From positions 12,580 to 76,579 of the forward strand of contig JAHITE010000125.1 of the NCBI GenBank assembly GCA_018817585.1: a DNA stretch of 64,000 nt, given 5' to 3'. Positions 1 through 64,000 of the stretch are shown here, one piece after another. Numbering within the stretch: position 1 is the first letter of the stretch; the number at the start of each line of letters is the position of its first letter. The notes beneath the pieces are model-generated. The model had not been told where the DNA came from. It ran no database searches and saw only the letters and a program-made list of their open reading frames with translations. The stretch is from Candidatus Omnitrophota bacterium (GTDB taxonomy: Bacteria; Omnitrophota; Gorgyraeia; B26-G9). The translations under genes were made by a program, and so were the position numbers.

Positions 1-220
1 GGGTGAGGATTTTGAGCTATTATTTACTTTAAGTGAAAAAGAGGCAAAGAAATTAAGCTTAAATTGGCCGTTTAAAAAAACTAAATTATCCTATATCGGC
101 AGAATAACCGCGCAAGGACACGGCCTGCAATTGATCAATAAACAAAGAAAATTAACTAAAATAAAACCCGGTGGATATTGCCATTTTTAATTAAACCAAC
201 AGATATTTAAATTTAATTAT

Positions 221-691
221 ATGCTGAATTTAACCACTAATACCCCTGAACAAACAATTGTTTGGGGAAAGCAGCTTGCCAGGTTTTTGAAACCAGGGGA
301 TGTTATTGCTTTATCCGGTAATCTTGGAGCTGGGAAAACAACCTTTGTTAAAGGGATTGCGCAGGGGCTGGGGATTAATAAAAAACAAGTCAATAGCCCC
401 AGCTATGTTTTGATCCGGGAGTATAAAGGGAAAAACATAGAATTGTTTCATTGTGATTTGTATCGGCTGGATAATGTTGAACAAATATCTTTTTTGGGTA
501 TTGAAGATTATTTTGATCGAGAGGGTGTGCTGGTTATTGAATGGGCCAAAAGGGCAGGAGATTTACTGCCGGATCAATATTTGGATATTAGTATTGCCTT
601 GCTTGGAGAAAAAAAACGGGGTTTTAAAGTAAAGGCCTGTGGAGCTAAATATCAGGCTTTGATCAATACTCTTAAAATAGTAATTAAATAG
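221..691 (+). CDS. tsaE: tRNA threonylcarbamoyladenosine biosynthesis ATPase TsaE (YjeE)
   Basis: 156 aa, P-loop GNLGAGKTTFVKG typical of TsaE; followed by tsaB. Confidence 0.8.
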   Translation: MLNLTTNTPEQTIVWGKQLARFLKPGDVIALSGNLGAGKTTFVKGIAQGLGINKKQVNSPSYVLIREYKGKNIELFHCDLYRLDNVEQISFLGIEDYFDREGVLVIEWAKRAGDLLPDQYLDISIALLGEKKRGFKVKACGAKYQALINTLKIVIK

Positions 692-716
692 CTGTTAAAT
701 CATTAATGAGGCGATT

Positions 717-1418
717 ATGATTTGTTTAGCTGTGGATACGTCAAGTAAGTTTTTGTGCATTGTGCTTATGGAAAATGAGCGTATTTTGCGAAAATTTAAT
801 CAGGATAAAGCCAGGGCGCATGGACAGCTTTTGATTCCGGAAATTCAAAAAATATTAAAAACCCAAAAAATCCGGCTTCAAGATCTGGATTGTTTGGCGG
901 TTAATATCGGTCCAGGATCATTTACTGGTTTGCGCATAGGGATCGCGGCTGTAAAAGGCTTGAGTCTTGCTTTAAAAATTCCGATTATAAGTCTGAGCAG
1001 TTTGGATCTTATTGCTTATAATTGTCTTAAGCTTGAAAAAACTATATGTTCAATTATTGACGCGAAACGTAAACAGGTATATGCCGCGATTTTTAAAAAT
1101 TCCGGGACTAGCTTAAAAAAGCAGAAAAAGTATTTTTTAGGGCCAATTGATGATTTGCTTGTGAATTTAAAAGCAGCGATTGTGTTCAGCGGCGACGGAG
1201 TTGGTTTATACAAAGAGCAAATAATGGCGCATAAGAATATAAATCCTGTTTTTGCTCAGGAAAAATCATGGTATACCGATCCAGCTGTTTTTGCCAAGTT
1301 ATGTTATCGTGAATATCAAAATAAAAAATTTAAACAAGCCAAAGACATTGTGCCAATGTATTTATATCCAAATACCTGTACAGTAAGAAAAAAACAAAAG
1401 AAGAGTAATGCTAAATAA
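717..1418 (+). CDS. tsaB: tRNA t6A biosynthesis protein TsaB (YeaZ, inactive Kae1 paralog)
   Basis: 233 aa; N-terminal LAVDTSS and GPGSFTGLRIG motifs of the YeaZ/Kae1 fold; RBS GAGG 5 nt upstream. Confidence 0.75.
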   Translation: MICLAVDTSSKFLCIVLMENERILRKFNQDKARAHGQLLIPEIQKILKTQKIRLQDLDCLAVNIGPGSFTGLRIGIAAVKGLSLALKIPIISLSSLDLIAYNCLKLEKTICSIIDAKRKQVYAAIFKNSGTSLKKQKKYFLGPIDDLLVNLKAAIVFSGDGVGLYKEQIMAHKNINPVFAQEKSWYTDPAVFAKLCYREYQNKKFKQAKDIVPMYLYPNTCTVRKKQKKSNAK

Positions 1419-2553
1419 AAAGACACTTCAATATCCGGCTTGGGCTGAAATTAATTTGTCAAACATTAAGTCAAATTTCCTGCGGTTAAAGCGGAAAGCT
1501 GGTAAAGGGCTTAAAGTGCTGGCAGCGGTAAAAGCGCATGCTTATGGCCATGGCATGCTGGAAGTGTCCCGGCAGTTGGAAAAATGCAAAGTTGGCTATT
1601 TAGGAGTTGCTAGTGTGAGTGAGGCATTAGCCTTGCGCCAGGGGAAAATTAAAACCCCGATTCTGGTTATGGGTAATGTTTATGATCAAAATCAAATCAA
1701 ACAAGCAATTAACGCGCGAATAAGCCTAACTGTTGCTGATCTGTCCGGAGCTTTGAATTTAAGCCGGATTGCTGCTGAAAAAAAAGTAAAAGTACATATC
1801 AAAGTGGACACAGGTATGGGCCGGATCGGAATCTGGCATCAGGAAGCTTATGCTCATATAATTAAAATTTTTAAAATGAAAAATCTCCTGATTGAAGGAA
1901 TTTTTACCCATTTTCCCAGCGCGGATACGGATATTGATTTTACTAAACAGCAAGTAATTATTTTTAAAAAATTAATTGAGAGATTAAACCAAAACAATAT
2001 TTATATTCCGCTGATTCATGGCGCTAATAGCAGCGCGATTTTTCAATTAAAAAATTACAATCCAGAATTATTTAACATGGTTCGTCCGGGTTTAATGCTT
2101 TATGGAATGTATCCATCGCCGGCTATAAAAACAAAGTCACGGCTTAATCTAAAGCCGGTATTGCAGTTAAAAAGCAGAGTTGTTTTTTTAAAAACAGTGG
2201 ATAAGGGCCGATCAATCAGCTATGGCCGGACTTATCGCGCTAAAACAAAAACTAAAATTGCTACTGTATCCATAGGCTATGCCGATGGATATTCAAGAGC
2301 TTTGTCTAATAAAGCGCAGGTTTTAATCAAAGGTAAATTATTGCCGGTTGTCGGCCGGATCTGCATGGATCAGCTTATGGTGGATATTGGTTTATCTTCC
2401 AAAGTAAAGGTCGGAGATATTGTGACTTTGATTGGCAGTCAGCAGAAAAAAACAATATTTAGCGAAACATTGGCAAGTTTATGCAATACTATACCTTATG
2501 AGATTACTTGCGGTATCTCTGCCAGGGTAAAGCGCGTATTCAAAAAACATTGA
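1408..2553 (+). CDS. alr: alanine racemase
   Basis: 381 aa; PLP-lysine motif AVKAHAYGHG near N-terminus, typical length. Confidence 0.9.
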   Translation: MLNKKTLQYPAWAEINLSNIKSNFLRLKRKAGKGLKVLAAVKAHAYGHGMLEVSRQLEKCKVGYLGVASVSEALALRQGKIKTPILVMGNVYDQNQIKQAINARISLTVADLSGALNLSRIAAEKKVKVHIKVDTGMGRIGIWHQEAYAHIIKIFKMKNLLIEGIFTHFPSADTDIDFTKQQVIIFKKLIERLNQNNIYIPLIHGANSSAIFQLKNYNPELFNMVRPGLMLYGMYPSPAIKTKSRLNLKPVLQLKSRVVFLKTVDKGRSISYGRTYRAKTKTKIATVSIGYADGYSRALSNKAQVLIKGKLLPVVGRICMDQLMVDIGLSSKVKVGDIVTLIGSQQKKTIFSETLASLCNTIPYEITCGISARVKRVFKKH

Positions 2554-2594
2554 CTTTAAAACCCAGAATGTTATAATTAAAATTCAGGATTATT

Positions 2595-2933
2595 ATGGAT
2601 AAAAAATACTTAAATAATAAAGGTTTATCATTGGTGGAAGTTGTGATGTCAGCGCTATTGCTTACAGTAGTGCTGGCGGCGCTGTTTGCCTCCTATCGAA
2701 ATGCCAATAACTTAATCAATCTTGCGCATAACAAGCTAATTGCTCTGAACTGGGCTGAATCTGTGCTTGAACATGAAAGAGCTAATTTTGGAGGCGCTTA
2801 TACGGACCCGGCTTCGCCTAACTGGCTGACTGTGGAAAAGAGCGCTCCGGCTCCTACTATTGCAAGAATAAATTACGGTGCACCGCAAGCGCATTTGCAG
2901 GAAATTAAAGTTACAATAACCTGGACTGAATAA
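2595..2933 (+). CDS. type IV pilin / pseudopilin with prepilin-type N-terminal cleavage-methylation motif
   Basis: 112 aa; class III signal: basic N-term, G|LSLVEV with Glu+5, hydrophobic helix. Confidence 0.7.
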   Translation: MDKKYLNNKGLSLVEVVMSALLLTVVLAALFASYRNANNLINLAHNKLIALNWAESVLEHERANFGGAYTDPASPNWLTVEKSAPAPTIARINYGAPQAHLQEIKVTITWTE

Positions 2934-2934
2934 T

Positions 2935-3690
2935 ATGAAAAGAAATCAAGGTTTTACCTTACTGGAAGTGCAGATTTCGGCAATGCTGATGATTGTTGTG
3001 CTGATTGCTACCGGAGTTATTTTTTATTTTTCGTTGGCCTCCATAAGGTATATGCAGGATGCTTTTGATGTTTACACAAATGCTACAACCGCGATGAATC
3101 TGATTACCAATGAGGTAATACGGTCTAATTGTTATGGCTCAGCGCAAGGCCCTGGATATGTTGCTGTTCCAGGTAGCTTTTATGGTGCTAATGGGTATCA
3201 GCATGTGCTTGCCGGAGGAGCCTTGGGTGCTTCCGCGGATAGTGTGTATGTTGATATGCCGACATTGAATGATTCCAATGCTATGGTTGTCAGCGGTTTT
3301 GGTTCGGGAAATGGTCTTTATTTACGCCAGGCAACGCAAGCTTCAAGTTCCAGCGGTGTGGCAGCAGATGTTGCTGGAGATTTTCCTTCGCATGAAATAG
3401 TGGAAATATATCGTCAATGGTTTTTTGGTCCGCCGAATAAAATACAATTGATTGTGGATAGAACTGACCCAGTTCTAGGCAGCAGTATTCAAGCTATAGC
3501 GGATAATGTAATTCAGTTTGATTTTAAGCCGATTGCGTATAATTGTGTGCATGTTATTTTGACACTAGAGGGTAAGGTGGATGATCCGATGGCTGCTGGA
3601 GTGAAAAGGCATAGAATTACGCTGAGTAAGCTGATTACTTTGCGCTGCGCGCCTTCTGTTGCGCCAATACCTGGGGTAAATACATGGTGA
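2935..3690 (+). CDS. pseudopilin (minor pilin, PilW/GspJ-like) with prepilin-type N-terminus
   Basis: 251 aa; QG|FTLLEV motif with Glu+5 followed by hydrophobic helix. Confidence 0.65.
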   Translation: MKRNQGFTLLEVQISAMLMIVVLIATGVIFYFSLASIRYMQDAFDVYTNATTAMNLITNEVIRSNCYGSAQGPGYVAVPGSFYGANGYQHVLAGGALGASADSVYVDMPTLNDSNAMVVSGFGSGNGLYLRQATQASSSSGVAADVAGDFPSHEIVEIYRQWFFGPPNKIQLIVDRTDPVLGSSIQAIADNVIQFDFKPIAYNCVHVILTLEGKVDDPMAAGVKRHRITLSKLITLRCAPSVAPIPGVNTW

Positions 3691-3695
3691 TCTGG

Positions 3696-4034
3696 ATGAG
3701 AAAAATGAAATTTTTATCAGCTAAAAATATCCCCAAAAAAACTGACAGAGAAAAAGCCCAGGCAATGGTTGTGTCATTTATTTATGTGAGTATTGTTTCG
3801 CTGATCGCGATTTATATGATGTCTTATGCCCATAATCTGAATAAAGTTGTAAGTCGAGACATAAAACATAGTATGTCTTTTTACGCCGCGGAAGGCGCTT
3901 TAATCAGGGTGATGTCATTACGTGAGTTGGGCCGGCCAACTCCTGTAAACATGGATACAGCGCCGATGACTATTGGCATTCAAACAGCTGTTGATGGAAC
4001 AACCCGAAGGATTACGGCAACTGTTAATTGGTAA
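3696..4034 (+). CDS. small membrane-anchored protein, possible PilX-like pilus-associated protein
   Basis: ORF-track start 3684 overlaps the previous gene; ATG 3696 has a GGTGA RBS 5 nt upstream; single N-terminal TM helix; no recognised catalytic motif. Confidence 0.4.
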   Translation: MRKMKFLSAKNIPKKTDREKAQAMVVSFIYVSIVSLIAIYMMSYAHNLNKVVSRDIKHSMSFYAAEGALIRVMSLRELGRPTPVNMDTAPMTIGIQTAVDGTTRRITATVNW

Positions 4035-4085
4035 TAAAACTTAATTGATGTTTATTTTCTATAAATAATATGGTGGAGGCAAATA

Positions 4086-4904
4086 ATGGCGCCAAAAATA
4101 AAACAGTTTTTACAAAAAATAAAACAGGTAAATAAAGAGTATTTACTGCTTTTTGCAATAGTTACTTTAATTGGATTATTGATCTATTCTTCTACCGCGA
4201 CATCGCAACAATCTCCGGAAGAAATAACCTTAACTACTTTTTATCCTTGTCCTTTTGGAGAGTATGACCGGATTACTGCTTCGAGATTTATTGATTTTGA
4301 TAATGTTAATCGCTGGTTTGATCCTAGCGGAGATACTCAGCTGGAATCTTTGCGGGTTTTTAATGGGATTCTTGCAAATGTAGTTGTTGGTCCAGCCGGG
4401 ACATATTCGGTTAATTTTGTGACTGGCGAGGCGTTTCTTAATGTTGTTACGGCAGATAAACTGGTAATGACTGGGCCAGCGCCTTCGCCAACATATGAAG
4501 TAAATGGTGGAAATTATGTGTGGGATATTGCTGAAGGTATGCTAATTACAGAATGTACCGCGGGTGATGTTGTGATCATCGGCGATGATCCGGGAAAGGG
4601 TTTGGTTAAATCAACTGAAAAATTCGATTCCCGGGTTGCGGGGATTGTTTCCACTGATCCTAAGATTTATATGGGAGCGGCTGAAGATAAAATGCCTTTA
4701 GCTTTGGCCGGGATTGTAAAATGTAACGCGACTGTGGAAAACGGAGCAATTAAACGCGGTGATTTGCTGGTAAGTTCTTCTTTGCCGGGTTATGCTATGC
4801 GGGCTTCGGCAAAAGAAGTAAAGCCCGGGATGCTGGTGGGCAAAGCATTGCAGGAATTAACTTCAGGCCAGGATAAAATTTTTGTTTTAGTTAATAAACA
4901 GTAA
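4086..4904 (+). CDS. hypothetical signal-anchored protein, paralog A of a tandem pair, conserved C-terminal domain
   Basis: 272 aa; strong RBS GGTGGAGG; N-terminal TM/signal anchor; shares VWDIAEG and a 110-aa C-terminal block (FDSRVAGIVS..PKIYMG..PLALAGIVKCN..GAIKRGDLLVSS.PGYAM.A..PGML.GKAL) with the next gene. Confidence 0.6.
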   Translation: MAPKIKQFLQKIKQVNKEYLLLFAIVTLIGLLIYSSTATSQQSPEEITLTTFYPCPFGEYDRITASRFIDFDNVNRWFDPSGDTQLESLRVFNGILANVVVGPAGTYSVNFVTGEAFLNVVTADKLVMTGPAPSPTYEVNGGNYVWDIAEGMLITECTAGDVVIIGDDPGKGLVKSTEKFDSRVAGIVSTDPKIYMGAAEDKMPLALAGIVKCNATVENGAIKRGDLLVSSSLPGYAMRASAKEVKPGMLVGKALQELTSGQDKIFVLVNKQ

Positions 4905-4923
4905 AATATAGAGACTTTTGATT

Positions 4924-5769
4924 ATGAAAAAAATAAAATATTTTAAAATATTAAGTCTTGAGATAATCGGTGTATTATTATTTGCCGCGGGTTTAGGTTT
5001 CGCGCAGCAAGGAGCTGTGAAAACCCTAAGTATTAATACGCATCGATTTCTTTATAACGCGGCAGCGAATTATGTTGCAGCGGCTTATGATGTTTTAGTT
5101 GCTAAACAGTTTATTGATCGAGATCCAGAGGCACTGGCCGGGGGCCATAGTTGTTTTGGGGACCCTAGCGAACAGAGCGATTTGCATCATCTGACAGTTA
5201 ATGATGGACTGGAGTTTGACTATACGGATTCTGGAACCATGACTATAAGTGCTGTGCCTTTAGGGGCATTCTCAATTAATTTCGAAGATGGTTGGGCCGG
5301 TGGAGAAGCATATTTTTCAACTTGTACTGCAGTTAAATTTGTAATGATAACCCCATTTCCTGATTCTAGAAATGATGAGGGCAAAAAAGTATGGGATATT
5401 GCTGAAGGTATTAATGTTGAATTTGGTGATGCTTGTGATGTTGTGGTTATTAGTAAAAATAAAGATTTGACGGTTACGCGTTCAACTGTTAAGTTTGATT
5501 CTAAAGTGGCCGGAGTTATATCGGAGTCACCAAAAATATATATGGGAGATATGGCAGGTAATAAGCCTTTGGCTTTGTCCGGGATTGTTAAGTGCAATGT
5601 GAATACGCAAAACGGGCCGATTAAAAAAGGTGATATTCTGGTAACATCATCAGAGCCTGGATACGCGATGAAAGCTAATGAAAGTCAAGTATTGCCGGGA
5701 ATGATTATTGGCAAAGCTTTGGACGCGCTTGATCAGGGTAAAGGAAAAATTTATATTCTAATCAATTAG
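4924..5769 (+). CDS. hypothetical secreted protein, paralog B of the tandem pair
   Basis: ORF-track start 4918 is TTG; the ATG at 4924 gives MKKIKYF...; signal peptide ending AAGLGFAQQ; C-terminal domain about 55-60% identical to paralog A. Confidence 0.6.
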   Translation: MKKIKYFKILSLEIIGVLLFAAGLGFAQQGAVKTLSINTHRFLYNAAANYVAAAYDVLVAKQFIDRDPEALAGGHSCFGDPSEQSDLHHLTVNDGLEFDYTDSGTMTISAVPLGAFSINFEDGWAGGEAYFSTCTAVKFVMITPFPDSRNDEGKKVWDIAEGINVEFGDACDVVVISKNKDLTVTRSTVKFDSKVAGVISESPKIYMGDMAGNKPLALSGIVKCNVNTQNGPIKKGDILVTSSEPGYAMKANESQVLPGMIIGKALDALDQGKGKIYILIN

Positions 5770-5799
5770 CAATATAGTTCAAATTTCAGGTTTAAAAAG

Positions 5800-5832
5800 C
5801 AGAAGACAGAATAATCTGTCTTCTTTGTTCTC
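5800..5832 (+). terminator. intrinsic terminator after the paralog pair
   Basis: AGAAGACAG-ataat-CTGTCTTCT 9-bp stem followed by TTGTTCT. Confidence 0.55.
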
Positions 5833-5881
5833 ATTACAGGGTTTGCTTGGTTTAAATTTTAAATAAAATCGAGGAGAAATA

Positions 5882-7543
5882 ATGTTACGCAGTGATAAAA
5901 TTAAAAAAGGGTTAGAGCGTGCTCCGCACAGAGCTTTGCTGTTTTCTACAGGTATTTCCAGAAAAGATTTGAGTAAACCGTTTATTGCCGTAGCAAGTTC
6001 GGTTAATGATTTTATTCCTGGTCATGTTGGTATGCGTGATCTGGAAAGATTTGTCGAGCGCGGTATTGTTAGTCAGGGCGCGGTGCCGTTTTTCTTTGGA
6101 CTGCCTGGGATATGCGACGGAATTGCCATGGGGCATGAAGGCATGCATTATCCGCTTGCTTCCCGGGAATTGATTGCTGATTCCGTGGAATCAGTGGTTA
6201 AAGCGCATTGTGCTGACGGATTGGTTTGTATTACAAATTGTGATAAGATTACTCCCGGCATGTTGATGGCTGTAGCTCGGTTAAATATTCCGGCAATTGT
6301 CCTGACCGCGGGGCCAATGCTTTCCGGCAGACAGGGAATGAAACGGTTGTCTTTTGTCCGTGATACTTTTGAAGCATTGTCTTTAACTAAAAGAGGCGAG
6401 ATGAGTAAAGAAGAGCTTTCATGTTTGGAGATGGAAGCTTGTCCTGGGCAGGGATCCTGTCAGGGTTTATATACAGCGAATACAATGGCCTGTTTGACAG
6501 AAGCCATGGGCATGTCTTTGCCCGGCTGTGGTACTGGTTTAGCTGGTATGGCTAAAAAGAAAAGATTAGCTCAGGCAAGCGGAGAACGGATTGTGGAATT
6601 AGTTAAAGCAAATATTACGCCAAGTATGATTATGAATGAGAAATCATTGGAAAACGCGATTATGGTGGATATGGCTTTGGGCGGATCAAGTAATACTGTT
6701 TTGCATCTTTTGGCGATTGCTCATGAATGCGGGATAGAAATTCCTTTGGAGAAATTCGATAAAATAAGCAAGAAAACTCCGCATATAACTGATTTGCGTC
6801 CTGGCGGAGAATATTTTATGGAAGACCTTGAATATTCCGGAGGGATTCCAGCTGTAATGCATAGGCTTAAAGATAAATTAAATGACAACCCGACTGTTTG
6901 CGGGACTAGTGTAAAAAAGCTGGCAGAGTATTCTCAAGTGCTTAATGAAGAAATTGTCCGGCCGCTTAATAAAGCGCATCATAAAGAAGGAGGGATAGCA
7001 GTACTGTTTGGCAACTTAGCCCCAGAGGGCGCGGTTGTAAAGCAGTCCGCTGTCAGTGAGAAAATGATGTACTTTAAAGGCAAGGCGCGTGTTTATAATA
7101 GTGAAGAAGCGGTGATGAAAGATATTCTTTCCGCTAAAGTGAAAAAAGGCACGGTTTTAGTTGTGCGCTATGAAGGCCCGCGCGGCGGACCTGGTATGCG
7201 GGAAATGCTCGCGCCGACAGCGGCAATTGTTGGAATGGGCATGTCTGATGATGTTGCTTTAATCACTGACGGAAGATTTTCCGGCGGAACCAGAGGGCCT
7301 TGTTTAGGACATATTTCTCCAGAAGCAGCAGCCGGCGGTCCGATCGCGGCTGTAAAAAACAATGATGAAATAATCATTGATATAAAAAACAGAAAATTAC
7401 ATTTAAACTTAACTGATCAGGAAATAGCGGAAAGACTGCGCCATGTAAAACATCCGCCGCCAAAGATAAATACCGGATGGCTTAAGCGTTATGCTAAAAT
7501 GGTAAGCTCAGCGAGCAAAGGCGCGGTTTTAGATATTGAATGA
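5882..7543 (+). CDS. ilvD: dihydroxy-acid dehydratase
   Basis: 553 aa; [21 protein letters not shown] and C-terminal [14 protein letters not shown] motifs characteristic of IlvD/EDD. Confidence 0.95.
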
Positions 7544-9236
7544 TAAAAATAAAAAAGGAAATATTATGAAAAAAACAGGCGCGGAGATTATTGTTGAGTC
7601 ACTGTTGAAAGAAGGAGTACGGGTTTTGTTTGGTTATCCCGGCGGTTCAGTTTTACCGCTTACTGATGCCCTCTACGATGCGCCAATTGATTTTATTCTG
7701 GTTCGTCATGAACAGGCAGCGGCGCATGCTGCTGACGGCTATGCCCGGGCAACCGGCAAGGTCGGGGTTTGCATGGCTACATCTGGTCCCGGAGCAACTA
7801 ATTTGGTAACTGGTTTGGCAACAGCGCATATGGATTCTATTCCCATGGTTGCGATTACCGGACAGGTAAACAGTACTTTGATTGGTAATGATGCTTTTCA
7901 AGAAGCGGATATTACCGGAATAACAAGATCCATTACAAAACACAATTATCTGGTTAAAGATATCGCTGAACTGGCCAGTACAATAAAAGAGGCTTTTTAT
8001 ATTGCTTCAACCGGCAGGCCGGGGCCAGTAGTTATTGATGTTCCGGTTGATATCCAAAAACAGAGCATGGAATTTAATTACCCGGAAACAATTAAAATGC
8101 GTTCTTATAATCCGGAAATCGCATTGCCAATGGATCAGATTAAAAAAGCAGCTAAGCTGATTGAAAAAAGCAAAAGACCAGTTGTTTATGCCGGCGGGGG
8201 AATTATAATTTCCCAAGCGCATGATGAACTGCTGGAATTCGCGGTAAAAATCAATGCTCCGGTAACTACGACTTTAATGGGCCTGGGCGGTTTTCCGGAA
8301 ACCAATGAACTGGCCTTGGGAATGCTCGGGATGCATGGTACTGTATACGCGAATCATTCAATAATGGAAAGTGATTTGATTATCGCGGTGGGCGCTCGTT
8401 TTGATGACCGGGTAACCGGCCGGATTGATAAATTCGCGCCAGATGCCAAAGTAATTCATATTGATATTGATCCAACCGCGATCAGCAAGAACATCCGTGT
8501 AGATATCCCGGTTATTTGCGATGCCAAGCAAGGGCTGCGGGCTTTGAATAAAATTGTAAAAAGATTAGAAACAGATGCCTGGCTGAAAAAGATTCATGGC
8601 TGGAAAACAAAAGCGCCTTTGCAGTATCAAACATCAGGTCAAAAAATCAGACCGCAGTATGTTGTAGAGCAGATTTACAAAATAACCAAAGGTGACGCGA
8701 TTATTTGTACTGAAGTCGGACAGAATCAGATGTGGGCAGCGCAGTATTATAATTATACTAAACCGCGCACATGGATTTCATCCGGCGGCTTGGGAACAAT
8801 GGGCTATGGTTTTCCCGCGGCGATTGGCGCTAAACTGGGCAGACCAGATAAAATAGTTTTTGATATAGCGGGTGATGGTTCAATTCAAATGAATATTCAA
8901 GAGCTGGCTACTGCTGTAGCGAATAAGGTTAATGTTAAAATCGCGATATTGAATAATGGATATCTGGGCATGGTTAGACAATGGCAAGAGCTGTTCTATA
9001 ATCGGAGATACGCGAATACGCCAATAACTGGTCCGGATTTTGTGAAATTAGCGGAAAGTTATGGTGCTGCAGGGATAAGAGTTAAGAAAAAAGCCGATGT
9101 TGCCGCGGCAATTAAGCAGGCAATTGCTATTCCCAATGTAGTTTTTCTTGATTTTGTAGTTGAACCAGAAGAAAATGTTTTTCCCATGGTTCCTGCTGGT
9201 GAGGCCATAGATCGGATGATCGGCGGAATGGCGTAA
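7536..9236 (+). CDS. ilvB: acetolactate synthase large subunit (ThDP-dependent)
   Basis: 566 aa; [15 protein letters not shown]-terminus, ThDP motif [14 protein letters not shown]. Confidence 0.95.
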
Positions 9237-9445
9237 AATGCAGCGCATAGCGGTTAGAAAAAGCAGAAAAATAGAAAACAGAAAAAGCGGTAAAAGGTTT
9301 GACGGTGACGAAGCCCGTATCGGTAACGTTAACGGTCACGGTTTAAAATAATAAATTTTAAGCCGATAGACTTTGCCCTAAAACGAAACGGGCACCGTAA
9401 CCTTAAACGTAACCTTTGTATTTTAAATAATAGGGAGTTAAAAAC

Positions 9446-9919
9446 ATGAAACATATAATTTATGCTTTAGTAGAAAATAAGCCGGGTGTTTTGGCTCGGA
9501 TTTCTAGTTTGTTTAGTGCCCGGGGTTTTAATATTGATTCATTGGCTGTGGGAGAAACGCATGATCCGACGATGTCGAGAGTTAGTTTGGTTGTTGATGC
9601 TAAAGAAGAAAAAATCCTGGATCAGATTAAAAAACAATTGGAGAAATTGGTTGATGTTATATCCGTAACAGATCTGACAAAAAAGAAATTTTTTGAAAGA
9701 GAGCTTATTTTAGTAAAAGTTAAGACAAATAAAATGACAAAGCAGAAGCTGGAAACTTTAGTTAAGAAATTTTCCGCGACAATTTTGTCCTATAATGAAA
9801 AAGCAGCTGTGATTGAAGCTATTGGCGAAAAAAAACTGTTGATGGAGCTGCTGGATTGCTTGCAGCCCATCGGGATTGAAGAACTGGTGAGAACCGGTAG
9901 AATTGCCATAGCACAGTAA
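9446..9919 (+). CDS. ilvN: acetolactate synthase small (regulatory, ACT domain) subunit
   Basis: 157 aa; ALVENKPGVLARISSLFSARGFNIDSL typical ACT N-terminus of IlvN/IlvH. Confidence 0.9.
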   Translation: MKHIIYALVENKPGVLARISSLFSARGFNIDSLAVGETHDPTMSRVSLVVDAKEEKILDQIKKQLEKLVDVISVTDLTKKKFFERELILVKVKTNKMTKQKLETLVKKFSATILSYNEKAAVIEAIGEKKLLMELLDCLQPIGIEELVRTGRIAIAQ

Positions 9920-9959
9920 CATTTTTTAAATAATTGGCTTATTAAAAAGGGATTAAATT

Positions 9960-11036
9960 ATGTTGACCATGGAGTACTTGCTTAAGCTGATTGTGGATAA
10001 AGGCGCGTCAGATCTGCATCTTACAGTAGGGATTCCGCCGCAGCTGCGTATCGGAGGGCAATTAACTTATACAACCAGCGAGCTTATAGATCCGGAAACA
10101 TTGAGAAAGCTGGCATATAGCCTTTTGACCAGTGATCAGATCGCATGGTTTGAGCAGAAAAAAGAGCTTGATTTTTCCTGCGGTTTAGAAGGAGTCAGCC
10201 GGTTTAGGATAAACTTATATTATCAGCGGGGATCGATTGCCATGGCCGCGAGGGTTATTCCGTTTATTATTCCGACAATTGAACAGCTGGGATTGCCGGA
10301 AATAGTTAAAGAATACGCGGATAAACCAAATGGATTAGTTCTGCTTACCGGAGCAACCGGCAGTGGTAAATCAACTACTCAGGCCGCGATCATTGATTAT
10401 ATTAATAAGCGGAGAAGAGCGCATATAATTTCAGTTGAAGACCCGATTGAGTATTTGCACAAGCACCAGCTTTGTACAATTAATCAGCGTCAGCTGGGCA
10501 CAGATACGCTTTCTTTTGCCGAGGCTTTAAAGCATGTATTGCGCCAGGATCCGGATATAGTGGTTATTGGTGAAATGCGGGATCTTGAGACAATTCAGGC
10601 AGCTTTGACTTTAGCGGAAACAGGGCATTTGGTTTTTGCCACACTGCATACCAGCAGCGCGGTTAATTCAATTACCCGAATAGTTGATGTGTTTCCGGCG
10701 CATCAGCAGCAGCAAATCCGCGTGCAGCTTTCATTGGTATTAGTCGGAGTTTTGGTTCAGCGATTGATCCCCAATGCTGTGGGCGAAGGCAGGTCCTTAG
10801 CAATGGAGATTATGACCATGATCTCGGGGATACAGAATCTGATCCGAGAAAATCAAGTGCATCAGATATATTCGCTGATTCAAACCGGCAGACGTTTTGG
10901 GATGAGAACAATGAATCAGGCATTGTGTGATTTAGTGACAAGCAATAAGATAACTTTTGGCGAGGCTTTAAAACAAACTGCGGACGAGCAGGAATTAAAT
11001 TCATTAGTTCAAAAACAAAATAATAAAAACATGTAA
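9960..11036 (+). CDS. pilT: type IV pilus retraction ATPase PilT/PilU family
   Basis: 358 aa; Walker A LLTGATGSGKSTT, AIRNLIRE-like GIQNLIRENQ motif, PilT length; embedded between ilvN and ilvC. Confidence 0.88.
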   Translation: MLTMEYLLKLIVDKGASDLHLTVGIPPQLRIGGQLTYTTSELIDPETLRKLAYSLLTSDQIAWFEQKKELDFSCGLEGVSRFRINLYYQRGSIAMAARVIPFIIPTIEQLGLPEIVKEYADKPNGLVLLTGATGSGKSTTQAAIIDYINKRRRAHIISVEDPIEYLHKHQLCTINQRQLGTDTLSFAEALKHVLRQDPDIVVIGEMRDLETIQAALTLAETGHLVFATLHTSSAVNSITRIVDVFPAHQQQQIRVQLSLVLVGVLVQRLIPNAVGEGRSLAMEIMTMISGIQNLIRENQVHQIYSLIQTGRRFGMRTMNQALCDLVTSNKITFGEALKQTADEQELNSLVQKQNNKNM

Positions 11037-11051
11037 GAAAGGAAGATTATT

Positions 11052-12053
11052 ATGGCAAAGATGTATTATGATGATGACGCGGATTTAAAATTACTTAAAG
11101 GAAAAACTATTGGAATTATTGGTTATGGCAGCCAGGGGCATGCTCAGGCGCAGAATTTAAGAGATTCGGGATTAACAGTTATTGTTTCGGAAATGCCGGG
11201 GACGAAAAACTATGAATTAGCAAAATCACATGGTTTCAAACCAATGACCGCTGCTGAGCTTACTAAAAAAGCTGATATTATTCAGATTTTAGTGCCTGAT
11301 GAATATCAGGGAGAGCTTTATGAAAAAGAGATAAAACCCAATTTAACAGCAGGTAAAGCAATTATGTTTTCGCATGGGTTTAATATTCATTTTAAACATA
11401 TCATTCCGAATAAAGATATTGATGTATTTATGATCGCGCCAAAAGGCCCAGGCCATTTAGTGCGCAGTGAATATGAAAAAGGCGGCGGAGTTCCTTGCTT
11501 AATCGCTGTGTTTCAGGATGCAAGCGGAAAAACAAAAGAAATTGCTTTAGCTTATGGTAAAGGTGTTGGCGGAACCCGCGGCGGGATTATTGAAACAACT
11601 TTTGAAGAAGAAACCGAGACAGATCTTTTTGGTGAGCAGGTTGTTTTATGCGGCGGAGCATCAGAGCTGGTGAAAAAAGGTTTTGAAACTTTAATTGAAG
11701 CTGGTTATCAGCCGGAGATTGCTTATTTCGAATGTTTACATGAGCTTAAATTAATTGTTGATCTTTTTTATCAGGGCGGAATTGATTATATGCGCTATTC
11801 TGTTTCCAATACCGCGGAGTATGGGGATTTGACTCGCGGTAAGAGAATCGTTAATGATAAGACAAAAGAAGAGATGAAAAAGATCCTGACTGAGATCCAG
11901 GATGGTACTTTTGCTAAAGAATGGATCAATGAATGTAAAACAGGCAAAAAGAATTTTAAGCGGATGGAAGAAGAAGAAAAAAATCATCCAATTGAAGTTG
12001 TGGGACGTAAACTAAGAAAAATGATGAAATGGATAGATGCTAAAGAAGTCTAA
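11052..12053 (+). CDS. ilvC: ketol-acid reductoisomerase
   Basis: 333 aa; [17 protein letters not shown] Rossmann motif of IlvC. Confidence 0.95.
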
Positions 12054-12098
12054 GCTGACTTTTAGATAATCGGGAAGGATACAGTTTAGAACATATAG

Positions 12099-13649
12099 AT
12101 GCGGAGAAAGAAAATGGAAAAGAAAATAAAGATATTTGATACAACGCTAAGAGATGGCGAACAAGCTCCGGGTGCTAGTTTGAGTGATCAGGAAAAACTG
12201 GAAGTCGCGCAGCAGCTTGTCCGTTTAGGTGTTGATATTATTGAAGCAGGTTTTCCGATTTCCTCTCCGGGTGATTTTGATAGTGTGCGGCAGATTGCCC
12301 GGCAGGTAAAAGGAGCAACTATTTGCGGCTTAGCAAGATCATTAAACAAAGATATTGAAGCCGCGGCAATGGCGCTTAAACCGGCAAAAAGAAAACGGAT
12401 TCATGTTTTTCTGGCTACTTCCAAAATTCATATGAAGTACAAATTGAAAAAAGCAGAAAGTGAAATTCTGAAGATAGCAGAAGCAGCGGTTAAATACGCT
12501 GGCAAATTTACTGATGATATTCAGTTTTCACCGGAAGACGCGTCGCGCACTGAAAAAGATTTTCTTTTTCGGGTTATTGAAAAAGTAATCAAAGCAGGGG
12601 CAACCACAGTGAATATTCCGGATACCGTTGGCTTTGCCCAGCCGGATGAATTTGGACGGCTGATCCATGATATTTGCAATAAAGTTTCAAATATAAACAA
12701 GGCAATTATTGCGGTGCATTGTCATAATGATCTTGGCTTGGCTGTGGCTAATTCTCTGGCAGCAATTAAAAATGGTGCTGGACAGATTGAATGTACGATT
12801 AATGGCATAGGCGAGCGCGCTGGTAATGCTGCCTTGGAAGAAATTGTTCTGAGCCTGATTACCCGGAAAGATCATTTTAAAAATATGCATTGCGGAATTA
12901 AAACCAAGGAGATTTATAAAACCAGCAGATTGGTCAGCAAGCTGACTGGTTTTGTCGTAGCGCCTAATAAGGCGATTGTTGGCGGTAATGCTTTTCGCCA
13001 TGAATCCGGTATTCATCAAGACGGTGTACTGAAAAAACGTCAGACTTATGAAATTATCAGCCCTGAGACTGTAGGATTTTACGGGGAAGGTCTGGTCATG
13101 GGTAAACATTCCGGACGACATGCTTTGTCTAATCGGCTGGAGCGGCTTGGGTTTAAACTGAATAAAAAACAGCTGGATATCGCGTTTAGCCGGTTTAAAG
13201 ATCTTGCGGATAAGAAAAAAGAAGTATTTGAAGAAGATCTTATCGCGATTGTTGAAGAACAGTCAAAAGAATTTGAGCAGGTCTGGAGTTTAGAGGCGCT
13301 TGAGTTTTTTGGCGGTATAAATGTTCAGCCAAAAGCAACAGTTAAATTGAAAAACAAGAAAGCTGTTTTTAGCGCGACCTCTGAAGGGGATGGTCCGGTT
13401 GATGCTTGCTATAAAGCAATTGAAAAAATAATCAAGCTTAAAGCCGGATTACTTGATTATTCAATCCAGGCTGTTACGCGGGGAAAAGATGCTTTAGGTG
13501 AGGTTAATGTAAAACTTCTGATAAATAAGGAAGAAATTTCCGGCAGAGGCGCAAGTACTGATATTATCGAAGCATCAGCCAAAGCATATCTCAATGCTGT
13601 AAACAGAGTTTTATTTAAAAAAGAAAAGTCTAAAAAAGTACGTTTGTAA
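12099..13649 (+). CDS. leuA: 2-isopropylmalate synthase
   Basis: 516 aa; [14 protein letters not shown] and [16 protein letters not shown] motifs, C-terminal LeuA regulatory domain. Confidence 0.95.
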
Positions 13650-14010
13650 TTTGTAAATAATAAGGATTCCGAAAATATCTGCTAGGCCGCAGCTATTTCG
13701 GACTAAATTCGAGCAGGCTGACTTGACGTCGTGAAAAACACTCCGTAAGTCAGGCTCTCATTTAAAGCGCCGTTCAAAGATAAATTTTACCTTAAAGTTT
13801 GTTAAAGTCAGGATGCAAAGTTAAGAGGGCTAGAATAATCATTTTAGCGGGTTTGAAGCCTGATTTTGATAGGACTGGCAAAATCAGAGATTTATCCTCG
13901 GAGTCCCGCAGGATGCGGGACGAGAATGAGCAGAAATGATTGATTCTAGACCGTCGTTGACTAGCTGGGTACAAGATGACAGTGTGAATAATTTTAAAAG
14001 AGAGTAGCGC

Positions 14011-14904
14011 ATGATAAGTAAACAGAAAATTTATGGTCTTATCGGTTATCCGGTAAAACACAGTTTTTCAGCGGCAATGCATAATGCCGCTTTTTCTCAT
14101 TTAGGCATGGATAAAGAATGTAAATATACATTGTTTGAAATAAAACCTGATGATTTAGAGTCGTTTTTACTTGAGAGAACAGATCTTGCTGGTTTTAATA
14201 TTACTATTCCCCATAAAGTAAAAGCCAAAGAAATTTTAGAAGATAACTTTGAAAATGCATCTGCGACTCCGGATTTTGCTACACTAGTTGGGGCAGTTAA
14301 TACTGTTGGCAGAAATGATGATGGAAGTATCTGGTGGTCTAATACAGACGCCCCTGGTTTTTTAAAGGCATTAGATTGTGATTTAGGATTTAAAAAAGCT
14401 GAACAGCGCGATGCTTTAGTTTTTGGCTGCGGAGGTGCTGGTAGAGCAGTATTATCAGGCTTAAGCTGGAAAGGTTTGGTTAGAAATATATTTATTTATG
14501 AGCTAAGCTCTGAAAATCAGCAAGCAGTTAAAGATTACTATTCTAATATTCCTAAAGTTTGGGATAAACTAAGATTTATAACCAAAGAAGAAATAGCTGA
14601 AAAAATAAAAACATGTTCATTACTTGTTAATACCACTCCGGTGGGGATGAAGGATGATAATGTTAGGCTAATTGATAAAAAACTTTTACACGCGGATTTA
14701 TCAGTTTATGATGTCGTGTATAATCGAGAAACTCAGTTGATAAAAGATGCAAAAGCAAAAGGATTGAAAGCGGTTGGCGGTTTAGGGATGCTTTTATATC
14801 AGGGTGCTTTGGCTTTTCAACGTTGGACTGGAGTGAATGGAGATCAGGTTGTTGATATCATGCGACAGGCTTTAGAAGGAGAACTGGAAAAATGCCGGAT
14901 TTGA
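14011..14904 (+). CDS. aroE: shikimate dehydrogenase
   Basis: 297 aa; YGLIGYPVKHSFS N-terminus and GAGGAGRAV NADP-binding motif. Confidence 0.88.
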   Translation: MISKQKIYGLIGYPVKHSFSAAMHNAAFSHLGMDKECKYTLFEIKPDDLESFLLERTDLAGFNITIPHKVKAKEILEDNFENASATPDFATLVGAVNTVGRNDDGSIWWSNTDAPGFLKALDCDLGFKKAEQRDALVFGCGGAGRAVLSGLSWKGLVRNIFIYELSSENQQAVKDYYSNIPKVWDKLRFITKEEIAEKIKTCSLLVNTTPVGMKDDNVRLIDKKLLHADLSVYDVVYNRETQLIKDAKAKGLKAVGGLGMLLYQGALAFQRWTGVNGDQVVDIMRQALEGELEKCRI

Positions 14905-15902
14905 TTATAAAAAGTATGATTGTTCTTTTTGGTTGTTTGATTGGCAGTTTTCTTAATGTCTGTATCTACCGGATGCCGCGTTCCGGGAAAGTTACATTGG
15001 ATGAATTTCTGAAAATATCCGGCAGTAAGGAACATGCAGATAAGCTGTGGGAAGATTTGATAAACAGCGGATATATTGATGAAGATGGCTATGTGGAGAA
15101 AAAGTTTAAAAAGCTGCGAAAAAAGGCGGAAGTGGCAAAGTTTGAATTAACCGGGTCATATGAAAAAAGTAAAAAACAGGTTTTTAAGATTTTAGATGAG
15201 TCTTGTGAATTATCGATTGATAAGCCCCGCCGTTCTTTTTGTCCTAATTGTCATAAACAGGTGCTTTGGTATGATAATGTTCCGCTTTTAAGTTATTTAT
15301 CCTTAGGAGGTAAATGCCGTTTTTGCAAAAAACCGATTCCTTTTCGTTATTTTTTTGTGGAGTTTATTACTGCCAGCCTTTTATTGGTATTATATAGTTT
15401 TTTTGGATTATCAGTTCAATTTTTTACTTATGGAGTTTTAACTTGCGCTTTGATTGTCTCGACATTTGTTGATTTTGATTTTTACATTATTCCTGATGAA
15501 ATAACTTTAGGCGGTTTGGTTGTGGGCATAATTTTGTCTTTAATTTTTCCGCAGCTGCACAATGTTTCTACTTGGAGTGCTTCACTTGTTCAGTGTTTGC
15601 TCGGCATTTTTGCCGGCGGAGGCAGTATTTATTTGATTGGACGTTTTGGGGAGATTATTTTTAAAAAAGAGAGCATGGGCGGAGGAGATGTGAAATTTCT
15701 GGCCATGATCGGCTCAGTACTGGGTTGGCAAATGGCATTATTAATTTTTTTTCTAGCTCCTTTTTTTGGAGCAGCAGTGGGAATTTTTGCTAAACTTACC
15801 AAGGGCGCGGAAATAATTCCTTATGGTCCATATTTGTCATTAGCGACATTTTTAGTTATTTTATGGGGTCACAATATGCTGAAATTTTTATTCTATTTTT
15901 AA
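14892..15902 (+). CDS. pilD: type IV prepilin peptidase (A24 family) with an enlarged first cytoplasmic loop
   Basis: 336 aa; LIGSFLNVCIYRMP N-domain, CPNC...CRFC zinc tetracysteine, catalytic Asp motifs IIPDEIT and GGGDVKFLAMIG; about 50 extra residues between YRMP and CPNC. Confidence 0.85.
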   Translation: MPDLIIKSMIVLFGCLIGSFLNVCIYRMPRSGKVTLDEFLKISGSKEHADKLWEDLINSGYIDEDGYVEKKFKKLRKKAEVAKFELTGSYEKSKKQVFKILDESCELSIDKPRRSFCPNCHKQVLWYDNVPLLSYLSLGGKCRFCKKPIPFRYFFVEFITASLLLVLYSFFGLSVQFFTYGVLTCALIVSTFVDFDFYIIPDEITLGGLVVGIILSLIFPQLHNVSTWSASLVQCLLGIFAGGGSIYLIGRFGEIIFKKESMGGGDVKFLAMIGSVLGWQMALLIFFLAPFFGAAVGIFAKLTKGAEIIPYGPYLSLATFLVILWGHNMLKFLFYF

Positions 15903-15940
15903 TTTATTTAATGGGTTAAAAATAAAAAGAGGAGCAGGTT

Positions 15941-16966
15941 ATGTTACGTTTTATGAGTGCCGGAGAATCACATGGGGAATGCATGGTCGCGATTATTGAA
16001 GGTCTTCCCGCGGGTTTATATATTGATGAAAATATTATTAATCAGGATTTATTTCGCCGTCAGCAGGGGTATGGGCGCGGCGGGAGAATGCAGATCGAAA
16101 GAGATACGGTTAAAATTCTTACAGGATTAAAAGCAAAAAAAACATTAGGCAGTCCGATTACTTTGATGATAAAGAATAAGGATTTTAAAATCAATGAATT
16201 GCCGGCGATTACTCAACCGCGGCCTGGGCACGCGGATTTAAGCGGAGCGATAAAATACGGTTTTTCGGATATGCGTTGTGTTTTAGAACGCGCTTCAGCA
16301 AGGGAAACAGTTGTTCGGGTCGCGGCCGGAGCAATCGCTAAAATATTTCTCAGTGAATTTGGAATAAAAATTTCCAGTAAAGTAATAAGTGTTGGCGGTC
16401 AGACAAATAGCAAAAAGATAAAAGAAAAAATTGATTTTGCCAGAAATAAAAAAGATACTTTGGGCGGAATTTTTGAAGTCGCGGTAATGAATGTCCCGGC
16501 AGGACTAGGTAGTTATGTGCATTATGATCGAAGGCTTGACGCCCGGCTGGCTTTAGCGCTCATGTCTATTCCAGCGATTAAGGCAGTTGAATTCGGCATG
16601 GGGTTTGAAGCAGCTAATAAATTAGGTTCTCAAGTCCATGATCAGATAAGTTATTCCTTGAAAAAAGGTTTTTTCAGACTGACAAATAATGCCGGCGGGC
16701 TGGAAGGCGGGATGAGCAATGCCCAGACAATAATCGCGCGCTGCGGGATGAAGCCGATCGCGACATTGGGAAATCCTTTAAAAACAATCGATTTTAAAAC
16801 TAAAAAACCGGTTAAAGCTTCTGTACAGCGCTCGGATATCTCCGCGGTTGAGGCCGCGGGAGTTATTGGCGAATCAATGAGCGCTTTGGTTATTGCGGAT
16901 GCGTTTATGGAAAGATTCGGAAGTGATGATCTGCGTAGAATTAAAAAGGCTTTTAAGCTTAAATAA
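15941..16966 (+). CDS. aroC: chorismate synthase
   Basis: 341 aa; MLRFMSAGESHGECMVAIIEGLPAG N-terminus diagnostic of AroC. Confidence 0.95.
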   Translation: MLRFMSAGESHGECMVAIIEGLPAGLYIDENIINQDLFRRQQGYGRGGRMQIERDTVKILTGLKAKKTLGSPITLMIKNKDFKINELPAITQPRPGHADLSGAIKYGFSDMRCVLERASARETVVRVAAGAIAKIFLSEFGIKISSKVISVGGQTNSKKIKEKIDFARNKKDTLGGIFEVAVMNVPAGLGSYVHYDRRLDARLALALMSIPAIKAVEFGMGFEAANKLGSQVHDQISYSLKKGFFRLTNNAGGLEGGMSNAQTIIARCGMKPIATLGNPLKTIDFKTKKPVKASVQRSDISAVEAAGVIGESMSALVIADAFMERFGSDDLRRIKKAFKLK

Positions 16967-16968
16967 AA

Positions 16969-17502
16969 ATGGGACAGATATTTAAGCAGGAAAAAGTAAA
17001 ATTAATTATTGGGCTTATAGCTCGCCAGGAGAATTTAGAGATTACTCAGAAAAGGCTAGTAAAGGTTTTTGGAAAAGTTGATTATGCAAGTGAAGTTTTT
17101 GATTTTGATTCTACCCGATATTACGTAAAGGAAATGGGCTCAGAGCTTAAGCGCCAATTCATTGGTTTTGTTCGCTTGATTCATCCCGAAACGCTTCCAG
17201 CTATAAAATTAACAACCAATAAAATCGAGGATAAATATTTTACCGTTGAGAGTAAAAGGTTGGTAAATATTGATCCAGGATATCTTTCAATTTCAAAATT
17301 GGTATTAGCAACAACAAAGGATCATCAGCATAGAATTTATCTGAATAAAGGAATTTTTGCTGAAGTTACTTTGCGTTATCGGGATAAAACTTTCCGCGCA
17401 TGGCCTTGGACCTACGCGGATTATTGCAAACCAGAATATATTAGTATTTTTAATCTTATGCGCAATCAGCTGCTTAGCCAGAGGAATAAAACTCGTGTTT
17501 GA
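16969..17502 (+). CDS. DUF4416-family protein
   Basis: 177 aa; motifs TRYYVKEMG, NIDPGYL, HRIYL match my recollection of DUF4416; function unknown. Confidence 0.55.
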   Translation: MGQIFKQEKVKLIIGLIARQENLEITQKRLVKVFGKVDYASEVFDFDSTRYYVKEMGSELKRQFIGFVRLIHPETLPAIKLTTNKIEDKYFTVESKRLVNIDPGYLSISKLVLATTKDHQHRIYLNKGIFAEVTLRYRDKTFRAWPWTYADYCKPEYISIFNLMRNQLLSQRNKTRV

Positions 17503-18586
17503 TGTTTTGATTGAAAAGTTTAATGTAAATAAAAAAACAATTTTTATCGCGCTGGATACTGCCAGCGTGTTTATTTATCTTTTTATTATGGCTTATAGTT
17601 TTTCGCGTCCTTTGCGTGTATGGGTTAATCTTCTGACTGGAAACTCGATTATTGTAATAACAATATATTTTTCTTTGTTTTATGCTTTGTATTTTATTTT
17701 TGCTTTGCCTTTGAAATATTATCAGGGATTATCTTATGTTCGAGAACATGGTTTTTATGATTGGCTGCGGACAGTATTTAAAAAAGAAGTTATTGTTTTT
17801 TTTATTATGTTTTTTGTTATCCAGTTTATTTATTTTTTTCTAGAGACTGAGGTGTTGTGGTGGTGGCTGCCAGTGTCTTTTTTGTGTATTGTTTCGCGTT
17901 ATGCTTGGGAGTTTGCCCCAAAGTACTTAGCTTCATTTCTTTTTAGGCTTAAAGCTTTGGCTCCTTCAGAATTTAAGCAGCGGCTTATTGAATTAGCGGT
18001 TAGGGGCAATATAGAAGTTACTGATGTTTTTTCGTTTGCTAATGCTAAATTTGAAGTCGCTTTTCTAGGCCAAGGGCCAGGGCGAAAATTAATTCTTAAT
18101 GAAAAAATTATGGATTACGCGCCTGAAGAAATAGAAATTCTTGTTGCGCGGGAAGCAGCAGAACATTATTATAGGCATATGCGCTATAAATTAATTCTGG
18201 AAGCATTAGTTATTCTGCTTTCTTTTTTTATGGTTAATCTCGCGTTTAAACCCACGGCAGATTATTTTGGATTTGAATTTACATTTAACATTGAAACTTT
18301 ACCTGTTTTGATCGGGCTTTTTTTTATCGCATTTATGCTAATGTCTTTGATTCGAAATCATTATTCGCGTTTTATGGATAAGCAAGTAGATATTTACGCG
18401 CTCAAGGCAACACAGGCTCCGGCTGCTTTTATTTCTTTGCTTTTTCGGCAAAAGGAGGCTGAAAATAAATATGAACAGGATTATTTTTTAAACCAAATTT
18501 TAAATGGCAGGATCTCGGAAACTGAGAGGATTACTTTTGCTCAGGACTATGCGCAGGGAATGCTGTTAAAAGAAAAAGGTAAATAA
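17495..18586 (+). CDS. polytopic membrane protein of unknown function (start uncertain)
   Basis: ORF-track start 17357 lies inside the preceding gene; an in-frame GTG at 17495 follows a GAGGA RBS; multiple hydrophobic helices; no HExxH; AREAAEH segment only vaguely M48-like. Confidence 0.4.
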   Translation: MFDVLIEKFNVNKKTIFIALDTASVFIYLFIMAYSFSRPLRVWVNLLTGNSIIVITIYFSLFYALYFIFALPLKYYQGLSYVREHGFYDWLRTVFKKEVIVFFIMFFVIQFIYFFLETEVLWWWLPVSFLCIVSRYAWEFAPKYLASFLFRLKALAPSEFKQRLIELAVRGNIEVTDVFSFANAKFEVAFLGQGPGRKLILNEKIMDYAPEEIEILVAREAAEHYYRHMRYKLILEALVILLSFFMVNLAFKPTADYFGFEFTFNIETLPVLIGLFFIAFMLMSLIRNHYSRFMDKQVDIYALKATQAPAAFISLLFRQKEAENKYEQDYFLNQILNGRISETERITFAQDYAQGMLLKEKGK

Positions 18587-18589
18587 AAA

Positions 18590-19078
18590 ATGATTATGGT
18601 AAGCGCTTGTTTGGCTGGTACTAAATGCCGATATAATGGGCAGGATCGCGCGAATAATATAATTGTCGAGTTGAAAAGTAAAGACAAGGTAGTTGAGGTT
18701 TGCCCGGAAATAATCGCGGGATTTTCAACTCCCCGACTGCCTTGTGAGATAGTTGGCGGTACTGGTGTCGATGTTATTAACGGTCAGGCAATAGTGGTGA
18801 ATAATTTGGGCGAGGATATTACTCAGTTAATAGTGAAGGGTTGTTATCAGGCTTTAGAATCAGCTAAAAATAATAAGATTAAACTCGCGGTAATGAAATC
18901 AAAAAGCGTTTGCTGCGGAGCCGGACAAATATATGACGGCACTTTTTCCCGGCGGCTGATACCCGGGGACGGAATCCTGACCGTGCTTTTAAAACAACAA
19001 GGGATAAAAGTCTTGAACAGTGAACAGTTTTCTTTTGTGGAACAGCTTAAAAAAAATAAAAATATTTCATTGGGATAA
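18590..19078 (+). CDS. DUF523 / TudS-like (2-thiouracil desulfidase family) protein
   Basis: 162 aa; N-terminal VSACLAGTKCRYNG cysteine motif characteristic of DUF523. Confidence 0.65.
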   Translation: MIMVSACLAGTKCRYNGQDRANNIIVELKSKDKVVEVCPEIIAGFSTPRLPCEIVGGTGVDVINGQAIVVNNLGEDITQLIVKGCYQALESAKNNKIKLAVMKSKSVCCGAGQIYDGTFSRRLIPGDGILTVLLKQQGIKVLNSEQFSFVEQLKKNKNISLG

Positions 19079-19080
19079 AT

Positions 19081-20295
19081 ATGGATTTTAATTTAACAGA
19101 ATTTATTATAAAAAAAGCAAATCTCGCAGGCAAAGACGATAAAGATTTTTCCGTACGCGCGCGTTTCGGTTATTTGGAGGGCTGGATCAGTCTGGTGGTG
19201 AACTTTTTTATTTTTGCGCTTAAGTTTAGCATGGGAATGATCAGCGGCAGTATCAGTATTATTGCTGACGCGGTTCACACGATTTCCGATGTAGCGACTT
19301 CCGCGGTTGTGATCTGGGGATTTAAAATCGCTCAAAAACCAGCGGATAAAGACCATCCTTTTGGCCATGGACGGATGGAGGATATTGCTACTTTGATCAT
19401 TGCCGTTGTCTTGACTTTGGTTGGGCTTGAACTGTTGCATGGCGCGGTTTTAAGAATGTTTAAACCAGTCGCGGTTGCGGCAAATCCGTTATTTATAATT
19501 TTTCTAAGTATTACGGTAGTGATCAAAGAATGGTTAGCTAGATTTTCCTTTTATCTGGGACAAAAAATCAAATCGAAAACTTTAGCTGCTGATGCTTGGC
19601 ATCATCGCAGTGACGCGATTTCAACATTACTGGTAATTGTCGCGGTTTCTGGGGCAATGTTCAGGTTATTTTGGCTTGATGCCTTTTTTGGAGCAATGGT
19701 TGCTTTATATCTTATGTTTATGGGGATTCAGCTTGTCAGGGATTCGACATTTCATCTTTTAGGCAAAGCAGCCGATCAGGAATTAATTGCCGAGATTAAA
19801 AAAATTGCCTTGTCGGTTACCGGGGTAGAAGGCGTGCATGATATTATTGCCCATGATTATGGTCAGTTGAAAGCTATTTCCCTGCATGTGGAAGTAGACA
19901 TTACTCTGGATTCTGTGCGGGCGCACCAGATAGCTACTTCAGTTGAAACTTTGATCGCGAAAAATATTAAATCAAGTCCGATTGCGCATATTGATTTAAA
20001 ACGGATAACTCAGGAAAAAAAATCAGACGCGGCTAAAATGCTGGATCTGATTTTTAAAAAATATCCTGATGTGATAAATTTTCATAGTTTTGAATTGTTA
20101 AGCAATGAGAGCGGCGATTTTATGAACCTGCATGTTGTTATTTCCAAGTCGATGAACGTAGATCAGGCGCATAATTTAGAACACCAATTGCGGGAATCAT
20201 TGAATAGCGGTTTTAAACACAGAATAATTAATATACATATTGAACCTTGTGATTCAAAATGCGCGGTATGCCCATTGACGTGTAAAGATATTTAA
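19081..20295 (+). CDS. cation diffusion facilitator (CDF) metal efflux transporter with Cys-rich C-terminal extension
   Basis: 404 aa; TM motifs DAVHTISD and DAWHHRSDAIST (HxxxD metal sites), cytoplasmic CTD, extra tail CDSKCAVCPLTCKDI. Confidence 0.8.
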   Translation: MDFNLTEFIIKKANLAGKDDKDFSVRARFGYLEGWISLVVNFFIFALKFSMGMISGSISIIADAVHTISDVATSAVVIWGFKIAQKPADKDHPFGHGRMEDIATLIIAVVLTLVGLELLHGAVLRMFKPVAVAANPLFIIFLSITVVIKEWLARFSFYLGQKIKSKTLAADAWHHRSDAISTLLVIVAVSGAMFRLFWLDAFFGAMVALYLMFMGIQLVRDSTFHLLGKAADQELIAEIKKIALSVTGVEGVHDIIAHDYGQLKAISLHVEVDITLDSVRAHQIATSVETLIAKNIKSSPIAHIDLKRITQEKKSDAAKMLDLIFKKYPDVINFHSFELLSNESGDFMNLHVVISKSMNVDQAHNLEHQLRESLNSGFKHRIINIHIEPCDSKCAVCPLTCKDI

Positions 20296-20296
20296 A

Positions 20297-20360
20297 ACAG
20301 AAGACAGAAAACCGAAGGATGATGGACGATCGCTGCGCTAGGACGAAGGACGAGAAAAGC
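20297..20360 (+). repeat. short GGAYGA direct-repeat element, copy A
   Basis: agaagacagaaaaccga-(GGATGA)(GGACGA)-tcgctgcgcta-(GGACGA)(GGACGA); a near-identical copy lies at 45890-45955. Confidence 0.7.
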
Positions 20361-20475
20361 AGAAGACAGAAGAGGAAGATAAAAAATTTCTAAACTCTAC
20401 ATAAACTTAAATGACTAAATACAAAAAATATAAAAAATCGAGTGGAAAGTTATAAAGAACATTATCCGAATTGCT

Positions 20476-20600
20476 GAGCAAAAATTCTCTTTGAGCGGCG
20501 CTTTTGAACGTAATTTTGACATTGATGTCAAAATAGTGAGAACGCGCGGCTGAGACTGCACGATGCAGGCTCAGGCTTAGCGAAAAGATGTGTTTTTGCG
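20476..20600 (+). repeat. ~125-nt conserved intergenic element (candidate structured RNA), copy 1, upstream of era
   Basis: gcaaaaattctctttgagcggcgcttttgaacgtaattttgacattgatgtcaaaatagtgagaacgcgcggctgagactgcacgatgcaggctcagg...; two hairpins; about 90% identical copies at 55033-55156 and 58279-58403. Confidence 0.75.
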
Positions 20601-20641
20601 TGATATACACGAAGCGATACGGGAAATAGAAAAGAGACCAA

Positions 20642-21556
20642 ATGAAAAAAGATAAAAATTTTAAATCAGGATATGTTGCTTTAATGGGTAAGCCGAATGT
20701 GGGCAAATCAACATTGCTAAATTGTTTTTTAGCGGAAAAATTATCAATTATTTCTGATAAGCCGCAAACAACACGTGACGCGATTTTAGGAATTCTCAGC
20801 GATGATCAAGCCCAGGTAATTTTTGTCGATACTCCGGGAGTTCATAAACCATTAACAGCTCTGGGCCAGCATATGGTCAGAAGTGCCTTGGGCGCGGCTG
20901 ATGACGCGGATATCGTAATTCTGATTATTGACGCGCAAAGCGGCATAACCAAAGCCGATCAGCATATATTTAAAACTCTTAAAGATAAAAAAATATCTGA
21001 GAATTGCCGATGGACAGCGGTATTGATAAATAAAATTGATTTAATTCCCAAAGAAAATATTCTGGCTTTGCTGGATTCCTGCAGCCGTCAAATATCTTTT
21101 GATGCCTATATTCCTGTTTCCGGAAAAACCAAAGAAAATTGCGCGTTAGTTTTAGAAAAAATAAAACAAGCCTTGCCTGAAGGGCCGGAGTATTATCCAA
21201 AGGATCAGTTAACGGATAAGAATGAACGATTTGTGGTGGCTGAACTTATTCGTGAACAGGTTTTACATTTGTGTCGAGAAGAAGTTCCTCATTCTGTGGC
21301 AGTTGAAGTGCATAAATTTGCTGATAATCCAGGTAGAAAAACTCTTATCCAGGCAACTATTTTTCTGGAAAGAGACGCGCAGAAAAAAATTGTGATTGGC
21401 AGTCAGGGGAAAATGCTCAAAGACATTGGTTCCGCGGCTAGAGCAAACATCGAAGAGTTTATTGGCAGAAAAGTTTTTTTGGAATTATGGATAAAAGTGC
21501 AGGACAACTGGCGAAAAGATGAAAGTTTTTTGCGGCGTTTAGGTTATGAAAAATAA
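20642..21556 (+). CDS. era: GTPase Era
   Basis: 304 aa; G1 GKPNVGKSTLLN, G3 DTPG, NKID, C-terminal KH domain. Confidence 0.95.
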   Translation: MKKDKNFKSGYVALMGKPNVGKSTLLNCFLAEKLSIISDKPQTTRDAILGILSDDQAQVIFVDTPGVHKPLTALGQHMVRSALGAADDADIVILIIDAQSGITKADQHIFKTLKDKKISENCRWTAVLINKIDLIPKENILALLDSCSRQISFDAYIPVSGKTKENCALVLEKIKQALPEGPEYYPKDQLTDKNERFVVAELIREQVLHLCREEVPHSVAVEVHKFADNPGRKTLIQATIFLERDAQKKIVIGSQGKMLKDIGSAARANIEEFIGRKVFLELWIKVQDNWRKDESFLRRLGYEK

Positions 21557-21576
21557 TCAACGCGTGATGATTTGTG

Positions 21577-21604
21577 TTGACATAGGGAAAACGCATTGTA
21601 AAAT
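21577..21604 (+). promoter_or_regulatory. sigma70-type promoter for the hydrogenase operon
   Basis: TTGACA - 16 nt - TAAAAT about 50 nt upstream of the small-subunit start. Confidence 0.5.
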
Positions 21605-21651
21605 AAAAATAAGGATTTCATATCTAATAGGGGATTGATAAGGAGGGGATC

Positions 21652-22572
21652 ATGAAACTTACCCGCAGACAATTCCTCAAGATCTTTGGGGCTTCAGCTG
21701 TTGGCGCGGGGATTACTAGTTTGTATAATCCGGCATTGGTTGAGGCTTTAGCGGCAGACGATGGCAAGCCTCCGGTTATTTGGATTCAAGGAGCCGGATG
21801 TAATGGCTGTTCAGTTTCACTTTTAAATACTGTTCATCCGAAAATTGCTGAAGTTTTATTACATATTATAAGTTTAAGGTATCATCCTGCGTTAATGGCT
21901 GGGACAGGGAAAACTGCTTTTGATGTTATTTATGAAGTAGCCGAAGAGTTTAAGGGCAAATATATCGTTGTTCTTGAAGGCGGCATCCCGACAGCGGAAG
22001 ACGGGGCTTATTGCACTGTCGGTGAATATAATGGCCGTCATGTTAAATTAACTGATCTGATTGATTTTCTTGTACCTAATGCTGCTGCTTTGGTTGCCGT
22101 AGGCGCTTGTGCTGCTTTTGGCGGAATTCCTAAAGGCAAACCTAATCCTACTGGAGTTAAAGGTTTTGCTGAATACACTGGGAAAACTGTAGTTAATGTT
22201 TCCGGGTGTCCAGTACATCCTGATTGGATTGTCGGAACTCTAGTTCATGTGCTGCATTATGGGATGCCTGAATTGGATAAGCATAATAGACCAAAATTGT
22301 TTTATGGTAAAAATCTCCACGATAATTGTCCTAACTATTCCTATTTTGCTAAAGGTAAATTCGCGGAAAAATTAAGTGATGATGGATGTTTGGTGAATAT
22401 TGGCTGTAAAGGGCCAATGACTTATGCTGATTGTCCTCTCCGGCATTGGAATAGCGGAGTAAACTGGTGTATCGGATCAGGAACAGGATGTATTGCTTGT
22501 ACTGAGCCGAATTTTCCAGATGCTGCTTCGCAGATGTACGCTAAGTTACCTGATGACATGATTCCTAGCTGA
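21652..22572 (+). CDS. [NiFe] hydrogenase small subunit, Tat-exported
   Basis: 306 aa; twin-arginine signal TRRQFLK; proximal cluster motif GAGCNGCSVSLL; further Cys ligands GCPVHP, CKGPMTYADCP, CIGSGTGCIAC. Confidence 0.9.
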   Translation: MKLTRRQFLKIFGASAVGAGITSLYNPALVEALAADDGKPPVIWIQGAGCNGCSVSLLNTVHPKIAEVLLHIISLRYHPALMAGTGKTAFDVIYEVAEEFKGKYIVVLEGGIPTAEDGAYCTVGEYNGRHVKLTDLIDFLVPNAAALVAVGACAAFGGIPKGKPNPTGVKGFAEYTGKTVVNVSGCPVHPDWIVGTLVHVLHYGMPELDKHNRPKLFYGKNLHDNCPNYSYFAKGKFAEKLSDDGCLVNIGCKGPMTYADCPLRHWNSGVNWCIGSGTGCIACTEPNFPDAASQMYAKLPDDMIPS

Positions 22573-22601
22573 ATAGTTTGACAAGATAAAAGGATGCGGC
22601 C

Positions 22602-24014
22602 ATGGCTAAACAAACCATAAGTATTGATCCAGTTACCCGAATTGAAGGGCATCTTAAAATAGAAGTTGATGTTGATAATGGAAAAGTTATTGATGCTCGT
22701 TCTATTGGAACGTTGTTCAGAGGTTTTGAAACTATATTAAATGGTAGAGATCCGAGAGATGCCCAGATGATAACTCAACGTATTTGCGGAGTTTGCTCGA
22801 TCAGTCATGGGATTGCGGCTACGCTGAATCTTGATTCAGCGTTTAATGTAAGTCCGCCATCAAATGGGCGGATTGTTCGAAATTTAATTCTGAGTGGTAA
22901 TTATATTCAATCGCACATATTGCATTTTTACCATTTGGCTGCGCTTGATTTTGTTACCGGCCCGGATGTCGCTCCGTTTATTCCCAGATATAAAGGGGAT
23001 TACTTATTGCCTAAAAAGGTTAATGACGCGGCAGTTGAGCATTATATGCAGGCTTTGGATATGCGAATGAAAGCGCATGAATTAACCGCTTTGTGGTCAG
23101 GGAAAGTTCCCATGGCGCAGTCGATAACTCCCGGCGGAGTTTCGCAAAAAGTATCGGTTGATAGAATTGCCTCAGCTTTATGGAGAATTCGTGAGCTTAA
23201 AGATTTTGTGAAAAATGTTTATATTTCCGATGTTTTAGCGGTTGCTGATGTATATAAGGATTACGGGACTGTGGGTGTTGGTTATAAAAACTTTCTTTCT
23301 TATGGAGTTTTTGCCGAGAACAATGAAAAAACAGAGTTTTTATTTAAATCAGGAATCTATACTGCGGATATTGATTTGGAAATGAACGCGCAAAAGATTA
23401 CTGAAGATGTTGAATTTTCCTGGTATAAAAAAGAAATTGGCAGAAAACATCCTGCTGAAGGGCAGACTGACCCTGATCTGCACAAAGAAAATGCTTATTC
23501 ATGGGTAAAAGCGCCTCGTTACGATGGTATCCCTCACGAAGTCGGCCCATTAGCTAGAATGTGGATCAATGGAGATTATCGAAAAGGCGCTTCGCTTTTA
23601 GATCGTCATGCGGCGCGTGCTTTGGAAACTCTCAAAGTTGCTGAGGCTATGGAAAAGTGGGTATTGCAGTTAAAGCCCGGTGAGCCGGTTTTTACTGCTT
23701 TTGAAATACCGGTTAATGCGGAAGGAATGGGTTTGACTGAAGCCCCGCGGGGTGCCCTTGGCCATTGGATAAAAATCGAGAATAAAAAAATAGCTAATTA
23801 TCAGGCGGTAGTGCCTTCCACCTGGAATTTAAGTCCAAAAGATGAGGATTTTCAGCGTGGTCCGGTTGAGGAAGCATTGATTGGCTGCCCTGTGCCGGAT
23901 GCGGATAATCCAATAAACGTAGCAAGAATTGTTCGTTCATTTGATCCTTGCCTTGCTTGCGCAGTTCATTTGACAAAACCAAATGGGGAAATGAAGAAAT
24001 TTAGAGTTTGTTAG
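22602..24014 (+). CDS. [NiFe] hydrogenase large subunit
   Basis: 470 aa; N-terminal RICGVCSISHG and C-terminal DPCLACAVH Ni-Fe ligands with a short tail after His, the substrate for the maturation protease. Confidence 0.92.
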   Translation: MAKQTISIDPVTRIEGHLKIEVDVDNGKVIDARSIGTLFRGFETILNGRDPRDAQMITQRICGVCSISHGIAATLNLDSAFNVSPPSNGRIVRNLILSGNYIQSHILHFYHLAALDFVTGPDVAPFIPRYKGDYLLPKKVNDAAVEHYMQALDMRMKAHELTALWSGKVPMAQSITPGGVSQKVSVDRIASALWRIRELKDFVKNVYISDVLAVADVYKDYGTVGVGYKNFLSYGVFAENNEKTEFLFKSGIYTADIDLEMNAQKITEDVEFSWYKKEIGRKHPAEGQTDPDLHKENAYSWVKAPRYDGIPHEVGPLARMWINGDYRKGASLLDRHAARALETLKVAEAMEKWVLQLKPGEPVFTAFEIPVNAEGMGLTEAPRGALGHWIKIENKKIANYQAVVPSTWNLSPKDEDFQRGPVEEALIGCPVPDADNPINVARIVRSFDPCLACAVHLTKPNGEMKKFRVC

Positions 24015-24050
24015 AACTAGATAGTTTAATCTTAATAATTTGGGTGTTTT

Positions 24051-24503
24051 TTGTTTAAAAAAATAACAATATTGGGAATCGGTAATTTATTACTCAAAGA
24101 TGAGGGTGTGGGGATTCACGCTATTGAGGCATTAAGAAAAGAATCGCTGCCTGATAATGTTGAGCTTGTGGATGGAGCGGCGTCAGGATTTGATTTATTG
24201 CCAATAATCGAGCAATGTGATAAGTTGATTGTAATTGACGCGATTAAGATTGCTGAACAGCCGGGAACAATATATCAATTCGACCCCAAGCAGATTGATG
24301 TTAAGCGAGATTTAAATATGTCTCTGCATGATGTTGACTTTTTTCAAGTGCTTGAATTTGCCAATAAACATCGGTGGTTGCCAGAGATATTGATGATCGG
24401 GATTGTTCCTAATGAGATTTGTTTAAGTATGGATTTATCTGATATTATTAAAGGGAAAATACCGAGGATTGTGTATTTAGTTAAGCAAGCAATAGAGAAT
24501 TAA
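24051..24503 (+). CDS. hydrogenase maturation endopeptidase (HyaD/HybD family)
   Basis: 150 aa; ILGIGNLLLKDEGVGIHAIE N-terminus typical of the family. Confidence 0.85.
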   Translation: MFKKITILGIGNLLLKDEGVGIHAIEALRKESLPDNVELVDGAASGFDLLPIIEQCDKLIVIDAIKIAEQPGTIYQFDPKQIDVKRDLNMSLHDVDFFQVLEFANKHRWLPEILMIGIVPNEICLSMDLSDIIKGKIPRIVYLVKQAIEN

Positions 24504-24540
24504 ACTTATATAACTATTATCTTAACAGTTTGAGAAGGGA

Positions 24541-25005
24541 GTGTTTTTTTTGAAAAAAATAATTATTTCAGGATTCATTTTGGGGGTTTTATTGATGTTT
24601 GATTATAATTATGCTTTGGCTCAACAAGATTCTCCAGCTAAAGATATTGCTTCTGAATATGTCGGGGTAGCGCAATGCGCTGTCTGTCACCCCGCGGAAT
24701 ATCAGGAGTATAACAAGCGTAAATTTAAGAAGGCCTGGCGGGTGTTAAAAATGCGTGGGGCGGAAAAAAATGAAATATGCTTAAAATGTCATGTGACTGG
24801 TTTTGGAAAAGGCGGATTTATTAGTGAAGAGCAAACCCCGCATTTAGTTGGTAAACAATGCGAAGCATGCCATGGTCCTGGTGGTAAGCATATAAGTAAT
24901 CCCTCTGACCAGAATTTTAGAAAACAGTTAAAAGTGGTTAATAAGCAAAACATATGTATAGAATGTCATACTTGTATGACAACTCATAAAACAAATGATT
25001 TTTAA
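24541..25005 (+). CDS. periplasmic tetraheme c-type cytochrome (cytochrome c3-like)
   Basis: 154 aa; signal peptide; four CxxCH motifs (CAVCH, CLKCH, CEACH, CIECH). Confidence 0.8.
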   Translation: MFFLKKIIISGFILGVLLMFDYNYALAQQDSPAKDIASEYVGVAQCAVCHPAEYQEYNKRKFKKAWRVLKMRGAEKNEICLKCHVTGFGKGGFISEEQTPHLVGKQCEACHGPGGKHISNPSDQNFRKQLKVVNKQNICIECHTCMTTHKTNDF

Positions 25006-25039
25006 TGAATTTTTAGTAATGAAAATATATGAAAATATA

Positions 25040-25068
25040 TTGACAGGAGTATTGATTTATGTTAAATT
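25040..25068 (+). promoter_or_regulatory. strong sigma70-type promoter of the OMP gene
   Basis: TTGACA - 17 nt - TAAATT; about 230-nt 5' UTR; RBS AAGGAGG before ATG 25302. Confidence 0.5.
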
Positions 25069-25301
25069 AGCACTATATGGAAAAATGCCGAGATTGAATA
25101 TTTTTTATAAGTAGCGGCTGAATTCATCATATATAACTTTAATCTGGCGACAAGGAGGTGGGGGAAAATAGAGCCTGAAGTTATAAGCATATGGTGATAA
25201 TGGAATAAGATAGAAATAACCTGGGCAACTATAGACAAACCTATAACTATAGACCTAGTTGGCCAAATAAATTTAAATTATTTTCTAAGGAGGAAAATAT
25301 A

Positions 25302-26621
25302 ATGAAGAGAATGCTAACAATTCTTTTAGCAGTAAGCATGATTGCGCTTGTGGCAATGCCTGCTTTTGCTGAAGTACAGAATATTAAAGTAAATGGCGGA
25401 GTTAAAATCACTGGTATTACTAGAGAAGGCTTTATTAATAGAGGACCAGCAGGATCTACTACCGGATACCCGGAAGCAGACTCGAGAGATTGGTACAACA
25501 CTGTTACTACTCTTGGTGTCGCGGCAGATCTTACTGACAATGTTTCAGCCACAATGGTATTAGGCAATGAAAGAGATTGGGGACTAGCTACTGCAACTAC
25601 TACTACTACTGGTGATGCTACTGCTGTTACTGTTTTTTCTTCTTACATTACTATGGAAGAAATGCTTTATTCAGCTTTAACAGTTAAAGCTGGTAGAATG
25701 CCGCTTGCTATTGCTGATAAATTAATTGTGGGTGATGGAACTGGTAATATTAATAGTCTTAATAGCGGTAACTTATCAGCCCAGACTGAATTTGATGCGA
25801 TCGTTGGTATTTTAGATTATGATCCATTAACAGTTATTTTGGGTACTGTAAAAGTATCAGATGAAGCACAGTCTGCTTCTGATGACGTGGATCTATATTT
25901 GGTTGATGGTATCTACAAGTTTGAAGATGACATGAACACAGTATTAGATGCTTATTTTGGAACAGCTCATTACAGTAGTCCTGGTGCTGCAACATTAACT
26001 GGTCCTGGTGCAAACAGCACAAGAACAGCTGATGTTAATGTTTTAGCAGCTGTATTGACCATGGAGCCAGCAGAACGCGTAACAGCTAAATTCGGTATTG
26101 GATATCAGTTTGGTGATTACCAGAAGACTGCAACAGCTAGCCGCGGTCTTGACGCAATGGCATTAGATCTTGGTGTAAATTACGCGATTGATAATGAATA
26201 TGCGCCTGTTGTTGGATTAAAATATGTATACCGTTCAGGTGATGACCAGGCAACTGGAGCTAATGCTGACTATACTGGATGGTTAGGTCTTTATGAACAA
26301 CAAATAAATGGTGCGATTTTTGATCCAAATACAAACATCAGCGCTTTTGCTTTAACAGCAACTGCAGTACCTGCTGATAGACTTACTATTGGTTTAGAGT
26401 ATTGGATGTTTACATTAGACGAATCATTGAAAACTGCTACTACACAATGCAGTACAAGTGATGAAGCTGGATCAGAGATTGATCTTACAGCATCTTATGC
26501 TTATACAGAAGATGTTAAGATTGGGCTTGGTCTTGGTTGGTTCTTCCCTGGGGATTATTATAAATCAGGGTTTGATGAAACAGCTATGCAGGCTTTAGTT
26601 CAAGTTGCTGTAAAGTTCTAA
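25302..26621 (+). CDS. outer-membrane beta-barrel protein (putative porin), highly expressed
   Basis: 439 aa; signal peptide MKRMLTILLAVSMIALVAMPAFA; alternating beta-strand pattern; Thr-rich loop; C-terminal VAVKF aromatic terminus; biased codon use. Confidence 0.55.
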   Translation: MKRMLTILLAVSMIALVAMPAFAEVQNIKVNGGVKITGITREGFINRGPAGSTTGYPEADSRDWYNTVTTLGVAADLTDNVSATMVLGNERDWGLATATTTTTGDATAVTVFSSYITMEEMLYSALTVKAGRMPLAIADKLIVGDGTGNINSLNSGNLSAQTEFDAIVGILDYDPLTVILGTVKVSDEAQSASDDVDLYLVDGIYKFEDDMNTVLDAYFGTAHYSSPGAATLTGPGANSTRTADVNVLAAVLTMEPAERVTAKFGIGYQFGDYQKTATASRGLDAMALDLGVNYAIDNEYAPVVGLKYVYRSGDDQATGANADYTGWLGLYEQQINGAIFDPNTNISAFALTATAVPADRLTIGLEYWMFTLDESLKTATTQCSTSDEAGSEIDLTASYAYTEDVKIGLGLGWFFPGDYYKSGFDETAMQALVQVAVKF

Positions 26622-26635
26622 GTTAATTAAATAAA

Positions 26636-26672
26636 AAGCCCTCGCTTCTTTTGGAAGCGGGGGCTTTTTTTG
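26636..26672 (+). terminator. rho-independent terminator
   Basis: AGCCCTCGCTTC-tttt-GGAAGCGGGGGCT followed by TTTTTTT. Confidence 0.85.
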
Positions 26673-26722
26673 CTAAAATATTTTCATTTTATTGAACTAT
26701 CGCGATATTAGGAATTTTATGC

Positions 26723-26751
26723 TTGACACTATCGACGTTTTTGAGTAATAT
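26723..26751 (+). promoter_or_regulatory. sigma70-type promoter of the chemotaxis operon
   Basis: TTGACA - 17 nt - TAATAT about 60 nt upstream of the mcp start. Confidence 0.5.
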
Positions 26752-26810
26752 GAACAATATCGCAACTTATGATTTCGCAGTTTGTTCAGTAAAAATATTA
26801 GGGGGGAGAA

Positions 26811-28520
26811 ATGTTGAAATTTTTGCCAAAAAATCTAGAGTTTAAGATTATTTTTTCTGTGGGCATAGCGTTATTTGTTGTATTAGGCATAAGTGCGGTA
26901 ATAAATATTTCAACCCAGTCTCGGATTCTGATTGAACAAGAAAAGTCGCTTGCTTCTATTTTAAGTGATAGTATTCTTAATGGTATTTTCTATCCCATGC
27001 TTGGTGGAGATCAGGCACTTGTCCAGACGGTCTTTAATTATTTTGCTTCACAAAAGCAAATAGATATGCTTTTTTTAGCGAATAATGAAGGAGAAATCAA
27101 GCGGTGCACATCTAATGAGTATTTTGGGAAAAAGATTGATTTTAGGGGTATTATTAGTGAAATTGAGTCTAAGGATAAAAGCACTAAGTTGCAAAAATTT
27201 AAAACAAGTAGCAGAAATCCAAATAAGAAAGTTTTTGCGACATATATCCCTGTTTATAATAATCCAGAGTGTAATTCTTGCCATGGTAAAAACACAAAAA
27301 TTTTAGGCCTTCTGGGGGTTGAACTGGAGTGGGATAATGTAAAAAAAGCAACTGCTGATACCTTAAACAGGGTATTGTTGATTGCATTGATTAGTATTTT
27401 TTTAATCAGTATTTTAGTTATTATTTTGCTTAGAAAACTAGTTATTAAACCAATTAATATTTTAGTAAAAGCGAGTGAGCCGGCAGTAAGAGGTGATTTA
27501 ACCATAACAGTAGATAATAATTCTGAGGATGAAATAGGTAAGCTCACAGTAGCTTATAACGCGATTATTAAAAATCTTCATAATATGGTAAGCCGGATTA
27601 AAGAATTAGCGGGAAAAGTTTCTAGTTTTGCCCAAGAGATTTCTACTTCTTCTAAAGAGATGAATGCTTCAACTCAGGAAATTTCTTCAACAATTCAGAA
27701 AATTGCTAAGGGGGTTACCACTCAGGCAAAACGAGTTGAAGATACCTCTCAGCTAATGGAAGGTTTGTCTGATTCAGTTCGTCGGGTTGCTGATAACGCG
27801 ACTTCCGCGACAAAGTCTTCAGAGAAGTCGCTTGAACAGGCGCAAAGCGGTGGATACGCTACTGCTGAAGCTGTAGAAAAAATGAATAAAATAACAACAA
27901 CAGTTTCCAATGCCGCGGCAGTAATCTCCTCATTAGGTGAAAAGTCTCAGCAAATCGGTCAGATTACTGAAACAATTACAAATATTGCTGATCAGACAAA
28001 TCTGCTTGCTTTAAATGCCGCTATTGAAGCAGCTAGAGCTGGAGATGCGGGTAGAGGGTTTGCCGTAGTTGCTGAGGAAGTTAGAAAGCTAGCTGAAGGA
28101 TCTGCTGAGGCAGCACGCCGAATTGGAAGTCTTATAAAGGGAATTCAGGTTGAAACTCCTAAAGCCGTAAGCTCGATAGAAGCTGGAACAAAAGAAGTTG
28201 CTGAGGGCGCTTTGATTGTTTCCCGGGTTTCAGATGCTCTTGCGGAAATTATTAACGCGGTCAGGACATCAGCGACTATGGTAGATGAAATTACTGAAGC
28301 TACTCAACATCAATTGGCTGCTTCAGAAAAAATAGTTAAAGCTGTTGATGAAGTAGCAGTTGTCGCAGAGGAATCAGCTTCCGCGACTGAAGAAGCTTCA
28401 AGTTCTGCCGAAGAACAAACTGCTTCAATGGAAGAGTTGACTGCTTCTGCTGAAGAATTAGCTCGTCTAGCTTTGGATCTCCAAGAACTTGTTGATAAAT
28501 TTCAACTAAATAAGAAATAA
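26811..28520 (+). CDS. methyl-accepting chemotaxis protein with a c-type heme-binding periplasmic sensor domain
   Basis: 569 aa; TM1, periplasmic domain of about 150 aa containing CNSCH (CxxCH), TM2, HAMP; signalling domain [34 protein letters not shown]. Confidence 0.92.
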
Positions 28521-28563
28521 AAATTGACTATTAATTTGTGTATTCAGTCAGGAGGCATAAAAA

Positions 28564-29067
28564 ATGTCTGAAACAAAAAAGGGCAGTGGGGAAATTCAGC
28601 TTGTTGTTTTTAAAATCGGAGAAGAAGAATTTGGAGTGGAAATTAACCAGGTCCGGGAAATTGTTAAGCTGGTTTCAATTACTCGCATGCCAAAGTCCCC
28701 TGCATTTATTGAAGGTGTTGTCAATTTAAGAGGTCAAATTATTACGGTTATTGACTTATCAAAAAGATTGGATTTGCCTTCCGCGGGGCGCAGTGAATCC
28801 ACAAGGATTATGGTTGTAGAAATCGGGGAAAGCATAGTGGGAATGATCGTTGATTCTGTTTCAGAAGTTTTAAGATTATCAGAAAGTAATATAGAAGACA
28901 CTCCTTCGCTTATAGAAACTGAGGTACATGAAAGATATTTGCGCGGTGTAGGTAAAAGCGAAGACAGATTGCTGATATTGTTGGATTTAAACGAGGTGTT
29001 AAGTATTGACGAAGTAAAACATGTAGCTAAACAGGATATTTTAAAAGATGCTATAGAAAAAAAATAG
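28564..29067 (+). CDS. cheW: chemotaxis coupling protein CheW
   Basis: 167 aa; LVVFKIGEEEFGVEINQVREIV CheW fold. Confidence 0.9.
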   Translation: MSETKKGSGEIQLVVFKIGEEEFGVEINQVREIVKLVSITRMPKSPAFIEGVVNLRGQIITVIDLSKRLDLPSAGRSESTRIMVVEIGESIVGMIVDSVSEVLRLSESNIEDTPSLIETEVHERYLRGVGKSEDRLLILLDLNEVLSIDEVKHVAKQDILKDAIEKK

Positions 29068-29096
29068 AGTAACTGAAAAGGAAGGAGCGTTTTAAG

Positions 29097-29471
29097 ATGG
29101 GAGTTAAAGTTTTGGTTGTTGATGATGCTGTTTTCATGCGTAAGATGATTGGAGATATTCTTAAGAAAGAAGGATATGAGGTTGTGGGCGAAGCAGAAAA
29201 CGGGAAAGAGGCAGTTGCTAAATATTTAGAGCTTAAGCCTGATCTGGTTACCATGGATATTGTTATGCCGAAGGTTGGAGATATCGATGGAATCGGAGCT
29301 GTTAAAGAAATAATGGAAAAAGATGAAAAGGCAAAGATTCTGATGGTAAGTGCTATGGGGCAGCATGCTTTAGTGGTAGAGGCTATTCAGTCAGGAGCTA
29401 AAGATTTTGTTACTAAACCTTTTCAGCCTTCGCGAGTACTTGAAGCGGCAAAACGTGTGCTTGAAAGTTAA
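29097..29471 (+). CDS. cheY: chemotaxis response regulator CheY
   Basis: 124 aa; VLVVDDAVFMRKMI, phospho-Asp in DIVMP, Lys in VTKP. Confidence 0.9.
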   Translation: MGVKVLVVDDAVFMRKMIGDILKKEGYEVVGEAENGKEAVAKYLELKPDLVTMDIVMPKVGDIDGIGAVKEIMEKDEKAKILMVSAMGQHALVVEAIQSGAKDFVTKPFQPSRVLEAAKRVLES

Positions 29472-29529
29472 GTACTTAAAACACCACTAATTTTTCTTAA
29501 ATAATTAAATTAAGTAAGGTGTTTATAAT

Positions 29530-30156
29530 TTGTTAAATAAAAAAATTACTTTAAATGCCCAGGAGAAAGATCTTCTCAAGGAAATAGCTAATATCTGCGC
29601 GGGAAATGCAGCGACTTCTCTTTCTCAGTTATTGAGCAAAAAAATAGAAATGAATGTGCCGAATGTTCATTTTATTCCGATAGCTGAAGTGCCAAAAGCT
29701 GTGGGCGGCGCTGATACATTGGTGGTAAGTGTTGTGTTTCAGGTCTTTGGAGCTGCTCCGGGAATTGTTTTATTATTGTTTTCGCAGTCTGATGCCAAAA
29801 CCTTAGCAGGAATTCTTAATGGGGAAACAGCTAGAAATGGACTTTTAACTGAGATGGATCAGTCTGCCATAAAGGAGGCTGGAAGTATTCTGGCTGCTGC
29901 TTATCTAAATACTCTTTCCGCGGTGACTAAAATAGGGCTTATCCCATCTACCCCCGGCATTTTTATTGATATGGCTGGGGCGCTGGTTGATTACATATTA
30001 ATAGAACTCAGTGCTGTTACAGAATACGCATTATTGCTTGATTCAGTATTTGTTGATGCTGAAAAAAGTGTCCAAGGTCATTTCTTTTTATTGCCAAATT
30101 CAGGAAGTTTTGAATTAATTTTAAAAGCGATTGGAGAATCAGTTAATGGATCTTAA
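29530..30156 (+). CDS. cheC: CheY-P phosphatase CheC
   Basis: 208 aa; two E-x2-N motifs (LKEIANICAGNAATSL; IKEAGSILAAAYLNTL). Confidence 0.8.
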   Translation: MLNKKITLNAQEKDLLKEIANICAGNAATSLSQLLSKKIEMNVPNVHFIPIAEVPKAVGGADTLVVSVVFQVFGAAPGIVLLLFSQSDAKTLAGILNGETARNGLLTEMDQSAIKEAGSILAAAYLNTLSAVTKIGLIPSTPGIFIDMAGALVDYILIELSAVTEYALLLDSVFVDAEKSVQGHFFLLPNSGSFELILKAIGESVNGS

Positions 30157-30652
30157 TGAATATAACCCACCTAAAGAAATCCATGTTGGTATGGCAGATA
30201 TGAAAGTTGCCCAAGCTCCGATTGTGCTTACTTCTCTGGGTTTAGGTTCTTGTGTTGGAATAGTTTTATATTACGCGAAAACCCAAATTGGCGGACTTGC
30301 TCATATCATGCTTCCAGATGTTGATTTAGTTAAGAATAGAACTAATCGCGCGAAATTCGCGAATACAGCGATTCCTGATTTGCTGGAGAAATTAGAGAAA
30401 ATGGGAGCGGAAAGAAGGTTTATAAAAGCAAAAATTATGGGTGGAGCCCATATGTTTGGTTTTGCTAAAACTAATAAAGTTTTTAATGTGGGCATCCGAA
30501 ATATTGAAAAAGTGAAAGATATTCTTAAAGATTTGCGAATTAGATTGGTTGCTGAAGATGTGGGCGGTTCCTACGGACGGTCTTTATATTTTTATCTTTC
30601 TACTGGTGAAGTTCGTGTTAGAACTATAAATCATGGAGAAAGAATAATATGA
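30146..30652 (+). CDS. cheD: chemoreceptor glutamine deamidase CheD
   Basis: ORF-track start 30131 is TTG; the ATG at 30146 has a GGAGAA RBS; GLGSCVGIVL with catalytic Cys and MLPD motif. Confidence 0.85.
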   Translation: MDLNEYNPPKEIHVGMADMKVAQAPIVLTSLGLGSCVGIVLYYAKTQIGGLAHIMLPDVDLVKNRTNRAKFANTAIPDLLEKLEKMGAERRFIKAKIMGGAHMFGFAKTNKVFNVGIRNIEKVKDILKDLRIRLVAEDVGGSYGRSLYFYLSTGEVRVRTINHGERII

Positions 30653-31689
30653 TTAGGGTTCTAGTTGTTGATGATTCAGCCTTGATGCGCAGGAAGATAA
30701 CAGAGATATTAGCATCAGATAAGGAAATTGATGTTATTGATTTTGCCAAAACAGGTGCTGACGCGATTAAAAAAGTAGTTCAATTAAAACCGGATGTTAT
30801 TACCATGGATATTGCCATGCCTGATATTGATGGATTAACCGCGCTTACATATATAATGAACGAAGTTCCCACGCCAGTTGTAATTATTAGCGCGAATGTC
30901 GCGCCAGGAAGCGCTAACGCGTTAAGAGCCGCTGAATTGGGAGCCGTGGATACTATTCTTAAACCTAGTGGTGAGATTTCAGTAGATATTGATATTCTTA
31001 GTAAAGAAATTATTAGTAAAGTTAAAACAGCAAGCCGGGTAGATGTAAATAGAGTGCAAGCTTTTTTAAATAGAATAATACAGCCTTCGGGAGTCTCGGG
31101 GGGGGGAAGTTCAAATTTAAAGCATATTGTTGCTATTGGCGCTTCAACCGGAGGGCCGAAAGCGATAAAAGAAATACTTCCTTACTTATCCCCTGATTCA
31201 GAGGCGGCCTTTTTAATTGTTCAGCATATGCCAGCGGCTTTTATTAAGTCAATGGCTCAACGAATGGATTGGATTTCCAAAATTAAAGTAAAGGAAGCTC
31301 ATCATGGAGATATTATAAAGCAGGGAGTGGCTTATCTTGCTCCCGGAGATTTCCATATGATTGTTTCGATGGATAACAATATTCCTACTATTAGACTTAA
31401 TACTGATCCTAAGGTGCATAGTGTTAGACCATCAGTAAGTGTTATGATGAACTCTGCAGCTGAGTGCTTTGGCAATAAAACGATTGGAGTTTTACTTACG
31501 GGAATGGGGCAAGATGGGGTGGAAGGAATGAGAAATATTAAAAGAGTTGGCGGAATCACTTTAGCTGAAGATGAGTCTACTTGTGTTGTTTTTGGAATGC
31601 CGCGCGTTGCTATACAAGAAGGTGTTGTAGATAAAGTTATTCCTCTTGGATATATGGGTATTGAAATAATGAAGCAGATTAGCATATAA
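30649..31689 (+). CDS. cheB: chemotaxis methylesterase/response regulator CheB
   Basis: 346 aa; receiver VLVVDDSALMRR...DIAMP plus methylesterase GASTGGPKAI and GMGQDG motifs. Confidence 0.92.
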   Translation: MIRVLVVDDSALMRRKITEILASDKEIDVIDFAKTGADAIKKVVQLKPDVITMDIAMPDIDGLTALTYIMNEVPTPVVIISANVAPGSANALRAAELGAVDTILKPSGEISVDIDILSKEIISKVKTASRVDVNRVQAFLNRIIQPSGVSGGGSSNLKHIVAIGASTGGPKAIKEILPYLSPDSEAAFLIVQHMPAAFIKSMAQRMDWISKIKVKEAHHGDIIKQGVAYLAPGDFHMIVSMDNNIPTIRLNTDPKVHSVRPSVSVMMNSAAECFGNKTIGVLLTGMGQDGVEGMRNIKRVGGITLAEDESTCVVFGMPRVAIQEGVVDKVIPLGYMGIEIMKQISI

Positions 31690-31704
31690 GAAGGATTTTA
31701 CTTT

Positions 31705-33717
31705 ATGGGAGTAGAGCAATATAAGGATTTATTTGTCGCTGAATCTGAAGAACATCTGCAGATTATTAATAATTCTGTGCTTAGCCTTGAAAAAGACCCG
31801 GCAAATATAACTATTTTAAATGAAATTTTCCGCAGCGCGCATACCTTAAAAGGTATGTCCGCGACAATGGGATTTGAATCGTTAACTCGGCTTACCCATA
31901 AAATGGAAGATGTTCTTGATATATTCCGTAGTCAAAAAATTCCAGTTACAACAGAAATAGTAGATAAGCTTTTTAGTTGTCTGGATATTCTTCAAATGCT
32001 GCTTGAGGAAATTAAAACAGGAGAAGATCTTAATTTAGATATAGAGTCTATTATTCTGCAGCTTCAAAGTGTCACGCCTAATATTTCGGCAGCTGGTTTA
32101 GATAGAGCAGCAGCTGAAAAAAAAGAGCTGTTGATAACAGCTCTGGAAAAAGAGCACCTTCTTAATGCTCTTAAAAATAAAGATATTAGGATTTATAAAA
32201 TTAATATTTTTCTTAGTCAAGATTGTCAATTAAAATCTGTTCGTGCTTTTATGGTTTTTAATAAATTGAATTCAATCGGAGAAATAATCAAAGCAGTACC
32301 TTCAATAGAAGATTTAGAGTCAAATCATTTTGGCTTATCTTTCTGTTTGTTGCTTATGACAAATAGCCTGGCTAAAAAGTTAGAACAAATATTATATAAT
32401 GTTATGGAAGTTGAAAAGGTGTCGCTGACTCAAATAAAAGATATTAACGATTTACCGCTGGAAAAAACAGAAGAACTGAAAGTTAAAGATAATGCTCAGA
32501 AAGTTCCTTCTGATGTTGACTTATCTCAGCAAAAAGATTTAGCTAAGCAATTTGGTTTTAAAAAAATTCAAAGCATTAGAGTTAGTACTCAACGTTTGGA
32601 TAAAATGATGAATTTTGTGGGGGAATTAGTAATTTCTAAAATTCGTTTAATGCAGATAGCCAAGACTCATCAATTAAAGCCTTTAAGTGAAATATTAACC
32701 AATATTGATCGTTTGACCAGTGACTTGCAGGATGAAGTTATGCAGGCTAGACTTATTCCCATGGCTCAGGTCTTTGACCGTTTTCCGCGAATGGTGAGGG
32801 ATTTAGCCCGAAGTGAAAAAAAACAAATAAATTTTGATGTTTCGGGAGGAGAAATAGAACTCGATAGAACAGTGCTTGATGAGATAGCAGATCCCTTGGT
32901 TCATCTTCTGCGCAATAGCGTTGATCATGGGATAGAATTGCCTAATGTTCGTAAGGAAAATAATAAAAACCCGGTTGGGACTATAAAGTTGAGCGCGTAT
33001 AGAGAAAGAACCTTTGTTTTAATTGAAGTATCTGATGATGGAAAAGGCATCGATCCTGAAACTATTCGTGTAGTTGCTTTAAATAAAGGATTTATGACTG
33101 ACGATGAACTCGCGAAACTTAATGATAGAGATATTCTTAACCTTATAACAATGCCTGGTTTTAGTTCAACTTCAGAAATAACTGATACTTCTGGTCGGGG
33201 TGTGGGCATGGATGTTGTAAAGATGAAGATTGAGGCTCTTGGCGGAAGCTTAGTGTTTGACTCTGAATTGGGAAAAGGAAGTAATTTTAAACTAAAGCTG
33301 CCGCTTACAGTAGCGATAATTCGGGCAATGTTGGTGGAAATAAACAAGGAAATATACGCGACTCCAATTGGCAGTATTGTAGAAGCAGTAAAGGTTTCTA
33401 AAAAAAGAATCAAGCATATAGAAAAATTCGAAGTAATTAATTTGCGGGATGAAGTACTTCCGCTTGTAAGATTGGAAAAGATTTTAGGTGTGCCTGCTCG
33501 AGCGGAAGAAATCCCTAGGGAAGAGATTTCTATAGTAGTTGTTGATAATGCCGGGAAAAAGGCAGGATTAGTTGTTGATCGGGTGGTGGGGCAGCAAGAA
33601 GTTGTAATCAAGACGGTGGGTTCTTTATTAAAAGGAATAAAAGGATTCTCTGGGGCAACAATTTTAGGTGATGGAAGCGTGGCTTTGATTCTGGATGTTG
33701 CTTCATTAGTTGGCTAG
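31705..33717 (+). CDS. cheA: chemotaxis histidine kinase CheA
   Basis: 670 aa; HPt HTLKGMSATMGF, dimerisation domain, HATPase GRGVGMDVVK, C-terminal CheW-like domain. Confidence 0.95.
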   Translation: MGVEQYKDLFVAESEEHLQIINNSVLSLEKDPANITILNEIFRSAHTLKGMSATMGFESLTRLTHKMEDVLDIFRSQKIPVTTEIVDKLFSCLDILQMLLEEIKTGEDLNLDIESIILQLQSVTPNISAAGLDRAAAEKKELLITALEKEHLLNALKNKDIRIYKINIFLSQDCQLKSVRAFMVFNKLNSIGEIIKAVPSIEDLESNHFGLSFCLLLMTNSLAKKLEQILYNVMEVEKVSLTQIKDINDLPLEKTEELKVKDNAQKVPSDVDLSQQKDLAKQFGFKKIQSIRVSTQRLDKMMNFVGELVISKIRLMQIAKTHQLKPLSEILTNIDRLTSDLQDEVMQARLIPMAQVFDRFPRMVRDLARSEKKQINFDVSGGEIELDRTVLDEIADPLVHLLRNSVDHGIELPNVRKENNKNPVGTIKLSAYRERTFVLIEVSDDGKGIDPETIRVVALNKGFMTDDELAKLNDRDILNLITMPGFSSTSEITDTSGRGVGMDVVKMKIEALGGSLVFDSELGKGSNFKLKLPLTVAIIRAMLVEINKEIYATPIGSIVEAVKVSKKRIKHIEKFEVINLRDEVLPLVRLEKILGVPARAEEIPREEISIVVVDNAGKKAGLVVDRVVGQQEVVIKTVGSLLKGIKGFSGATILGDGSVALILDVASLVG

Positions 33718-34354
33718 ATTAAATGGGGTTTATGTTTTATTAGGAGGATTAAAAATGGCTGAGTTAACAAGTGTTCAACTCGATGCTTTAAAAGAGATGG
33801 GTAACATTGGGGCGGGGAACGCGGCAACTTCGCTTGCTCAGTTAATTGGGGAAATGGTTAGTAGTAGCGTTCCTGAAGTAAATGTAATGCCTATTGCATC
33901 TGTTGCTCAAGCTCTGGGGGGAGAGGAAAAACAGGTTTATATTATTTATTTGGAAGTTGAAAAAGATATGCAAGGAACAATGCTGACTATTTTCTCAGAG
34001 GAGACAGCCATCTTCTTTGTTAAAAAACTATTAGGTTCGATTGAAATCGATATGACATCAGATATTGCTCAATCAGCATTAAAGGAAGCAGGATCTATTC
34101 TTTGCGGATCTTATTTAAGCGCGCTTAGTCAGCTTGTTAACATGAGTTCTGTGGCTACGGTTCCAGCGATGGCTTTTGACATGCTGGGGGCTATGCTTGA
34201 TTTTGTTTTAGTGGAGATTGGACAAATAGCGGATGAAGTTTTTTTAGTGAATACAGAGCTGTATGTATCTCAAAAAAAACTGGAATGTTCTCAACTTTTT
34301 TTACCAAAACCAGATACTTTAGAAAAAATACTTACTTCACTCGGAATGATGTGA
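33710..34354 (+). CDS. second CheC/CheX-family phosphatase
   Basis: 214 aa; first motif LKEMGNIGAGNAATSL intact; second site (KEAGSILCGSYLSAL) lacks the Asn. Confidence 0.7.
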   Translation: MARLNGVYVLLGGLKMAELTSVQLDALKEMGNIGAGNAATSLAQLIGEMVSSSVPEVNVMPIASVAQALGGEEKQVYIIYLEVEKDMQGTMLTIFSEETAIFFVKKLLGSIEIDMTSDIAQSALKEAGSILCGSYLSALSQLVNMSSVATVPAMAFDMLGAMLDFVLVEIGQIADEVFLVNTELYVSQKKLECSQLFLPKPDTLEKILTSLGMM

Positions 34355-34362
34355 GAGAAAAT

Positions 34363-36513
34363 ATGGATAATGTCGGAGATGATTTAATTTTCGCGCTGGA
34401 TATCGGAACGCGCAAGGTAGTGGGTATTATTGCCAAGAAACGAGATGATGTGATCCATATTTTAGATGTGGAAAAAGTCGAACATCAAACTAGAAATATG
34501 CTTGATGGGCAGATTCATAATATTAATGAAGTGGCAAAAATAGTAAAAAATATAAAAGAGACATTGGAAAAAAGAGCGGGACAGTCTTTATCTAAGGTAG
34601 GAGTTGCTGTAGCCGGGAGAGCGCTTAAGACCGTAAAGGCAAAAGTTTCAAAAGAGCTTTCTTTGAATAATGAAATTACTGAAGGTGATGTGCTAAATTT
34701 AGACTTAGAAGCGGTTAGCAGTATTTTAAAGAACGCGGATAGTGATGGTCATGAGGATTTTTATTGTGTAGGTTACAGCGTTGTTTGTTATCAGCTTGAT
34801 TCTGAGGTAATCGGCGACTTAGTAGGGCATTTTGGTAAGAGTATGGGCGTTGAGGTTATAGCTACATTCTTACCGCGAGTAGTTTTGGATAGTATGTTAA
34901 GTGTGTTGCGCAGGGCAGGCCTTGAAGTAAGTAATCTTACTCTTGAGCCGATCGCGGCTTTAAACGCGATTATTCCTAAAGATATAAGACGCTTAAATTT
35001 AGTCCTTTTAGATATAGGGGCAGGGACTTCTGATGTAGCTCTTACTAAAGACGGTAGTGTGTTTGCCTATGGCATGGTTCCTGAAGCGGGTGATGAAATC
35101 ACGGAGTTAATCTGCGAGAAATTCATTCTTGATTTTAATACTGCTGAAAATGTGAAAAGACAGATATCTATAAAAGAAAAAGTTTCATTTAAAGATATAT
35201 TAGGCAAAGAACATAATCTAGCATCAGTAGATATTATTAATATGATTAAGCCTAGAGTCGCAAAGCTGGCTGAGTCCATAGCCAATCGAGTGCTTGAGCT
35301 TAATAAAAAAGTTCCGAATGCTGCTATTTTAGTTGGAGGGGGAAGCTTGACTCCTCTTTTTGATCAACAACTTTCTCTTGCTTTTCCTCTTGATTTATCA
35401 AATATAGGTGTACGTTTGCCGGAAATGGTTTCAAATATTATAGATAAATCGGGTAAACTAAATAGTCCGGAAATGGTTACTCCCCTAGGGATTTGTATAA
35501 TGACGGCTAATTCTACGGGTTTGAAATTTCTGGAAATATATGTTAATGAAAAAAGAGTTAATGTATTAGATATGCAGCAAAGTCTGGATGTTTTGAGCGC
35601 GCTTGTGGTTGCCGGTGTTAATAAAATGAAGTTATATGGCAGAATAGGAAGGGCTATTTGTGTTGAAGTTAATGGTAAATTAACAGTAATAAAAGGTGAA
35701 ATGGGCAAGCCTGCTGAAATAAAGCTGAACGACCAATATGCTGACCTTACAACAAAAATAAAAAGTGGAGATAAAATATCTTTTAAAGACGCGGTTGACG
35801 GTTTAGACGCGCAGGCAATTATCGGCGATATTGTTGGGATTAAGCCTTTAAATATTAAGTTGAATGATCAATCTATTAAAATTATGCCCAAGGTTACGAT
35901 TAATGGAGATCCGGCGGATCTTTCTGCTAATTTACCGGATAGAGCAGTTATTCAGATTATGCCGACAGTTACAGCCAGGGATGTTTTAGAGTTAATGAAT
36001 CTTAATCTCGAAGAATTGCAGGTAAGAGAGATAGTGGTTAGAGTCAATAAAGAACCTAAGGTTATATCGCAAAGTAGTTTTTCGCTGCTTATTAATGGAC
36101 TGAAAGCGGGATTATCTTCTAATTTATCAGAAGGCAGTGTTATTGAATTTGAGAAAGATAAACATATATTTTATAAGATTAAGGATATTGTTGAAATGCC
36201 TGCTAGCGCAGAAGATGTAGAGATTATTTTGAATGGACAGAAGCATGTTTTAAAAGGAGCTCCAGGCAAAATTTATATGAACGGTCAGCTTGTAGGCCCA
36301 GAGGAGTTTATTATTGATCGAGCAGAGATTATTACAAGCGCAGGAGGAACTTTGCCGCCAACAGTTGTGCAGATCTTAGAGTGCCTGCCTATAAGTATTG
36401 AAGATCAAAGAGGTAAACAATTGAAAATTATGGTTAACGGCAATCCTGGAGGATTTACAACCCCACTTTATAATGGTGCGAATATTAGCATAGATTTTTT
36501 AGACAGGTATTAA
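34363..36513 (+). CDS. actin-like (FtsA/PilM/MreB-fold) ATPase fused to about five tandem beta-grasp-like repeats
   Basis: ORF-track start 34285 overlaps cheC2; the ATG at 34363 gives MDNVGDDLIFALDIGTRKVVGII (actin-fold phosphate-1), later LLDIGAGTSDVALT (phosphate-2) and VGGGSLTPL (adenosine motif); C-terminal ~390 aa made of ~75-aa repeats with an I-x-V-NG-x core. Confidence 0.5.
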   Translation: MDNVGDDLIFALDIGTRKVVGIIAKKRDDVIHILDVEKVEHQTRNMLDGQIHNINEVAKIVKNIKETLEKRAGQSLSKVGVAVAGRALKTVKAKVSKELSLNNEITEGDVLNLDLEAVSSILKNADSDGHEDFYCVGYSVVCYQLDSEVIGDLVGHFGKSMGVEVIATFLPRVVLDSMLSVLRRAGLEVSNLTLEPIAALNAIIPKDIRRLNLVLLDIGAGTSDVALTKDGSVFAYGMVPEAGDEITELICEKFILDFNTAENVKRQISIKEKVSFKDILGKEHNLASVDIINMIKPRVAKLAESIANRVLELNKKVPNAAILVGGGSLTPLFDQQLSLAFPLDLSNIGVRLPEMVSNIIDKSGKLNSPEMVTPLGICIMTANSTGLKFLEIYVNEKRVNVLDMQQSLDVLSALVVAGVNKMKLYGRIGRAICVEVNGKLTVIKGEMGKPAEIKLNDQYADLTTKIKSGDKISFKDAVDGLDAQAIIGDIVGIKPLNIKLNDQSIKIMPKVTINGDPADLSANLPDRAVIQIMPTVTARDVLELMNLNLEELQVREIVVRVNKEPKVISQSSFSLLINGLKAGLSSNLSEGSVIEFEKDKHIFYKIKDIVEMPASAEDVEIILNGQKHVLKGAPGKIYMNGQLVGPEEFIIDRAEIITSAGGTLPPTVVQILECLPISIEDQRGKQLKIMVNGNPGGFTTPLYNGANISIDFLDRY

Positions 36514-36649
36514 TGTTTTTAATTTCTGCAGTTGATTCCTTCTGATCAGAGCTTTTAAGTAGATCGATATATTTTTATAAGTACTTATTTCGCAACGTAT
36601 TAAATAAAAAAAAGCATATTCTTAGAGTAATATTTATTAAGCTTAGCTA

Positions 36650-36678
36650 TTGACGCGGCTTTTTAAATGCGTTATTAT
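36650..36678 (+). promoter_or_regulatory. sigma70-type promoter of topA
   Basis: TTGACG - 17 nt - TATTAT, 25 nt upstream of ATG 36703. Confidence 0.5.
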
Positions 36679-36702
36679 AGCTAAAAATAAAAAAGGGTAA
36701 AA

Positions 36703-38700
36703 TTGATGAAAAATTTAGTTATAGTCGAATCTCCGACCAAAGCAAGGACAATCGGCAAAATTCTGGGAAAGAATTACGCGGTTTATTCTTCTATGGGGCA
36801 TATTATTGATTTACCGCGCCGTAAAATAGGTGTTGATGTTGAGCAAGATTTTGCTCCGACTTATGTTGTTATTCCTGGCAAGAAAAAGACTTTGGCTCAA
36901 TTAAAAAAAGAGGTAAAAACCTCTGAAGTTATTTATTTGGCTACTGATCAAGACCGTGAAGGCGAAGCAATCAGCTGGCATTTACAGGAACGTTTACAGG
37001 ATAAGAAAAAAACCCGTAAGTTTCTTCGGGTGGTGTTTCATGAAATAACTCCGGACGCGATTAAGCAGGCATTTAAAAATCCCAGCCAGTTAGATCTGAA
37101 CATGGTTAACGCGCAGCAGGCAAGACGCGTTTTAGACAGGGTTGTTGGTTATTTTTTAAGTCCATTATTATGGAAAAAAGTAGCTAAAGGATTAAGTGCC
37201 GGCAGGGTGCAATCAGTATCTTTAAAGCTTATCGTTATCAGAGAGCGTCAAATTCAGGACTTTGTTCCCGAGGAATATTGGAAGGTAGAAGCAAATTTAA
37301 AGCGCCAGAAAGATGGTTTTGAAGAGTTTACAGCAGAACTGGTTAAATGCGATGGCCAGAAGATTGAACTGGCAAAGCAGGAGCAGGTATCGGGGATTGT
37401 GCAGGATTTAGAAAAAGCGGAATATACTGTTTCTTCAGTTAAAAATAAAGAAAAGAAACGTAATCCTTATCCCCCGTTTATAACCAGTACGTTACAGCAG
37501 GATGCTTTTAATAAACTTAAGTATACCGCGCGTAAGACAATGCTCATTGCCCAGCAGCTGTATGAAGGCATTGACCTTGGGCAGCAGGATCCGATCGGGC
37601 TTATTAGTTATATGCGTACTGATTCTGTGAAAATTGCTGATGTGGCTTTAGTCCAGATCAGACAATATATCAAGGATAACTTTGGCCAGGCCTATTTACC
37701 AGCAAAGCCTAATGTTTATAAATCAAAAAAATCCGCGCAGGAAGCGCATGAAGCAATAAGACCGACATCTATTGAGCGGACTCCTTCCCAGATGCAGTCT
37801 TTTTTAAGTCAGGAACAATATAAGCTTTATGAACTTATCTGGAAAAGGACGGTTGCTTCTCAAATGCAATCAGCTGTTTATATGGTTAATACAATCGAAA
37901 TCGCGGCCGGAAAGTATTTGTTTAGTGCCAGCGGATCAGTGATTACCTTCGAAGGTTTTTTAAAGGCTTATCAGGAAGACTTAAAAGAAAAAGAGAATTT
38001 AATCCCGGAAATATTCAAGGGCGAAATTTTAACATTACTTAAATTAATGCCCAGTCAGCATTTTACCAGACCTCCGGCTAGATATTCCGAATCATCTCTG
38101 GTTAAGGCTTTGGAAGAAGAAGGTATTGGCCGTCCAAGTACATATGCTCCGATTGTTCATACCTTAATTTTTCGTAATTATATCCGCAGGGAAAAAGGTT
38201 ATCTTACTTGTACGGAATTGGGGATGAAGGTAACTGATATCTTAGTCGAATATTTCCCGAATATTATTGATGTAGCTTTTACCGCGGCAATGGAGGAAGA
38301 GCTGGATAAAGTAGAGGAAGGAAAACTTGATTGGGTAAAAGCGTTGAAAGATTTTTACACTCCGTTTAAGGAAAAACTTACCTTTGCTCAGACAAATTTA
38401 AAAAAAGAAGTTGTGGAAACTGATGAAAATTGCGAAAAGTGCGGTAAGCCGATGGTTATCAAATGGTCACGTTCTGGAAAATTTTTAAGCTGTTCGGGTT
38501 TTCCGGATTGTCGTAACGCGAAATCAATATCTTTAGGCGTGAAATGTCCTCAGCCAGAATGTAATGGAGATCTTATTCTGCGCAGATCAAAAAGAGGCAT
38601 GCAATTTTATGGCTGCAGTAATTATCCTAAATGCACATATATTGCGAAAACATTGCCGACAACAGACCGTCAAGTAACGGATGATTTGCAGGATGGATAA
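36703..38700 (+). CDS. topA: DNA topoisomerase I
   Basis: 665 aa; Toprim LVIVESPTKARTI, active-site region, C-terminal zinc ribbons (CEKCGKPM..C..C). Confidence 0.92.
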   Translation: MMKNLVIVESPTKARTIGKILGKNYAVYSSMGHIIDLPRRKIGVDVEQDFAPTYVVIPGKKKTLAQLKKEVKTSEVIYLATDQDREGEAISWHLQERLQDKKKTRKFLRVVFHEITPDAIKQAFKNPSQLDLNMVNAQQARRVLDRVVGYFLSPLLWKKVAKGLSAGRVQSVSLKLIVIRERQIQDFVPEEYWKVEANLKRQKDGFEEFTAELVKCDGQKIELAKQEQVSGIVQDLEKAEYTVSSVKNKEKKRNPYPPFITSTLQQDAFNKLKYTARKTMLIAQQLYEGIDLGQQDPIGLISYMRTDSVKIADVALVQIRQYIKDNFGQAYLPAKPNVYKSKKSAQEAHEAIRPTSIERTPSQMQSFLSQEQYKLYELIWKRTVASQMQSAVYMVNTIEIAAGKYLFSASGSVITFEGFLKAYQEDLKEKENLIPEIFKGEILTLLKLMPSQHFTRPPARYSESSLVKALEEEGIGRPSTYAPIVHTLIFRNYIRREKGYLTCTELGMKVTDILVEYFPNIIDVAFTAAMEEELDKVEEGKLDWVKALKDFYTPFKEKLTFAQTNLKKEVVETDENCEKCGKPMVIKWSRSGKFLSCSGFPDCRNAKSISLGVKCPQPECNGDLILRRSKRGMQFYGCSNYPKCTYIAKTLPTTDRQVTDDLQDG

Positions 38701-39567
38701 ATGGAACGTTATATTGATAAATTTCTTAATTATCTTAAGGTAGAAAAAGATTCCTCGGTACATACTCTGATTAATTACAGTGTTGATCTAAAAGAGCTTT
38801 CCTTGTTTATCGATTCTAAAGAATTAAAAGATATTGATGTTTTGGATGTGCGTAAATTTCTTGTAAGTTTGCGCCAAAAAGGATTTAAAAAAGTAACTAT
38901 TGCCAGAAAAATGGCCTGCCTCAGATCTTTTTTTAAATTTTTGTGCCGGGAAGGCCATCTAAAACTCAATCCGATGGTTGGATTAGTTGGTCCCAAACTG
39001 GATAAAAAACTACCGATTTTCTTAAGTGAAGAAGATATGTCTAAGCTGCTGGATAGTCCTGACATTAAAGATATTTTCGGATTGCGCGATAAGGCGATTT
39101 TGGAAACATTATATAGTACGGGAGTGCGGGTCAGCGAATTAGTCGGCTTAAATATAGAGCATATTGATTTTATATCAGGGGTGATTCGGGTATATGGCAA
39201 GGGAAAAAAAGAAAGATTAGCGCCGATCGGAGACGGAGCGTTAAGAGTTATTAAAAGCTATTTGCAGAAAAGAGGAAAAGATTCATCGGATAGAATTTTG
39301 TTTTTAAATAAAGACGGCCGGCGTTTAACTGACCGCAGTGTGCGTAATATTATTGATAAATACATTAAAGTCGCCAGTGTGCGCAGTGATATCTCTCCCC
39401 ATAGCTTGCGGCATTCTTTCGCGACACATCTCTTGAATAGAGGCGCTGATTTGCGATCAGTTCAGGAACTTTTAGGCCACGCGAATTTGTCGACAACTAC
39501 GATTTACACTCATCTTTCTACGGAAAAGCTTAAGAGCGTTTATGATCAGACCCATCCGCGGGCCTGA
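38701..39567 (+). CDS. tyrosine site-specific recombinase XerC/XerD family
   Basis: 288 aa; R..HxxR..Y catalytic box HSLRHSFATHLL...LLGH...IYTHL; sits immediately after topA. Confidence 0.85.
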   Translation: MERYIDKFLNYLKVEKDSSVHTLINYSVDLKELSLFIDSKELKDIDVLDVRKFLVSLRQKGFKKVTIARKMACLRSFFKFLCREGHLKLNPMVGLVGPKLDKKLPIFLSEEDMSKLLDSPDIKDIFGLRDKAILETLYSTGVRVSELVGLNIEHIDFISGVIRVYGKGKKERLAPIGDGALRVIKSYLQKRGKDSSDRILFLNKDGRRLTDRSVRNIIDKYIKVASVRSDISPHSLRHSFATHLLNRGADLRSVQELLGHANLSTTTIYTHLSTEKLKSVYDQTHPRA

Positions 39568-39587
39568 TAAAGGGTTTAGAGGATTAT

Positions 39588-40850
39588 ATGTCACTAGTAT
39601 TTAACTGTATTTATTTAATATTAGCTGTTTTTTATTTACCGGCGCTTATTTTAAAAGGCAAACATCGTTCGGGGTTTTTGCAAAGATTCGGAATCTATTC
39701 TTCTGATCTAAAACAAAGAATGGCAAAAGAAAAATTTTCGATTTGGCTGCATGCGGTTAGTGTGGGAGAAATAAAAGCCGCTGTTCCGTTAATCAAGCAA
39801 TTGCGCGAAAAAAATCCTGGTTTAAAATTAATAATTTCGACAATAACTCCGACGGGTAATAAAATTGCTCAGGATACCGCGGCTAAAGAAGATCTGGTGA
39901 TATATTTCCCTTTTGATTTAAGTTGGATTGTTAATCAGGTATTTTCTTTATTGGCTCCCCAGCTTTTACTTATTATGGAAACCGAGCTTTGGCCAAACGC
40001 GATAAATCTAGCAATAAGAAAGAATATAAAAACCGTAATCATAAACGGAAGAATTTCCGATAAAGCTTTTCCGCGCTATAAAATCGCGGCTTTTATATTT
40101 CAACCAATAATTAAAAAAATTAATTTACTCTGTATGCAGACAGAGCTTGACGCGCAAAGAATTATTGAGCTTGGGGCTGATAAACAACGCGTGCATGTAG
40201 TTGGGAATATTAAATTTGATCAGACCGCTAAAATTGATAAGCATGCTTTGTCTGATATTGGTTTAAATAAATCAGGGCGGCTTATTTTAGCTGGGAGTAC
40301 TCATGATAATGAAGAATATCAGATAGCGAAAGTTTTTAAAAAGTTAAAACAACAATTTCCGGATATTCAACTTATGTTTGCTCCACGACATCTCCAGCGG
40401 GTTAATCATGTCCGGGAAATGCTGGAAGCGGAGGGGCTGTCAGCAGTGCTAATCAGTCAGCTGAAAAATAAAGATCAGACCGCAATAAAAGATCAGGTTT
40501 TCATTTTGGATATTATGGGTGTATTAACTGATTATTATCAATTGGCAGATATTGTTTTTATCGGGGGAAGCTTGATTAAGCATGGGGGCCAAAATCCGAT
40601 TGAACCTGCCCTGCTTGGCAAACCAATTGTTTTTGGTCAATATATGTTTAATTTTAGTGAAGTGGTAAAGTTGTTTTTGGATAATCATGCCGCATTGCTT
40701 GTCAATGATTCAGAGGAGCTATTTACTTGCCTGAGAGATTTGTTGTCAAATAAAGCGAAAAGTGACAGCTTGGCTAAAAATGCGAACGAAGTGATTTCAC
40801 GAAATAAAGGCAGTGTGGGCAGGATAGTTTCTCTGCTGAGTAATATTTAA
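39588..40850 (+). CDS. waaA: 3-deoxy-D-manno-octulosonic acid (Kdo) transferase
   Basis: 420 aa; IWLHAVSVGEIKAAVPLIKQL N-domain typical of KdtA/WaaA. Confidence 0.85.
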   Translation: MSLVFNCIYLILAVFYLPALILKGKHRSGFLQRFGIYSSDLKQRMAKEKFSIWLHAVSVGEIKAAVPLIKQLREKNPGLKLIISTITPTGNKIAQDTAAKEDLVIYFPFDLSWIVNQVFSLLAPQLLLIMETELWPNAINLAIRKNIKTVIINGRISDKAFPRYKIAAFIFQPIIKKINLLCMQTELDAQRIIELGADKQRVHVVGNIKFDQTAKIDKHALSDIGLNKSGRLILAGSTHDNEEYQIAKVFKKLKQQFPDIQLMFAPRHLQRVNHVREMLEAEGLSAVLISQLKNKDQTAIKDQVFILDIMGVLTDYYQLADIVFIGGSLIKHGGQNPIEPALLGKPIVFGQYMFNFSEVVKLFLDNHAALLVNDSEELFTCLRDLLSNKAKSDSLAKNANEVISRNKGSVGRIVSLLSNI

Positions 40851-40936
40851 GGCATTAAGCTGTTTATTTTTTTTGTAACTATTGTCAACCAAATAATTTT
40901 TATTAGTTGACGTAAAATGAAAGAGGTAATTATTCT

Positions 40937-42754
40937 ATGTGTTCTAGTTGGAGGACGAGTTTTTTTGTAGTTGGTGTTATTTTTTTGATTAAGATTAATC
41001 TTTGTTTTGGAGAAAATAAGCAAAATCAGGATTATTATCTTGAGCCGGTAGTGGTCTATCCGTCCATACTTAATGAATATTACTCAAATTCATTGCGCCA
41101 TATGGAATATCGGGAAGAGATTGATCTTCTTGTTGACCAAGATTTGAAAAAAGTTCCCTTTGCTGATATTCAGACCCGAGGCCCTTTTTCTGTTCAGGCG
41201 GACTTGCAGATGCGCGGAGCAAGTTTTGAACAAACCGATGTTTTAATTGACGGAATTAAAGTTAATGATCCTCAGACTGGCCACTTTAATCTGGATATTC
41301 CTTTTTCCAGTGAAGATATTGATAAAATAATTCTAATCCCCGGGCCTGCGGCAGTAATCAATGGCGCTGGCCGTCCTGGCGGTTCAGTGCATATTATCAC
41401 TAAACAGCCGCAAGGGGAGTTGATTAAGGCAAAAGCGGTTTTTGGCGAAAATAGTTTTTTATCGCGGCAGCTTTCGGTTGAGCAGCCATTTGCTAATGTT
41501 AATACGCGCACCACTATTAGCCAAAGTTCCTCATCTGGGTATAGAGAAAATACTGATTTTGATATTATGAATTTTTCGCATATTAGTTGTTTGGAAAGCG
41601 GATATGGTGATGTGCAATTTAATTTTGGTATTTTGGATAAGGAATTCGGGGCTAATGGTTTTTATTCAGAGTTTTACCCCAATCAGCGGGAACATACAAA
41701 AACGGCTTTTGGCAGTATCGGGATTAAATCAGAGTATGCTGATTTTTATATTAATCCGCAGATTTATATCCGCAGACAAAGAGATCGGTTTTTATTGGAT
41801 AAGACTAATCCCGCGTTTTATGAAAATATTCATTTGAATTATGTCAAAGGAGTAAAAGTCGATACTGTGGGAGTCTGGGCCCAAGGCAAAGTCTTTGCCG
41901 GGGTTGATACAGCGTTAGAAAGCATTGATAGCAGTAATTTAAAGCAGCATGATCGTCAGCGAAACATGGTTTATACTGCTTACAGCGCGAGACTTGATCA
42001 ATGGCTTTTTTCTTTGGGGCTTAACGGTTATTTTTATCAGGGGTTTGAAAATCAGGTAAATCCAGACGTTAGTATTGGTTATTATCTTAATGATTTTATG
42101 AAATTAAGGTCAGCTTTCAGCCAATCATTTAGAGTTCCGACTTTTACCGAACTTTATTATCAGAGCCCGTCAAATATTGGTAATGAGCATTTAGCAGCAG
42201 AGCGTTTCAATAATTATGAAATTGGCATGGATTATACACAGCCTAATTATTTAGTTTCTTTAACTTATTTTAAACAGGAAGGTAAAGATCTTATTGATTG
42301 GGTGCGTACTCCCGCGGCAACAGTGTATAATATTATGAATATAAACAGAGTGGACACAAATGGATTCCAAGCGGATTTAAGGATTTATCCCAAAGACATG
42401 CAGATGAGTTTAAAACGCTGGCAGGAAATATATTTGGGGTACGCGTTTGTCGGTCGAGAGCAAAAAGAAAATGGATTGATTTCCAAATATATTTTTGATT
42501 ATTTAGAACATAAATTTGTCGGAGGAGTGATTAATTCGCTTCCTTATGGAATCAGCGCGGATAGTAGTATTCTTTATCTGCAGCGTTCAGATAAAGGCGG
42601 AGATTTTATTGTTAACAGTAAATTTGATAAAATAATAAGTAATTATAAGGTTTTTGTCAAAGTCGACAATGTTTTCAATCATGCTTACGCGGAAAAAGGC
42701 AATATTCCGATGCCTGGGCGCTGGTTTTTTGCCGGAGTAGAAGCCCAATGGTAA
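40937..42754 (+). CDS. TonB-dependent receptor-like outer membrane protein (short)
   Basis: 605 aa; signal sequence; plug-domain-like DVLIDGIKVNDPQTGHFNLDIP; beta-barrel; C-terminal AGVEAQW aromatic terminus. Confidence 0.55.
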   Translation: MCSSWRTSFFVVGVIFLIKINLCFGENKQNQDYYLEPVVVYPSILNEYYSNSLRHMEYREEIDLLVDQDLKKVPFADIQTRGPFSVQADLQMRGASFEQTDVLIDGIKVNDPQTGHFNLDIPFSSEDIDKIILIPGPAAVINGAGRPGGSVHIITKQPQGELIKAKAVFGENSFLSRQLSVEQPFANVNTRTTISQSSSSGYRENTDFDIMNFSHISCLESGYGDVQFNFGILDKEFGANGFYSEFYPNQREHTKTAFGSIGIKSEYADFYINPQIYIRRQRDRFLLDKTNPAFYENIHLNYVKGVKVDTVGVWAQGKVFAGVDTALESIDSSNLKQHDRQRNMVYTAYSARLDQWLFSLGLNGYFYQGFENQVNPDVSIGYYLNDFMKLRSAFSQSFRVPTFTELYYQSPSNIGNEHLAAERFNNYEIGMDYTQPNYLVSLTYFKQEGKDLIDWVRTPAATVYNIMNINRVDTNGFQADLRIYPKDMQMSLKRWQEIYLGYAFVGREQKENGLISKYIFDYLEHKFVGGVINSLPYGISADSSILYLQRSDKGGDFIVNSKFDKIISNYKVFVKVDNVFNHAYAEKGNIPMPGRWFFAGVEAQW

Positions 42755-42909
42755 TTTCTTCGGAAATAATTATAAAAAGAGATAGCTTTATCCGAGTAGT
42801 GTTTTATTATATAATTTTAATAAGCGGCTTGAAATACTTAGTAAGTATTTATAATGCCAGCTAAAATAGGGCAGGATTTAAAATTATTGATAATAGAAAG
42901 TGAGCAATT

Positions 42910-43944
42910 ATGAAAAACATAATAACCGGGTTTTTGCCGGATGAATTTAAGGGATTACTTGTAAAATTTAAGCAGCCGTTATATCGGGCTACTCAGATAT
43001 TAGAATGGATTTATAAAAAAAAGGTAATTTCATTTAGCGAAATGACTAATCTCTCCAAAGATTTAAAACAGATTTTAGACGATAAGCTGGAAATTCTGGC
43101 TTTAAAACAGCTGCTTAAACTTAAATCCAAGAAGGATAATACTGTAAAATATGCTTTTAATACCAATGATCGGCAAATAATCGAAAGCGTCTTTATTCCC
43201 ACTCAAAAAAGAGCAACGATTTGCATTTCGACTCAGGCAGGGTGTGCTTATGGCTGTATTTTTTGCGCCAGCGGTAAAAAGGGATTTAAACGGAATTTAA
43301 CTGTTGCGGAAATAGTCGGGCAAGTTCTCTTGGTAAAAAACGATAATCCGGAAAGGCAAATAACCAATATTGTTATTATGGGTATGGGCGAGCCATTGGC
43401 TAATTACGCGAATACAATAAAATCCTTAAAAATATTTAATAGCCCGGATTGTTTTGGTATTGGCGCAAGAAAGATTACGCTTTCAACTTGCGGGCTGTGT
43501 CCGCAAATTATCGATCTGGCTAAAGAGGGAATACAAATTGAACGTTCAATTTCTTTACATGCCGCGGAAGATAAATTGCGCAGTAAACTCATGCCGATTA
43601 ATCGGAAATATCCGCTTAATGAGCTGATTAAAACCGTAAAAAAATATACGCAGGAAGCGAATCGGATTGTTACCTTTGAATATATTATTATTAACGCGAT
43701 TAATGATTCCAAGGAAGACGCGCTAAAATTAAGCAAATTGCTTAAAGGTTTTCAAGCTAAAGTTAATATAATTCCCTTTAATCCGGTTCAGGCTGTGGAT
43801 TATCTGCCGGTTACAAAAGAAGCTTTGGAAGCTTTTTGTGAGGTGCTGGAAAAAAACAAAACAAATTATACGATTCGCCGTTCAAGAGGCAGTGATATTC
43901 AAGGCGCCTGCGGACAGCTTAGAGCCAGCTTAGAAAAGAACTAA
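42910..43944 (+). CDS. rlmN: 23S rRNA/tRNA adenine-C2 methyltransferase RlmN (radical SAM)
   Basis: 344 aa; CISTQAGCAYGCIFCASG radical-SAM cluster motif, GMGEPLAN, C-terminal GACGQL. Confidence 0.92.
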   Translation: MKNIITGFLPDEFKGLLVKFKQPLYRATQILEWIYKKKVISFSEMTNLSKDLKQILDDKLEILALKQLLKLKSKKDNTVKYAFNTNDRQIIESVFIPTQKRATICISTQAGCAYGCIFCASGKKGFKRNLTVAEIVGQVLLVKNDNPERQITNIVIMGMGEPLANYANTIKSLKIFNSPDCFGIGARKITLSTCGLCPQIIDLAKEGIQIERSISLHAAEDKLRSKLMPINRKYPLNELIKTVKKYTQEANRIVTFEYIIINAINDSKEDALKLSKLLKGFQAKVNIIPFNPVQAVDYLPVTKEALEAFCEVLEKNKTNYTIRRSRGSDIQGACGQLRASLEKN

Positions 43945-43948
43945 TACT

Positions 43949-44455
43949 ATGTCAATTCACTATATAATCGATGGTTATAATGTTATAAAACAAGTTTCTT
44001 TTTTAACCGGGAAAAAACTGCGTTCCGGCAGAGAAGGATTGGTTAAATTTATTGAACGTTATCGGCCGCAGGGCAGCAGTCGTAATGCAGTTACTCTTGT
44101 GTTTGATGGTCAGGCTGATGTTTCTAGTCCGCAGCTTATTTCATTGATTAAGGTGATTTTCAGTAAAGGGGAATCTGCGGATGCGAAGATTAAAAGAATG
44201 GTTGAGCGGTCAAAAAATCCGAAGCAGATAGTTGTCGTTACGGACGATAAGGAAATAATGTTTTATTGCCGGTCAATTGGGGCAACTGTTAGTTCGGTAA
44301 GAGCTTTTATAAATAATTCATATAGGGCGAAGAAATCGGAATGTGTAGAGGAGCAAGAGGATAAGCCGGAATTAGACAGCGCTATTGCTATGCGGATCAC
44401 GGAAGATTTGAAAAAGCTTTGGGTAAAAGACGTCGAAAAGGAAAGTTTGTACTGA
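43949..44455 (+). CDS. NYN-domain (YacP/Rae1-like) predicted RNase
   Basis: 168 aa; IIDGYNVIK N-terminus and acidic residues typical of YacP-like NYN proteins. Confidence 0.65.
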   Translation: MSIHYIIDGYNVIKQVSFLTGKKLRSGREGLVKFIERYRPQGSSRNAVTLVFDGQADVSSPQLISLIKVIFSKGESADAKIKRMVERSKNPKQIVVVTDDKEIMFYCRSIGATVSSVRAFINNSYRAKKSECVEEQEDKPELDSAIAMRITEDLKKLWVKDVEKESLY

Positions 44456-44646
44456 AAAACAGTCACAAAGACACAGGACACAAAGTAACAAGCATATTGC
44501 GTGAGAGATCGTAGGGGGGCTTGCCTCCTCCCGTAATTTGTCAATAATCAATATCCCATTTTTAATAAATTTATATTATCACGGGCCGACGCAAGGCCGG
44601 CCCCTACGTCAATGATATTTTTGGATTAACGCGATACGGAAATAAT

Positions 44647-45936
44647 ATGAATAAGTATGATGTTATTGTTATTGGCGGAGGCCCGGCAGGAATGATTGCC
44701 GCCGGAACCGCTGGTAAATTTAAAAAGTCAGTTATCCTTTTAGAACGGAATAATGTTTTGGGAGTAAAATTGCGGATTACCGGCAATGGCCGCTGCAATT
44801 TTACAAATAAAATGCCTTTGAATAGATTTCAAGATTATTATGTGGATAATCCGAAATTTTTGCATAATGCGTTTAATAAATTTTTTAATCATGATTTGAT
44901 TAAATTTTTTGAACTATTGGGAGTTAGAACCAAAGTTGAAAATAATGGCAGAGTATTTCCGCTAAGTGATCAGTCTGCTGATATTATTCAAGCTTTGGAG
45001 CTATATTTGCAAAATAATAAAGTTCAGGTCGCCTGTCGAAGTTTAGTAACTGATATTATTGTGGAAAATAATCAGGTTGCTGGGGTTAAACTATCCGGAG
45101 AGGAAACGGTTAAAGCCGGAAAAGTTATTATTGCTACTGGCGGTAAAAGCTATCCTAATTTGGGTTCTAATGGTTCAGCGTATTCATGGGCTTTGAAAAC
45201 AGGGCATAATATTATTCTACCCCGGCCCGGTCTTTCCGGCATTCAAATTAAAGAATTATGGGTGAAAGGACTTCAGGGGATTAGTCTGAATCAAATCGGC
45301 ATCAGCCTGTATGTGAACGCAAAGAAAAAAAAACAGATAAGCGCGGATTTGGTATTTGCCCATTATGGGATTTCCGGCCCAGGCGCGTTTGATTTAAGCG
45401 CTGATGTGGGAGATTGCTTGGTAAAGGGAAGCGTGGTTTTATGTTTGGACCTGTTTCCGGAAATTAATGAATCGCAGGTTATGGAAAAATTGGATGATAT
45501 AATTGCTAAAAGCCCGGGATGTATGTGCAAAAATCTGGCATTTAATGAAGTTCCGAAGAAGCTAATTGCTGTATGTCATGATTTAGCAGGTATTAACGCG
45601 AGTAAACCTCTAAGTCAGTTGAGTAAAAAGGAAAAAAGAAGCTTGATAAATATCTTTAAACAGGTACAATTAACAGTACAAAGCCTAAGGCCATTAAAAG
45701 AAGCCATGGTTACCAGAGGCGGAATCTCGGTTAAGCAGATAAACCCGGCAACCATGGAATCAAGAATTGTAAGCGGTCTGTATTTTTGTGGTGAGTTAAT
45801 TGATATTAGTGGACTAAGCGGAGGGTTTAATCTGCAAGCAGCGTTTTCTACTGGTTATTTGGCTGGGCTGGGAGCCGCGGTTGAGCCGAAAATAGAAGAT
45901 AGAAAACCGATGGATGAGGGACGATCGCTGCGCTAG
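44647..45936 (+). CDS. HI0933/BaiN-family FAD-dependent flavoprotein
   Basis: 429 aa; YDVIVIGGGPAGMIAA dinucleotide motif and GNGRCNFTN signature; last ~18 codons are encoded by the short repeat element. Confidence 0.8.
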   Translation: MNKYDVIVIGGGPAGMIAAGTAGKFKKSVILLERNNVLGVKLRITGNGRCNFTNKMPLNRFQDYYVDNPKFLHNAFNKFFNHDLIKFFELLGVRTKVENNGRVFPLSDQSADIIQALELYLQNNKVQVACRSLVTDIIVENNQVAGVKLSGEETVKAGKVIIATGGKSYPNLGSNGSAYSWALKTGHNIILPRPGLSGIQIKELWVKGLQGISLNQIGISLYVNAKKKKQISADLVFAHYGISGPGAFDLSADVGDCLVKGSVVLCLDLFPEINESQVMEKLDDIIAKSPGCMCKNLAFNEVPKKLIAVCHDLAGINASKPLSQLSKKEKRSLINIFKQVQLTVQSLRPLKEAMVTRGGISVKQINPATMESRIVSGLYFCGELIDISGLSGGFNLQAAFSTGYLAGLGAAVEPKIEDRKPMDEGRSLR

Positions 45937-45955
45937 GACGATGGATGAGAAAGCA
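45890..45955 (+). repeat. short GGAYGA direct-repeat element, copy B
   Basis: agaagatagaaaaccga-(GGATGA)(GGACGA)-tcgctgcgcta-(GGACGA)(GGATGA); overlaps the stop codon of the flavoprotein gene. Confidence 0.7.
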
Positions 45956-46051
45956 AAAAAAGAGGGTTTAGCGATTAGAGATTATGCAAAGCAGAACTCG
46001 TAAACGCGTTAACACGCAAACGCGAAATAATATGGAGAATAATTTTTAGCA

Positions 46052-46360
46052 ATGAGCAGAACCGGTCATCCTTTATTTCTTTTAGGTAAAGTTGCCTATT
46101 ATATCGGCATTCTTTTGCTGTTTAATTTCTTTTTTGGTCTTATTTTTTTAAGATTTTTTGTCTGGCTGATTGCCGGCGGCATTCTTATTTTTTTATTGTT
46201 GGGAGCAATGATGCTGGGAAAAAATATGTTATTTGGCACAAAAGTTAACGCAGCCAGCAATCAGGAAAATACATATAAACCTGATCAGCAATCAAGCAAA
46301 GCGAATAATGATGTGATCGATGTCGAAGCCGAGATATTTGACGATAATAAGCAAAATTAA
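46052..46360 (+). CDS. small hypothetical membrane protein
   Basis: 102 aa; two hydrophobic helices; no recognisable motif. Confidence 0.35.
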   Translation: MSRTGHPLFLLGKVAYYIGILLLFNFFFGLIFLRFFVWLIAGGILIFLLLGAMMLGKNMLFGTKVNAASNQENTYKPDQQSSKANNDVIDVEAEIFDDNKQN

Positions 46361-46466
46361 ATCAGTGCTTTTTACTAAATTGACAAATAGGATGATTAAA
46401 GATAATATAATTACAAGAATTTATATCAGATAAGATTTATTTTAGTAAAGGATAGGGGATTTTTCC

Positions 46467-47150
46467 ATGGAAAGGATAGGGGTTTTATTTCTAGCGATTT
46501 TGCTTTTGTTTGCTCCGAATTCCAGCGCGATCCCATCAGAAGGTAATTTCTTTCCGGAATTAAATGAAACGCTTTGGGCAATTCAGTCGAATAATATCTT
46601 TTTGCGCGATTTTAATAAGGTAGAAGGTAAAGCCAGTACTGCGCAGTGTTTTGTTCAGGCAAGCTACGGGATAAGTGAACGATTTTTTTTAGACGGTAAG
46701 GTTGGTATCGGGAATGTATCCTTTAATGTTCAGGATGGGGTTAATCTGGATTTTCACAATGGTTTTGCCGGTGGATACGGGGTTCGTTATATTGCGCATG
46801 AAAACAAAAAGAAAAATATTAAATCGATTTTTGGGTTTCAACACATAAGTTGTCATCCGTTTAAAGATAAGGTTAATGATGTTCAGTATCGAGTGATCTG
46901 GGATGAATGGCAGGGAACATGGCTGTTTATAAAGGAATATGAAAAAGCGTCGGTATATATCGGACCGCAATACAGTGCCGCGCAGCTTAAATATAAAGTT
47001 GATTCTTTCCGCAGACGTTTGAAATCTGAAGATAATTGGGGTATGTTGGTTGGCGGTAATTACAATGTTAATAAAAATCTGATGATTCAGGCTGAAGTTA
47101 GATTATTTGATGAATGGGCTTTGAATTTTGGAATAAGCCATAAATTTTAG
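46467..47150 (+). CDS. small outer-membrane beta-barrel protein (OmpW/OmpA-barrel-like)
   Basis: 227 aa; signal peptide; amphipathic beta pattern; C-terminal ...GISHKF. Confidence 0.45.
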   Translation: MERIGVLFLAILLLFAPNSSAIPSEGNFFPELNETLWAIQSNNIFLRDFNKVEGKASTAQCFVQASYGISERFFLDGKVGIGNVSFNVQDGVNLDFHNGFAGGYGVRYIAHENKKKNIKSIFGFQHISCHPFKDKVNDVQYRVIWDEWQGTWLFIKEYEKASVYIGPQYSAAQLKYKVDSFRRRLKSEDNWGMLVGGNYNVNKNLMIQAEVRLFDEWALNFGISHKF

Positions 47151-47161
47151 AAGGGTTTGGT

Positions 47162-47833
47162 ATGATTAAAAATTTGCGATTCAAAAAAATGCGTTTATGG
47201 GCGAGTTATCCTTTTGCCGCGGTATATCTGATATTTGTCTATAAATACGGTATTGTGGTTAATCCCGGACTGGGAGTTATTATCGCGGGTCTTTTAATTC
47301 GGTTTTGGGCTGCCGGCTATATTAAAAAAATCCGAAAATTAACCACTTCCGGGCCTTATGCTTTTGTGCGTAATCCTTTGTATGTGGGAAATTTTTTAAT
47401 GGGATTAGGGTTTTGTCTGTTTGTGAATAATATTTATTTATCAATAATTTATACGCTTTTATTTACCTTCTTTTATTTAGGAACAATGAAAAAAGAGGAG
47501 ATACTGCTTACGCAATTATTTGGAAATGATTATATCGAGTATAAACAGGCGGTTCCGGCTTTTTTTCCCAGACTTAAACCCTATAAATCCAAAGATCCAA
47601 TCAGATTTAGTTTAGCGCAAGCTCATTTTAACGGAGAGCTGATTCGGGTGCTGGTAACCGGAGCTTTACTATGCCTGCTGTACTTTTTTTATTATTTTTT
47701 CAAAGAAAATAGTTTGGATTCAAAAGATATGAAGTATGTTGGTTCGCTTTTAATTGTCCAGGTTTTATTGCTCCTGTTCACAATCGCGCACAGAAGAAAA
47801 TTTGTGAAGCAGGAATCAGAAAAATTAGCATAA
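47162..47833 (+). CDS. isoprenylcysteine carboxyl methyltransferase (ICMT/PEMT) family membrane methyltransferase
   Basis: 223 aa; GPYAFVRNPLYVGNFL signature of the ICMT family; multiple TM helices. Confidence 0.65.
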   Translation: MIKNLRFKKMRLWASYPFAAVYLIFVYKYGIVVNPGLGVIIAGLLIRFWAAGYIKKIRKLTTSGPYAFVRNPLYVGNFLMGLGFCLFVNNIYLSIIYTLLFTFFYLGTMKKEEILLTQLFGNDYIEYKQAVPAFFPRLKPYKSKDPIRFSLAQAHFNGELIRVLVTGALLCLLYFFYYFFKENSLDSKDMKYVGSLLIVQVLLLLFTIAHRRKFVKQESEKLA

Positions 47834-47861
47834 TTTACTTGAATAAAAAAACAACGAAACT

Positions 47862-49556
47862 GTGACAATTATGCGAAAAATCTGGAAAACCAAACCCAAA
47901 ATTAATGAAGAATGTAAATTGCTTGCCGAGAAATCAGGTATTTCGCTGATCCTTGCCCAGATTTTAATCAATCGCGGTATTCATAGTCCGGCTGATGCTA
48001 AAAAATATTTAAATTGTGATTTAAATGATACGCATGATCCTTTTTTATTAAAAGATATGCCTCTGGCAGTAAAACATATTAAGAACGCGATTAAGCTTAA
48101 AAAAAACATTTTTGTTTATGGTGACTATGATGTCGATGGTTTAACCAGCTGCGCGGTTTTGTCTAATGTTCTTAAGCAGTTAGGCGCTAATGTATCATGT
48201 TATATTCCGCACAGAGTTGATGAGGGTTATGGTTTAAATAAACAGGCTTGCGCGCGAATAAAACAGCAGGGAGCTGATCTGCTGATTACAGTTGATTGCG
48301 GTATCAGTGCTTTTGAACAAGTTGCTTATTCGCATTCTATAGATTTAGAAGTGATCATTACCGACCATCATCAGCCGGTGGGTAAAAAAGTGCCGCGGGC
48401 ATTGGCAGTGATTAATCCTTTTCAGGCTGGCTGTGATTATCCGTATAAGCATTTGGCTGGAGTGGGAATTGCCTATAAGCTGGCTTGTGCCTTGGTTGGC
48501 CCAGAACAGGATATATCAGAAAATTTAGACTTAGTGGCTTTGGGTACAATTTGTGATGTTGCTTTGCTTACTGGAGAAAATAGGATTCTGGTTAAACATG
48601 GGCTGGAAAAGCTTTCCCAAACAAAGCGGATTGGCCTGCAGGCGCTGAAAGATGTAGCCGGGATTAATAATAAAAAAGTAGAAGCGTATCATGTTGGTTT
48701 TATCCTCGGACCAAGAATAAACGCGACTGGCCGGATGGGCTCAGCGGAAAAAGCCTTGGAGCTGTTATTATCCGCTGATTATAGCCAGGCGATTGTTTTA
48801 GCTCAGGGGCTGGATAATGAGAATAAACAAAGGCAGAAAGAAGAAGCCAAAACTTTACGTCAAGCTTTGGCAATGATCGATAAAGAAATAAATTTTAAAA
48901 CTGATAAGGCTGTTGTTTTGCACAATGATGCCTGGCATCCGGGAGTGATCGGGATTGTCGCTTCCCGGATTACGGAACGCTTTTATCGGCCGACAATATT
49001 AATTTCCACAAAAGATGAAATCGCTAAAGGGTCAGGACGTTCCATCCGCAATTTTCATCTTTTTGAAACAATCGCTCAATGTGATCATTTGCTGGAAGGC
49101 TTTGGCGGTCATGAAAAAGCCGCTGGGCTGAGTATTCTAAAACATAATATTGAAAGCTTTAAACAGTCTTTTAATCAGATGGCCAGTTCGAGTTTATTGC
49201 CTGAAGATATGATGCCGATGATTGCTATTGATATGCAAATACCATTAAGCGCTTTAACTGAAACCTTGATCAATGAAATAGAAAAATGCGCGCCTTTTGG
49301 TATGGGTAATACCCGGCCTTTGTTTTCTTCAGTTGATCTGAAATTAAAGGGCAGTCCCAAAGTCCTCCGAGCCAATGGATTTAAAATGTGGATAACTGAT
49401 GGCCAGGTTACCTGCGAAGCCTTGGCTAGTAATTTCATGGATATTGATATTAACCATATTCAGGATGGTTTTTCGATTGTTTACTCTCCTTCAATAAATG
49501 ATTGGCAAGGAATTCATACTATTCAATTAAAGCTTAAAGATATGCAGTTTTCTTAA
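47862..49556 (+). CDS. recJ: single-stranded-DNA-specific exonuclease RecJ
   Basis: 564 aa; DHH motifs DYDVDGLTS, ITDHHQP, DHHA1 domain GGHEKAAG. Confidence 0.92.
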   Translation: MTIMRKIWKTKPKINEECKLLAEKSGISLILAQILINRGIHSPADAKKYLNCDLNDTHDPFLLKDMPLAVKHIKNAIKLKKNIFVYGDYDVDGLTSCAVLSNVLKQLGANVSCYIPHRVDEGYGLNKQACARIKQQGADLLITVDCGISAFEQVAYSHSIDLEVIITDHHQPVGKKVPRALAVINPFQAGCDYPYKHLAGVGIAYKLACALVGPEQDISENLDLVALGTICDVALLTGENRILVKHGLEKLSQTKRIGLQALKDVAGINNKKVEAYHVGFILGPRINATGRMGSAEKALELLLSADYSQAIVLAQGLDNENKQRQKEEAKTLRQALAMIDKEINFKTDKAVVLHNDAWHPGVIGIVASRITERFYRPTILISTKDEIAKGSGRSIRNFHLFETIAQCDHLLEGFGGHEKAAGLSILKHNIESFKQSFNQMASSSLLPEDMMPMIAIDMQIPLSALTETLINEIEKCAPFGMGNTRPLFSSVDLKLKGSPKVLRANGFKMWITDGQVTCEALASNFMDIDINHIQDGFSIVYSPSINDWQGIHTIQLKLKDMQFS

Positions 49557-49793
49557 AGCAGTTAATAACCGCGCTGTCTTTGTTTTAAAAAGTATCTTAT
49601 TTTTAACTAAATTATTTATCCGCGTTTTTCGCTTAAAAAGTCCGCGCTAATCCTCTGGCAGTAAAAACAATAATTTGTTTAAATGAATAATATGTTGAAA
49701 TTAAAAGCATTATGATCGAAAAAATCTAAGTGTATATAGCAAAAATAGATATTTTATGGTATACTTTAGAATCTTTTTTAAAGACCTTTTTAA

Positions 49794-50060
49794 TGGTCTG
49801 AAAAAGATTTTGGCTTAAACACAAATCCTGCGCAAGTATATCCGGGACTTTGGGTTGGAAGCACTAAAGACGCTCTTTACGCGCAAAGATATGTCTTTGA
49901 TAGTATTCTCAATGTTGCTCAGGAGTTTGATCTTAAAATTTCTGAAGAGGACATTCTTGAAAGCGTGAAGTGGATTAAAAAACAACTTAATTTGGATAAA
50001 AAATTGCTTGTTCATTGCTGTGTAGGTATTGCCAGAGTAGTTTCAATTGTAATCGCGTAA
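49794..50060 (+). pseudogene. degraded dual-specificity (Cys-based) protein phosphatase gene
   Basis: Open frame with no start codon: SEKDFGLNTNPAQVYPGLWVGS...LLVHCCVGIARVVSIVIA*, with the HCxxGxxR (CX5R) P-loop. An ATG at 49793 is one base out of frame. A TAA cuts the expected A-Y-L/M-R-K continuation (A*YMRKIFRQV*) with further stops. A TGgTATACT extended -10 lies about 30 nt upstream. Confidence 0.5.
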
Positions 50061-50310
50061 TATATGCGCAAAATTTTTAGGCAAGTGTAGCTCAAATAAA
50101 AAGTGAAATAGTTCGAAATCTTAAGAAATATACTATTATACCGCAGAGAGCTCTGGAGCAAAGTCTTTTGAATTTGTTTCATGTTCCGGAGTTTATACAT
50201 GATACAGGAGCTCATATAGAGATGAAAACTAATAGGCTAATAAATCGAATGAGAAATAGTGTTGTTAGCGGGTATTTAGTATAAAAAACGGATAGGGTAT
50301 CAAAAATCTA

Positions 50311-52167
50311 ATGAATTATCAAAAATCAAAATTCAGTTTAATATTCAAAATAATCTCTTTAGTGCTTATGCAGGCTTTTTTTATGATCGATATTGCTTGG
50401 GCAGGAGGAGAATTTATTATTACTAATACCCTCTCTAAAGCTTCTACTCTTGCGCCAAAAGTCACGTTAAACAGTATTGAAGTTTTTAATACTTATCTTT
50501 ATTTTCTTAAGGATTCAGGGACGGGTAGTGAAACCGAATTTCAGGAAACGGATTTAATAGAACCAGAAAAATATACTCCTCAAGGAGGCATATTAGGGCC
50601 TGAATTTATAGCGGATCAGCTGATTAGAGCCGTTAATTTAAAATATTCTATAAATGATGATATTGCTACTGCTGTAAATTTTGTCAGAAGGGATATCCTT
50701 GCAGGAGCCAATTACACAATAGAGGATTTTATTCAGGTTTTAAGAAAACAGACAGAATTAAAGGCTGCAGCGGATAGCCGGCTCAGCTATATGATTGAGG
50801 TGATCAATAAATATTTTATTTTTGATGAGATATTTGAGCCTAAAAATGATTTTGAAAAAAGGATAGCTGGTTATATAAATACAATTATTAGTGAACATAA
50901 TTCAACTCTGGGGAGTGAAGAAAAAAGTGATCGGATGCTTAGATTGCTTGATATTGTTGAAGCAAGAGATAAATTTCCAGGGGATTCTTTTAATAGGCCT
51001 TGGGCTTTGTTGACTATAGAATTTGAAGACGGTACGATAAGAACATATATTTTTAAAAAAGAAGTGTTGGGAGCGATGGAAAACTGGGGCTATTATATGC
51101 TCAAAACTCTTGGCATAGATGCTTCTAAAACAAGGAAATATGGAGAGAACTTATATTTGATTGTTCCTATAGGTAAGTTCAATCTGGGCAGAGTTAATGC
51201 GGAACAGTATTTAAATCATGAATTTGCCGAACGTTTAAGCTATTTGACAGGCAGAGCCGCGGTAAGAGCATTTATTTTGGGGTTGGCTGATAGAAAAACG
51301 AGTAATATGAGGGTTATCCTCGATGACTCAGGCCTGCCGCAGCAAATTATAAACGCTGATTTAGCTTCTTCTTTTACTTTCAGTAAAAAGGGCATGGAAC
51401 GCGTTGCAGTTAGTGAAGGTGTATGGTTACTAGGTGATATTTTAGCAGAGGCAAGAAAAGCTGGAGTGAGTAACAGAGGTTTAATTGAAATGATAGAAAA
51501 GTTTATGAACGGATTCAGATTGCAGCTAAGTGAGTTTCAGGATGGCTATTTATTTTTTAAGAATAGATTTGATAAATATGACCCCACGAACCAAGAGAAG
51601 CTTAGTTGGCAATGGGAACTTGCTTATCAGATGCAATCAAGGAAGTCGGTTGTGTTAGATAGAATAAATCCTTTAAATATTAATAATTATGAGATCAATA
51701 TATTCCTGTTAATGGAAATACTTTTAAGCCTCAAAAGCAGAAAATTCTTTAATGACGATGATTTCTTGAATATCGTTTTTAAAAAGAATGAGTTTGTTTT
51801 TGAAAAAACAGAGGATCTATTTAAAATGTTTAGACGTCAGGGAGTAGAGTTTTATAAAGACAATATTAAATTAATAGCAGATCTTTTGGAAGTGTTTAGT
51901 GATTTAGCGCATGAATTGGAAAAAAAAGAAAAGTATAATTCTGCGGTTATTTGCTATAGTTACGCGGTATATATAAGTAGTTTATTAGTTGAAAATGTGG
52001 AAGAAGATGCGCGTGATGGTTGGAGGCAACAAGAACAACTATTAAAGCAAGAGCTGAAAAAAATACGCGCGATTATAGCAGTTTCTGAAATAAAAGATGT
52101 TATGAGCAGAAATCCTTATTCAGGAGATATTGACTTTCAAGTTGAAACTATTAAACAGTCAATATGA
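50311..52167 (+). CDS. large secreted/anchored hypothetical protein with a protein-kinase-like catalytic-loop motif
   Basis: 618 aa; N-terminal signal (…MIDIAWA|GGEF); the kinase-like order is TIRTYIFKKE (beta3 Lys?), AMENWGYYML (alphaC Glu?), LYLIVPIG (hinge?), GLADRKTSNMRVILDDSG (D-x-K-x-x-N like HRDLKPEN) and NADLA (DFG-like?); this is inference only. Confidence 0.45.
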   Translation: MNYQKSKFSLIFKIISLVLMQAFFMIDIAWAGGEFIITNTLSKASTLAPKVTLNSIEVFNTYLYFLKDSGTGSETEFQETDLIEPEKYTPQGGILGPEFIADQLIRAVNLKYSINDDIATAVNFVRRDILAGANYTIEDFIQVLRKQTELKAAADSRLSYMIEVINKYFIFDEIFEPKNDFEKRIAGYINTIISEHNSTLGSEEKSDRMLRLLDIVEARDKFPGDSFNRPWALLTIEFEDGTIRTYIFKKEVLGAMENWGYYMLKTLGIDASKTRKYGENLYLIVPIGKFNLGRVNAEQYLNHEFAERLSYLTGRAAVRAFILGLADRKTSNMRVILDDSGLPQQIINADLASSFTFSKKGMERVAVSEGVWLLGDILAEARKAGVSNRGLIEMIEKFMNGFRLQLSEFQDGYLFFKNRFDKYDPTNQEKLSWQWELAYQMQSRKSVVLDRINPLNINNYEINIFLLMEILLSLKSRKFFNDDDFLNIVFKKNEFVFEKTEDLFKMFRRQGVEFYKDNIKLIADLLEVFSDLAHELEKKEKYNSAVICYSYAVYISSLLVENVEEDARDGWRQQEQLLKQELKKIRAIIAVSEIKDVMSRNPYSGDIDFQVETIKQSI

Positions 52168-52938
52168 AAACAGTGTGTAGCGTGTATTGTGGTAAATATG
52201 AATAAATCCTTTGAGATTGATAAGCGCAAGTCTTTTGAATTAAATAAGTTCTAACTTATCCTTCTGTTTTCAAAAAAATCTCCCGTTGATTTATCTGAGT
52301 TTTTGCCAAGCAAAGTAATTGTGACCTCTTGCTAAAATTATTACTTATGATGAGTTTTTGGCTAAAAACGGATCTTTAAAACCTTGGAGTATCTCTGCTA
52401 TAAAAAAAGAATAACATTACTTCTTTTGCGGTAGCTTTTATGGCTCATTCTTGAATAATGAGCCATAAATTACATAACTCAAGCAAAAAAAGATGATAGA
52501 TAAATTTTACGCTCAGTTATAAATTTTCTTGCGGTAAACCAGCAAGACCGGCAAACATAAACTGTGTTTTTGGCGCTGTGGAACTCACCCAGCTATGGCT
52601 GGGTTCAGACAGTCCTCGCGCCCAAAAGGGTTTCCAAAAACCCAATTTATATTTGCCTAAATTTATAAACGAGCTTAAAAATTCAATCATCATCTTTAGA
52701 AAAAGTCCACTTTATTTACGAAAGAACCGCTTTTATTAATAGTTCTATTTAATCTAGAGTGTTATTTCTCTTTGTTGTAACTGATTCCAATAAAAAAGTT
52801 TATAAAAATTAAACGCTTTACTCTAAGTATAAAATCATTGATTTTTACTCTAATTATAGTTATACTGAAAATAATATTTTATTCTTTTTTCAGAGTATAG
52901 AGCAGATATTAATTATTTAAAACACAAAGAGGATAACT

Positions 52939-53244
52939 ATGTTTATTATTGCGTACATTCTTGAAGGCATAGCCACGGTTTTAGGTCTGGCTTTGAGCAT
53001 ATACTATTATTTGCTTTTAGCCAGAGTATTGATCAGCTGGGTTAATCCTGATCCATACAATCAAATTGTGGTTTTTTTGCGTCAGATGACTGATCCGATT
53101 CTGGAGCCTTTACGCCGTGTGTTTTTGCCTTTAACAATGCAGATCAGAGTTGATTTGTCACCGATTCTTGCTTTTTTTATCATTGTTTTTCTGCAGAAAT
53201 CTTTGGTGGGAATGCTATTTCATATTGCCTATATGCTTAAATAA
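52939..53244 (+). CDS. yggT: YggT-family membrane protein
   Basis: 101 aa; ARVLISWVNPDP...TDPILEPLRRVF signature of YggT/Ycf19. Confidence 0.75.
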   Translation: MFIIAYILEGIATVLGLALSIYYYLLLARVLISWVNPDPYNQIVVFLRQMTDPILEPLRRVFLPLTMQIRVDLSPILAFFIIVFLQKSLVGMLFHIAYMLK

Positions 53245-53252
53245 GGGGAAAA

Positions 53253-54959
53253 ATGAAGAGCCCGAATAATATAATCAATAGACTGCTGGATTCAGTTATC
53301 GGAGTTGTCGGAGCCGCTTCTTTAGTTCTTTTGCTTATTGAGTGGGGAATGATGCCGATTATCAAAGGTATGGGGATTACCATGCTGGATAGAATTGATA
53401 ATATTGTTCTAGTAATATTTCTGCTCTCAGTTATCAGCCGTTTTATCAAATCTGAGTCAAAAAAAGAATATTTTAAGAATTACTGGATCGATCTTTTAGT
53501 ATTTGTTCCTTGTTTTTGTTTTTTTAAAGGAATTCATAACGCGAAGTTATTTCTTGTGATAAGAGAAGCGATTGTATTGTTTGGGTTTTGGCATAAGAAC
53601 AAGTTTTCCCAAAAGTTAATTAGTTTATTAGGCTTAAAACCAGCACATTTGCTGATAGCTAGTTTTATGATGACGATTCTGATCGGAACCTTTCTCCTTA
53701 CTTTGCCGATATCGACTCAGACCGGACAGGGTTTGAATTTTGTTGATGCTTTGTTTACTGCCACCTCCGCGACTTGTGTTACCGGGCTTATTGTGCGCGA
53801 TACAGGAACGTTTTTTTCTGGTTTTGGCCAGTTTGTGATTTTGGCTTTGATTCAGATTGGAGCTTTAGGAATAATGACATTTTCCGTAACTTTATTTTTG
53901 TTCGCGGGCAAACAAATGTCGAATAAGGAAGCAATGACTATGCAGGATGTTCTCGATCAGGACAGCCTTTCGGGAATAAGGGAACTGATTCATTTTATTG
54001 CTAAGATGACAATATTTGTCGAGTTGCTGGGAGCAATATTTTTGTATGTGGGATTTGAGCCTTATATCGCGGATCCCTGGCAAAGATTATACACCTCATT
54101 ATTTCACTCTGTTTCCGCTTTTTGTAATGCCGGATTTTCTTTGTTTAGCGATAATTTAATGCAGTATGTTAAGGATGATATTATTAATCTTACGATTGCT
54201 TTTTTAATTATTTTCGGCGGATTAGGGTTTATCGTAGTCAAGGATGTCTGGGGAAAATTTGTTAAAAAGGACCGGCCAAAAAGTTTAGGGCTTAAAGTCC
54301 ATACGAAAATTGTTCTTTCAATCACATTTTTTTTAATTCTCGCGGGAACAATCTGTATATTCTTCGCGGAAAATAACAGCGCTATTTTAAGCGGCATGAC
54401 TTTGAAGGATAAGATCTTAATTAGTTTTTTTCAGTCTGTTTCTACTCGAACTGCTGGTTTTAATACCATTGACATTGGGAAAATGGCCAATGCGAGTATT
54501 TTTAGTATGATTATTCTGATGTTTATCGGAGCCTCAGCTGGTTCAACCGGAGGGGGGATTAAGACAACCACATTTTGGATGCTGCTTAAATCATTTACCA
54601 GCAGCATGCACAGCAAAGATGATATTGATTCATTTAAACGCGAGATACCAAGAAGTATTGTGCAAAAATCCATGGCTATTTTCGTGTTGGCCTTGAGCTT
54701 TGTGATTATATTTATGTATTTAGTTTCTTTGTTTGAAAATTTAGCTTTTCGGGATCTGATATTTGAAGTGGTTTCTGCTTTTGGCACAGTTGGTTTATCT
54801 ACTGGAATTACGGCATCACTGCATTTGCCGGGTAAAATTCTAATAACCCTGCTTATGTTCTTAGGCCGGCTTGGCCCTTTGACAGTTGTTTTGGCTTTTT
54901 CCGGATATAAACAAAAAATAAATTACACCTTTGCCCAAGAAAAAATCATGGTAGGGTAA
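53253..54959 (+). CDS. Trk/Ktr-family K+ transporter membrane subunit (TrkH/KtrB) with N-terminal extension
   Basis: 568 aa; selectivity-filter-like TATSATCVTGL, SVSTRTAGFNT, GASAGSTGGGIKTTT, SAFGTVGLSTG; about 100 extra N-terminal residues with two TM helices. Confidence 0.85.
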   Translation: MKSPNNIINRLLDSVIGVVGAASLVLLLIEWGMMPIIKGMGITMLDRIDNIVLVIFLLSVISRFIKSESKKEYFKNYWIDLLVFVPCFCFFKGIHNAKLFLVIREAIVLFGFWHKNKFSQKLISLLGLKPAHLLIASFMMTILIGTFLLTLPISTQTGQGLNFVDALFTATSATCVTGLIVRDTGTFFSGFGQFVILALIQIGALGIMTFSVTLFLFAGKQMSNKEAMTMQDVLDQDSLSGIRELIHFIAKMTIFVELLGAIFLYVGFEPYIADPWQRLYTSLFHSVSAFCNAGFSLFSDNLMQYVKDDIINLTIAFLIIFGGLGFIVVKDVWGKFVKKDRPKSLGLKVHTKIVLSITFFLILAGTICIFFAENNSAILSGMTLKDKILISFFQSVSTRTAGFNTIDIGKMANASIFSMIILMFIGASAGSTGGGIKTTTFWMLLKSFTSSMHSKDDIDSFKREIPRSIVQKSMAIFVLALSFVIIFMYLVSLFENLAFRDLIFEVVSAFGTVGLSTGITASLHLPGKILITLLMFLGRLGPLTVVLAFSGYKQKINYTFAQEKIMVG

Positions 54960-55032
54960 AATAGCGTATAGCGATTAGCATTTAGGAAAAACATAAAGAG
55001 CTTAGCGGCTAATAGGTGATAGTCAATAGTTT

Positions 55033-55156
55033 GGCAAAAATTCTCTTTGAGCGGCGCTTTCGAACGTAATTTTGACAGGGATGTCAAAATAGTGAGAACG
55101 CGCGGCTGAGACTGCACGATGCAGACTCAGGCTTAGCGAAAAGATGTGTTTTTGCC
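55033..55156 (+). repeat. ~125-nt conserved intergenic element, copy 2, upstream of hemB
   Basis: About 92% identical to copy 1; hairpins TTTTGACA-ggga-TGTCAAAA and GAGACTGCA-cga-TGCAGACTC. Confidence 0.75.
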
Positions 55157-55277
55157 TGTAAAACAACTCTTTTTTTATCTTTGCTCGATATATCAGAGTT
55201 TAGCGGTTAGGAAAAGCGAATATAAAATGTCATAAGGATATAATTTATAATTGATGAGAATCTGAGGAGGAATAATA

Positions 55278-56333
55278 ATGTATTATCCGATTAAAAGATT
55301 AAGAAGATTGCGGAAAAATCATTTTTTGCGCGAGATGTTTAAGGAAACTGAGTTAAATGCGCGTTCTTTTGTTTATCCGGTTTTTGTGGTGGAAGGCCAG
55401 TCGATTAAGGATCCGATAGAATCCATGCCGGGCATGTTTAGAATGTCAGTGGATAATCTGCTTAAGGAAGTAAAAGAAGTAGAAGGACTGCATATTCCGG
55501 CAATAATGCTTTTTGGAATTCCGGAAAAGAAAGATGAAAGAGCAACCAGCGCTTATGCTAAAAACAGTATAGTTCAGGCCGCGATTAAAGCAATAAAGGA
55601 AAAATTCCCTAATCTTTTAATTATTACTGATGTTTGTTTATGCGCTTATACAACTTCCGGGCATTGTGGGATTGTGAAGAATATTATGGCCTCAACAAAT
55701 AATGAAACAGAAAAGGAAGAAGCTAATCCGGAAACAGGTAAGTCTAAGGAAATTGTTGTGTATAATGACGCGACATGTGAGCTTCTTGCTAAAATGGCGC
55801 TTTCCCACGCGGAAGCCGGCGTAGATATGGTTGCTCCCAGCAGTATGATGGATGGCCAGGTTTTGGCAATTAGAAAAGCTCTAGACGCGAATAATTTTAA
55901 ACATCTGCCGATTATGTCATATAGCGCTAAATTTGATTCCAGTTTTTATGGTCCATTTCGCGACGCGGCTAAATCATCGCCGGAATTCGGAGATAGAAAA
56001 ACCTATCAATTAAATCCGGCAAACGCGAATGAAGCAATGAAAGAAATTGAGCTGGATATTCAAGAAGGCGCTGATATTGTTATGGTTAAACCAGCCTTGG
56101 CTTATTTGGATATTGTAAGCAAAGCAAAACAGAATTTTGACTTACCCATAGCGGTGTATAATGTAAGTGGTGAATATTCCATGGTAAAAGCAGCGGCAGC
56201 TGCTGGACTGGTTGATGAAAAAGCAATTATCATGGAAATGCTGGTTTGCATGAAAAGAGCCGGAGCTGATTTGATTGTTACTTATCATGCTAAAGACGCG
56301 GCCAGATGGTTGAGTGGGAAATTTTTACTATAA
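55278..56333 (+). CDS. hemB: porphobilinogen synthase (ALA dehydratase), zinc type
   Basis: 351 aa; RLRRLRKN N-terminus, zinc site DVCLCAYTTSGHCG, Schiff-base lysine region; about 25-aa insertion KNIMASTNNETEKEEANPETGKSKEI. Confidence 0.93.
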   Translation: MYYPIKRLRRLRKNHFLREMFKETELNARSFVYPVFVVEGQSIKDPIESMPGMFRMSVDNLLKEVKEVEGLHIPAIMLFGIPEKKDERATSAYAKNSIVQAAIKAIKEKFPNLLIITDVCLCAYTTSGHCGIVKNIMASTNNETEKEEANPETGKSKEIVVYNDATCELLAKMALSHAEAGVDMVAPSSMMDGQVLAIRKALDANNFKHLPIMSYSAKFDSSFYGPFRDAAKSSPEFGDRKTYQLNPANANEAMKEIELDIQEGADIVMVKPALAYLDIVSKAKQNFDLPIAVYNVSGEYSMVKAAAAAGLVDEKAIIMEMLVCMKRAGADLIVTYHAKDAARWLSGKFLL

Positions 56334-56354
56334 ATATAGATCAAAAAGAAAGAT

Positions 56355-57377
56355 TTGATAATGTTGATTTCATGGAATATAACCAAAGCTTGTAATTTAG
56401 TGTGTGAACACTGCTATCGTGATGCTGGCGCTGCCCAAAAAGATGAGCTTACGTTAGAAGAAGGCAAAAAATTGCTTTTTGATCTAAAAGAACTTGGGTT
56501 TAAAATTGTTATTTTTTCCGGAGGCGAGCCGCTTTTAAGATCGGAATTATTTGATTGGATTAAGTACGCAAAGAGTTTAGGCTTGATCAGTGTTTTAGGC
56601 ACAAATGGAACATTACTTGATCTTGCTTGCGCCCAAAAACTAAAACAGGCTGGTCTTAAACGCGCGGGGATAAGTCTTGATTCTGTGGATCCGACCAGGC
56701 ATGATGCCTTTCGCTGTGTGCAAGGCTGCTGGCAAAAATCGATTGAAGGCATGAAACACTGCAAAGACGCGGGGCTGGAGTTTCAGGTGCATACTACAGT
56801 CACAACGAAAAATATAAATGAAGTTTTGGCAATAACTGACTTAGCCCAGGAGCTGGGGGCTGAAGCGCATCACATTTTTTTTCTAGTGCCTACCGGGCGA
56901 GGCAAAGATATTGATAATGTTATTCCTTCAGCCGCGGAATACGAACGTTTGCTCGGTGAGATTTTAGAAAAACAAAAATCAGTAAAACTGGAATTAAAGC
57001 CGGTTTGCGCGCCGCAGTTTATGCGGATTGCCGCGGAGAAAAAAATAAAAACTCGGTTTAATAAAGGCTGTTTATCCGGAGTGAGCTATGCTTGTGTCCT
57101 GCCCAATGGGGATGTTCATCCCTGTCCTTATATGCCGATTCATTTAGGTAATGTTCGGGAGCTGGGATTTAAGAAAATATGGCAAGAAAATAAAGTGCTT
57201 AATGATTTAAGAAAAATGGCGTGGCAGGGTAAATGCGGTATCTGCGAGTATAAAAAAATGTGTTCTGGCTGCCGGGCCACAGCTTATTTTCAAACAGGGG
57301 GCAATTATTTAGGGGAAGATACTAATTGTAATTATGAGCCAAAAAGAAAAAGAGATTCTCAAAGTATTGCAATCTGA
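56355..57377 (+). CDS. radical SAM/SPASM enzyme, probable heme synthase AhbD of the alternative heme pathway
   Basis: 340 aa; CNLVCEHCY CxxxCxxC cluster motif; C-terminal SPASM cysteines CGICEYKKMCSGC; context hemB - radical SAM - two NirDL-like genes. Confidence 0.65.
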   Translation: MIMLISWNITKACNLVCEHCYRDAGAAQKDELTLEEGKKLLFDLKELGFKIVIFSGGEPLLRSELFDWIKYAKSLGLISVLGTNGTLLDLACAQKLKQAGLKRAGISLDSVDPTRHDAFRCVQGCWQKSIEGMKHCKDAGLEFQVHTTVTTKNINEVLAITDLAQELGAEAHHIFFLVPTGRGKDIDNVIPSAAEYERLLGEILEKQKSVKLELKPVCAPQFMRIAAEKKIKTRFNKGCLSGVSYACVLPNGDVHPCPYMPIHLGNVRELGFKKIWQENKVLNDLRKMAWQGKCGICEYKKMCSGCRATAYFQTGGNYLGEDTNCNYEPKRKRDSQSIAI

Positions 57378-57780
57378 TTTTCCAATCATTGAAAATCCCT
57401 ATCAAGTGTTGGCCAAGCGTTTGGGGATTAGTCCTAAACAATTATTATTAAAAATAGAAAAATTTAAACAAAATAAAACTATCCGGAGAATCGGGGCGGT
57501 TGCCTCCGCCGCGCATTTGGGTTACAAAAGCATGCTGATCGCCGCGCGGGTTAAGCCTGAATCAGTGGAAAAAACCGCGGCTTTTATTAATTCCTTTGAA
57601 AATGTTACGCATAATTATCTGCGCAAAGCAGAATATAATTTATGGTTTACTTATAGCGCTAAGACAAGCAAGCAGATAAACAGTTTTATTGCTAAGATAA
57701 AAAAACTAAAGGGAGTAGAAGAAGTGCTGGTTTTACCAGCTACCCAGACTTTTAAAATAAAAGCGGAGTTTAAGTTTTGA
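57334..57780 (+). CDS. siroheme decarboxylase subunit (AhbA/AhbB, NirD/L/G/H family)
   Basis: 148 aa; Lrp/AsnC-like N-terminus EILKVLQSDFPIIENPY...IRRIGAV typical of NirDLGH/AhbAB. Confidence 0.6.
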   Translation: MSQKEKEILKVLQSDFPIIENPYQVLAKRLGISPKQLLLKIEKFKQNKTIRRIGAVASAAHLGYKSMLIAARVKPESVEKTAAFINSFENVTHNYLRKAEYNLWFTYSAKTSKQINSFIAKIKKLKGVEEVLVLPATQTFKIKAEFKF

Positions 57781-58250
57781 ATAAACTTACTGAATTGCAA
57801 AAGAATATATTAAACTTCTTACAGCAGGATATACCCGCTAAAGAACATCCTTATTCGGAAATAGCATTAGAGAATAATGTCGATGAAAAAACAATAGTCA
57901 GCCAGATTAAGCTACTAAAAAATATAGGATATATCCGAAGATTCGGCGCGATATTAGCGCATCATAAAGTGGGCTTAAAAGCCAATTGCATGTGTGTTTG
58001 GATTGTTCCTGAAAATAAAGTAAAAAAAATAGCTGATCGCGTGAAAAAAATAGCACAGATAAGTCATTGTTATTCGCGGAAAACCACAAAAAAATGGCCT
58101 TATAACTTTTATACAATGATTCATGGTCAGACAAAAAAACAATGCTTTGAAGTAATTGAATTTTTAGCTAAAACAGCTAAACTTAATGATTATCGCGTGC
58201 TTTTTACGGAAAAACAGTTTAAAAAAACCAGTCCGAAATACAGGGTTTAG
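57777..58250 (+). CDS. siroheme decarboxylase subunit (AhbB/AhbA, NirD/L/G/H family)
   Basis: 157 aa; paralogous architecture ILNFLQQDIPAKEHPY...IRRFGAI. Confidence 0.6.
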   Translation: MNKLTELQKNILNFLQQDIPAKEHPYSEIALENNVDEKTIVSQIKLLKNIGYIRRFGAILAHHKVGLKANCMCVWIVPENKVKKIADRVKKIAQISHCYSRKTTKKWPYNFYTMIHGQTKKQCFEVIEFLAKTAKLNDYRVLFTEKQFKKTSPKYRV

Positions 58251-58278
58251 CATTTAGGGTGTAGGGTTTAGAATTTGG

Positions 58279-58403
58279 GGCAAAAATTCTCTGCGAGCGG
58301 CGCTTTCGAACGTAATTTTGATAAGGATATCAAAATAGTGAGAACGCGCGGCTGAGCCTGCACGATGTAGGTTCAGCCTTAGCGAGAAGACGTGTTTTTA
58401 CCT
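58279..58403 (+). repeat. ~125-nt conserved intergenic element, copy 3, upstream of hemL
   Basis: About 88% identical to copies 1 and 2; both hairpins retained through compensatory changes (TTTTGATA-agga-TATCAAAA; GCTGAGCCTGCA-cga-TGTAGGTTCAGC with G-U pairs). Confidence 0.75.
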
Positions 58404-58448
58404 TTGTAAAACCTTTGACAGGCTTAAGGCGAATAGGAAAAATAAAAA

Positions 58449-59738
58449 ATGGAAAAAAGAGAAAAATCACAACAACTCTATAAGCAAGCGCAGGAAATAA
58501 TGCCGGCAGGGGTTAATTCTCCGGTGCGCGCTTTTGGCGCGGTGGGCGGAGATCCAATTTTTATTAAAAAGGGCAAAGGTTCCAGGATTTACGATGTTGA
58601 TGGTAATTCGTATATTGATTATGTGTTAAGCTGGGGGCCTTTAATTTTAGGCCACGCGGAAAAACAGGTTATTGCCTATATAAAACAGGCTCTGAGCAAG
58701 GGGACAAGTTTTGGCGCGCCTACAGAGGCTGAGACAAACATAGCTCAGATGATTAAGCGGGCTTTTCCTAGTATGGAAAAAATGCGCTTGGTTAATTCCG
58801 GCACTGAAGCAACAATGAGCGCGATTCGTTTAGCGCGCGGATTTACTAAAAAAGATAAAATTATTAAGTTTGAAGGCTGCTATCATGGGCATACAGACAG
58901 TTTGTTGGTAAAAGCCGGCAGTGGAGCTGCTACTTTTGGTATTCCGACCAGCACAGGCATTCCTTATGAATTGACTAAAAATACAATTGTTTTGCCCTAT
59001 AATGATATTGATCAGGTTCGGGCAATTATCCGGTCTAGCCACAAACAGATCGCCGCGGTTATCTTAGAGCCGGTTTGCGGTAATATGGGTGTCGTGGTGC
59101 CCAAAGACAATTTTCTCGCGGATTTAAGGCAACTGACCAGAGAATATGACATACTGCTGATCTTTGATGAGGTTATGACTGGTTTTCGCTTTTGTTTTGG
59201 CGGAGCGCAGACAATATTTAAGATAAATCCCGATATTACTTGTTTGGGTAAGATTATTGGCGGCGGCTTACCGATTGGCGCTTATGGAGCCAGCCAGGAG
59301 ATAATGGATTGTGTTAGTCCTTTGGGTGGTATGTACCAGGCTGGAACATTGTCGGGAAATCCGATCGCTGTTGCTTGCGGATTAAAAACCCTGCAGATTT
59401 TACAAATAGTGGATTATAAAAAAATTATAACAATGACCGAAGCCTTATGTACAGCAATAGAAGCTATCGCGCGGGAAAATAAACTGGATTTAACAGTCAA
59501 TTATCTTGGCTCGATGTTTACTCTGTTTTTTACAAATAAAAAGGTGTTTAATTATCAGGATGCTTGTTCGTGTAATACAAAAAACTACGCGGCTTATTTT
59601 ACTCGTATGCTGGAATCAGGGGTATACTGTGCTCCCTCACAATTTGAGGCAAATTTTTTATCTTTCGCCCATGGTAAAAAGGATATAGAAGATACTATTC
59701 AAGCAGCCAAAAACGCCTTAACTAGTAAAGATGATTGA
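58449..59738 (+). CDS. hemL: glutamate-1-semialdehyde 2,1-aminomutase
   Basis: 429 aa; class-III aminotransferase fold, YDVDGNSYIDYV, PLP-lysine region GKIIGGGLPIGA. Confidence 0.95.
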   Translation: MEKREKSQQLYKQAQEIMPAGVNSPVRAFGAVGGDPIFIKKGKGSRIYDVDGNSYIDYVLSWGPLILGHAEKQVIAYIKQALSKGTSFGAPTEAETNIAQMIKRAFPSMEKMRLVNSGTEATMSAIRLARGFTKKDKIIKFEGCYHGHTDSLLVKAGSGAATFGIPTSTGIPYELTKNTIVLPYNDIDQVRAIIRSSHKQIAAVILEPVCGNMGVVVPKDNFLADLRQLTREYDILLIFDEVMTGFRFCFGGAQTIFKINPDITCLGKIIGGGLPIGAYGASQEIMDCVSPLGGMYQAGTLSGNPIAVACGLKTLQILQIVDYKKIITMTEALCTAIEAIARENKLDLTVNYLGSMFTLFFTNKKVFNYQDACSCNTKNYAAYFTRMLESGVYCAPSQFEANFLSFAHGKKDIEDTIQAAKNALTSKDD

Positions 59739-59766
59739 TTAATAGGTTCACAATGAGGTTTAATTT

Positions 59767-60003
59767 ATGTTTAGCATAGGAATGCCGGAATTAATTTTAG
59801 TTTTTGTGGTTGCCTTGCTGGTATTTGGGCCTAAAAAACTGCCAGAGATTGGTAGAATGTTGGGTAAAGCAATGCGTGAATTTAAAAAAGCCTCAGATGA
59901 TTTTAAAGAAGCTTTAAATCAAGAACCTCCGGAAGAAATAGTTAAAGAAGTGGAAGCTGCGTTAAAAGCGAATAAAGAAAAAGAAGGGGAGATCTATAAG
60001 TGA
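59767..60003 (+). CDS. tatA: twin-arginine translocase subunit TatA/B family
   Basis: 78 aa; [27 protein letters not shown] signature. Confidence 0.85.
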
Positions 60004-60716
60004 AGAAAATTACTGATATGGATACTCCTCTTTCGCTTATGGACCATTTGGAGGAATTGCGCAATCGGATCCTTTTTTCTCTGGTTTTAATAATCAGCTG
60101 CACGGCATTGGTTTATAACTTTACTACAGAGATTATGAATATTTTAGTTCGTTCTGTGGGTAAATTGTATTTTATGGGTCCGGCCGAGGCTTTTTGGGTT
60201 AAAGTAAAATTAGCTTTTTTTATTGGATTATATTGCTCTTTGCCTTTTTTGTTCTATCAAATATGGAAATTCGTTGAGCTTGGCTTAAGGCGGGATGAGA
60301 AGAAACAAGTTTTACCTTTAACAATTTTCAGTTTTTTATTATTTACAATCGGCGCTTGCTTCTGTTATTTTTTCGTTATTCCTGTGGCAATAAAGTTTTT
60401 ACTTTCTTATGGCACAGAGACATTGATTCCCTTGATATCAGTGAGTAAGTATCTTTCATTTATTGGTTGTCTGGTGTTCGCGTTTGGCAGTACTTTTCAA
60501 CTACCTTTGGTTTTAATGTTTATGGCCAGAATCGGGATCGTTAACGCGCGATCATTATGTAAGTTCAGGCGTTTTGCTGTCTTGGGCAGTTTTATTGTCG
60601 GCGCGGCGCTTACACCGACTCCTGATATGGTTAATCAGACATTGCTGGCTTTGCCGATAATTGTGTTATATGAATTGAGTATATTGTTGATCAGAATTTT
60701 TGAAAGGAAGGGATAA
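60000..60716 (+). CDS. tatC: twin-arginine translocase subunit TatC
   Basis: 238 aa; six TM helices; [13 protein letters not shown]-terminus typical of TatC. Confidence 0.9.
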
Positions 60717-60897
60717 AATGGGAAGATTTGGCATGCCGGAATTAGTATTGATATTATTTATTCTATTACTTTTGTTTGGGGCAAGTAAACTGCCGGAAAT
60801 AGCCCGTTCAATGGGGCAGAGCATTAATGAATTTAAGAAAACAATGAATGCTAAGGAAGATAAAGGCAAGGCTGATAAATCAGAAGAACAAAAGTAG
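60700..60897 (+). CDS. second TatA/E-family subunit
   Basis: 65 aa; MGRFGMPELVLILFILLLLFGASKLPE. Confidence 0.85.
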   Translation: MKGRDKMGRFGMPELVLILFILLLLFGASKLPEIARSMGQSINEFKKTMNAKEDKGKADKSEEQK

Positions 60898-61007
60898 TTT
60901 TTACCAAGGTATTGAGTGTGAATAAAGCGTAATTCTTTTTGGCTGGGAAATTAATGAGTCGCGAAGACACTGGCTTTAACTTAAAATAGAGCAGCTATAA
61001 TTAATAA

Positions 61008-61041
61008 AAAAGAGACATTAAATCAATAATGTCTCTTTTTA
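61008..61041. terminator. bidirectional intrinsic terminator between convergent genes
   Basis: AAAAAGAGACATT-aaatcaat-AATGTCTCTTTTT, with A/T runs on both sides. Confidence 0.7.
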
Positions 61042-61060
61042 TATGCTCAAAATGATTAAA

Positions 61061-61579
61061 TTACCAGGCAAAGTTGCTGTTTTTTTCAGTTGCTTGTTTT
61101 TTCTGATCCTTAGAATTTTTCTTTGCTTCTGGTTCTGGTTTCTTTTTTATTGTATTTTGTTTAAGCTGTTCAAGTTCTTGGTTTAAGCTAAGCTCTTTTT
61201 CTTTTAGTCGAACTAACTCTTCACCGAGTATTGTATTAGTATCTTTTAATTCCTCTAATGTTTTACTGCTTTGATTATGGCCTTCTTTGGTGATTTGCAG
61301 CTTAGAGCGTAATTCTTCTTTTGCTTTTTCTTCTTCTTTTAGATTATTTTTTAATTCGTATTCTTTTTGCTGTAAGCTTGCGATTTTATTCTGAATGCTT
61401 TTAAGATTATTAGTGATAACCGTGTTCGCTAAAGTTAGTTTTTCCAGTTTCGCATTAAGCTCTTTACTTTTTTCTAATTCAACTCGTTTTCTGGAATTAG
61501 CTCCTGCTGCCCATAAAACACAGATAATTGTACTTAAAAGAAGCAGAAGAACAAGCTTCCGGAGCATTGATTCTTTCAT
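61061..61579 (-). CDS. secreted coiled-coil protein of unknown function
   Basis: 172 aa; signal peptide then heptad-rich Lys/Glu/Leu sequence. Confidence 0.45.
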   Translation of the reverse strand: MKESMLRKLVLLLLLSTIICVLWAAGANSRKRVELEKSKELNAKLEKLTLANTVITNNLKSIQNKIASLQQKEYELKNNLKEEEKAKEELRSKLQITKEGHNQSSKTLEELKDTNTILGEELVRLKEKELSLNQELEQLKQNTIKKKPEPEAKKNSKDQKKQATEKNSNFAW

Positions 61580-61582
61580 TTT

Positions 61583-62230
61583 TTATTTCATAGCTCCGCT
61601 CTGTTGCCCAGATTTCTTTTTAATGATTTTCTCTGGTAAAATAGTAATTTCTACGCGTCTGTTTTGTTCCCGGTCTACTTTGCTGTCATTGGATGCTACT
61701 GGCCGAAATTCCCCATAGCCAACAGCGGATAAACGTCTGGGATCAATATCTCTATTGTCTACAAGATAGTGCAGTACGCTTGTTGCCCGGGCAGTGGAAA
61801 GTTCCCAGTTTGATTTCCAATTAGATTGTTTGATCGGCTGATTATCAGTGTGTCCTTCAATCGCGATATCCCGATTACTGACTTGATTATTTAATACCGT
61901 GGAAACTCTGTCCAATACAGAATAGGCTGATTTTCTTAATTCAGCTTTACCCGAATCAAATAATACTTCATCAACAAATGTGATTACCAGGCCTTTATTG
62001 AGCATTTCTACCCGGATTTGTTTTTCTTCGATTTCTTTTTTAAGCTGTTCGGCAAGTTCATTTCTGGCACGCTCTAATTGCTCTCGAGCTAATCTTTCCT
62101 GGGAAAGCTCTGAACTTAAATTATCAATTTTATCTAAGTCATTAGGATTTCTTTTTTGCAGAATGATTGAACAGCCGCAGAGACTAATTAATAATGGTAC
62201 TGCAATTAAATATTTCCATTTAGCAAACAT
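61583..62230 (-). CDS. OmpA-family peptidoglycan-associated lipoprotein (Pal/MotB-like C-domain)
   Basis: 215 aa; lipobox LISLCGCS; OmpA C-domain IEGHTDNQP...LSTARATSV...RRVEI. Confidence 0.8.
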   Translation of the reverse strand: MFAKWKYLIAVPLLISLCGCSIILQKRNPNDLDKIDNLSSELSQERLAREQLERARNELAEQLKKEIEEKQIRVEMLNKGLVITFVDEVLFDSGKAELRKSAYSVLDRVSTVLNNQVSNRDIAIEGHTDNQPIKQSNWKSNWELSTARATSVLHYLVDNRDIDPRRLSAVGYGEFRPVASNDSKVDREQNRRVEITILPEKIIKKKSGQQSGAMK

Positions 62231-62253
62231 ATATACCTCCTTAATTTTAATGA

Positions 62254-62742
62254 TTAATTAGAATTATTATTCTTAGTTTGATCAAGATATATTTTTAAAG
62301 CAGCCCAGGTTTTATTACCGACAATCCCATCAACTGTTAAATTATTTTCTTTTTGAAATTCCTGAATTGCTTTTTTTGTTTTTGGTCCGAGTTTCCCGTC
62401 AATATCTCCAATATCAAATCCCGCATTATGCAAGGCGTTTTGGACATCAATAATTCGATATCCTTTGGCCGCGAGATTAGCATCTTTACCTACAGCCGGT
62501 AATACCTCTGTGGGAGATACGCTAACTCTTGCCGCGGGTTCCGATTGATCTCCCATTAGCAGCTGCCTGTTAGCTTCAGGTTGACTTATTATTTCAATTT
62601 CCGGCAGAACATATCTTTCAGATTCTCTTTTTTTCGCGGCTTTTGGGCGTTTACTCATTGCTAGGGAATAAGGCGTAAAGCTGATTAATATAATTACCGC
62701 GAAAAAAAATATTAAAATATTAAAAAATAATTTTTTTTTCAA
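62254..62742 (-). CDS. secreted peptidoglycan-binding-domain (PG_binding_1) protein
   Basis: 162 aa; signal sequence; C-terminal LHNAGFDIGDIDGKLGPKTKKAIQEFQKENNLTVDGIVGNKTWAAL. Confidence 0.7.
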   Translation of the reverse strand: MKKKLFFNILIFFFAVIILISFTPYSLAMSKRPKAAKKRESERYVLPEIEIISQPEANRQLLMGDQSEPAARVSVSPTEVLPAVGKDANLAAKGYRIIDVQNALHNAGFDIGDIDGKLGPKTKKAIQEFQKENNLTVDGIVGNKTWAALKIYLDQTKNNNSN

Positions 62743-62850
62743 TTAAAGTCCCCTAGACTGTATGAATCAGAAAGTAATTAAATTCTATCATTTTTAAAAT
62801 TTAAAGTCAAGCATCGCGCTGTCCTTATTGCTAAGGATAGCGCTGCTTAA

Positions 62851-62934
62851 CTACGCGCCACGAGTAGGCTTACGTCCGTGGTTCGCTTTCTTTGATTTCC
62901 ACTTAAGCTTACCTTTTCTTGTTCTTTTTGCCAT
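62851..62934 (-). CDS. unannotated 27-aa highly basic protein, possibly ribosomal protein bTHX-like
   Basis: MAKRTRKGKLKWKSKKANHGRKPTRGA; RBS AGGTGA 6 nt upstream; hairpin downstream; KRTRKGKLKW resembles Thermus THX RRTRRGKIWRG (from memory). Confidence 0.4.
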   Translation of the reverse strand: MAKRTRKGKLKWKSKKANHGRKPTRGA

Positions 62935-63109
62935 TGCTTTTCACCTGCCTTTAATCTGTCCAAAGAGAGTTCCTTGGAATTTCTATTAACATTTAAACAT
63001 GTTTTGGCTTAAAATTGGCGCTAAACTTTATTTATTTTTACATATTCTTTACTATATTGAGACAAAAAAGCCAATTTGTCAATCTCGATTTTGAAAAACA
63101 TCTAATGTT

Positions 63110-64000
63110 TTATGTCGAAGCAGAAGCACTAAGCGAGTATTTAGAACGTTTGCCTTTTTTAAATAAATGATATCCCAGCACTCCGATCATCGCGGCATTA
63201 TCCAGACAAAGATGAATGTTCGGGAATAATACTTGAATATTTGCTTGTTTTCCTGCCGCTTGAAGCTGTTTTCGGAGAAAACTATTGCAGGCAACTCCGC
63301 CGCCTACTGATAAGCAATTAATATTATGTTTTTTACAGGCAGCGATGCTCTTGGTTACCAATATTTCCACTACTTGTTTTTGGAATGCGTGGGCAATTTG
63401 CGTTTTTGCTTTTTTATTTTTAATCTTTAATTTATTCCAAGTGTACAGAACATCAGTTTTTATGCCGCTAAAACTAAAATCAAAACTATTTTCCAGTTTA
63501 GCGCATTTTAGCTGAAAAGGAGAAAGACTGATGCTTGAGGCAAGTTTATCAATCTGCGGTCCGCCGGGATAAGGTAACTCCAATAATTTCGCGACTTTAT
63601 CATAAGCTTCTCCAGCCGCGTCATCGCGGGTATTTCCAATTATTTTAATATTATCAAAATCTTTTACCAGGGCTAAACTAGTATGTCCGCCGGAAACAGT
63701 TAATCCGATAAACGGAAATTGAAATTTTTTTTCCTGGATAAACGGCGCGAACATATGCGCGTGAATGTGATTGACCCCGAGAAACGGTTTATTGATTGCT
63801 AAGCTAATAGCTTTAGCAAAAGATAGTCCGACTAAAAGCGAACCAACCAGCCCAGGAGCATAAGTCGCGGCAATCAAATCAATATCCGATAGGTTTAGAT
63901 CAGCTTTTTTTAGCGCGTCTTCGACAACCAAAGTTATATATTCTAAATGAAAGCGAGAGGCTATTTCCGGTACAATGCCGCCGAATTTACGATGCATGTG
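63110..64000 (-). CDS. tsaD: tRNA N6-adenosine threonylcarbamoyltransferase TsaD (Kae1/Gcp), 5'-truncated by window edge
   Basis: HRKFGGIVPEIASRFH, GLTVSGGHT and C-terminal GGGVACNSFLR motifs; the N-terminus lies beyond position 64000. Confidence 0.9.
   Translation of the reverse strand, partial: HMHRKFGGIVPEIASRFHLEYITLVVEDALKKADLNLSDIDLIAATYAPGLVGSLLVGLSFAKAISLAINKPFLGVNHIHAHMFAPFIQEKKFQFPFIGLTVSGGHTSLALVKDFDNIKIIGNTRDDAAGEAYDKVAKLLELPYPGGPQIDKLASSISLSPFQLKCAKLENSFDFSFSGIKTDVLYTWNKLKIKNKKAKTQIAHAFQKQVVEILVTKSIAACKKHNINCLSVGGGVACNSFLRKQLQAAGKQANIQVLFPNIHLCLDNAAMIGVLGYHLFKKGKRSKYSLSASAST

Follow-up and report, generated by a model that had tools for sequence, protein, structure and literature searches.

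The actin-fold ATPases FtsA (TIGR01174; PDB 7q6d, 1e4f and 4a2a) and PilM (TIGR01175; PDB 2ych and 5eou) carry a 1C subdomain, and a partner peptide is clamped in the 1A/1C groove, from FtsN in the case of FtsA and from the amino terminus of PilN in the case of PilM. Among lineage-specific chemosensory accessory proteins, archaeal CheF (DUF439) links the core pathway to the motor, whereas ParC/ParP and PpfA link it to cellular position, ParC and PpfA being ParA-type Walker ATPases. To our knowledge, new conserved chemotaxis components are rarely found, and the F1-type core set is considered essentially complete. Beta-grasp folds occur in ThiS, MoaD and SAMP, in RnfH and in TGS domains, and ubiquitin-like domains are arranged in series in Bub/polyUbl proteins, poly-ubiquitin, ISG15 and FERM proteins; the polyUbl/Bub system is defined by an operon with E1-like, E2-like and JAB peptidase genes (PMC1779556).

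In the window (the whole 64,000-nt stretch of Candidatus Omnitrophota DNA that we analysed), the last gene of a che operon encodes a protein, labelled X here, in which an FtsA-like ATPase is followed by five beta-grasp units (Table 1). The first-pass annotation had proposed an actin-fold ATPase with about five beta-grasp-like repeats at this position, and the open reading frame, the FtsA fold and the five units confirm it. It was not aware of any described chemotaxis component of this architecture; we likewise found no paper on X, and literature searches combining FtsA-, actin- or ubiquitin-like proteins with chemotaxis or CheA gave nothing relevant. Two Aravind-laboratory surveys of the beta-grasp fold make no mention of an ATPase–beta-grasp fusion, and the ComFB paper mentions ComFB–CheR fusions in Omnitrophota but not X. 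Because its gene adjoins that for CheA in almost every Omnitrophota locus sampled, as well as in the Methanolobus locus that we examined, X is a good candidate for an undescribed accessory component of chemotaxis.

Table 1. Coordinates of the che operon and of the domains and motifs of X in the window
Feature	Position	Strand	Evidence
Operon upstream of cheA	26811-31689	+	Pfam; matching order in loci L003-L016
MCP	26811-28520	+	Pfam
cheW	28564-29067	+	Pfam
cheY	29097-29471	+	Pfam
cheC1	29530-30156	+	Pfam
cheD	30131-30652	+	Pfam
cheB	30649-31689	+	Pfam
cheA histidine kinase (Hpt, P2, dimerisation, HATPase and CheW-like domains)	31705-33717	+	Pfam
cheC2, directly upstream of X, 8-nt gap	33710-34354	+	Pfam CheC, 8e-15
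X, FtsA-like ATPase with poly-beta-grasp tail, 716 aa	34363-36513	+	ORF and translation; conserved architecture
FtsA/PilM-type actin-fold ATPase domain, aa 1-380	34363-35502	+	TIGR01174, Pfam, Foldseek, AF2 model
Phosphate-1 motif LDIGTRKVVGII, aa 12-23	34396-34431	+	L12, D13, G15, T16, R17 and G21 at least 90% conserved in 110 representatives
Approximate 1C subdomain, aa ~86-171, FtsA/PilM-specific insert	34618-34875	+	Model secondary structure; full-length superposition on 1C-bearing FtsA structures
Phosphate-2 motif LLDIGAGTSDVALT, aa 215-228	35005-35046	+	L215, D217, G219, A220, G221, T222, S223, D224 and A226 at least 90% conserved
Adenosine motif VGGGSLTPL, aa 324-332	35332-35358	+	G325, G326 and G327 at least 90% conserved
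Beta-grasp unit 1, aa ~385-446	35515-35700	+	Strand-strand-helix-strand-strand in model; conserved N395, N437
Beta-grasp unit 2, aa ~449-508	35707-35886	+	Sub-threshold Pfam ThiS/TGS at aa 453-474; hhalign; conserved N456, N501
Beta-grasp unit 3, aa ~509-572	35887-36078	+	hhalign; Methanolobus orthologous region; conserved G515
Beta-grasp unit 4, aa ~573-632	36079-36258	+	hhalign 428-484 versus 550-612, 97% probability; conserved N578, N624
Beta-grasp unit 5, aa ~634-716	36262-36510	+	Model secondary structure; in relatives, ThiS, TGS and RnfH profiles match the corresponding C-terminal stretch

The gene and its FtsA-like ATPase domain

The reading frame of X runs uninterrupted through 716 codons to its stop, and a protein deposited from an Omnitrophica metagenome-assembled genome (MAG; P0001) is 100% identical to it over the full length. 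In alignments with homologues of 715-720 aa, the match begins at the Met encoded at 34363, which is therefore the correct start; an alternative, longer ORF begins at 34285 and would overlap cheC2. The distance to cheC2, previously given as 9 bp, is 8 nt (the cheC2 stop ends at 34354). That an assembly error or frameshift had fused an ftsA-like gene with a separate gene, a possibility raised when the fusion was first noticed, is refuted and keeps a virtually negligible probability: the frame is unbroken, the two halves are contiguous in each locus that has both, and the same architecture recurs in hundreds of assemblies made independently of one another, among them the finished genomes of Methanolobus and Robertmurraya, which are cultured. 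The tail is matched by 879 clusters at 50% identity, nearly all of them proteins of about 700-730 aa in which the tail occupies about 380-715. X is thus a genuine single polypeptide of a large, uncharacterised protein family.

The actin fold and FtsA-like domain order claimed for the amino-terminal half were borne out by profile and structure comparisons, with the domain reaching about 380 aa rather than about 330. The FtsA profile TIGR01174 matches aa 9-377 (1.7e-31) with 109.6 bits, under its curated equivalog cutoff of 175.85, and the second FtsA profile, NF007009, scores 63.4 against a cutoff of 409. The PilM profile TIGR01175 gives 43.4 bits against a cutoff of 133. Pfam FtsA, PilM_2 and MreB_Mbl are all above their cutoffs (PilM_2 at 28.6 versus 27). 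With the AF2 model (pLDDT of 84 for the ATPase domain) as the Foldseek query against the PDB, E. coli FtsA (7q6d) was matched with an E value of 3.5e-28 and a TMt of 0.85 over 394 aligned columns; further FtsA structures gave TMt values of 0.77-0.86, and PilM structures 0.66-0.79. As in FtsA, a 1C subdomain, the limits of which we took from model secondary structure and not from coordinates, stands in place of actin 1B. All three of the ATP-binding motifs quoted in the first-pass annotation are present, with key residues that are invariant or show 90% conservation or more among 110 family representatives of 31-59% identity.

A tail of five beta-grasp units

The tail measures about 332 aa (385-716), not about 390, and its five units recur about every 62 aa, where the earlier estimate had been about 75. 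The hydrophobic-x-V-NG core by which the repeats were first recognised is real in the form of an h-x-h-N-[G/D] strand–turn motif, but each unit bears two of these, and the five motifs originally quoted mix two conserved series (N395/N456/G515/N578/N640 and N437/N501/N561/N624/N692, with N561 below 80%). Self-BLAST of the tail found no repeats; they become visible on profile–profile comparison of sub-alignments, the best pairs reaching 97-98% probability (98% for 485-549 versus 615-665). Conservation in the tail lies mainly in the turn Asn and Gly residues and is weaker than in the ATPase, which is more in keeping with a structural or binding module than with an enzyme.

The proposed relationship to ThiS/MoaD-type domains is supported by the model fold, by Foldseek matches and by profile matches in relatives. 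On X itself, Pfam PF02597 (ThiS) reaches 19.7 bits against a gathering cutoff of 22.5; on relatives it scores 46.8 (Methanolobus), 44.9 (Dictyoglomota) and 30.8-38.7 bits (others), and the Methanolobus region orthologous to unit 3 matches positions 4-68 of the 76 in the profile. MoaD, ThiS, SAMP1, BubA and multi-ubiquitin proteins are among the best matches by fold. With the whole tail as the query, the best Foldseek matches were the tandem ubiquitin-like proteins 9cd2 (2.7e-6) and 7eb9 (5.7e-6); the global TM is low (0.13-0.25), indicating that the relative arrangement of the domains differs from theirs. Only in unit 5 is the order, b1-b2-helix-b3-b4-b5, unambiguous; this last unit finishes in ...FLDRY and lacks a Gly-Gly, and the modelled chain terminates in a beta-strand (aa 706-713). 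For units 1-4 the register, which we attempted to set from secondary structure, hhalign and Pfam coordinates, is tentative: because the pattern 'h-x-h-N-G ... D-x-x-I-x-h' fits both strand 1-2 and strand 3-5 of ThiS, two tilings of the inner units are possible, and these units differ from ThiS/MoaD-type domains by an extra hairpin or a shifted register. Between the units, the model has no low-confidence linkers and no Gly-Gly sites.

Linkage to che genes and the wider family

X lies among che genes in 38 of 39 genome loci, the exception being a 1.85-kb contig, and six further loci are also che-linked (L001, L042, L046, L050, L051 and L054). The order CheA–CheC–X holds in nearly all che-linked loci that have upstream sequence, and cheA is at most two genes upstream of X throughout the che-linked clade. 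Sequences that keep this order include L001, at 45% identity, where cheC and X overlap by 4 nt, as well as an unrelated metagenome contig and the genome of Methanolobus zinderi; other Methanolobus species also carry the protein. The linkage thus persists at identities down to about 40% and across the divide between bacteria and archaea. In three loci (L018, L019 and L028) X directly follows CheA, with no CheC detected, so CheC is not an obligatory partner. Screened for CheF and other known domains, the unannotated genes of the M. zinderi and L001 clusters yielded only a marginal DUF3795 and another CheC. In the window, X is followed by topA. Promoter and terminator scans of the operon returned sites no more numerous than in shuffled sequence, and the operon boundaries are consequently drawn from spacing alone.

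In a midpoint-rooted neighbour-joining tree of 116 sequences, built without support values, the 41 che-linked sequences and two truncated ones form one bipartition. Members of the che-linked clade come from Omnitrophota, from a few other bacterial MAGs and, among archaea, from the genus Methanolobus. The Omnitrophota hosts of X are uncultured.

In the family at large the picture differs. Among 79 loci sampled from metagenomes and carrying the gene, che or flagellar genes adjoin it in only a handful, and we rejected the idea that the whole family is motility-linked. Bacillota-type relatives are mostly found in housekeeping contexts (aroA/ccpA, Dak2-like and mutS2), often as single genes on the strand opposite to their neighbours, and one recurrent context, spoIIID-mbl-flhO, adjoins an MreB paralogue. 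Dictyoglomota relatives outside the clade sit in true flagellar clusters. Given that the family outside the che-linked clade lies mostly in housekeeping neighbourhoods, its ancestral function was probably not chemotaxis. The earlier suggestion of a role in chemotaxis is therefore partly supported: the clade to which the X of the window belongs is che-linked, but the family as a whole is not chemotaxis-specific. Even within the clade, the linkage could reflect co-regulation instead of a physical complex.

Possible roles of X in the chemosensory pathway

To the reading that X is an ATP-dependent scaffold working with CheA and CheC, as a dedicated accessory of an F1-like (CheC/CheD-containing) pathway, we give about half of our credence, judging its function from genomics alone. 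The model suggests an actin-fold ATPase in which the usual C-terminal membrane anchor has been replaced by a linker-less array of five ThiS/MoaD-like modules. By analogy with FtsA and PilM, the ATP-bound amino-terminal module might self-associate, clamp a partner peptide in its 1A/1C groove, or both; polymerisation and peptide clamping are extrapolated to X from these analogues. The five-module tail may form an arm that binds proteins multivalently, its partners being the products of the constant gene neighbours (CheA and the CheC-type phosphatase), and X would thereby organize or localize the kinase/phosphatase assembly of the chemosensory array. In being lineage-limited and encoded in or near che clusters, X resembles CheF, ParC/ParP and PpfA, an analogy of function only, as these proteins are unrelated to X in sequence and fold.

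Two other readings follow from the likeness of each half to well-studied proteins. FtsA is the best match of X in both sequence and structure, with a shared fold, domain order and conserved ATP motifs, and X might accordingly be a cytoskeletal or division protein of general function (either the FtsA of the host or a long paralogue of FtsA) that is only incidentally co-transcribed with che genes; the housekeeping contexts of most Bacillota-type relatives, often lone genes on the opposite strand, and the recurrent neighbourhood beside an MreB paralogue are in keeping with this. We nevertheless consider it improbable. X falls short of the FtsA equivalog cutoff and has about 335 aa of beta-grasp units, ending in the strand of unit 5, where FtsA has its amphipathic membrane-targeting helix. 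It occurs in che operons or housekeeping contexts and never beside ftsQ or ftsZ, with no dcw or ftsQ–ftsZ context in any of about 120 loci, and a che linkage that reaches down to about 40% identity in bacteria and archaea is hard to explain by chance. X is also found in an archaeal genus, and archaea, as far as we know, divide without FtsA. The fold of the tail, together with the Pfam ThiS matches in relatives, would likewise allow a ThiS/MoaD-like sulfur carrier or a ubiquitin-like modifier made as a poly-Ubl precursor, comparable to bacterial Bub/polyUbl. Against this, X lacks a Gly-Gly end, a C-terminal GG is found in only 5 of 244 full-length relatives, no E1/ThiF/MoeB, E2, JAB, ThiG or MoaE gene lies nearby in any neighbourhood examined, and the absence of linkers and Gly-Gly sites between units leaves nowhere for processing. 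The X units also differ from single ThiS/MoaD/SAMP, RnfH and TGS domains in being in tandem, fused to an ATPase and free of conserved ligand-binding residues, and from Bub/polyUbl and the other tandem arrays in their fusion to an actin-fold ATPase and in the lack of an E1/E2/JAB operon. We rejected both the carrier and the conjugation readings, which retain hardly any probability: the tail is neither a sulfur carrier nor a conjugatable modifier. X, for its part, is probably not a divisome FtsA.

A role at the output end of the pathway is harder to set apart. CheC shares homology with the middle domain of FliM/FliY, which binds CheY-P, and X could act as an adaptor or 'switch' at the output, serving type IV filament machines. 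X and the adjacent CheC-like protein would together receive CheY-P, and the PilM-like ATPase module of X would couple the signal to a filament machine, namely the motor of the type IVa pilus in Omnitrophota and the archaellum in Methanolobus, much as CheF does in other archaea. The amino-terminal domain does match PilM as well (PilM_2 and Foldseek, above), a PilT-like ATPase and a prepilin peptidase are encoded in the window, eight loci have a type IV pilin-like gene ahead of the cheY-cheC-cheA-cheC-X block, and MshEN/PilZ and pilin genes lie upstream in L001. By a crude count, the CheC adjacent to X lacks the strict phosphatase motif in 10 of 32 cases, versus 3 of 53 for other CheCs. In the main survey of Omnitrophota, type IVa pili are reported for nearly every genome, and its main text never mentions flagella or chemotaxis (PMC10066038). 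The 10 kb flanking the M. zinderi cluster on each side contained no CheF/DUF439, and archaeal che regions that lack CheF are a recognised puzzle (PMC2666748). However, FtsA models far outscore PilM, PilM has no beta-grasp tail, and no pilMNOPQ, pilB or pilC gene adjoins X in any locus examined, pilN-pilO-pilP-pilQ being absent from its neighbours in the window and in related loci. The CheC2 of the window retains the first phosphatase motif, as does CheC1; CheF may lie elsewhere in the Methanolobus genome; and the Dictyoglomota relatives belong to true flagellar clusters. We regard the adaptor reading as possible although unlikely, and rather more tentatively propose that X and the upstream CheC-like protein form an unrecognised output module from CheA/CheY to type IVa pili or the archaellum, a bacterial-type counterpart of archaeal CheF that would combine a PilM/FtsA-like ATPase with a five-module ubiquitin-like arm and would have been transferred between domains in a che cassette. 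The array-positioning or scaffolding role is what we infer for X, and the adaptor role fits the data about equally.

Neither an actin-fold ATPase nor a poly-ubiquitin-like arm has a known role in chemosensing. If X organizes the kinase/phosphatase assembly as a scaffold, array biology would gain an ATP-dependent cytoskeletal element; should it instead connect CheY-P with type IV pili or archaella, the finding would address both how Che systems control type IV filament motors without FliM and how CheF-less archaeal che clusters work. The role of X is directly testable because its che-linked clade is represented in cultured Methanolobus and the wider family in cultured Bacillaceae (Robertmurraya). 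Database entries name members of the family 'cell division protein FtsA', 'rod shape-determining protein' or 'pilus assembly protein PilM', and our results flag these three names as a systematic mis-annotation across hundreds of genomes.

Architecture and spread of the fusion protein

The last gene of the che operon, here called X, encodes a protein that is very likely a nucleotide-binding actin-fold member of the FtsA/PilM branch, as judged from its profile scores, model fold and conserved nucleotide-binding residues. Pfam FtsA, PilM_2 and MreB_Mbl all pass their domain thresholds in X, and NCBIfam TIGR01174 (ftsA) matches aa 9–377 (1.7e-31) with 109.6 bits, under the curated 175.85; the pilM model reaches 43.4 bits (cutoff 133). 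A PDB sequence search returned FtsA, then PilM, EutJ and MreB, and nothing else. An AlphaFold2 model built from 54 homologues (mean pLDDT 84) was matched by Foldseek to nearly the entire chain of E. coli FtsA (7q6d; E 3.5e-28, TM 0.85), with the 1C subdomain included in the superposition, and PilM structures came next (TM 0.66–0.79). The residues D13/G15/T16, E195, D217/G219/G221/T222/D224 and G325–G327, which bind the nucleotide, are ≥90% conserved among 110 family representatives with 31–59% identity to the window protein. The Pfam, TIGR01174 and 7q6d matches thus bear out the actin-fold N-terminal half proposed in the first-pass annotation. Structurally, X is a branch of the FtsA and PilM adaptors and, by analogy, may work like them, but it stands outside both as defined families on score cutoffs, C-terminal helix and gene context. 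The same three counts argue against an identity as divisome FtsA.

Self-BLAST detected no repeats in the tail. Profile–profile comparison of sub-alignments matched 485–549 to 615–665 (probability 98%) and 428–484 to 550–612 (97%). Across the 110 representatives, the tail has diverged faster than the ATPase, with conservation concentrated at structural turns rather than in a polar pocket. These turn residues fall into two series that alternate along the tail, each recurring about every 62 aa: N395/N456/G515/N578/N640 and N437/N501/(N561, <80% conservation)/N624/N692. The tail comprises five units, each with two 'h-x-h-N-G/D' strand–turn motifs, like ThiS. The five repeat motifs picked out earlier are genuine but draw on both series, and the spacing of about 75 aa then assigned to them gives way to the shorter period. 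Relatives P0163, P0181, P0194, P0215, P0263 and P0267 are shorter (589–671 aa), with tail-profile matches in two or three separate stretches, and a subgroup that includes P0234 (871 aa) has about 150 extra residues; unit number or inserts probably vary within the family.

A separate model of aa 381–716 (pLDDT 86) had no low-confidence linkers. Its top whole-tail Foldseek matches are tandem ubiquitin-like arrays (E. coli multi-ubiquitin protein, 2.7e-6; tetra-ubiquitin, 5.7e-6), with Talin FERM, ISG15 and di-ubiquitin at E > 0.001. Because the global TM is low, the units resemble those of ubiquitin arrays but their mutual arrangement differs. Pfam ThiS scores 19.7 bits in X (cutoff 22.5) and passes its threshold in relatives; in the Methanolobus orthologue (46.8 bits), one stretch spans ThiS positions 4–68 of 76. 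The TGS, Ub-Mut7C, RnfH and ThiS-like models also match the tails of other relatives. The Foldseek and ThiS matches uphold the earlier view of a ThiS/MoaD-type beta-grasp tail. Register is ambiguous in units 1–4, where a single sequence element is similar to strands 1–2 as well as strands 3–5 of ThiS; only unit 5 (~aa 634–716) has the unambiguous order b1-b2-helix-b3-b4-b5. Although its units are of the same beta-grasp type, X is without the functional hallmarks of ThiS/MoaD, namely a Gly-Gly end and, in the neighbourhoods examined, genes for partner enzymes. X ends in ...FLDRY, and just 5 of 244 full-length relatives carry a C-terminal Gly-Gly. A sulfur carrier or modifier role for the tail was rejected on the absence of these features.

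A tail-only profile searched against 1.84 billion representative proteins gave 879 clusters at E ≤ 1e-3 (667 at E ≤ 1e-10); among the matches listed, nearly all are 700–730 aa long with the tail at ~380–715. ATPase and tail are contiguous in every fetched locus having both. The recurrence of this architecture in hundreds of clusters, with contiguous halves, excludes the frameshift or assembly artefact considered at first reading. The fusion occurs in many MAGs of Omnitrophota, in others assigned to Elusimicrobia, Planctomycetes or just 'bacterium', in Dictyoglomota, in Bacillota (among them Syntrophomonadaceae, Thermoanaerobacterales and Robertmurraya siralis, which is in culture) and in at least 12 named species of the archaeal genus Methanolobus with finished genomes. 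Source records give these relatives generic names: 'cell division protein FtsA', 'rod shape-determining protein', 'pilus assembly protein PilM' or 'ATPase' and, once, 'ubiquitin-like domain-containing protein'. In the literature searched, we found no description of the fusion or its che linkage, and it is absent from the two systematic surveys of beta-grasp proteins in prokaryotes. Judged from sequence and model, the novelty of X would lie in the appendage on a known ATPase scaffold and in the conserved pathway context. It is unusual for a conserved gene within che operons across an entire phylum to have gone unrecognised, and X is directly testable because cultured archaea carry it.

Gene neighbourhoods

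The start of X coincides with the alignment start of 715–720-aa homologues and with that of P0001, a 100% identical protein from a Candidatus Omnitrophica MAG (716 aa); an alternative ATG at 34285 would give a longer ORF overlapping the preceding gene. X begins 8 nt after the cheC2 stop and is followed by a 190-nt gap. Promoter and terminator consensus scans around the operon did no better than on shuffled sequence, so the placement of X as the last che-operon gene rests on spacing and conserved gene order.

Coordinates of X, its neighbours and related features
Feature	Sequence	Position	Strand	Remark
MCP	window	26811-28520	+	Pfam
CheW	window	28564-29067	+	Pfam
CheY	window	29097-29471	+	Pfam
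CheC (cheC1)	window	29530-30156	+	Pfam
CheD	window	30131-30652	+	Pfam
CheB	window	30649-31689	+	Pfam
CheA	window	31705-33717	+	Pfam
second CheC (cheC2)	window	33710-34354	+	Pfam
X	window	34363-36513	+	716 codons, uninterrupted
topA	window	36703-38700		
topA and xerC/codV-like recombinase	window	36703-39567		behind X
NiFe hydrogenase large subunit, maturation protease, small multihaem cytochrome c	window	22602-25005		just upstream of che operon
alginate-export-like outer-membrane protein	window	25302-26621		after hydrogenase/cytochrome genes
PilT-like type II/IV secretion ATPase	window	9960-11036		among branched-chain amino-acid biosynthesis genes
prepilin peptidase (A24)	window	14892-15902		between shikimate dehydrogenase and chorismate synthase genes
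ORF, 618 aa	window	50311-52167		no Pfam match (E <= 1e-4 and E <= 1e-5)
ORF, 272 aa	window	4086-4904		no Pfam match (E <= 1e-4 and E <= 1e-5)
type IV pilin-like gene	L001	5734-6129		
type IV pilin-like gene	L022	94-513		
ComFB-family protein (87 aa), then CheR	L001	12526-13625		downstream of X
dprA-topA-trmFO	L046	10151-14962		after X
che cluster with X, four CheC-like genes	L042, Methanolobus zinderi CP058215.1	2009407-2031530		

In a genome-collection sample of 39 X loci, mostly Omnitrophota, che genes adjoin X in 38, the sole exception being a 1.85-kb contig with X alone. Wherever upstream DNA is available X follows CheA-CheC, but in three loci CheC was undetected and X directly follows CheA. 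Two layouts recur: (a) MCP-W-Y-C-D-B-A-C-X-topA-xerC, the window's own, and (b) Y-C-A-C-X-(ComFB)-CheR-Y-D-B-C-W. The CheA-CheC-X order is also kept in L001 (a 1.87-Mb contig whose X is 45% identical and overlaps cheC by 4 nt), in the unrelated metagenome contig L046 and in M. zinderi. The order after X is that of the block ahead of the Bacillus subtilis fla/che operon, dprA-topA-trmFO-codV-hslVU-codY, and this suggests that the topA-type block and motility operons are anciently linked across phyla.

ComFB proteins are a c-di-NMP receptor family. The X-ComFB-CheR arrangement occurs in 21 of 44 che-linked loci, which hints at a cyclic-dinucleotide input into the X-linked system; ComFB-CheR fusions have been noted in Omnitrophota (PMC12448109). 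Directly upstream of cheY-cheC-cheA-cheC-X, L022 and seven other che-linked loci have a type IV pilin-like gene, marked by FTLIELV... at the N-terminus or by N_methyl. L001 has such a gene as well, together with one for an MshEN/PilZ protein and two for large products of 736 and 886 aa with no Pfam match. By a crude regular-expression count on our own ORF calls in related loci, the strict D/S-x3-E-x2-N-x(18-26)-P phosphatase motif is missing from 10 of 32 CheCs next to X versus 3 of 53 others; each CheC of the window keeps one copy.

In M. zinderi the order is CheY-CheB-CheA-CheC-X-CheR-CheC-CheC-CheD, and no CheW, MCP or CheF (DUF439) was found within 10 kb either side. Four genes of this locus have no or a marginal Pfam match (404 aa, with marginal DUF3795; 172, 208 and 201 aa). 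Outside Methanolobus, the sequences closest to the archaeal branch are Omnitrophota-like (~40% identity), a relationship suggesting that a bacterial che cassette was transferred into Methanolobus.

A wider set of 80 metagenome loci (33–66% identity, picked via ATPase motifs; 79 carry the gene) contained only a handful of che-linked cases. The neighbourhoods that recur in it are Bacillota-typical: acuABC-ccpA-aroA-X-ytxJ-ytxG (14 loci), an adjoining Dak2/FakA-like gene (8), spoIID-spoIIID-mbl-flhO-wecG-X (5) and mutS2-X (3). In Dictyoglomota, X sits in a flagellar cluster, flgF-G-A-H-I, HDOD, X, flgN-M-K-L (3 loci). A tree built by neighbour joining from 116 full-length sequences placed all 41 che-linked sequences, with two from truncated contigs, on one side of a single split. 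Given these contexts and this split, X does not belong to a chemotaxis family overall; che clusters are the hallmark of the window's clade, which lies consistently within them. Five loci (L007, L017, L024, L036 and L041) bear MAG labels such as Planctomycetes, Deltaproteobacteria or Methylocystaceae on contigs with Omnitrophota-like gene content, and L047 resembles a spore-forming Firmicute (spoIID, spoIIID, mbl); such mismatches probably arose when the source MAGs were binned or classified.

Candidate roles in the che system

FtsA and PilM are peripheral adaptors that self-associate and clamp short partner peptides between subdomains 1A and 1C, and tandem ubiquitin-like domains are typically protein-binding platforms. 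By analogy with both, and given a tail that diverges faster than the ATPase and is conserved at structural turns, we give about an even chance to a model in which X would act as an ATP-dependent scaffold. Its five-module arm would bind Che proteins, the likeliest being CheA, the CheC-type phosphatase or both, and X would thereby organise or localise the kinase/phosphatase assembly.

The main rival, in which X would serve type IV filament motors as an output adaptor, seems unlikely. In its favour, the CheY-P-binding domain of FliM/FliY is a homologue of CheC, pilT-like and prepilin-peptidase genes occur in the window, and 8 loci have pilin genes ahead of a layout-(b) cluster; yet no pilus or archaellum genes adjoin X in the loci examined, and X fits FtsA models better than PilM models. 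No flagellar genes were found among the window ORFs scanned. Type IVa pili, which would suit such an adaptor, are near-universal in Omnitrophota according to the main survey, in whose main text flagella and chemotaxis go unmentioned (PMC10066038). The M. zinderi cluster without CheF also fits, archaeal che regions of this kind being an acknowledged puzzle (PMC2666748), although that search spans 10 kb on either side of it, and CheF may lie elsewhere in Methanolobus genomes. Still less probable than an output adaptor is a housekeeping or divisome role for X, which the failed FtsA membership tests and che synteny spanning bacteria and archaea both argue against; the non-che relatives may have such a role.

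Follow-up and report, generated by a model that had tools for sequence, protein, structure and literature searches.

Legionella (MavQ, LepB, LegA5), Francisella (OpiA) and Rickettsia (Risk1) are known to make accessory, fast-evolving proteins that exert a PI-kinase-type activity in another cell (bioRxiv 10.64898/2026.07.27.740984; PMC12607708; PMC8208517; PMC9758233). MavQ is opposed by SidP, a CX5R phosphatase (bioRxiv 10.64898/2026.07.27.740984). The Omnitrophota have been characterized as nanobacteria of host-dependent, predatory or parasitic habit whose giant proteins are secreted or anchored in the membrane (PMC10066038; bioRxiv 10.1101/2023.11.21.568195; bioRxiv 10.64898/2026.06.07.730766). 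Their described hosts are prokaryotes (PMC10066038; bioRxiv 10.1101/2023.11.21.568195), and hypervariable loci have been reported across their chromosomes (bioRxiv 10.1101/2023.11.21.568195; bioRxiv 10.64898/2026.06.07.730766).

We analyzed a 64,000-nucleotide stretch of Omnitrophota DNA ("the window") in which an intact gene for a 618-aa protein lies between recJ and yggT. Its cargo domain resembles the PI3K/PI4K/PIKK kinases (PF00454; human VPS34/PIK3C3, yeast TOR2, ATM) in its bilobal fold and in its motifs: the N-lobe DGxxxxYxxK aligns with SDGKDYQYLLKS of TOR2, GLxDR[H/K/S/N]xxN[IM]R with GLGDRHPSNL, and N-x-D-[LF] with HIDFG, and several copies in the family show GLGDRHFGNIRL...NIDMD to the letter. 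Unlike those kinases, with which identity is only ~12-14%, the family lacks helical (PIK), C2, FAT and FATC domains, has an N-terminal secretion-type leader and its own C-terminal helical region and tail, and repeats the module up to 13 times per polypeptide. The likeness to the Legionella, Francisella and Rickettsia effectors is one of description: none of them was among the matches of PDB sequence-profile and Foldseek searches, they enter eukaryotic hosts by T4SS or T6SS without a Sec leader, and the phosphatase neighbor here is dead. With polymorphic toxin/effector families the locus shares a constant leader, highly variable cargo, same-strand tandem arrays, cargo swapped between close strains, and truncated relics. 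However, no trafficking domain of the known kinds (Rhs, PAAR, LXG, WXG, MAFB, T9SS CTD, haemagglutinin repeats) was detected in the family, its cargo genes are not followed by small immunity-like genes, and a conserved extreme C-terminal tail is a feature of this family and not of those systems. The giant Omnitrophota proteins ("archaeovorins", multi-enzyme proteins with a signal peptide and TM segments) come from the same phylum, and relatives of the window protein are likewise multi-domain signal-peptide and TM proteins of assorted enzymatic content (GGDEF, HD, methyltransferase), although the window protein itself is small. A term search of two studies of the phylum found no mention of the PI3K-like module, the leader or the Q-[SA]-I tail (bioRxiv 10.1101/2023.11.21.568195; bioRxiv 10.64898/2026.06.07.730766).

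We consider it probable that the recJ-yggT gap is a fixed slot with a fast-turnover tandem array, and that its intact product is an exported, tagged PI3K/PI4K/PIKK-like kinase.

The interval between recJ and yggT

The interval (49557-52938) is bounded by recJ (47862-49556; Pfam DHH, DHHA1, RecJ_OB) and yggT (52939-53244; Pfam YGGT, E=4e-21), the two genes that an earlier sequence-only reading had placed at its edges. The same reading called it very AT-rich, which the GC check bears out: at 32.5% over 3,382 bp, it has the lowest GC content among all 3.4-kb segments of the 64 kb (mean 38.1%, sd 1.9). Its two stretches without a long ORF measure 754 bp (49557-50310) and 771 bp (52168-52938), much as proposed, but the description "non-coding" holds only in part. 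They contain a conserved promoter-like element, the relics of two genes and a small insertion, and thus consist partly of coding sequence in decay and of a MITE-like element. The features are collected in Table 1.

The nearest genome, a Ca. Omnitrophota MAG (locus L002), has a RecJ of 91% amino-acid identity and flanks of ~86% nucleotide identity, and carries entirely different genes between the same flanks. There are three (730, 676 and 703 aa), all with the leader box and with endings QSI, QAI or RSI, and their cargo includes Methyltransf_28 and HD_4/RelA-SpoT. This comparison, which took in a single closely related genome, agrees with the accessory character proposed for the interval. Origin as an inserted islet is a different matter, since our search of the interval found no tRNA gene, no flanking direct repeats and no integrase-sized ORF. 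At either edge the interval is homologous to the array of the relative, so that the change occurred in place; the interval looks like a fixed chromosomal slot in which a gene array turns over.

Table 1. Features of the recJ-yggT interval (window coordinates; L002, locus of the nearest genome)
Feature	Position	Strand	Basis
Upstream region common to relative	49557..49793	+	49557-49777 aligns to L002 5105-5330, directly 3' of recJ
DSP pseudogene core (VYPGLWVGS ... HCCVGIAR = CX5R)	49794..50060	+	DSPc match, DUSP22 match; same letters in Logan assembly
Possible frame-shifted phosphatase C-terminal remnant (ASVAQIKSEIVRN..IIPQRALEQSLLNL)	50075..50194	+	Open in +2 frame; assignment weak
Intact 618-aa gene, leader-cargo-tail	50311..52167	+	ORF; start backed by leader homology
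N-terminal leader, aa 1-75	50311..50535	+	46-58% identity to N-termini of otherwise unrelated proteins (379-2855 aa)
PI3K/PI4K-like kinase domain, ~aa 205-470	50923..51720	+	Family conservation, Pfam, PDB profile search, AF2, Foldseek
C-terminal all-helical region, aa 471-613	51721..52149	+	Homologous to P0002, P0003, P0009, P0013, P0015
C-terminal tail I-K-Q-S-I and stop codon	52150..52167	+	Family motif Φ-x-[QEH..]-[SA]-I-COOH
3'-end relic of third family gene	52328..52441	+	Homologous to L002 703-aa HD/RelA-SpoT-like gene; in-frame stop
287-bp insertion, missing from relative	52442..52728	.	8-bp direct repeat GCTTTTAT at 52434-52441 and 52729-52736
Final codons of relic gene, AFINSSI and stop	52729..52752	+	Counterpart GFIDRSI and stop in L002 703-aa gene
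Conserved region 5' of yggT	52753..52938	+	Window 52731-54985 aligns to L002 12297-14548 at 86.6%

A leader-cargo-tail family

The intact gene is a member of an apparently undescribed family, which consists of a conserved leader (signal/anchor plus a TLAPKLxL box), variable cargo and a conserved C-terminus, Φ-x-Q-[SA]-I. An exhaustive HMMER search returned 30 relatives, whose matches fall into three separable modules (leader, kinase, C-terminal helices), and at least 11 proteins are alike in the leader only; leader and tail are associated (18/19 versus 3/64, Fisher p=3e-14). The start at 50311 follows from leader homology, which begins at Met1 in at least 11 proteins. The Logan gene caller began this ORF at residue 20. 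Within the leader, a basic n-region precedes a hydrophobic segment (aa 8-33) ending AWA/GG; a variable linker (~15 aa) then leads to the conserved box STLAPKVTLN. The leader is matched by no Pfam or NCBIfam model, and a leader-only query of a 5.8-billion-protein set gave zero matches at E<=1e-3. The segment at aa 8-33 is the only hydrophobic one in the protein and has three lysines ahead of it, a hydropathy pattern that agrees with the signal peptide claimed earlier; together with the AxA-like AWA/GG end, it predicts an N-in/C-out orientation or cleavage. Export of the protein would thus be expected from hydropathy and the positive-inside rule. At the other end, AF2 predicts helices with high confidence to ~aa 590, and the sole match for this region is MIT-like and weak (Pfam, E=0.05-0.08).

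Loci L021-L027 hold same-strand arrays of 2-5 leader/tail genes. The cargo of the family comprises kinase, methyltransferases, HD, GGDEF, cNMP-binding, NMP-kinase and hydrolase domains, with effector- or toxin-like types among it (XopAK/Ntan1-like, a weak GH-E nuclease, alpha/beta hydrolase), and many relatives have further TM segments. SLT-like and HExxH motifs were also noticed in the cargo, by eye only. GGDEF, cNMP-binding, HD and NMP-kinase domains are classic cytoplasmic signaling domains. No secretion or sorting component could be tied to the leader/tail tags, and the array neighbors are ordinary housekeeping genes.

It is conceivable, though in our judgment unlikely, that these are the producer's own inner-membrane signaling proteins, each with an N-terminal anchor and, here, a cytoplasmic kinase-like domain, in a lineage-specific sensory/regulatory expansion rather than a set of effectors. 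ATP is present in the cytoplasm only, no secretion genes adjoin the arrays, and the extra TM segments and cytoplasmic-type cargo joined to the leader in relatives fit such proteins as well as they fit effectors. However, the lysines and the AWA/GG end predict N-in/C-out placement or cleavage, other cargo is effector- or toxin-like (the motifs seen by eye included), and content that differs completely between 86%-identical genomes and decays to pseudogenes would be unusual for regulatory housekeeping genes.

The kinase domain

The key residues of the domain are G241, K249, G324-L-A-D327-R328-K-T-S-N332-M-R334 and N348-A-D350, and the ORF (50311-52167) carries GLADRKTSNMRVILDDSG as quoted in the sequence-only reading. 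The conserved family motifs DGxxxxYxxK, GLxDRxxxNxR and N-x-D correspond residue for residue to those of TOR/PI3K, in both lobes in the case of TOR2. Pfam PI3_PI4_kinase (PF00454) is matched by 12/31 family members (best E=1.7e-6), and faintly, in a precomputed match, by the giant relative P0004; the window protein itself falls under every Pfam threshold. Searched against the PDB, the family profile finds TOR2, mTOR, ATM, SMG1 and PI3K-alpha, at weak sequence E-values (0.001-0.7). An AF2 model (pLDDT 91.2, pTM 0.89) had human VPS34 as its first Foldseek match (E=2.3e-4), and all 50 of the 50 matches listed were kinases or kinase-fold phosphotransferases, at modest TM-scores of 0.3-0.4.

The protein-kinase-like fold proposed earlier is thus upheld by model and structure search, and so is the placement of K249 of IFKK as the beta3 Lys, of LYLI as the hinge strand and of D327...N332 as the catalytic loop. 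The HRDLKPEN type is not upheld, since the motifs align with those of TOR/PI3K: the cargo is a divergent PI3K/PI4K/PIKK-like domain (GLxDR[H/K]xxN ... N-x-D-[LF]), with Lys in place of the His of DRH in the window protein. The proposed alphaC Glu is not conserved across the family. The metal-binding Asp, which had been missed, is D350 in NADLAS.

K249, D327, R328, N332, R334, N348 and D350 are each kept in 31-36 of 42 module copies and are all present in the window protein, conservation that a catalytic role, rather than a scaffold, would call for. It is accordingly quite improbable that the domain is a non-catalytic kinase-fold binding or scaffold module of envelope or giant proteins, with the 618-aa protein its single-module version, even though giant proteins carry the module in 4-13 tandem copies (P0004 13, P0006 12, P0016 6, P0010 4), some copies have lost the catalytic D, the N or the metal-binding D, and exported kinases would be without ATP. 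We give little credence to a small-molecule or peptide kinase with a resistance or natural-product role, comparable to aminoglycoside or corramycin phosphotransferases or to the lipid-kinase-like dehydratase domain of LanM. A corramycin phosphotransferase does rank fourth in Foldseek, and two family members weakly match DUF4135 (E=0.0087), which we take to be the LanM dehydratase region, but the motif alignment points to PI3K/PIKK (DGxxYxxK, GLGDRHxxN...IDF), no biosynthetic or resistance genes lie nearby, and the leader/tail architecture is common to unrelated enzymes.

Decayed genes and a proposed role for the array

The upstream region is ~70% identical to L002 over 202 bp, has a GC content of 25.7% and contains a promoter-like element, aTGGTATACTTTAGAATCTTTTTT, with the extended -10 TGgTATACT (49757-49765) that had been picked out before. 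The same element recurs in three other places, 5' of the L002 730-aa and 676-aa genes and of the L022 gene at 10447.

The phosphatase frame (49794-50060) reads WSEKDFGLNTNPAQVYPGLWVGS...LLVHCCVGIARVVSIVIA up to its closing TAA (50058-50060). A TAA stands directly ahead of it (49791-49793), and there is no in-frame start, the sole nearby ATG (49793) being one base out of frame. Pfam DSPc scores the unrepaired frame at 23.8 bits (E=4.2e-5), under the cut-off of 33.5 bits, and at 34.6 bits (E=2e-8) once start, stop and one frameshift are repaired. The top PDB sequence match is DUSP22 (7.5e-6); as in the atypical DSPs (PF00782), the stretches that hold VYPGLWVGS and the P-loop HCCVGIAR (with VxxVIAYxM after it) match DUSP22 at residues 9-52 and 70-107, whereas the loop between the blocks is shorter and the C-terminal third is undetectable. 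The likeness of the possible downstream remnant to the DSP C-terminal helix region was judged by eye, and Pfam leaves it unaligned, the profile match ending at position 98/133. A word-index search of 5.8 billion proteins found no close homologue. The evidence supports the pseudogene that had been suspected: a degraded DSP gene with three or more lesions, for which that search gave no close intact counterpart. In an independent Logan assembly of run SRR6514274, window positions 48639-52663 are 100% identical, lesions included, which rules out an assembler artefact; errors in shared reads would still be possible.

The relic of a third family gene lies downstream of the intact gene (tblastn 56% identity over 43 aa; 83% nucleotide identity to L002 12188-12288). 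It is split by a MITE-like, small transposon-like insertion of 287 bp. The ends of the insertion are imperfectly inverted (GGCTCATTC / GGTTCTTTC), and it contains a palindrome (52437-52469), inner inverted repeats (52502-52526 / 52659-52683) and a ~95-nt hairpin. Elsewhere in the relative (L002 69-167), the core recurs at 75% identity, and Rfam has no match for the insertion.

A horizontally acquired islet with a functional eukaryotic-like kinase/phosphatase pair, as first proposed, is hardly tenable and for this genome already largely refuted: the two folds are adjacent, GC is low, and Legionella MavQ (PI 3-kinase) with SidP (PI 3-phosphatase) sets an effector precedent (bioRxiv 10.64898/2026.07.27.740984), but the phosphatase is a dead gene with neither the leader nor the tail of the family, none of the other loci and proteins examined has a DSP beside its kinase module, and the interval has neither the marks of insertion nor edges foreign to the relative's array.

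Under the reading that we prefer, an exported, tagged kinase from a fast-turnover array, the array would have decayed here to a shared promoter region, a dead leaderless DSP gene, the intact 618-aa gene and the insertion-split 3' stump of a family gene with an HD domain. The 618-aa protein would be synthesized with an N-in Sec-type signal or signal-anchor that leaves its body outside the cytoplasmic membrane. Two family-wide tags, the TLAPKΦxΦ box just past the hydrophobic segment and Φ-x-Q-[SA]-I at the free C-terminus, would most likely steer it to a dedicated sorting or delivery step. The cargo, with its putative ATP-binding Lys K249, catalytic-loop D327 and N332, and metal-binding D350, may phosphorylate a hydroxyl, e.g., on a lipid head-group or a protein Ser/Thr. 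As a kinase requires ATP, it would act at an ATP-containing site, which may lie within a host or prey cell or at its membrane.

The recJ-yggT interval and its variability

The interval between recJ and yggT, bracketed by recJ on one side and by yggT and trkH on the other, holds a hypervariable array, now decaying, of an Omnitrophota gene family that is apparently undescribed. Members of this family combine a leader (an N-terminal signal or anchor followed by a TLAPKΦxΦ box), a variable enzymatic cargo and a tail (a free C-terminus of the form Φ-x-Q-[SA]-I). The interval spans 3,382 bp and holds a single long ORF, that of a 618-aa protein, the remaining 754 bp and 771 bp being without long ORF. 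The sequence-only reading had described 49557-52938 as an AT-rich stretch with long ORF-free segments between two housekeeping genes, and the ORF, Pfam and GC data agree. The comparison with the surroundings that it had proposed gives a GC content of 32.5% against a mean of 38.1% (sd 1.9), the minimum among all 3.4-kb windows in the 64 kb.

A RecJ search returned one close genome, the Candidatus Omnitrophota MAG JAHITY010000080.1 (locus L002; RecJ 91% identical at the amino acid level), in which the genes flanking the interval are collinear with ours on both sides at ~86-89% nucleotide identity. The recJ-yggT gap of L002 measures 7.4 kb and contains three ORFs, all different from the gene content of the window, and homology inside the gap is confined to its edges (see the table). 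Since the two genomes share only these edges, the interval is accessory, as the earlier reading had supposed: between the same flanks, the gene content is completely different. recJ-yggT synteny is absent from the more distant recJ loci (L003-L020), which are uninformative on this slot.

Features of the recJ-yggT interval and their counterparts in L002, the corresponding locus of the closest relative
Feature	Window	L002	Description
recJ	47862-49556		Pfam DHH, DHHA1, RecJ_OB
Shared edge after recJ	49557-49777	5105-5330	
Promoter-like element	49745-49780	~5295-5325 (730-aa gene); ~8160-8190 (676-aa gene)	aTGGTAtACTTTAnAAnCTTTTTT; also L022 ~10370-10400 (family gene)
Phosphatase relic, frame	49794-50060		Pseudogene
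618-aa gene	50311-52167 (+)		Sole intact gene of the interval
L002 ORF 1			730 aa, no known domain
L002 ORF 2			676 aa, Methyltransf_28
L002 ORF 3			703 aa, HD_4 / RelA-SpoT-like
Shared edge	52326-52427	12188-12288	
Stump of 3' gene relic	52328-52441		Homologue of L002 ORF 3
8-bp direct repeat GCTTTTAT	52434-52441; 52729-52736		Flanks the insertion
Palindrome	52437-52469		
287-bp insertion	52442-52728		Missing from L002
Inner 25-bp inverted-repeat pair	52502-52526 / 52659-52683		
Last codons of 3' gene relic	52729-52752		
Shared edge	52731 onward	12297 onward	
yggT	52939-53244		Pfam YGGT; trkH next

Of the marks of an integrative genomic island, the interval shows a deviant composition and a content that varies between close relatives, and lacks an integrase or recombinase, a tRNA/tmRNA target and flanking direct repeats. 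No tRNA or tmRNA was found across the whole window, a search around the interval gave no flanking direct repeats, and no ORF within it is of integrase size (as judged by ORF length rather than by integrase models). The interval has changed in place: both edges are homologous to the L002 array, and there is no tRNA gene, flanking repeat or integrase-sized ORF. An exact 14-nt direct repeat, AAGTCTTTTGAATT, occurs at 50161-50174 and 52228-52241, ~150 bp upstream and 60 bp downstream of the 618-aa gene; by a rough hand estimate, about 0.1 such pairs would be expected by chance per 3.9 kb of this composition, and the repeat could be a recombination or cassette junction.

The flanking DNA that had been taken as non-coding holds a 3' gene relic, a 287-bp insertion and a conserved promoter-like element. 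Rfam gave only two chance-level matches over 49000-53500, nothing credible, so no known RNA accounts for these stretches. The 3' relic comprises a stump of a homologue of the L002 703-aa HD/RelA-SpoT-like gene (IAKIITYDEFLAKNGSLKPWSISAIKKE, then a stop; 56% identity over 43 aa), and its last codons read AFINSSI before the stop versus GFIDRSI in L002, so that the family tail is still present. Between the two pieces lies the insertion, which splits the 3' end of the relic. Its ends are imperfectly inverted, it contains a hairpin of ~95 nt (z = -2.6) in addition to the repeats listed in the table, and its core has a 75%-identical copy at an unrelated L002 position (69-167). With no Rfam match, it looks like a small non-autonomous mobile element of the MITE type. 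A 58-aa minus-strand ORF (52517-52693) was considered as a gene and ruled out, having no family matches and a broken frame in the L002 copy.

Upstream, the element aTGGTATACTTTAGAATCTTTTTT includes the extended -10 (TGgTATACT) noticed in the sequence-only reading. Further copies of this element precede the 730-aa and 676-aa genes of L002 and a family gene on L022, a contig carrying a tandem array. Its presence ahead of several family genes is evidence for a common promoter. A sigma-70 consensus scan found 11 sites versus 15.8 expected from shuffles; as this lack of excess is uninformative, the putative promoter rests on the conservation of the TGGTATACT element. In L002 the element falls within the 676-aa ORF as called mechanically, at its 5' end, and the true start of that gene is therefore probably further downstream.

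Directly behind the putative shared promoter lies a relic of a dual-specificity phosphatase (DSP), with neither leader nor tail. Its frame translates as WSEKDFGLNTNPAQVYPGLWVGS...KKLLVHCCVGIARVVSIVIA up to a stop. The HCX5R P-loop is preserved (LLVHCCVGIARV, at ~50012-50047), with Val instead of Ser/Thr after the Arg. Pfam DSPc (PF00782) matches the frame as found at E=4.2e-5 (23.8 bits versus a cut-off of 33.5) and, after in-silico repair of the start, the TAA and one frameshift, at 34.6 bits (E=2e-8), covering only profile positions 37-98 of 133. The closest solved structures are DUSP22 and other atypical DSPs, which align over residues 9-52 and, in a second block that contains HCxxGxxR, over 70-107, and a word-index search with the repaired protein found no close homologue. 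The frame has a TAA immediately ahead and no in-frame start, the ATG at 49793 being off by one base (ATG GTC TGA); a further TAA (50058-50060) is followed by a frame change and more stops. A Logan assembly of SRR6514274, whose reads may be the same, is 100% identical over 48639-52663, these lesions included, so they are not an assembler artefact. The gene is thus a pseudogene, as had been proposed from the sequence. Overlapping the premature TAA is a hairpin with a T run (CGCGTAATATATGCG CAAAATTTTT, 50054-50078) that weakly resembles a terminator; it sits between the putative shared promoter and the 618-aa gene.

The proposed kinase/phosphatase pair is not supported. In a lipid kinase-phosphatase effector pair of the MavQ/SidP type (bioRxiv 10.64898/2026.07.27.740984) both partners are intact and co-occur, whereas here the phosphatase is a pseudogene. 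Because it is dead and untagged, and because no DSP was found near other copies of the kinase module in the loci examined, the analogy is a resemblance only.

A divergent PI3K/PI4K/PIKK-like kinase domain

Sequence motifs, Pfam and PDB profiles and the predicted fold together identify the central domain of the 618-aa protein as a divergent PI3K/PI4K/PIKK-like kinase domain. Across 42 copies of the domain, the conserved positions are G241, K249, G314, G324-L-x-D327-R328-x-x-x-N332-x-R334, P343 and N348-x-D350, and several family copies read GLGDRHFGNIRL...NIDMD. The ATP-binding Lys is K249 in EDGTIRTYIFKK (Lys in 31 of 42 copies). The catalytic loop, of the G-x-G-D-R-H-x-x-N type, reads GLADRKTSN (D327 in 32, R328 in 36 and N332 in 35 of the 42); its His position varies, being H in 8 of 42 copies and K in the 618-aa protein. 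The metal-binding Asp is D350 in N348-A-D350-L (D in 34 of 42, followed by L or F in 35), aligned with HIDFG of TOR2. As all four key residues are kept, the protein is probably enzymatically active.

PI3_PI4_kinase (PF00454) is matched at E<=1 by 12 of 31 family members (best 1.7e-6), and no other family recurs; P0004, a giant relative, carries a precomputed faint match. The 618-aa protein stays below the gathering cut-off and has no match even at E<=1, which makes it a distant relative of the superfamily and not a PF00454 member. Against the PDB, the family profile hit TOR2, mTOR, ATM, SMG1 and PI3K-alpha at the catalytic loop (E=0.003-0.7). Designed helical repeat proteins topped that search; we regard them as a compositional match to the helical C-lobe, and a profile trimmed to the core puts TOR2 first (E=0.0012). 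This alignment pairs DGxxxxYxxK, the motif of K249, with TOR2 SDGKDYQYLLKS, and GLxDRxxxN...N-I-D-[LF] with TOR2 GLGDRHPSNL...HIDFG.

A single-sequence AlphaFold model of the whole protein (pLDDT 42) was set aside for an AlphaFold2 model of residues 165-618 built with a 31-sequence alignment (pLDDT 91.2, pTM 0.89). In this bilobal, protein-kinase-like model, the secondary-structure elements follow kinase order: three N-lobe strands up to K249, a helix, the strand LYLI, a long helix running to the catalytic loop, two short strands, D350 and a helical C-lobe. Foldseek likewise recovers this fold: human VPS34 (3ihy) ranks first among PDB structures (E=2.3e-4, TM 0.37 on the 454-residue query), ahead of RIO kinases, corramycin phosphotransferase and eukaryotic protein kinases, and all 50 of the matches listed are kinases or kinase-fold phosphotransferases. 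The structural check suggested in the sequence-only reading therefore returned a kinase fold, and that reading had located the beta3 Lys, hinge and catalytic loop correctly. The type differs from the eukaryotic-type kinases to which it had likened this protein, the motifs and the TOR2 alignment being PI3K/PI4K/PIKK-like; the alphaC Glu that it named is not conserved across the 42 copies, and D350 had gone unnamed.

A family defined by its two ends

A word-index search with the 618-aa protein returned only itself, and the same kind of search with the leader alignment gave nothing at E<=1e-3, the query being too short for a database of 5.8 billion proteins. An exhaustive HMMER search found 30 relatives, matching three separable parts. 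The first, the leader (residues 1 to ~75), consists of MNYQKSKFSLIFKIISLVLMQAFFMIDIAWAGG, ~15 variable residues and STLAPKVTLN, and is 46-58% identical to the N-termini of at least 11 proteins of 379-2855 aa with unrelated bodies. Pfam and NCBIfam assign these bodies cNMP-binding plus GGDEF, P-loop nucleotide kinase and XopAK/Ntan1-like domains; SLT-like, HExxH and HD motifs were recognized by eye. A PrmA-like methyltransferase and an alpha/beta hydrolase also occur as cargo in the family, along with a weak match to a GH-E nuclease. The second part, the kinase domain (residues ~205-470), occurs as a single copy in P0002, P0003, P0005 and P0007, among others, and in tandem in P0004 (13 copies, 5071 aa), P0006 (12 copies, 4792 aa), P0016 (6) and P0010 (4). 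The third, a helical region (residues 470-600), is common to the 618-aa protein and its closest relatives.

The C-terminus of almost every full-length member reads Φ-x-[QEH..]-[SA]-I-COOH (KQSI, GQAI, EQSI, EHAI ...), including those of the three L002 islet proteins and the giant proteins. The leader box is associated with an [SA]-I C-terminus (18 of 19 genes versus 3 of 64 other genes, from the window and eight loci; Fisher p=3e-14). In the giants P0004 (L028 6001-21216), P0006, P0016 and P0010, the module measures ~250-300 aa and keeps its catalytic residues in most copies; their N-terminus is different and their C-terminus is the same ...E-[QE]-S-I.

On contigs L021, L022 and L023-L027, family genes form tandem arrays of 2-5 members on one strand; the last five contigs are loci from a metagenome scan with a 6-sequence leader alignment. 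On L022, the 160-bp upstream regions (423-582 and 5415-5574) of a pair of neighbouring family genes (1528 aa and 1496 aa) are nearly identical, which suggests recent duplication or gene conversion within the array.

Neither Pfam nor NCBIfam holds a leader or tail model, and PADLOC and PHROGs gave no matches, so the family does not correspond to any known phage module or defence system. It resembles polymorphic toxin/effector systems in joining a constant N-terminal region to variable enzymatic cargo in arrays. It differs from them in that such systems have a recognized trafficking domain and a cognate immunity gene: no Pfam, NCBIfam or PADLOC model matches the leader or tail, and the arrays contain no small downstream genes.

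Export, mode of action and significance

The only hydrophobic segment of the 618-aa protein (aa 8-33) follows three lysines and ends in AWA/GG. These features predict export, or an N-in anchor, and the protein is probably exported or anchored with its body outside the cytoplasmic membrane. For the family, a polymorphic effector-like arsenal fits better than housekeeping signalling, given that its nucleotide- or ATP-dependent cargo would lie outside the cell, that both terminal tags run through the whole family, that its genes form tandem arrays, are replaced between strains and decay, and that GC is low. The host-dependent or predatory lifestyle and the secreted or membrane-anchored giant proteins reported for Omnitrophota agree with this fit; term searches of the same papers found no mention of the kinase module, leader or tail (PMC10066038; bioRxiv 10.1101/2023.11.21.568195; bioRxiv 10.64898/2026.06.07.730766). 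The main rival, that the family comprises membrane-anchored signalling proteins facing the cytoplasm, draws on the typical signalling domains present in relatives and on the absence of adjacent secretion genes.

The surviving member of the array is a probably exported, divergent PI3K/PI4K-like kinase. Leader and C-terminal Φ-x-Q-[SA]-I may together mark substrates of an undescribed Omnitrophota sorting or delivery route. Such a route would let these host-dependent nanobacteria bring to bear a polymorphic set of enzymes that modify nucleotides, lipids and proteins. Among them would be PI3K/PI4K-like kinases (single or 13-fold tandem) that might act on the inositol lipids or the proteins of hosts that are prokaryotic and possibly archaeal; we put this forward tentatively, as a proposal that is rather unlikely to hold. 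Inositol phospholipids are common in archaeal membranes.

Some 40 kb from the locus, at 2935-5769 and 9960-11036, we noted by eye an ORF resembling a PilT-type ATPase and a gene whose N-terminus is of the prepilin type (MKRNQGFTLLEV...), with two ORFs next to it whose N-termini are hydrophobic; these could be parts of a T2SS or type IV pilus relevant to export.

Omnitrophota are ultra-small bacteria, abundant and for the most part uncultured, that are believed to live on other cells. The known kinds behind the locus are the kinase superfamily and the polymorphic effector-like architecture; the family itself is apparently undescribed, and its divergent PI3K/PI4K-like module is not described in Pfam, NCBIfam or the Omnitrophota papers examined. 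With its arrays, replacement between strains and relics, the family acts like an effector arsenal, and the locus yields a searchable signature of leader box, variable enzymatic cargo and Q-[SA]-I C-terminus. That the two tags mark a new sorting route is a realistic possibility. If they are sorting signals, the exported repertoire of the phylum would become predictable genome-wide, phylogenetic profiling could find the machinery that reads the tags, and biochemical tests of a lipid-kinase-type enzyme against prokaryotic hosts would become possible. If family members are instead cytoplasmic signalling proteins, they would still make up a kinase-fold family that is new, specific to the lineage and unusual in its tandem amplification.
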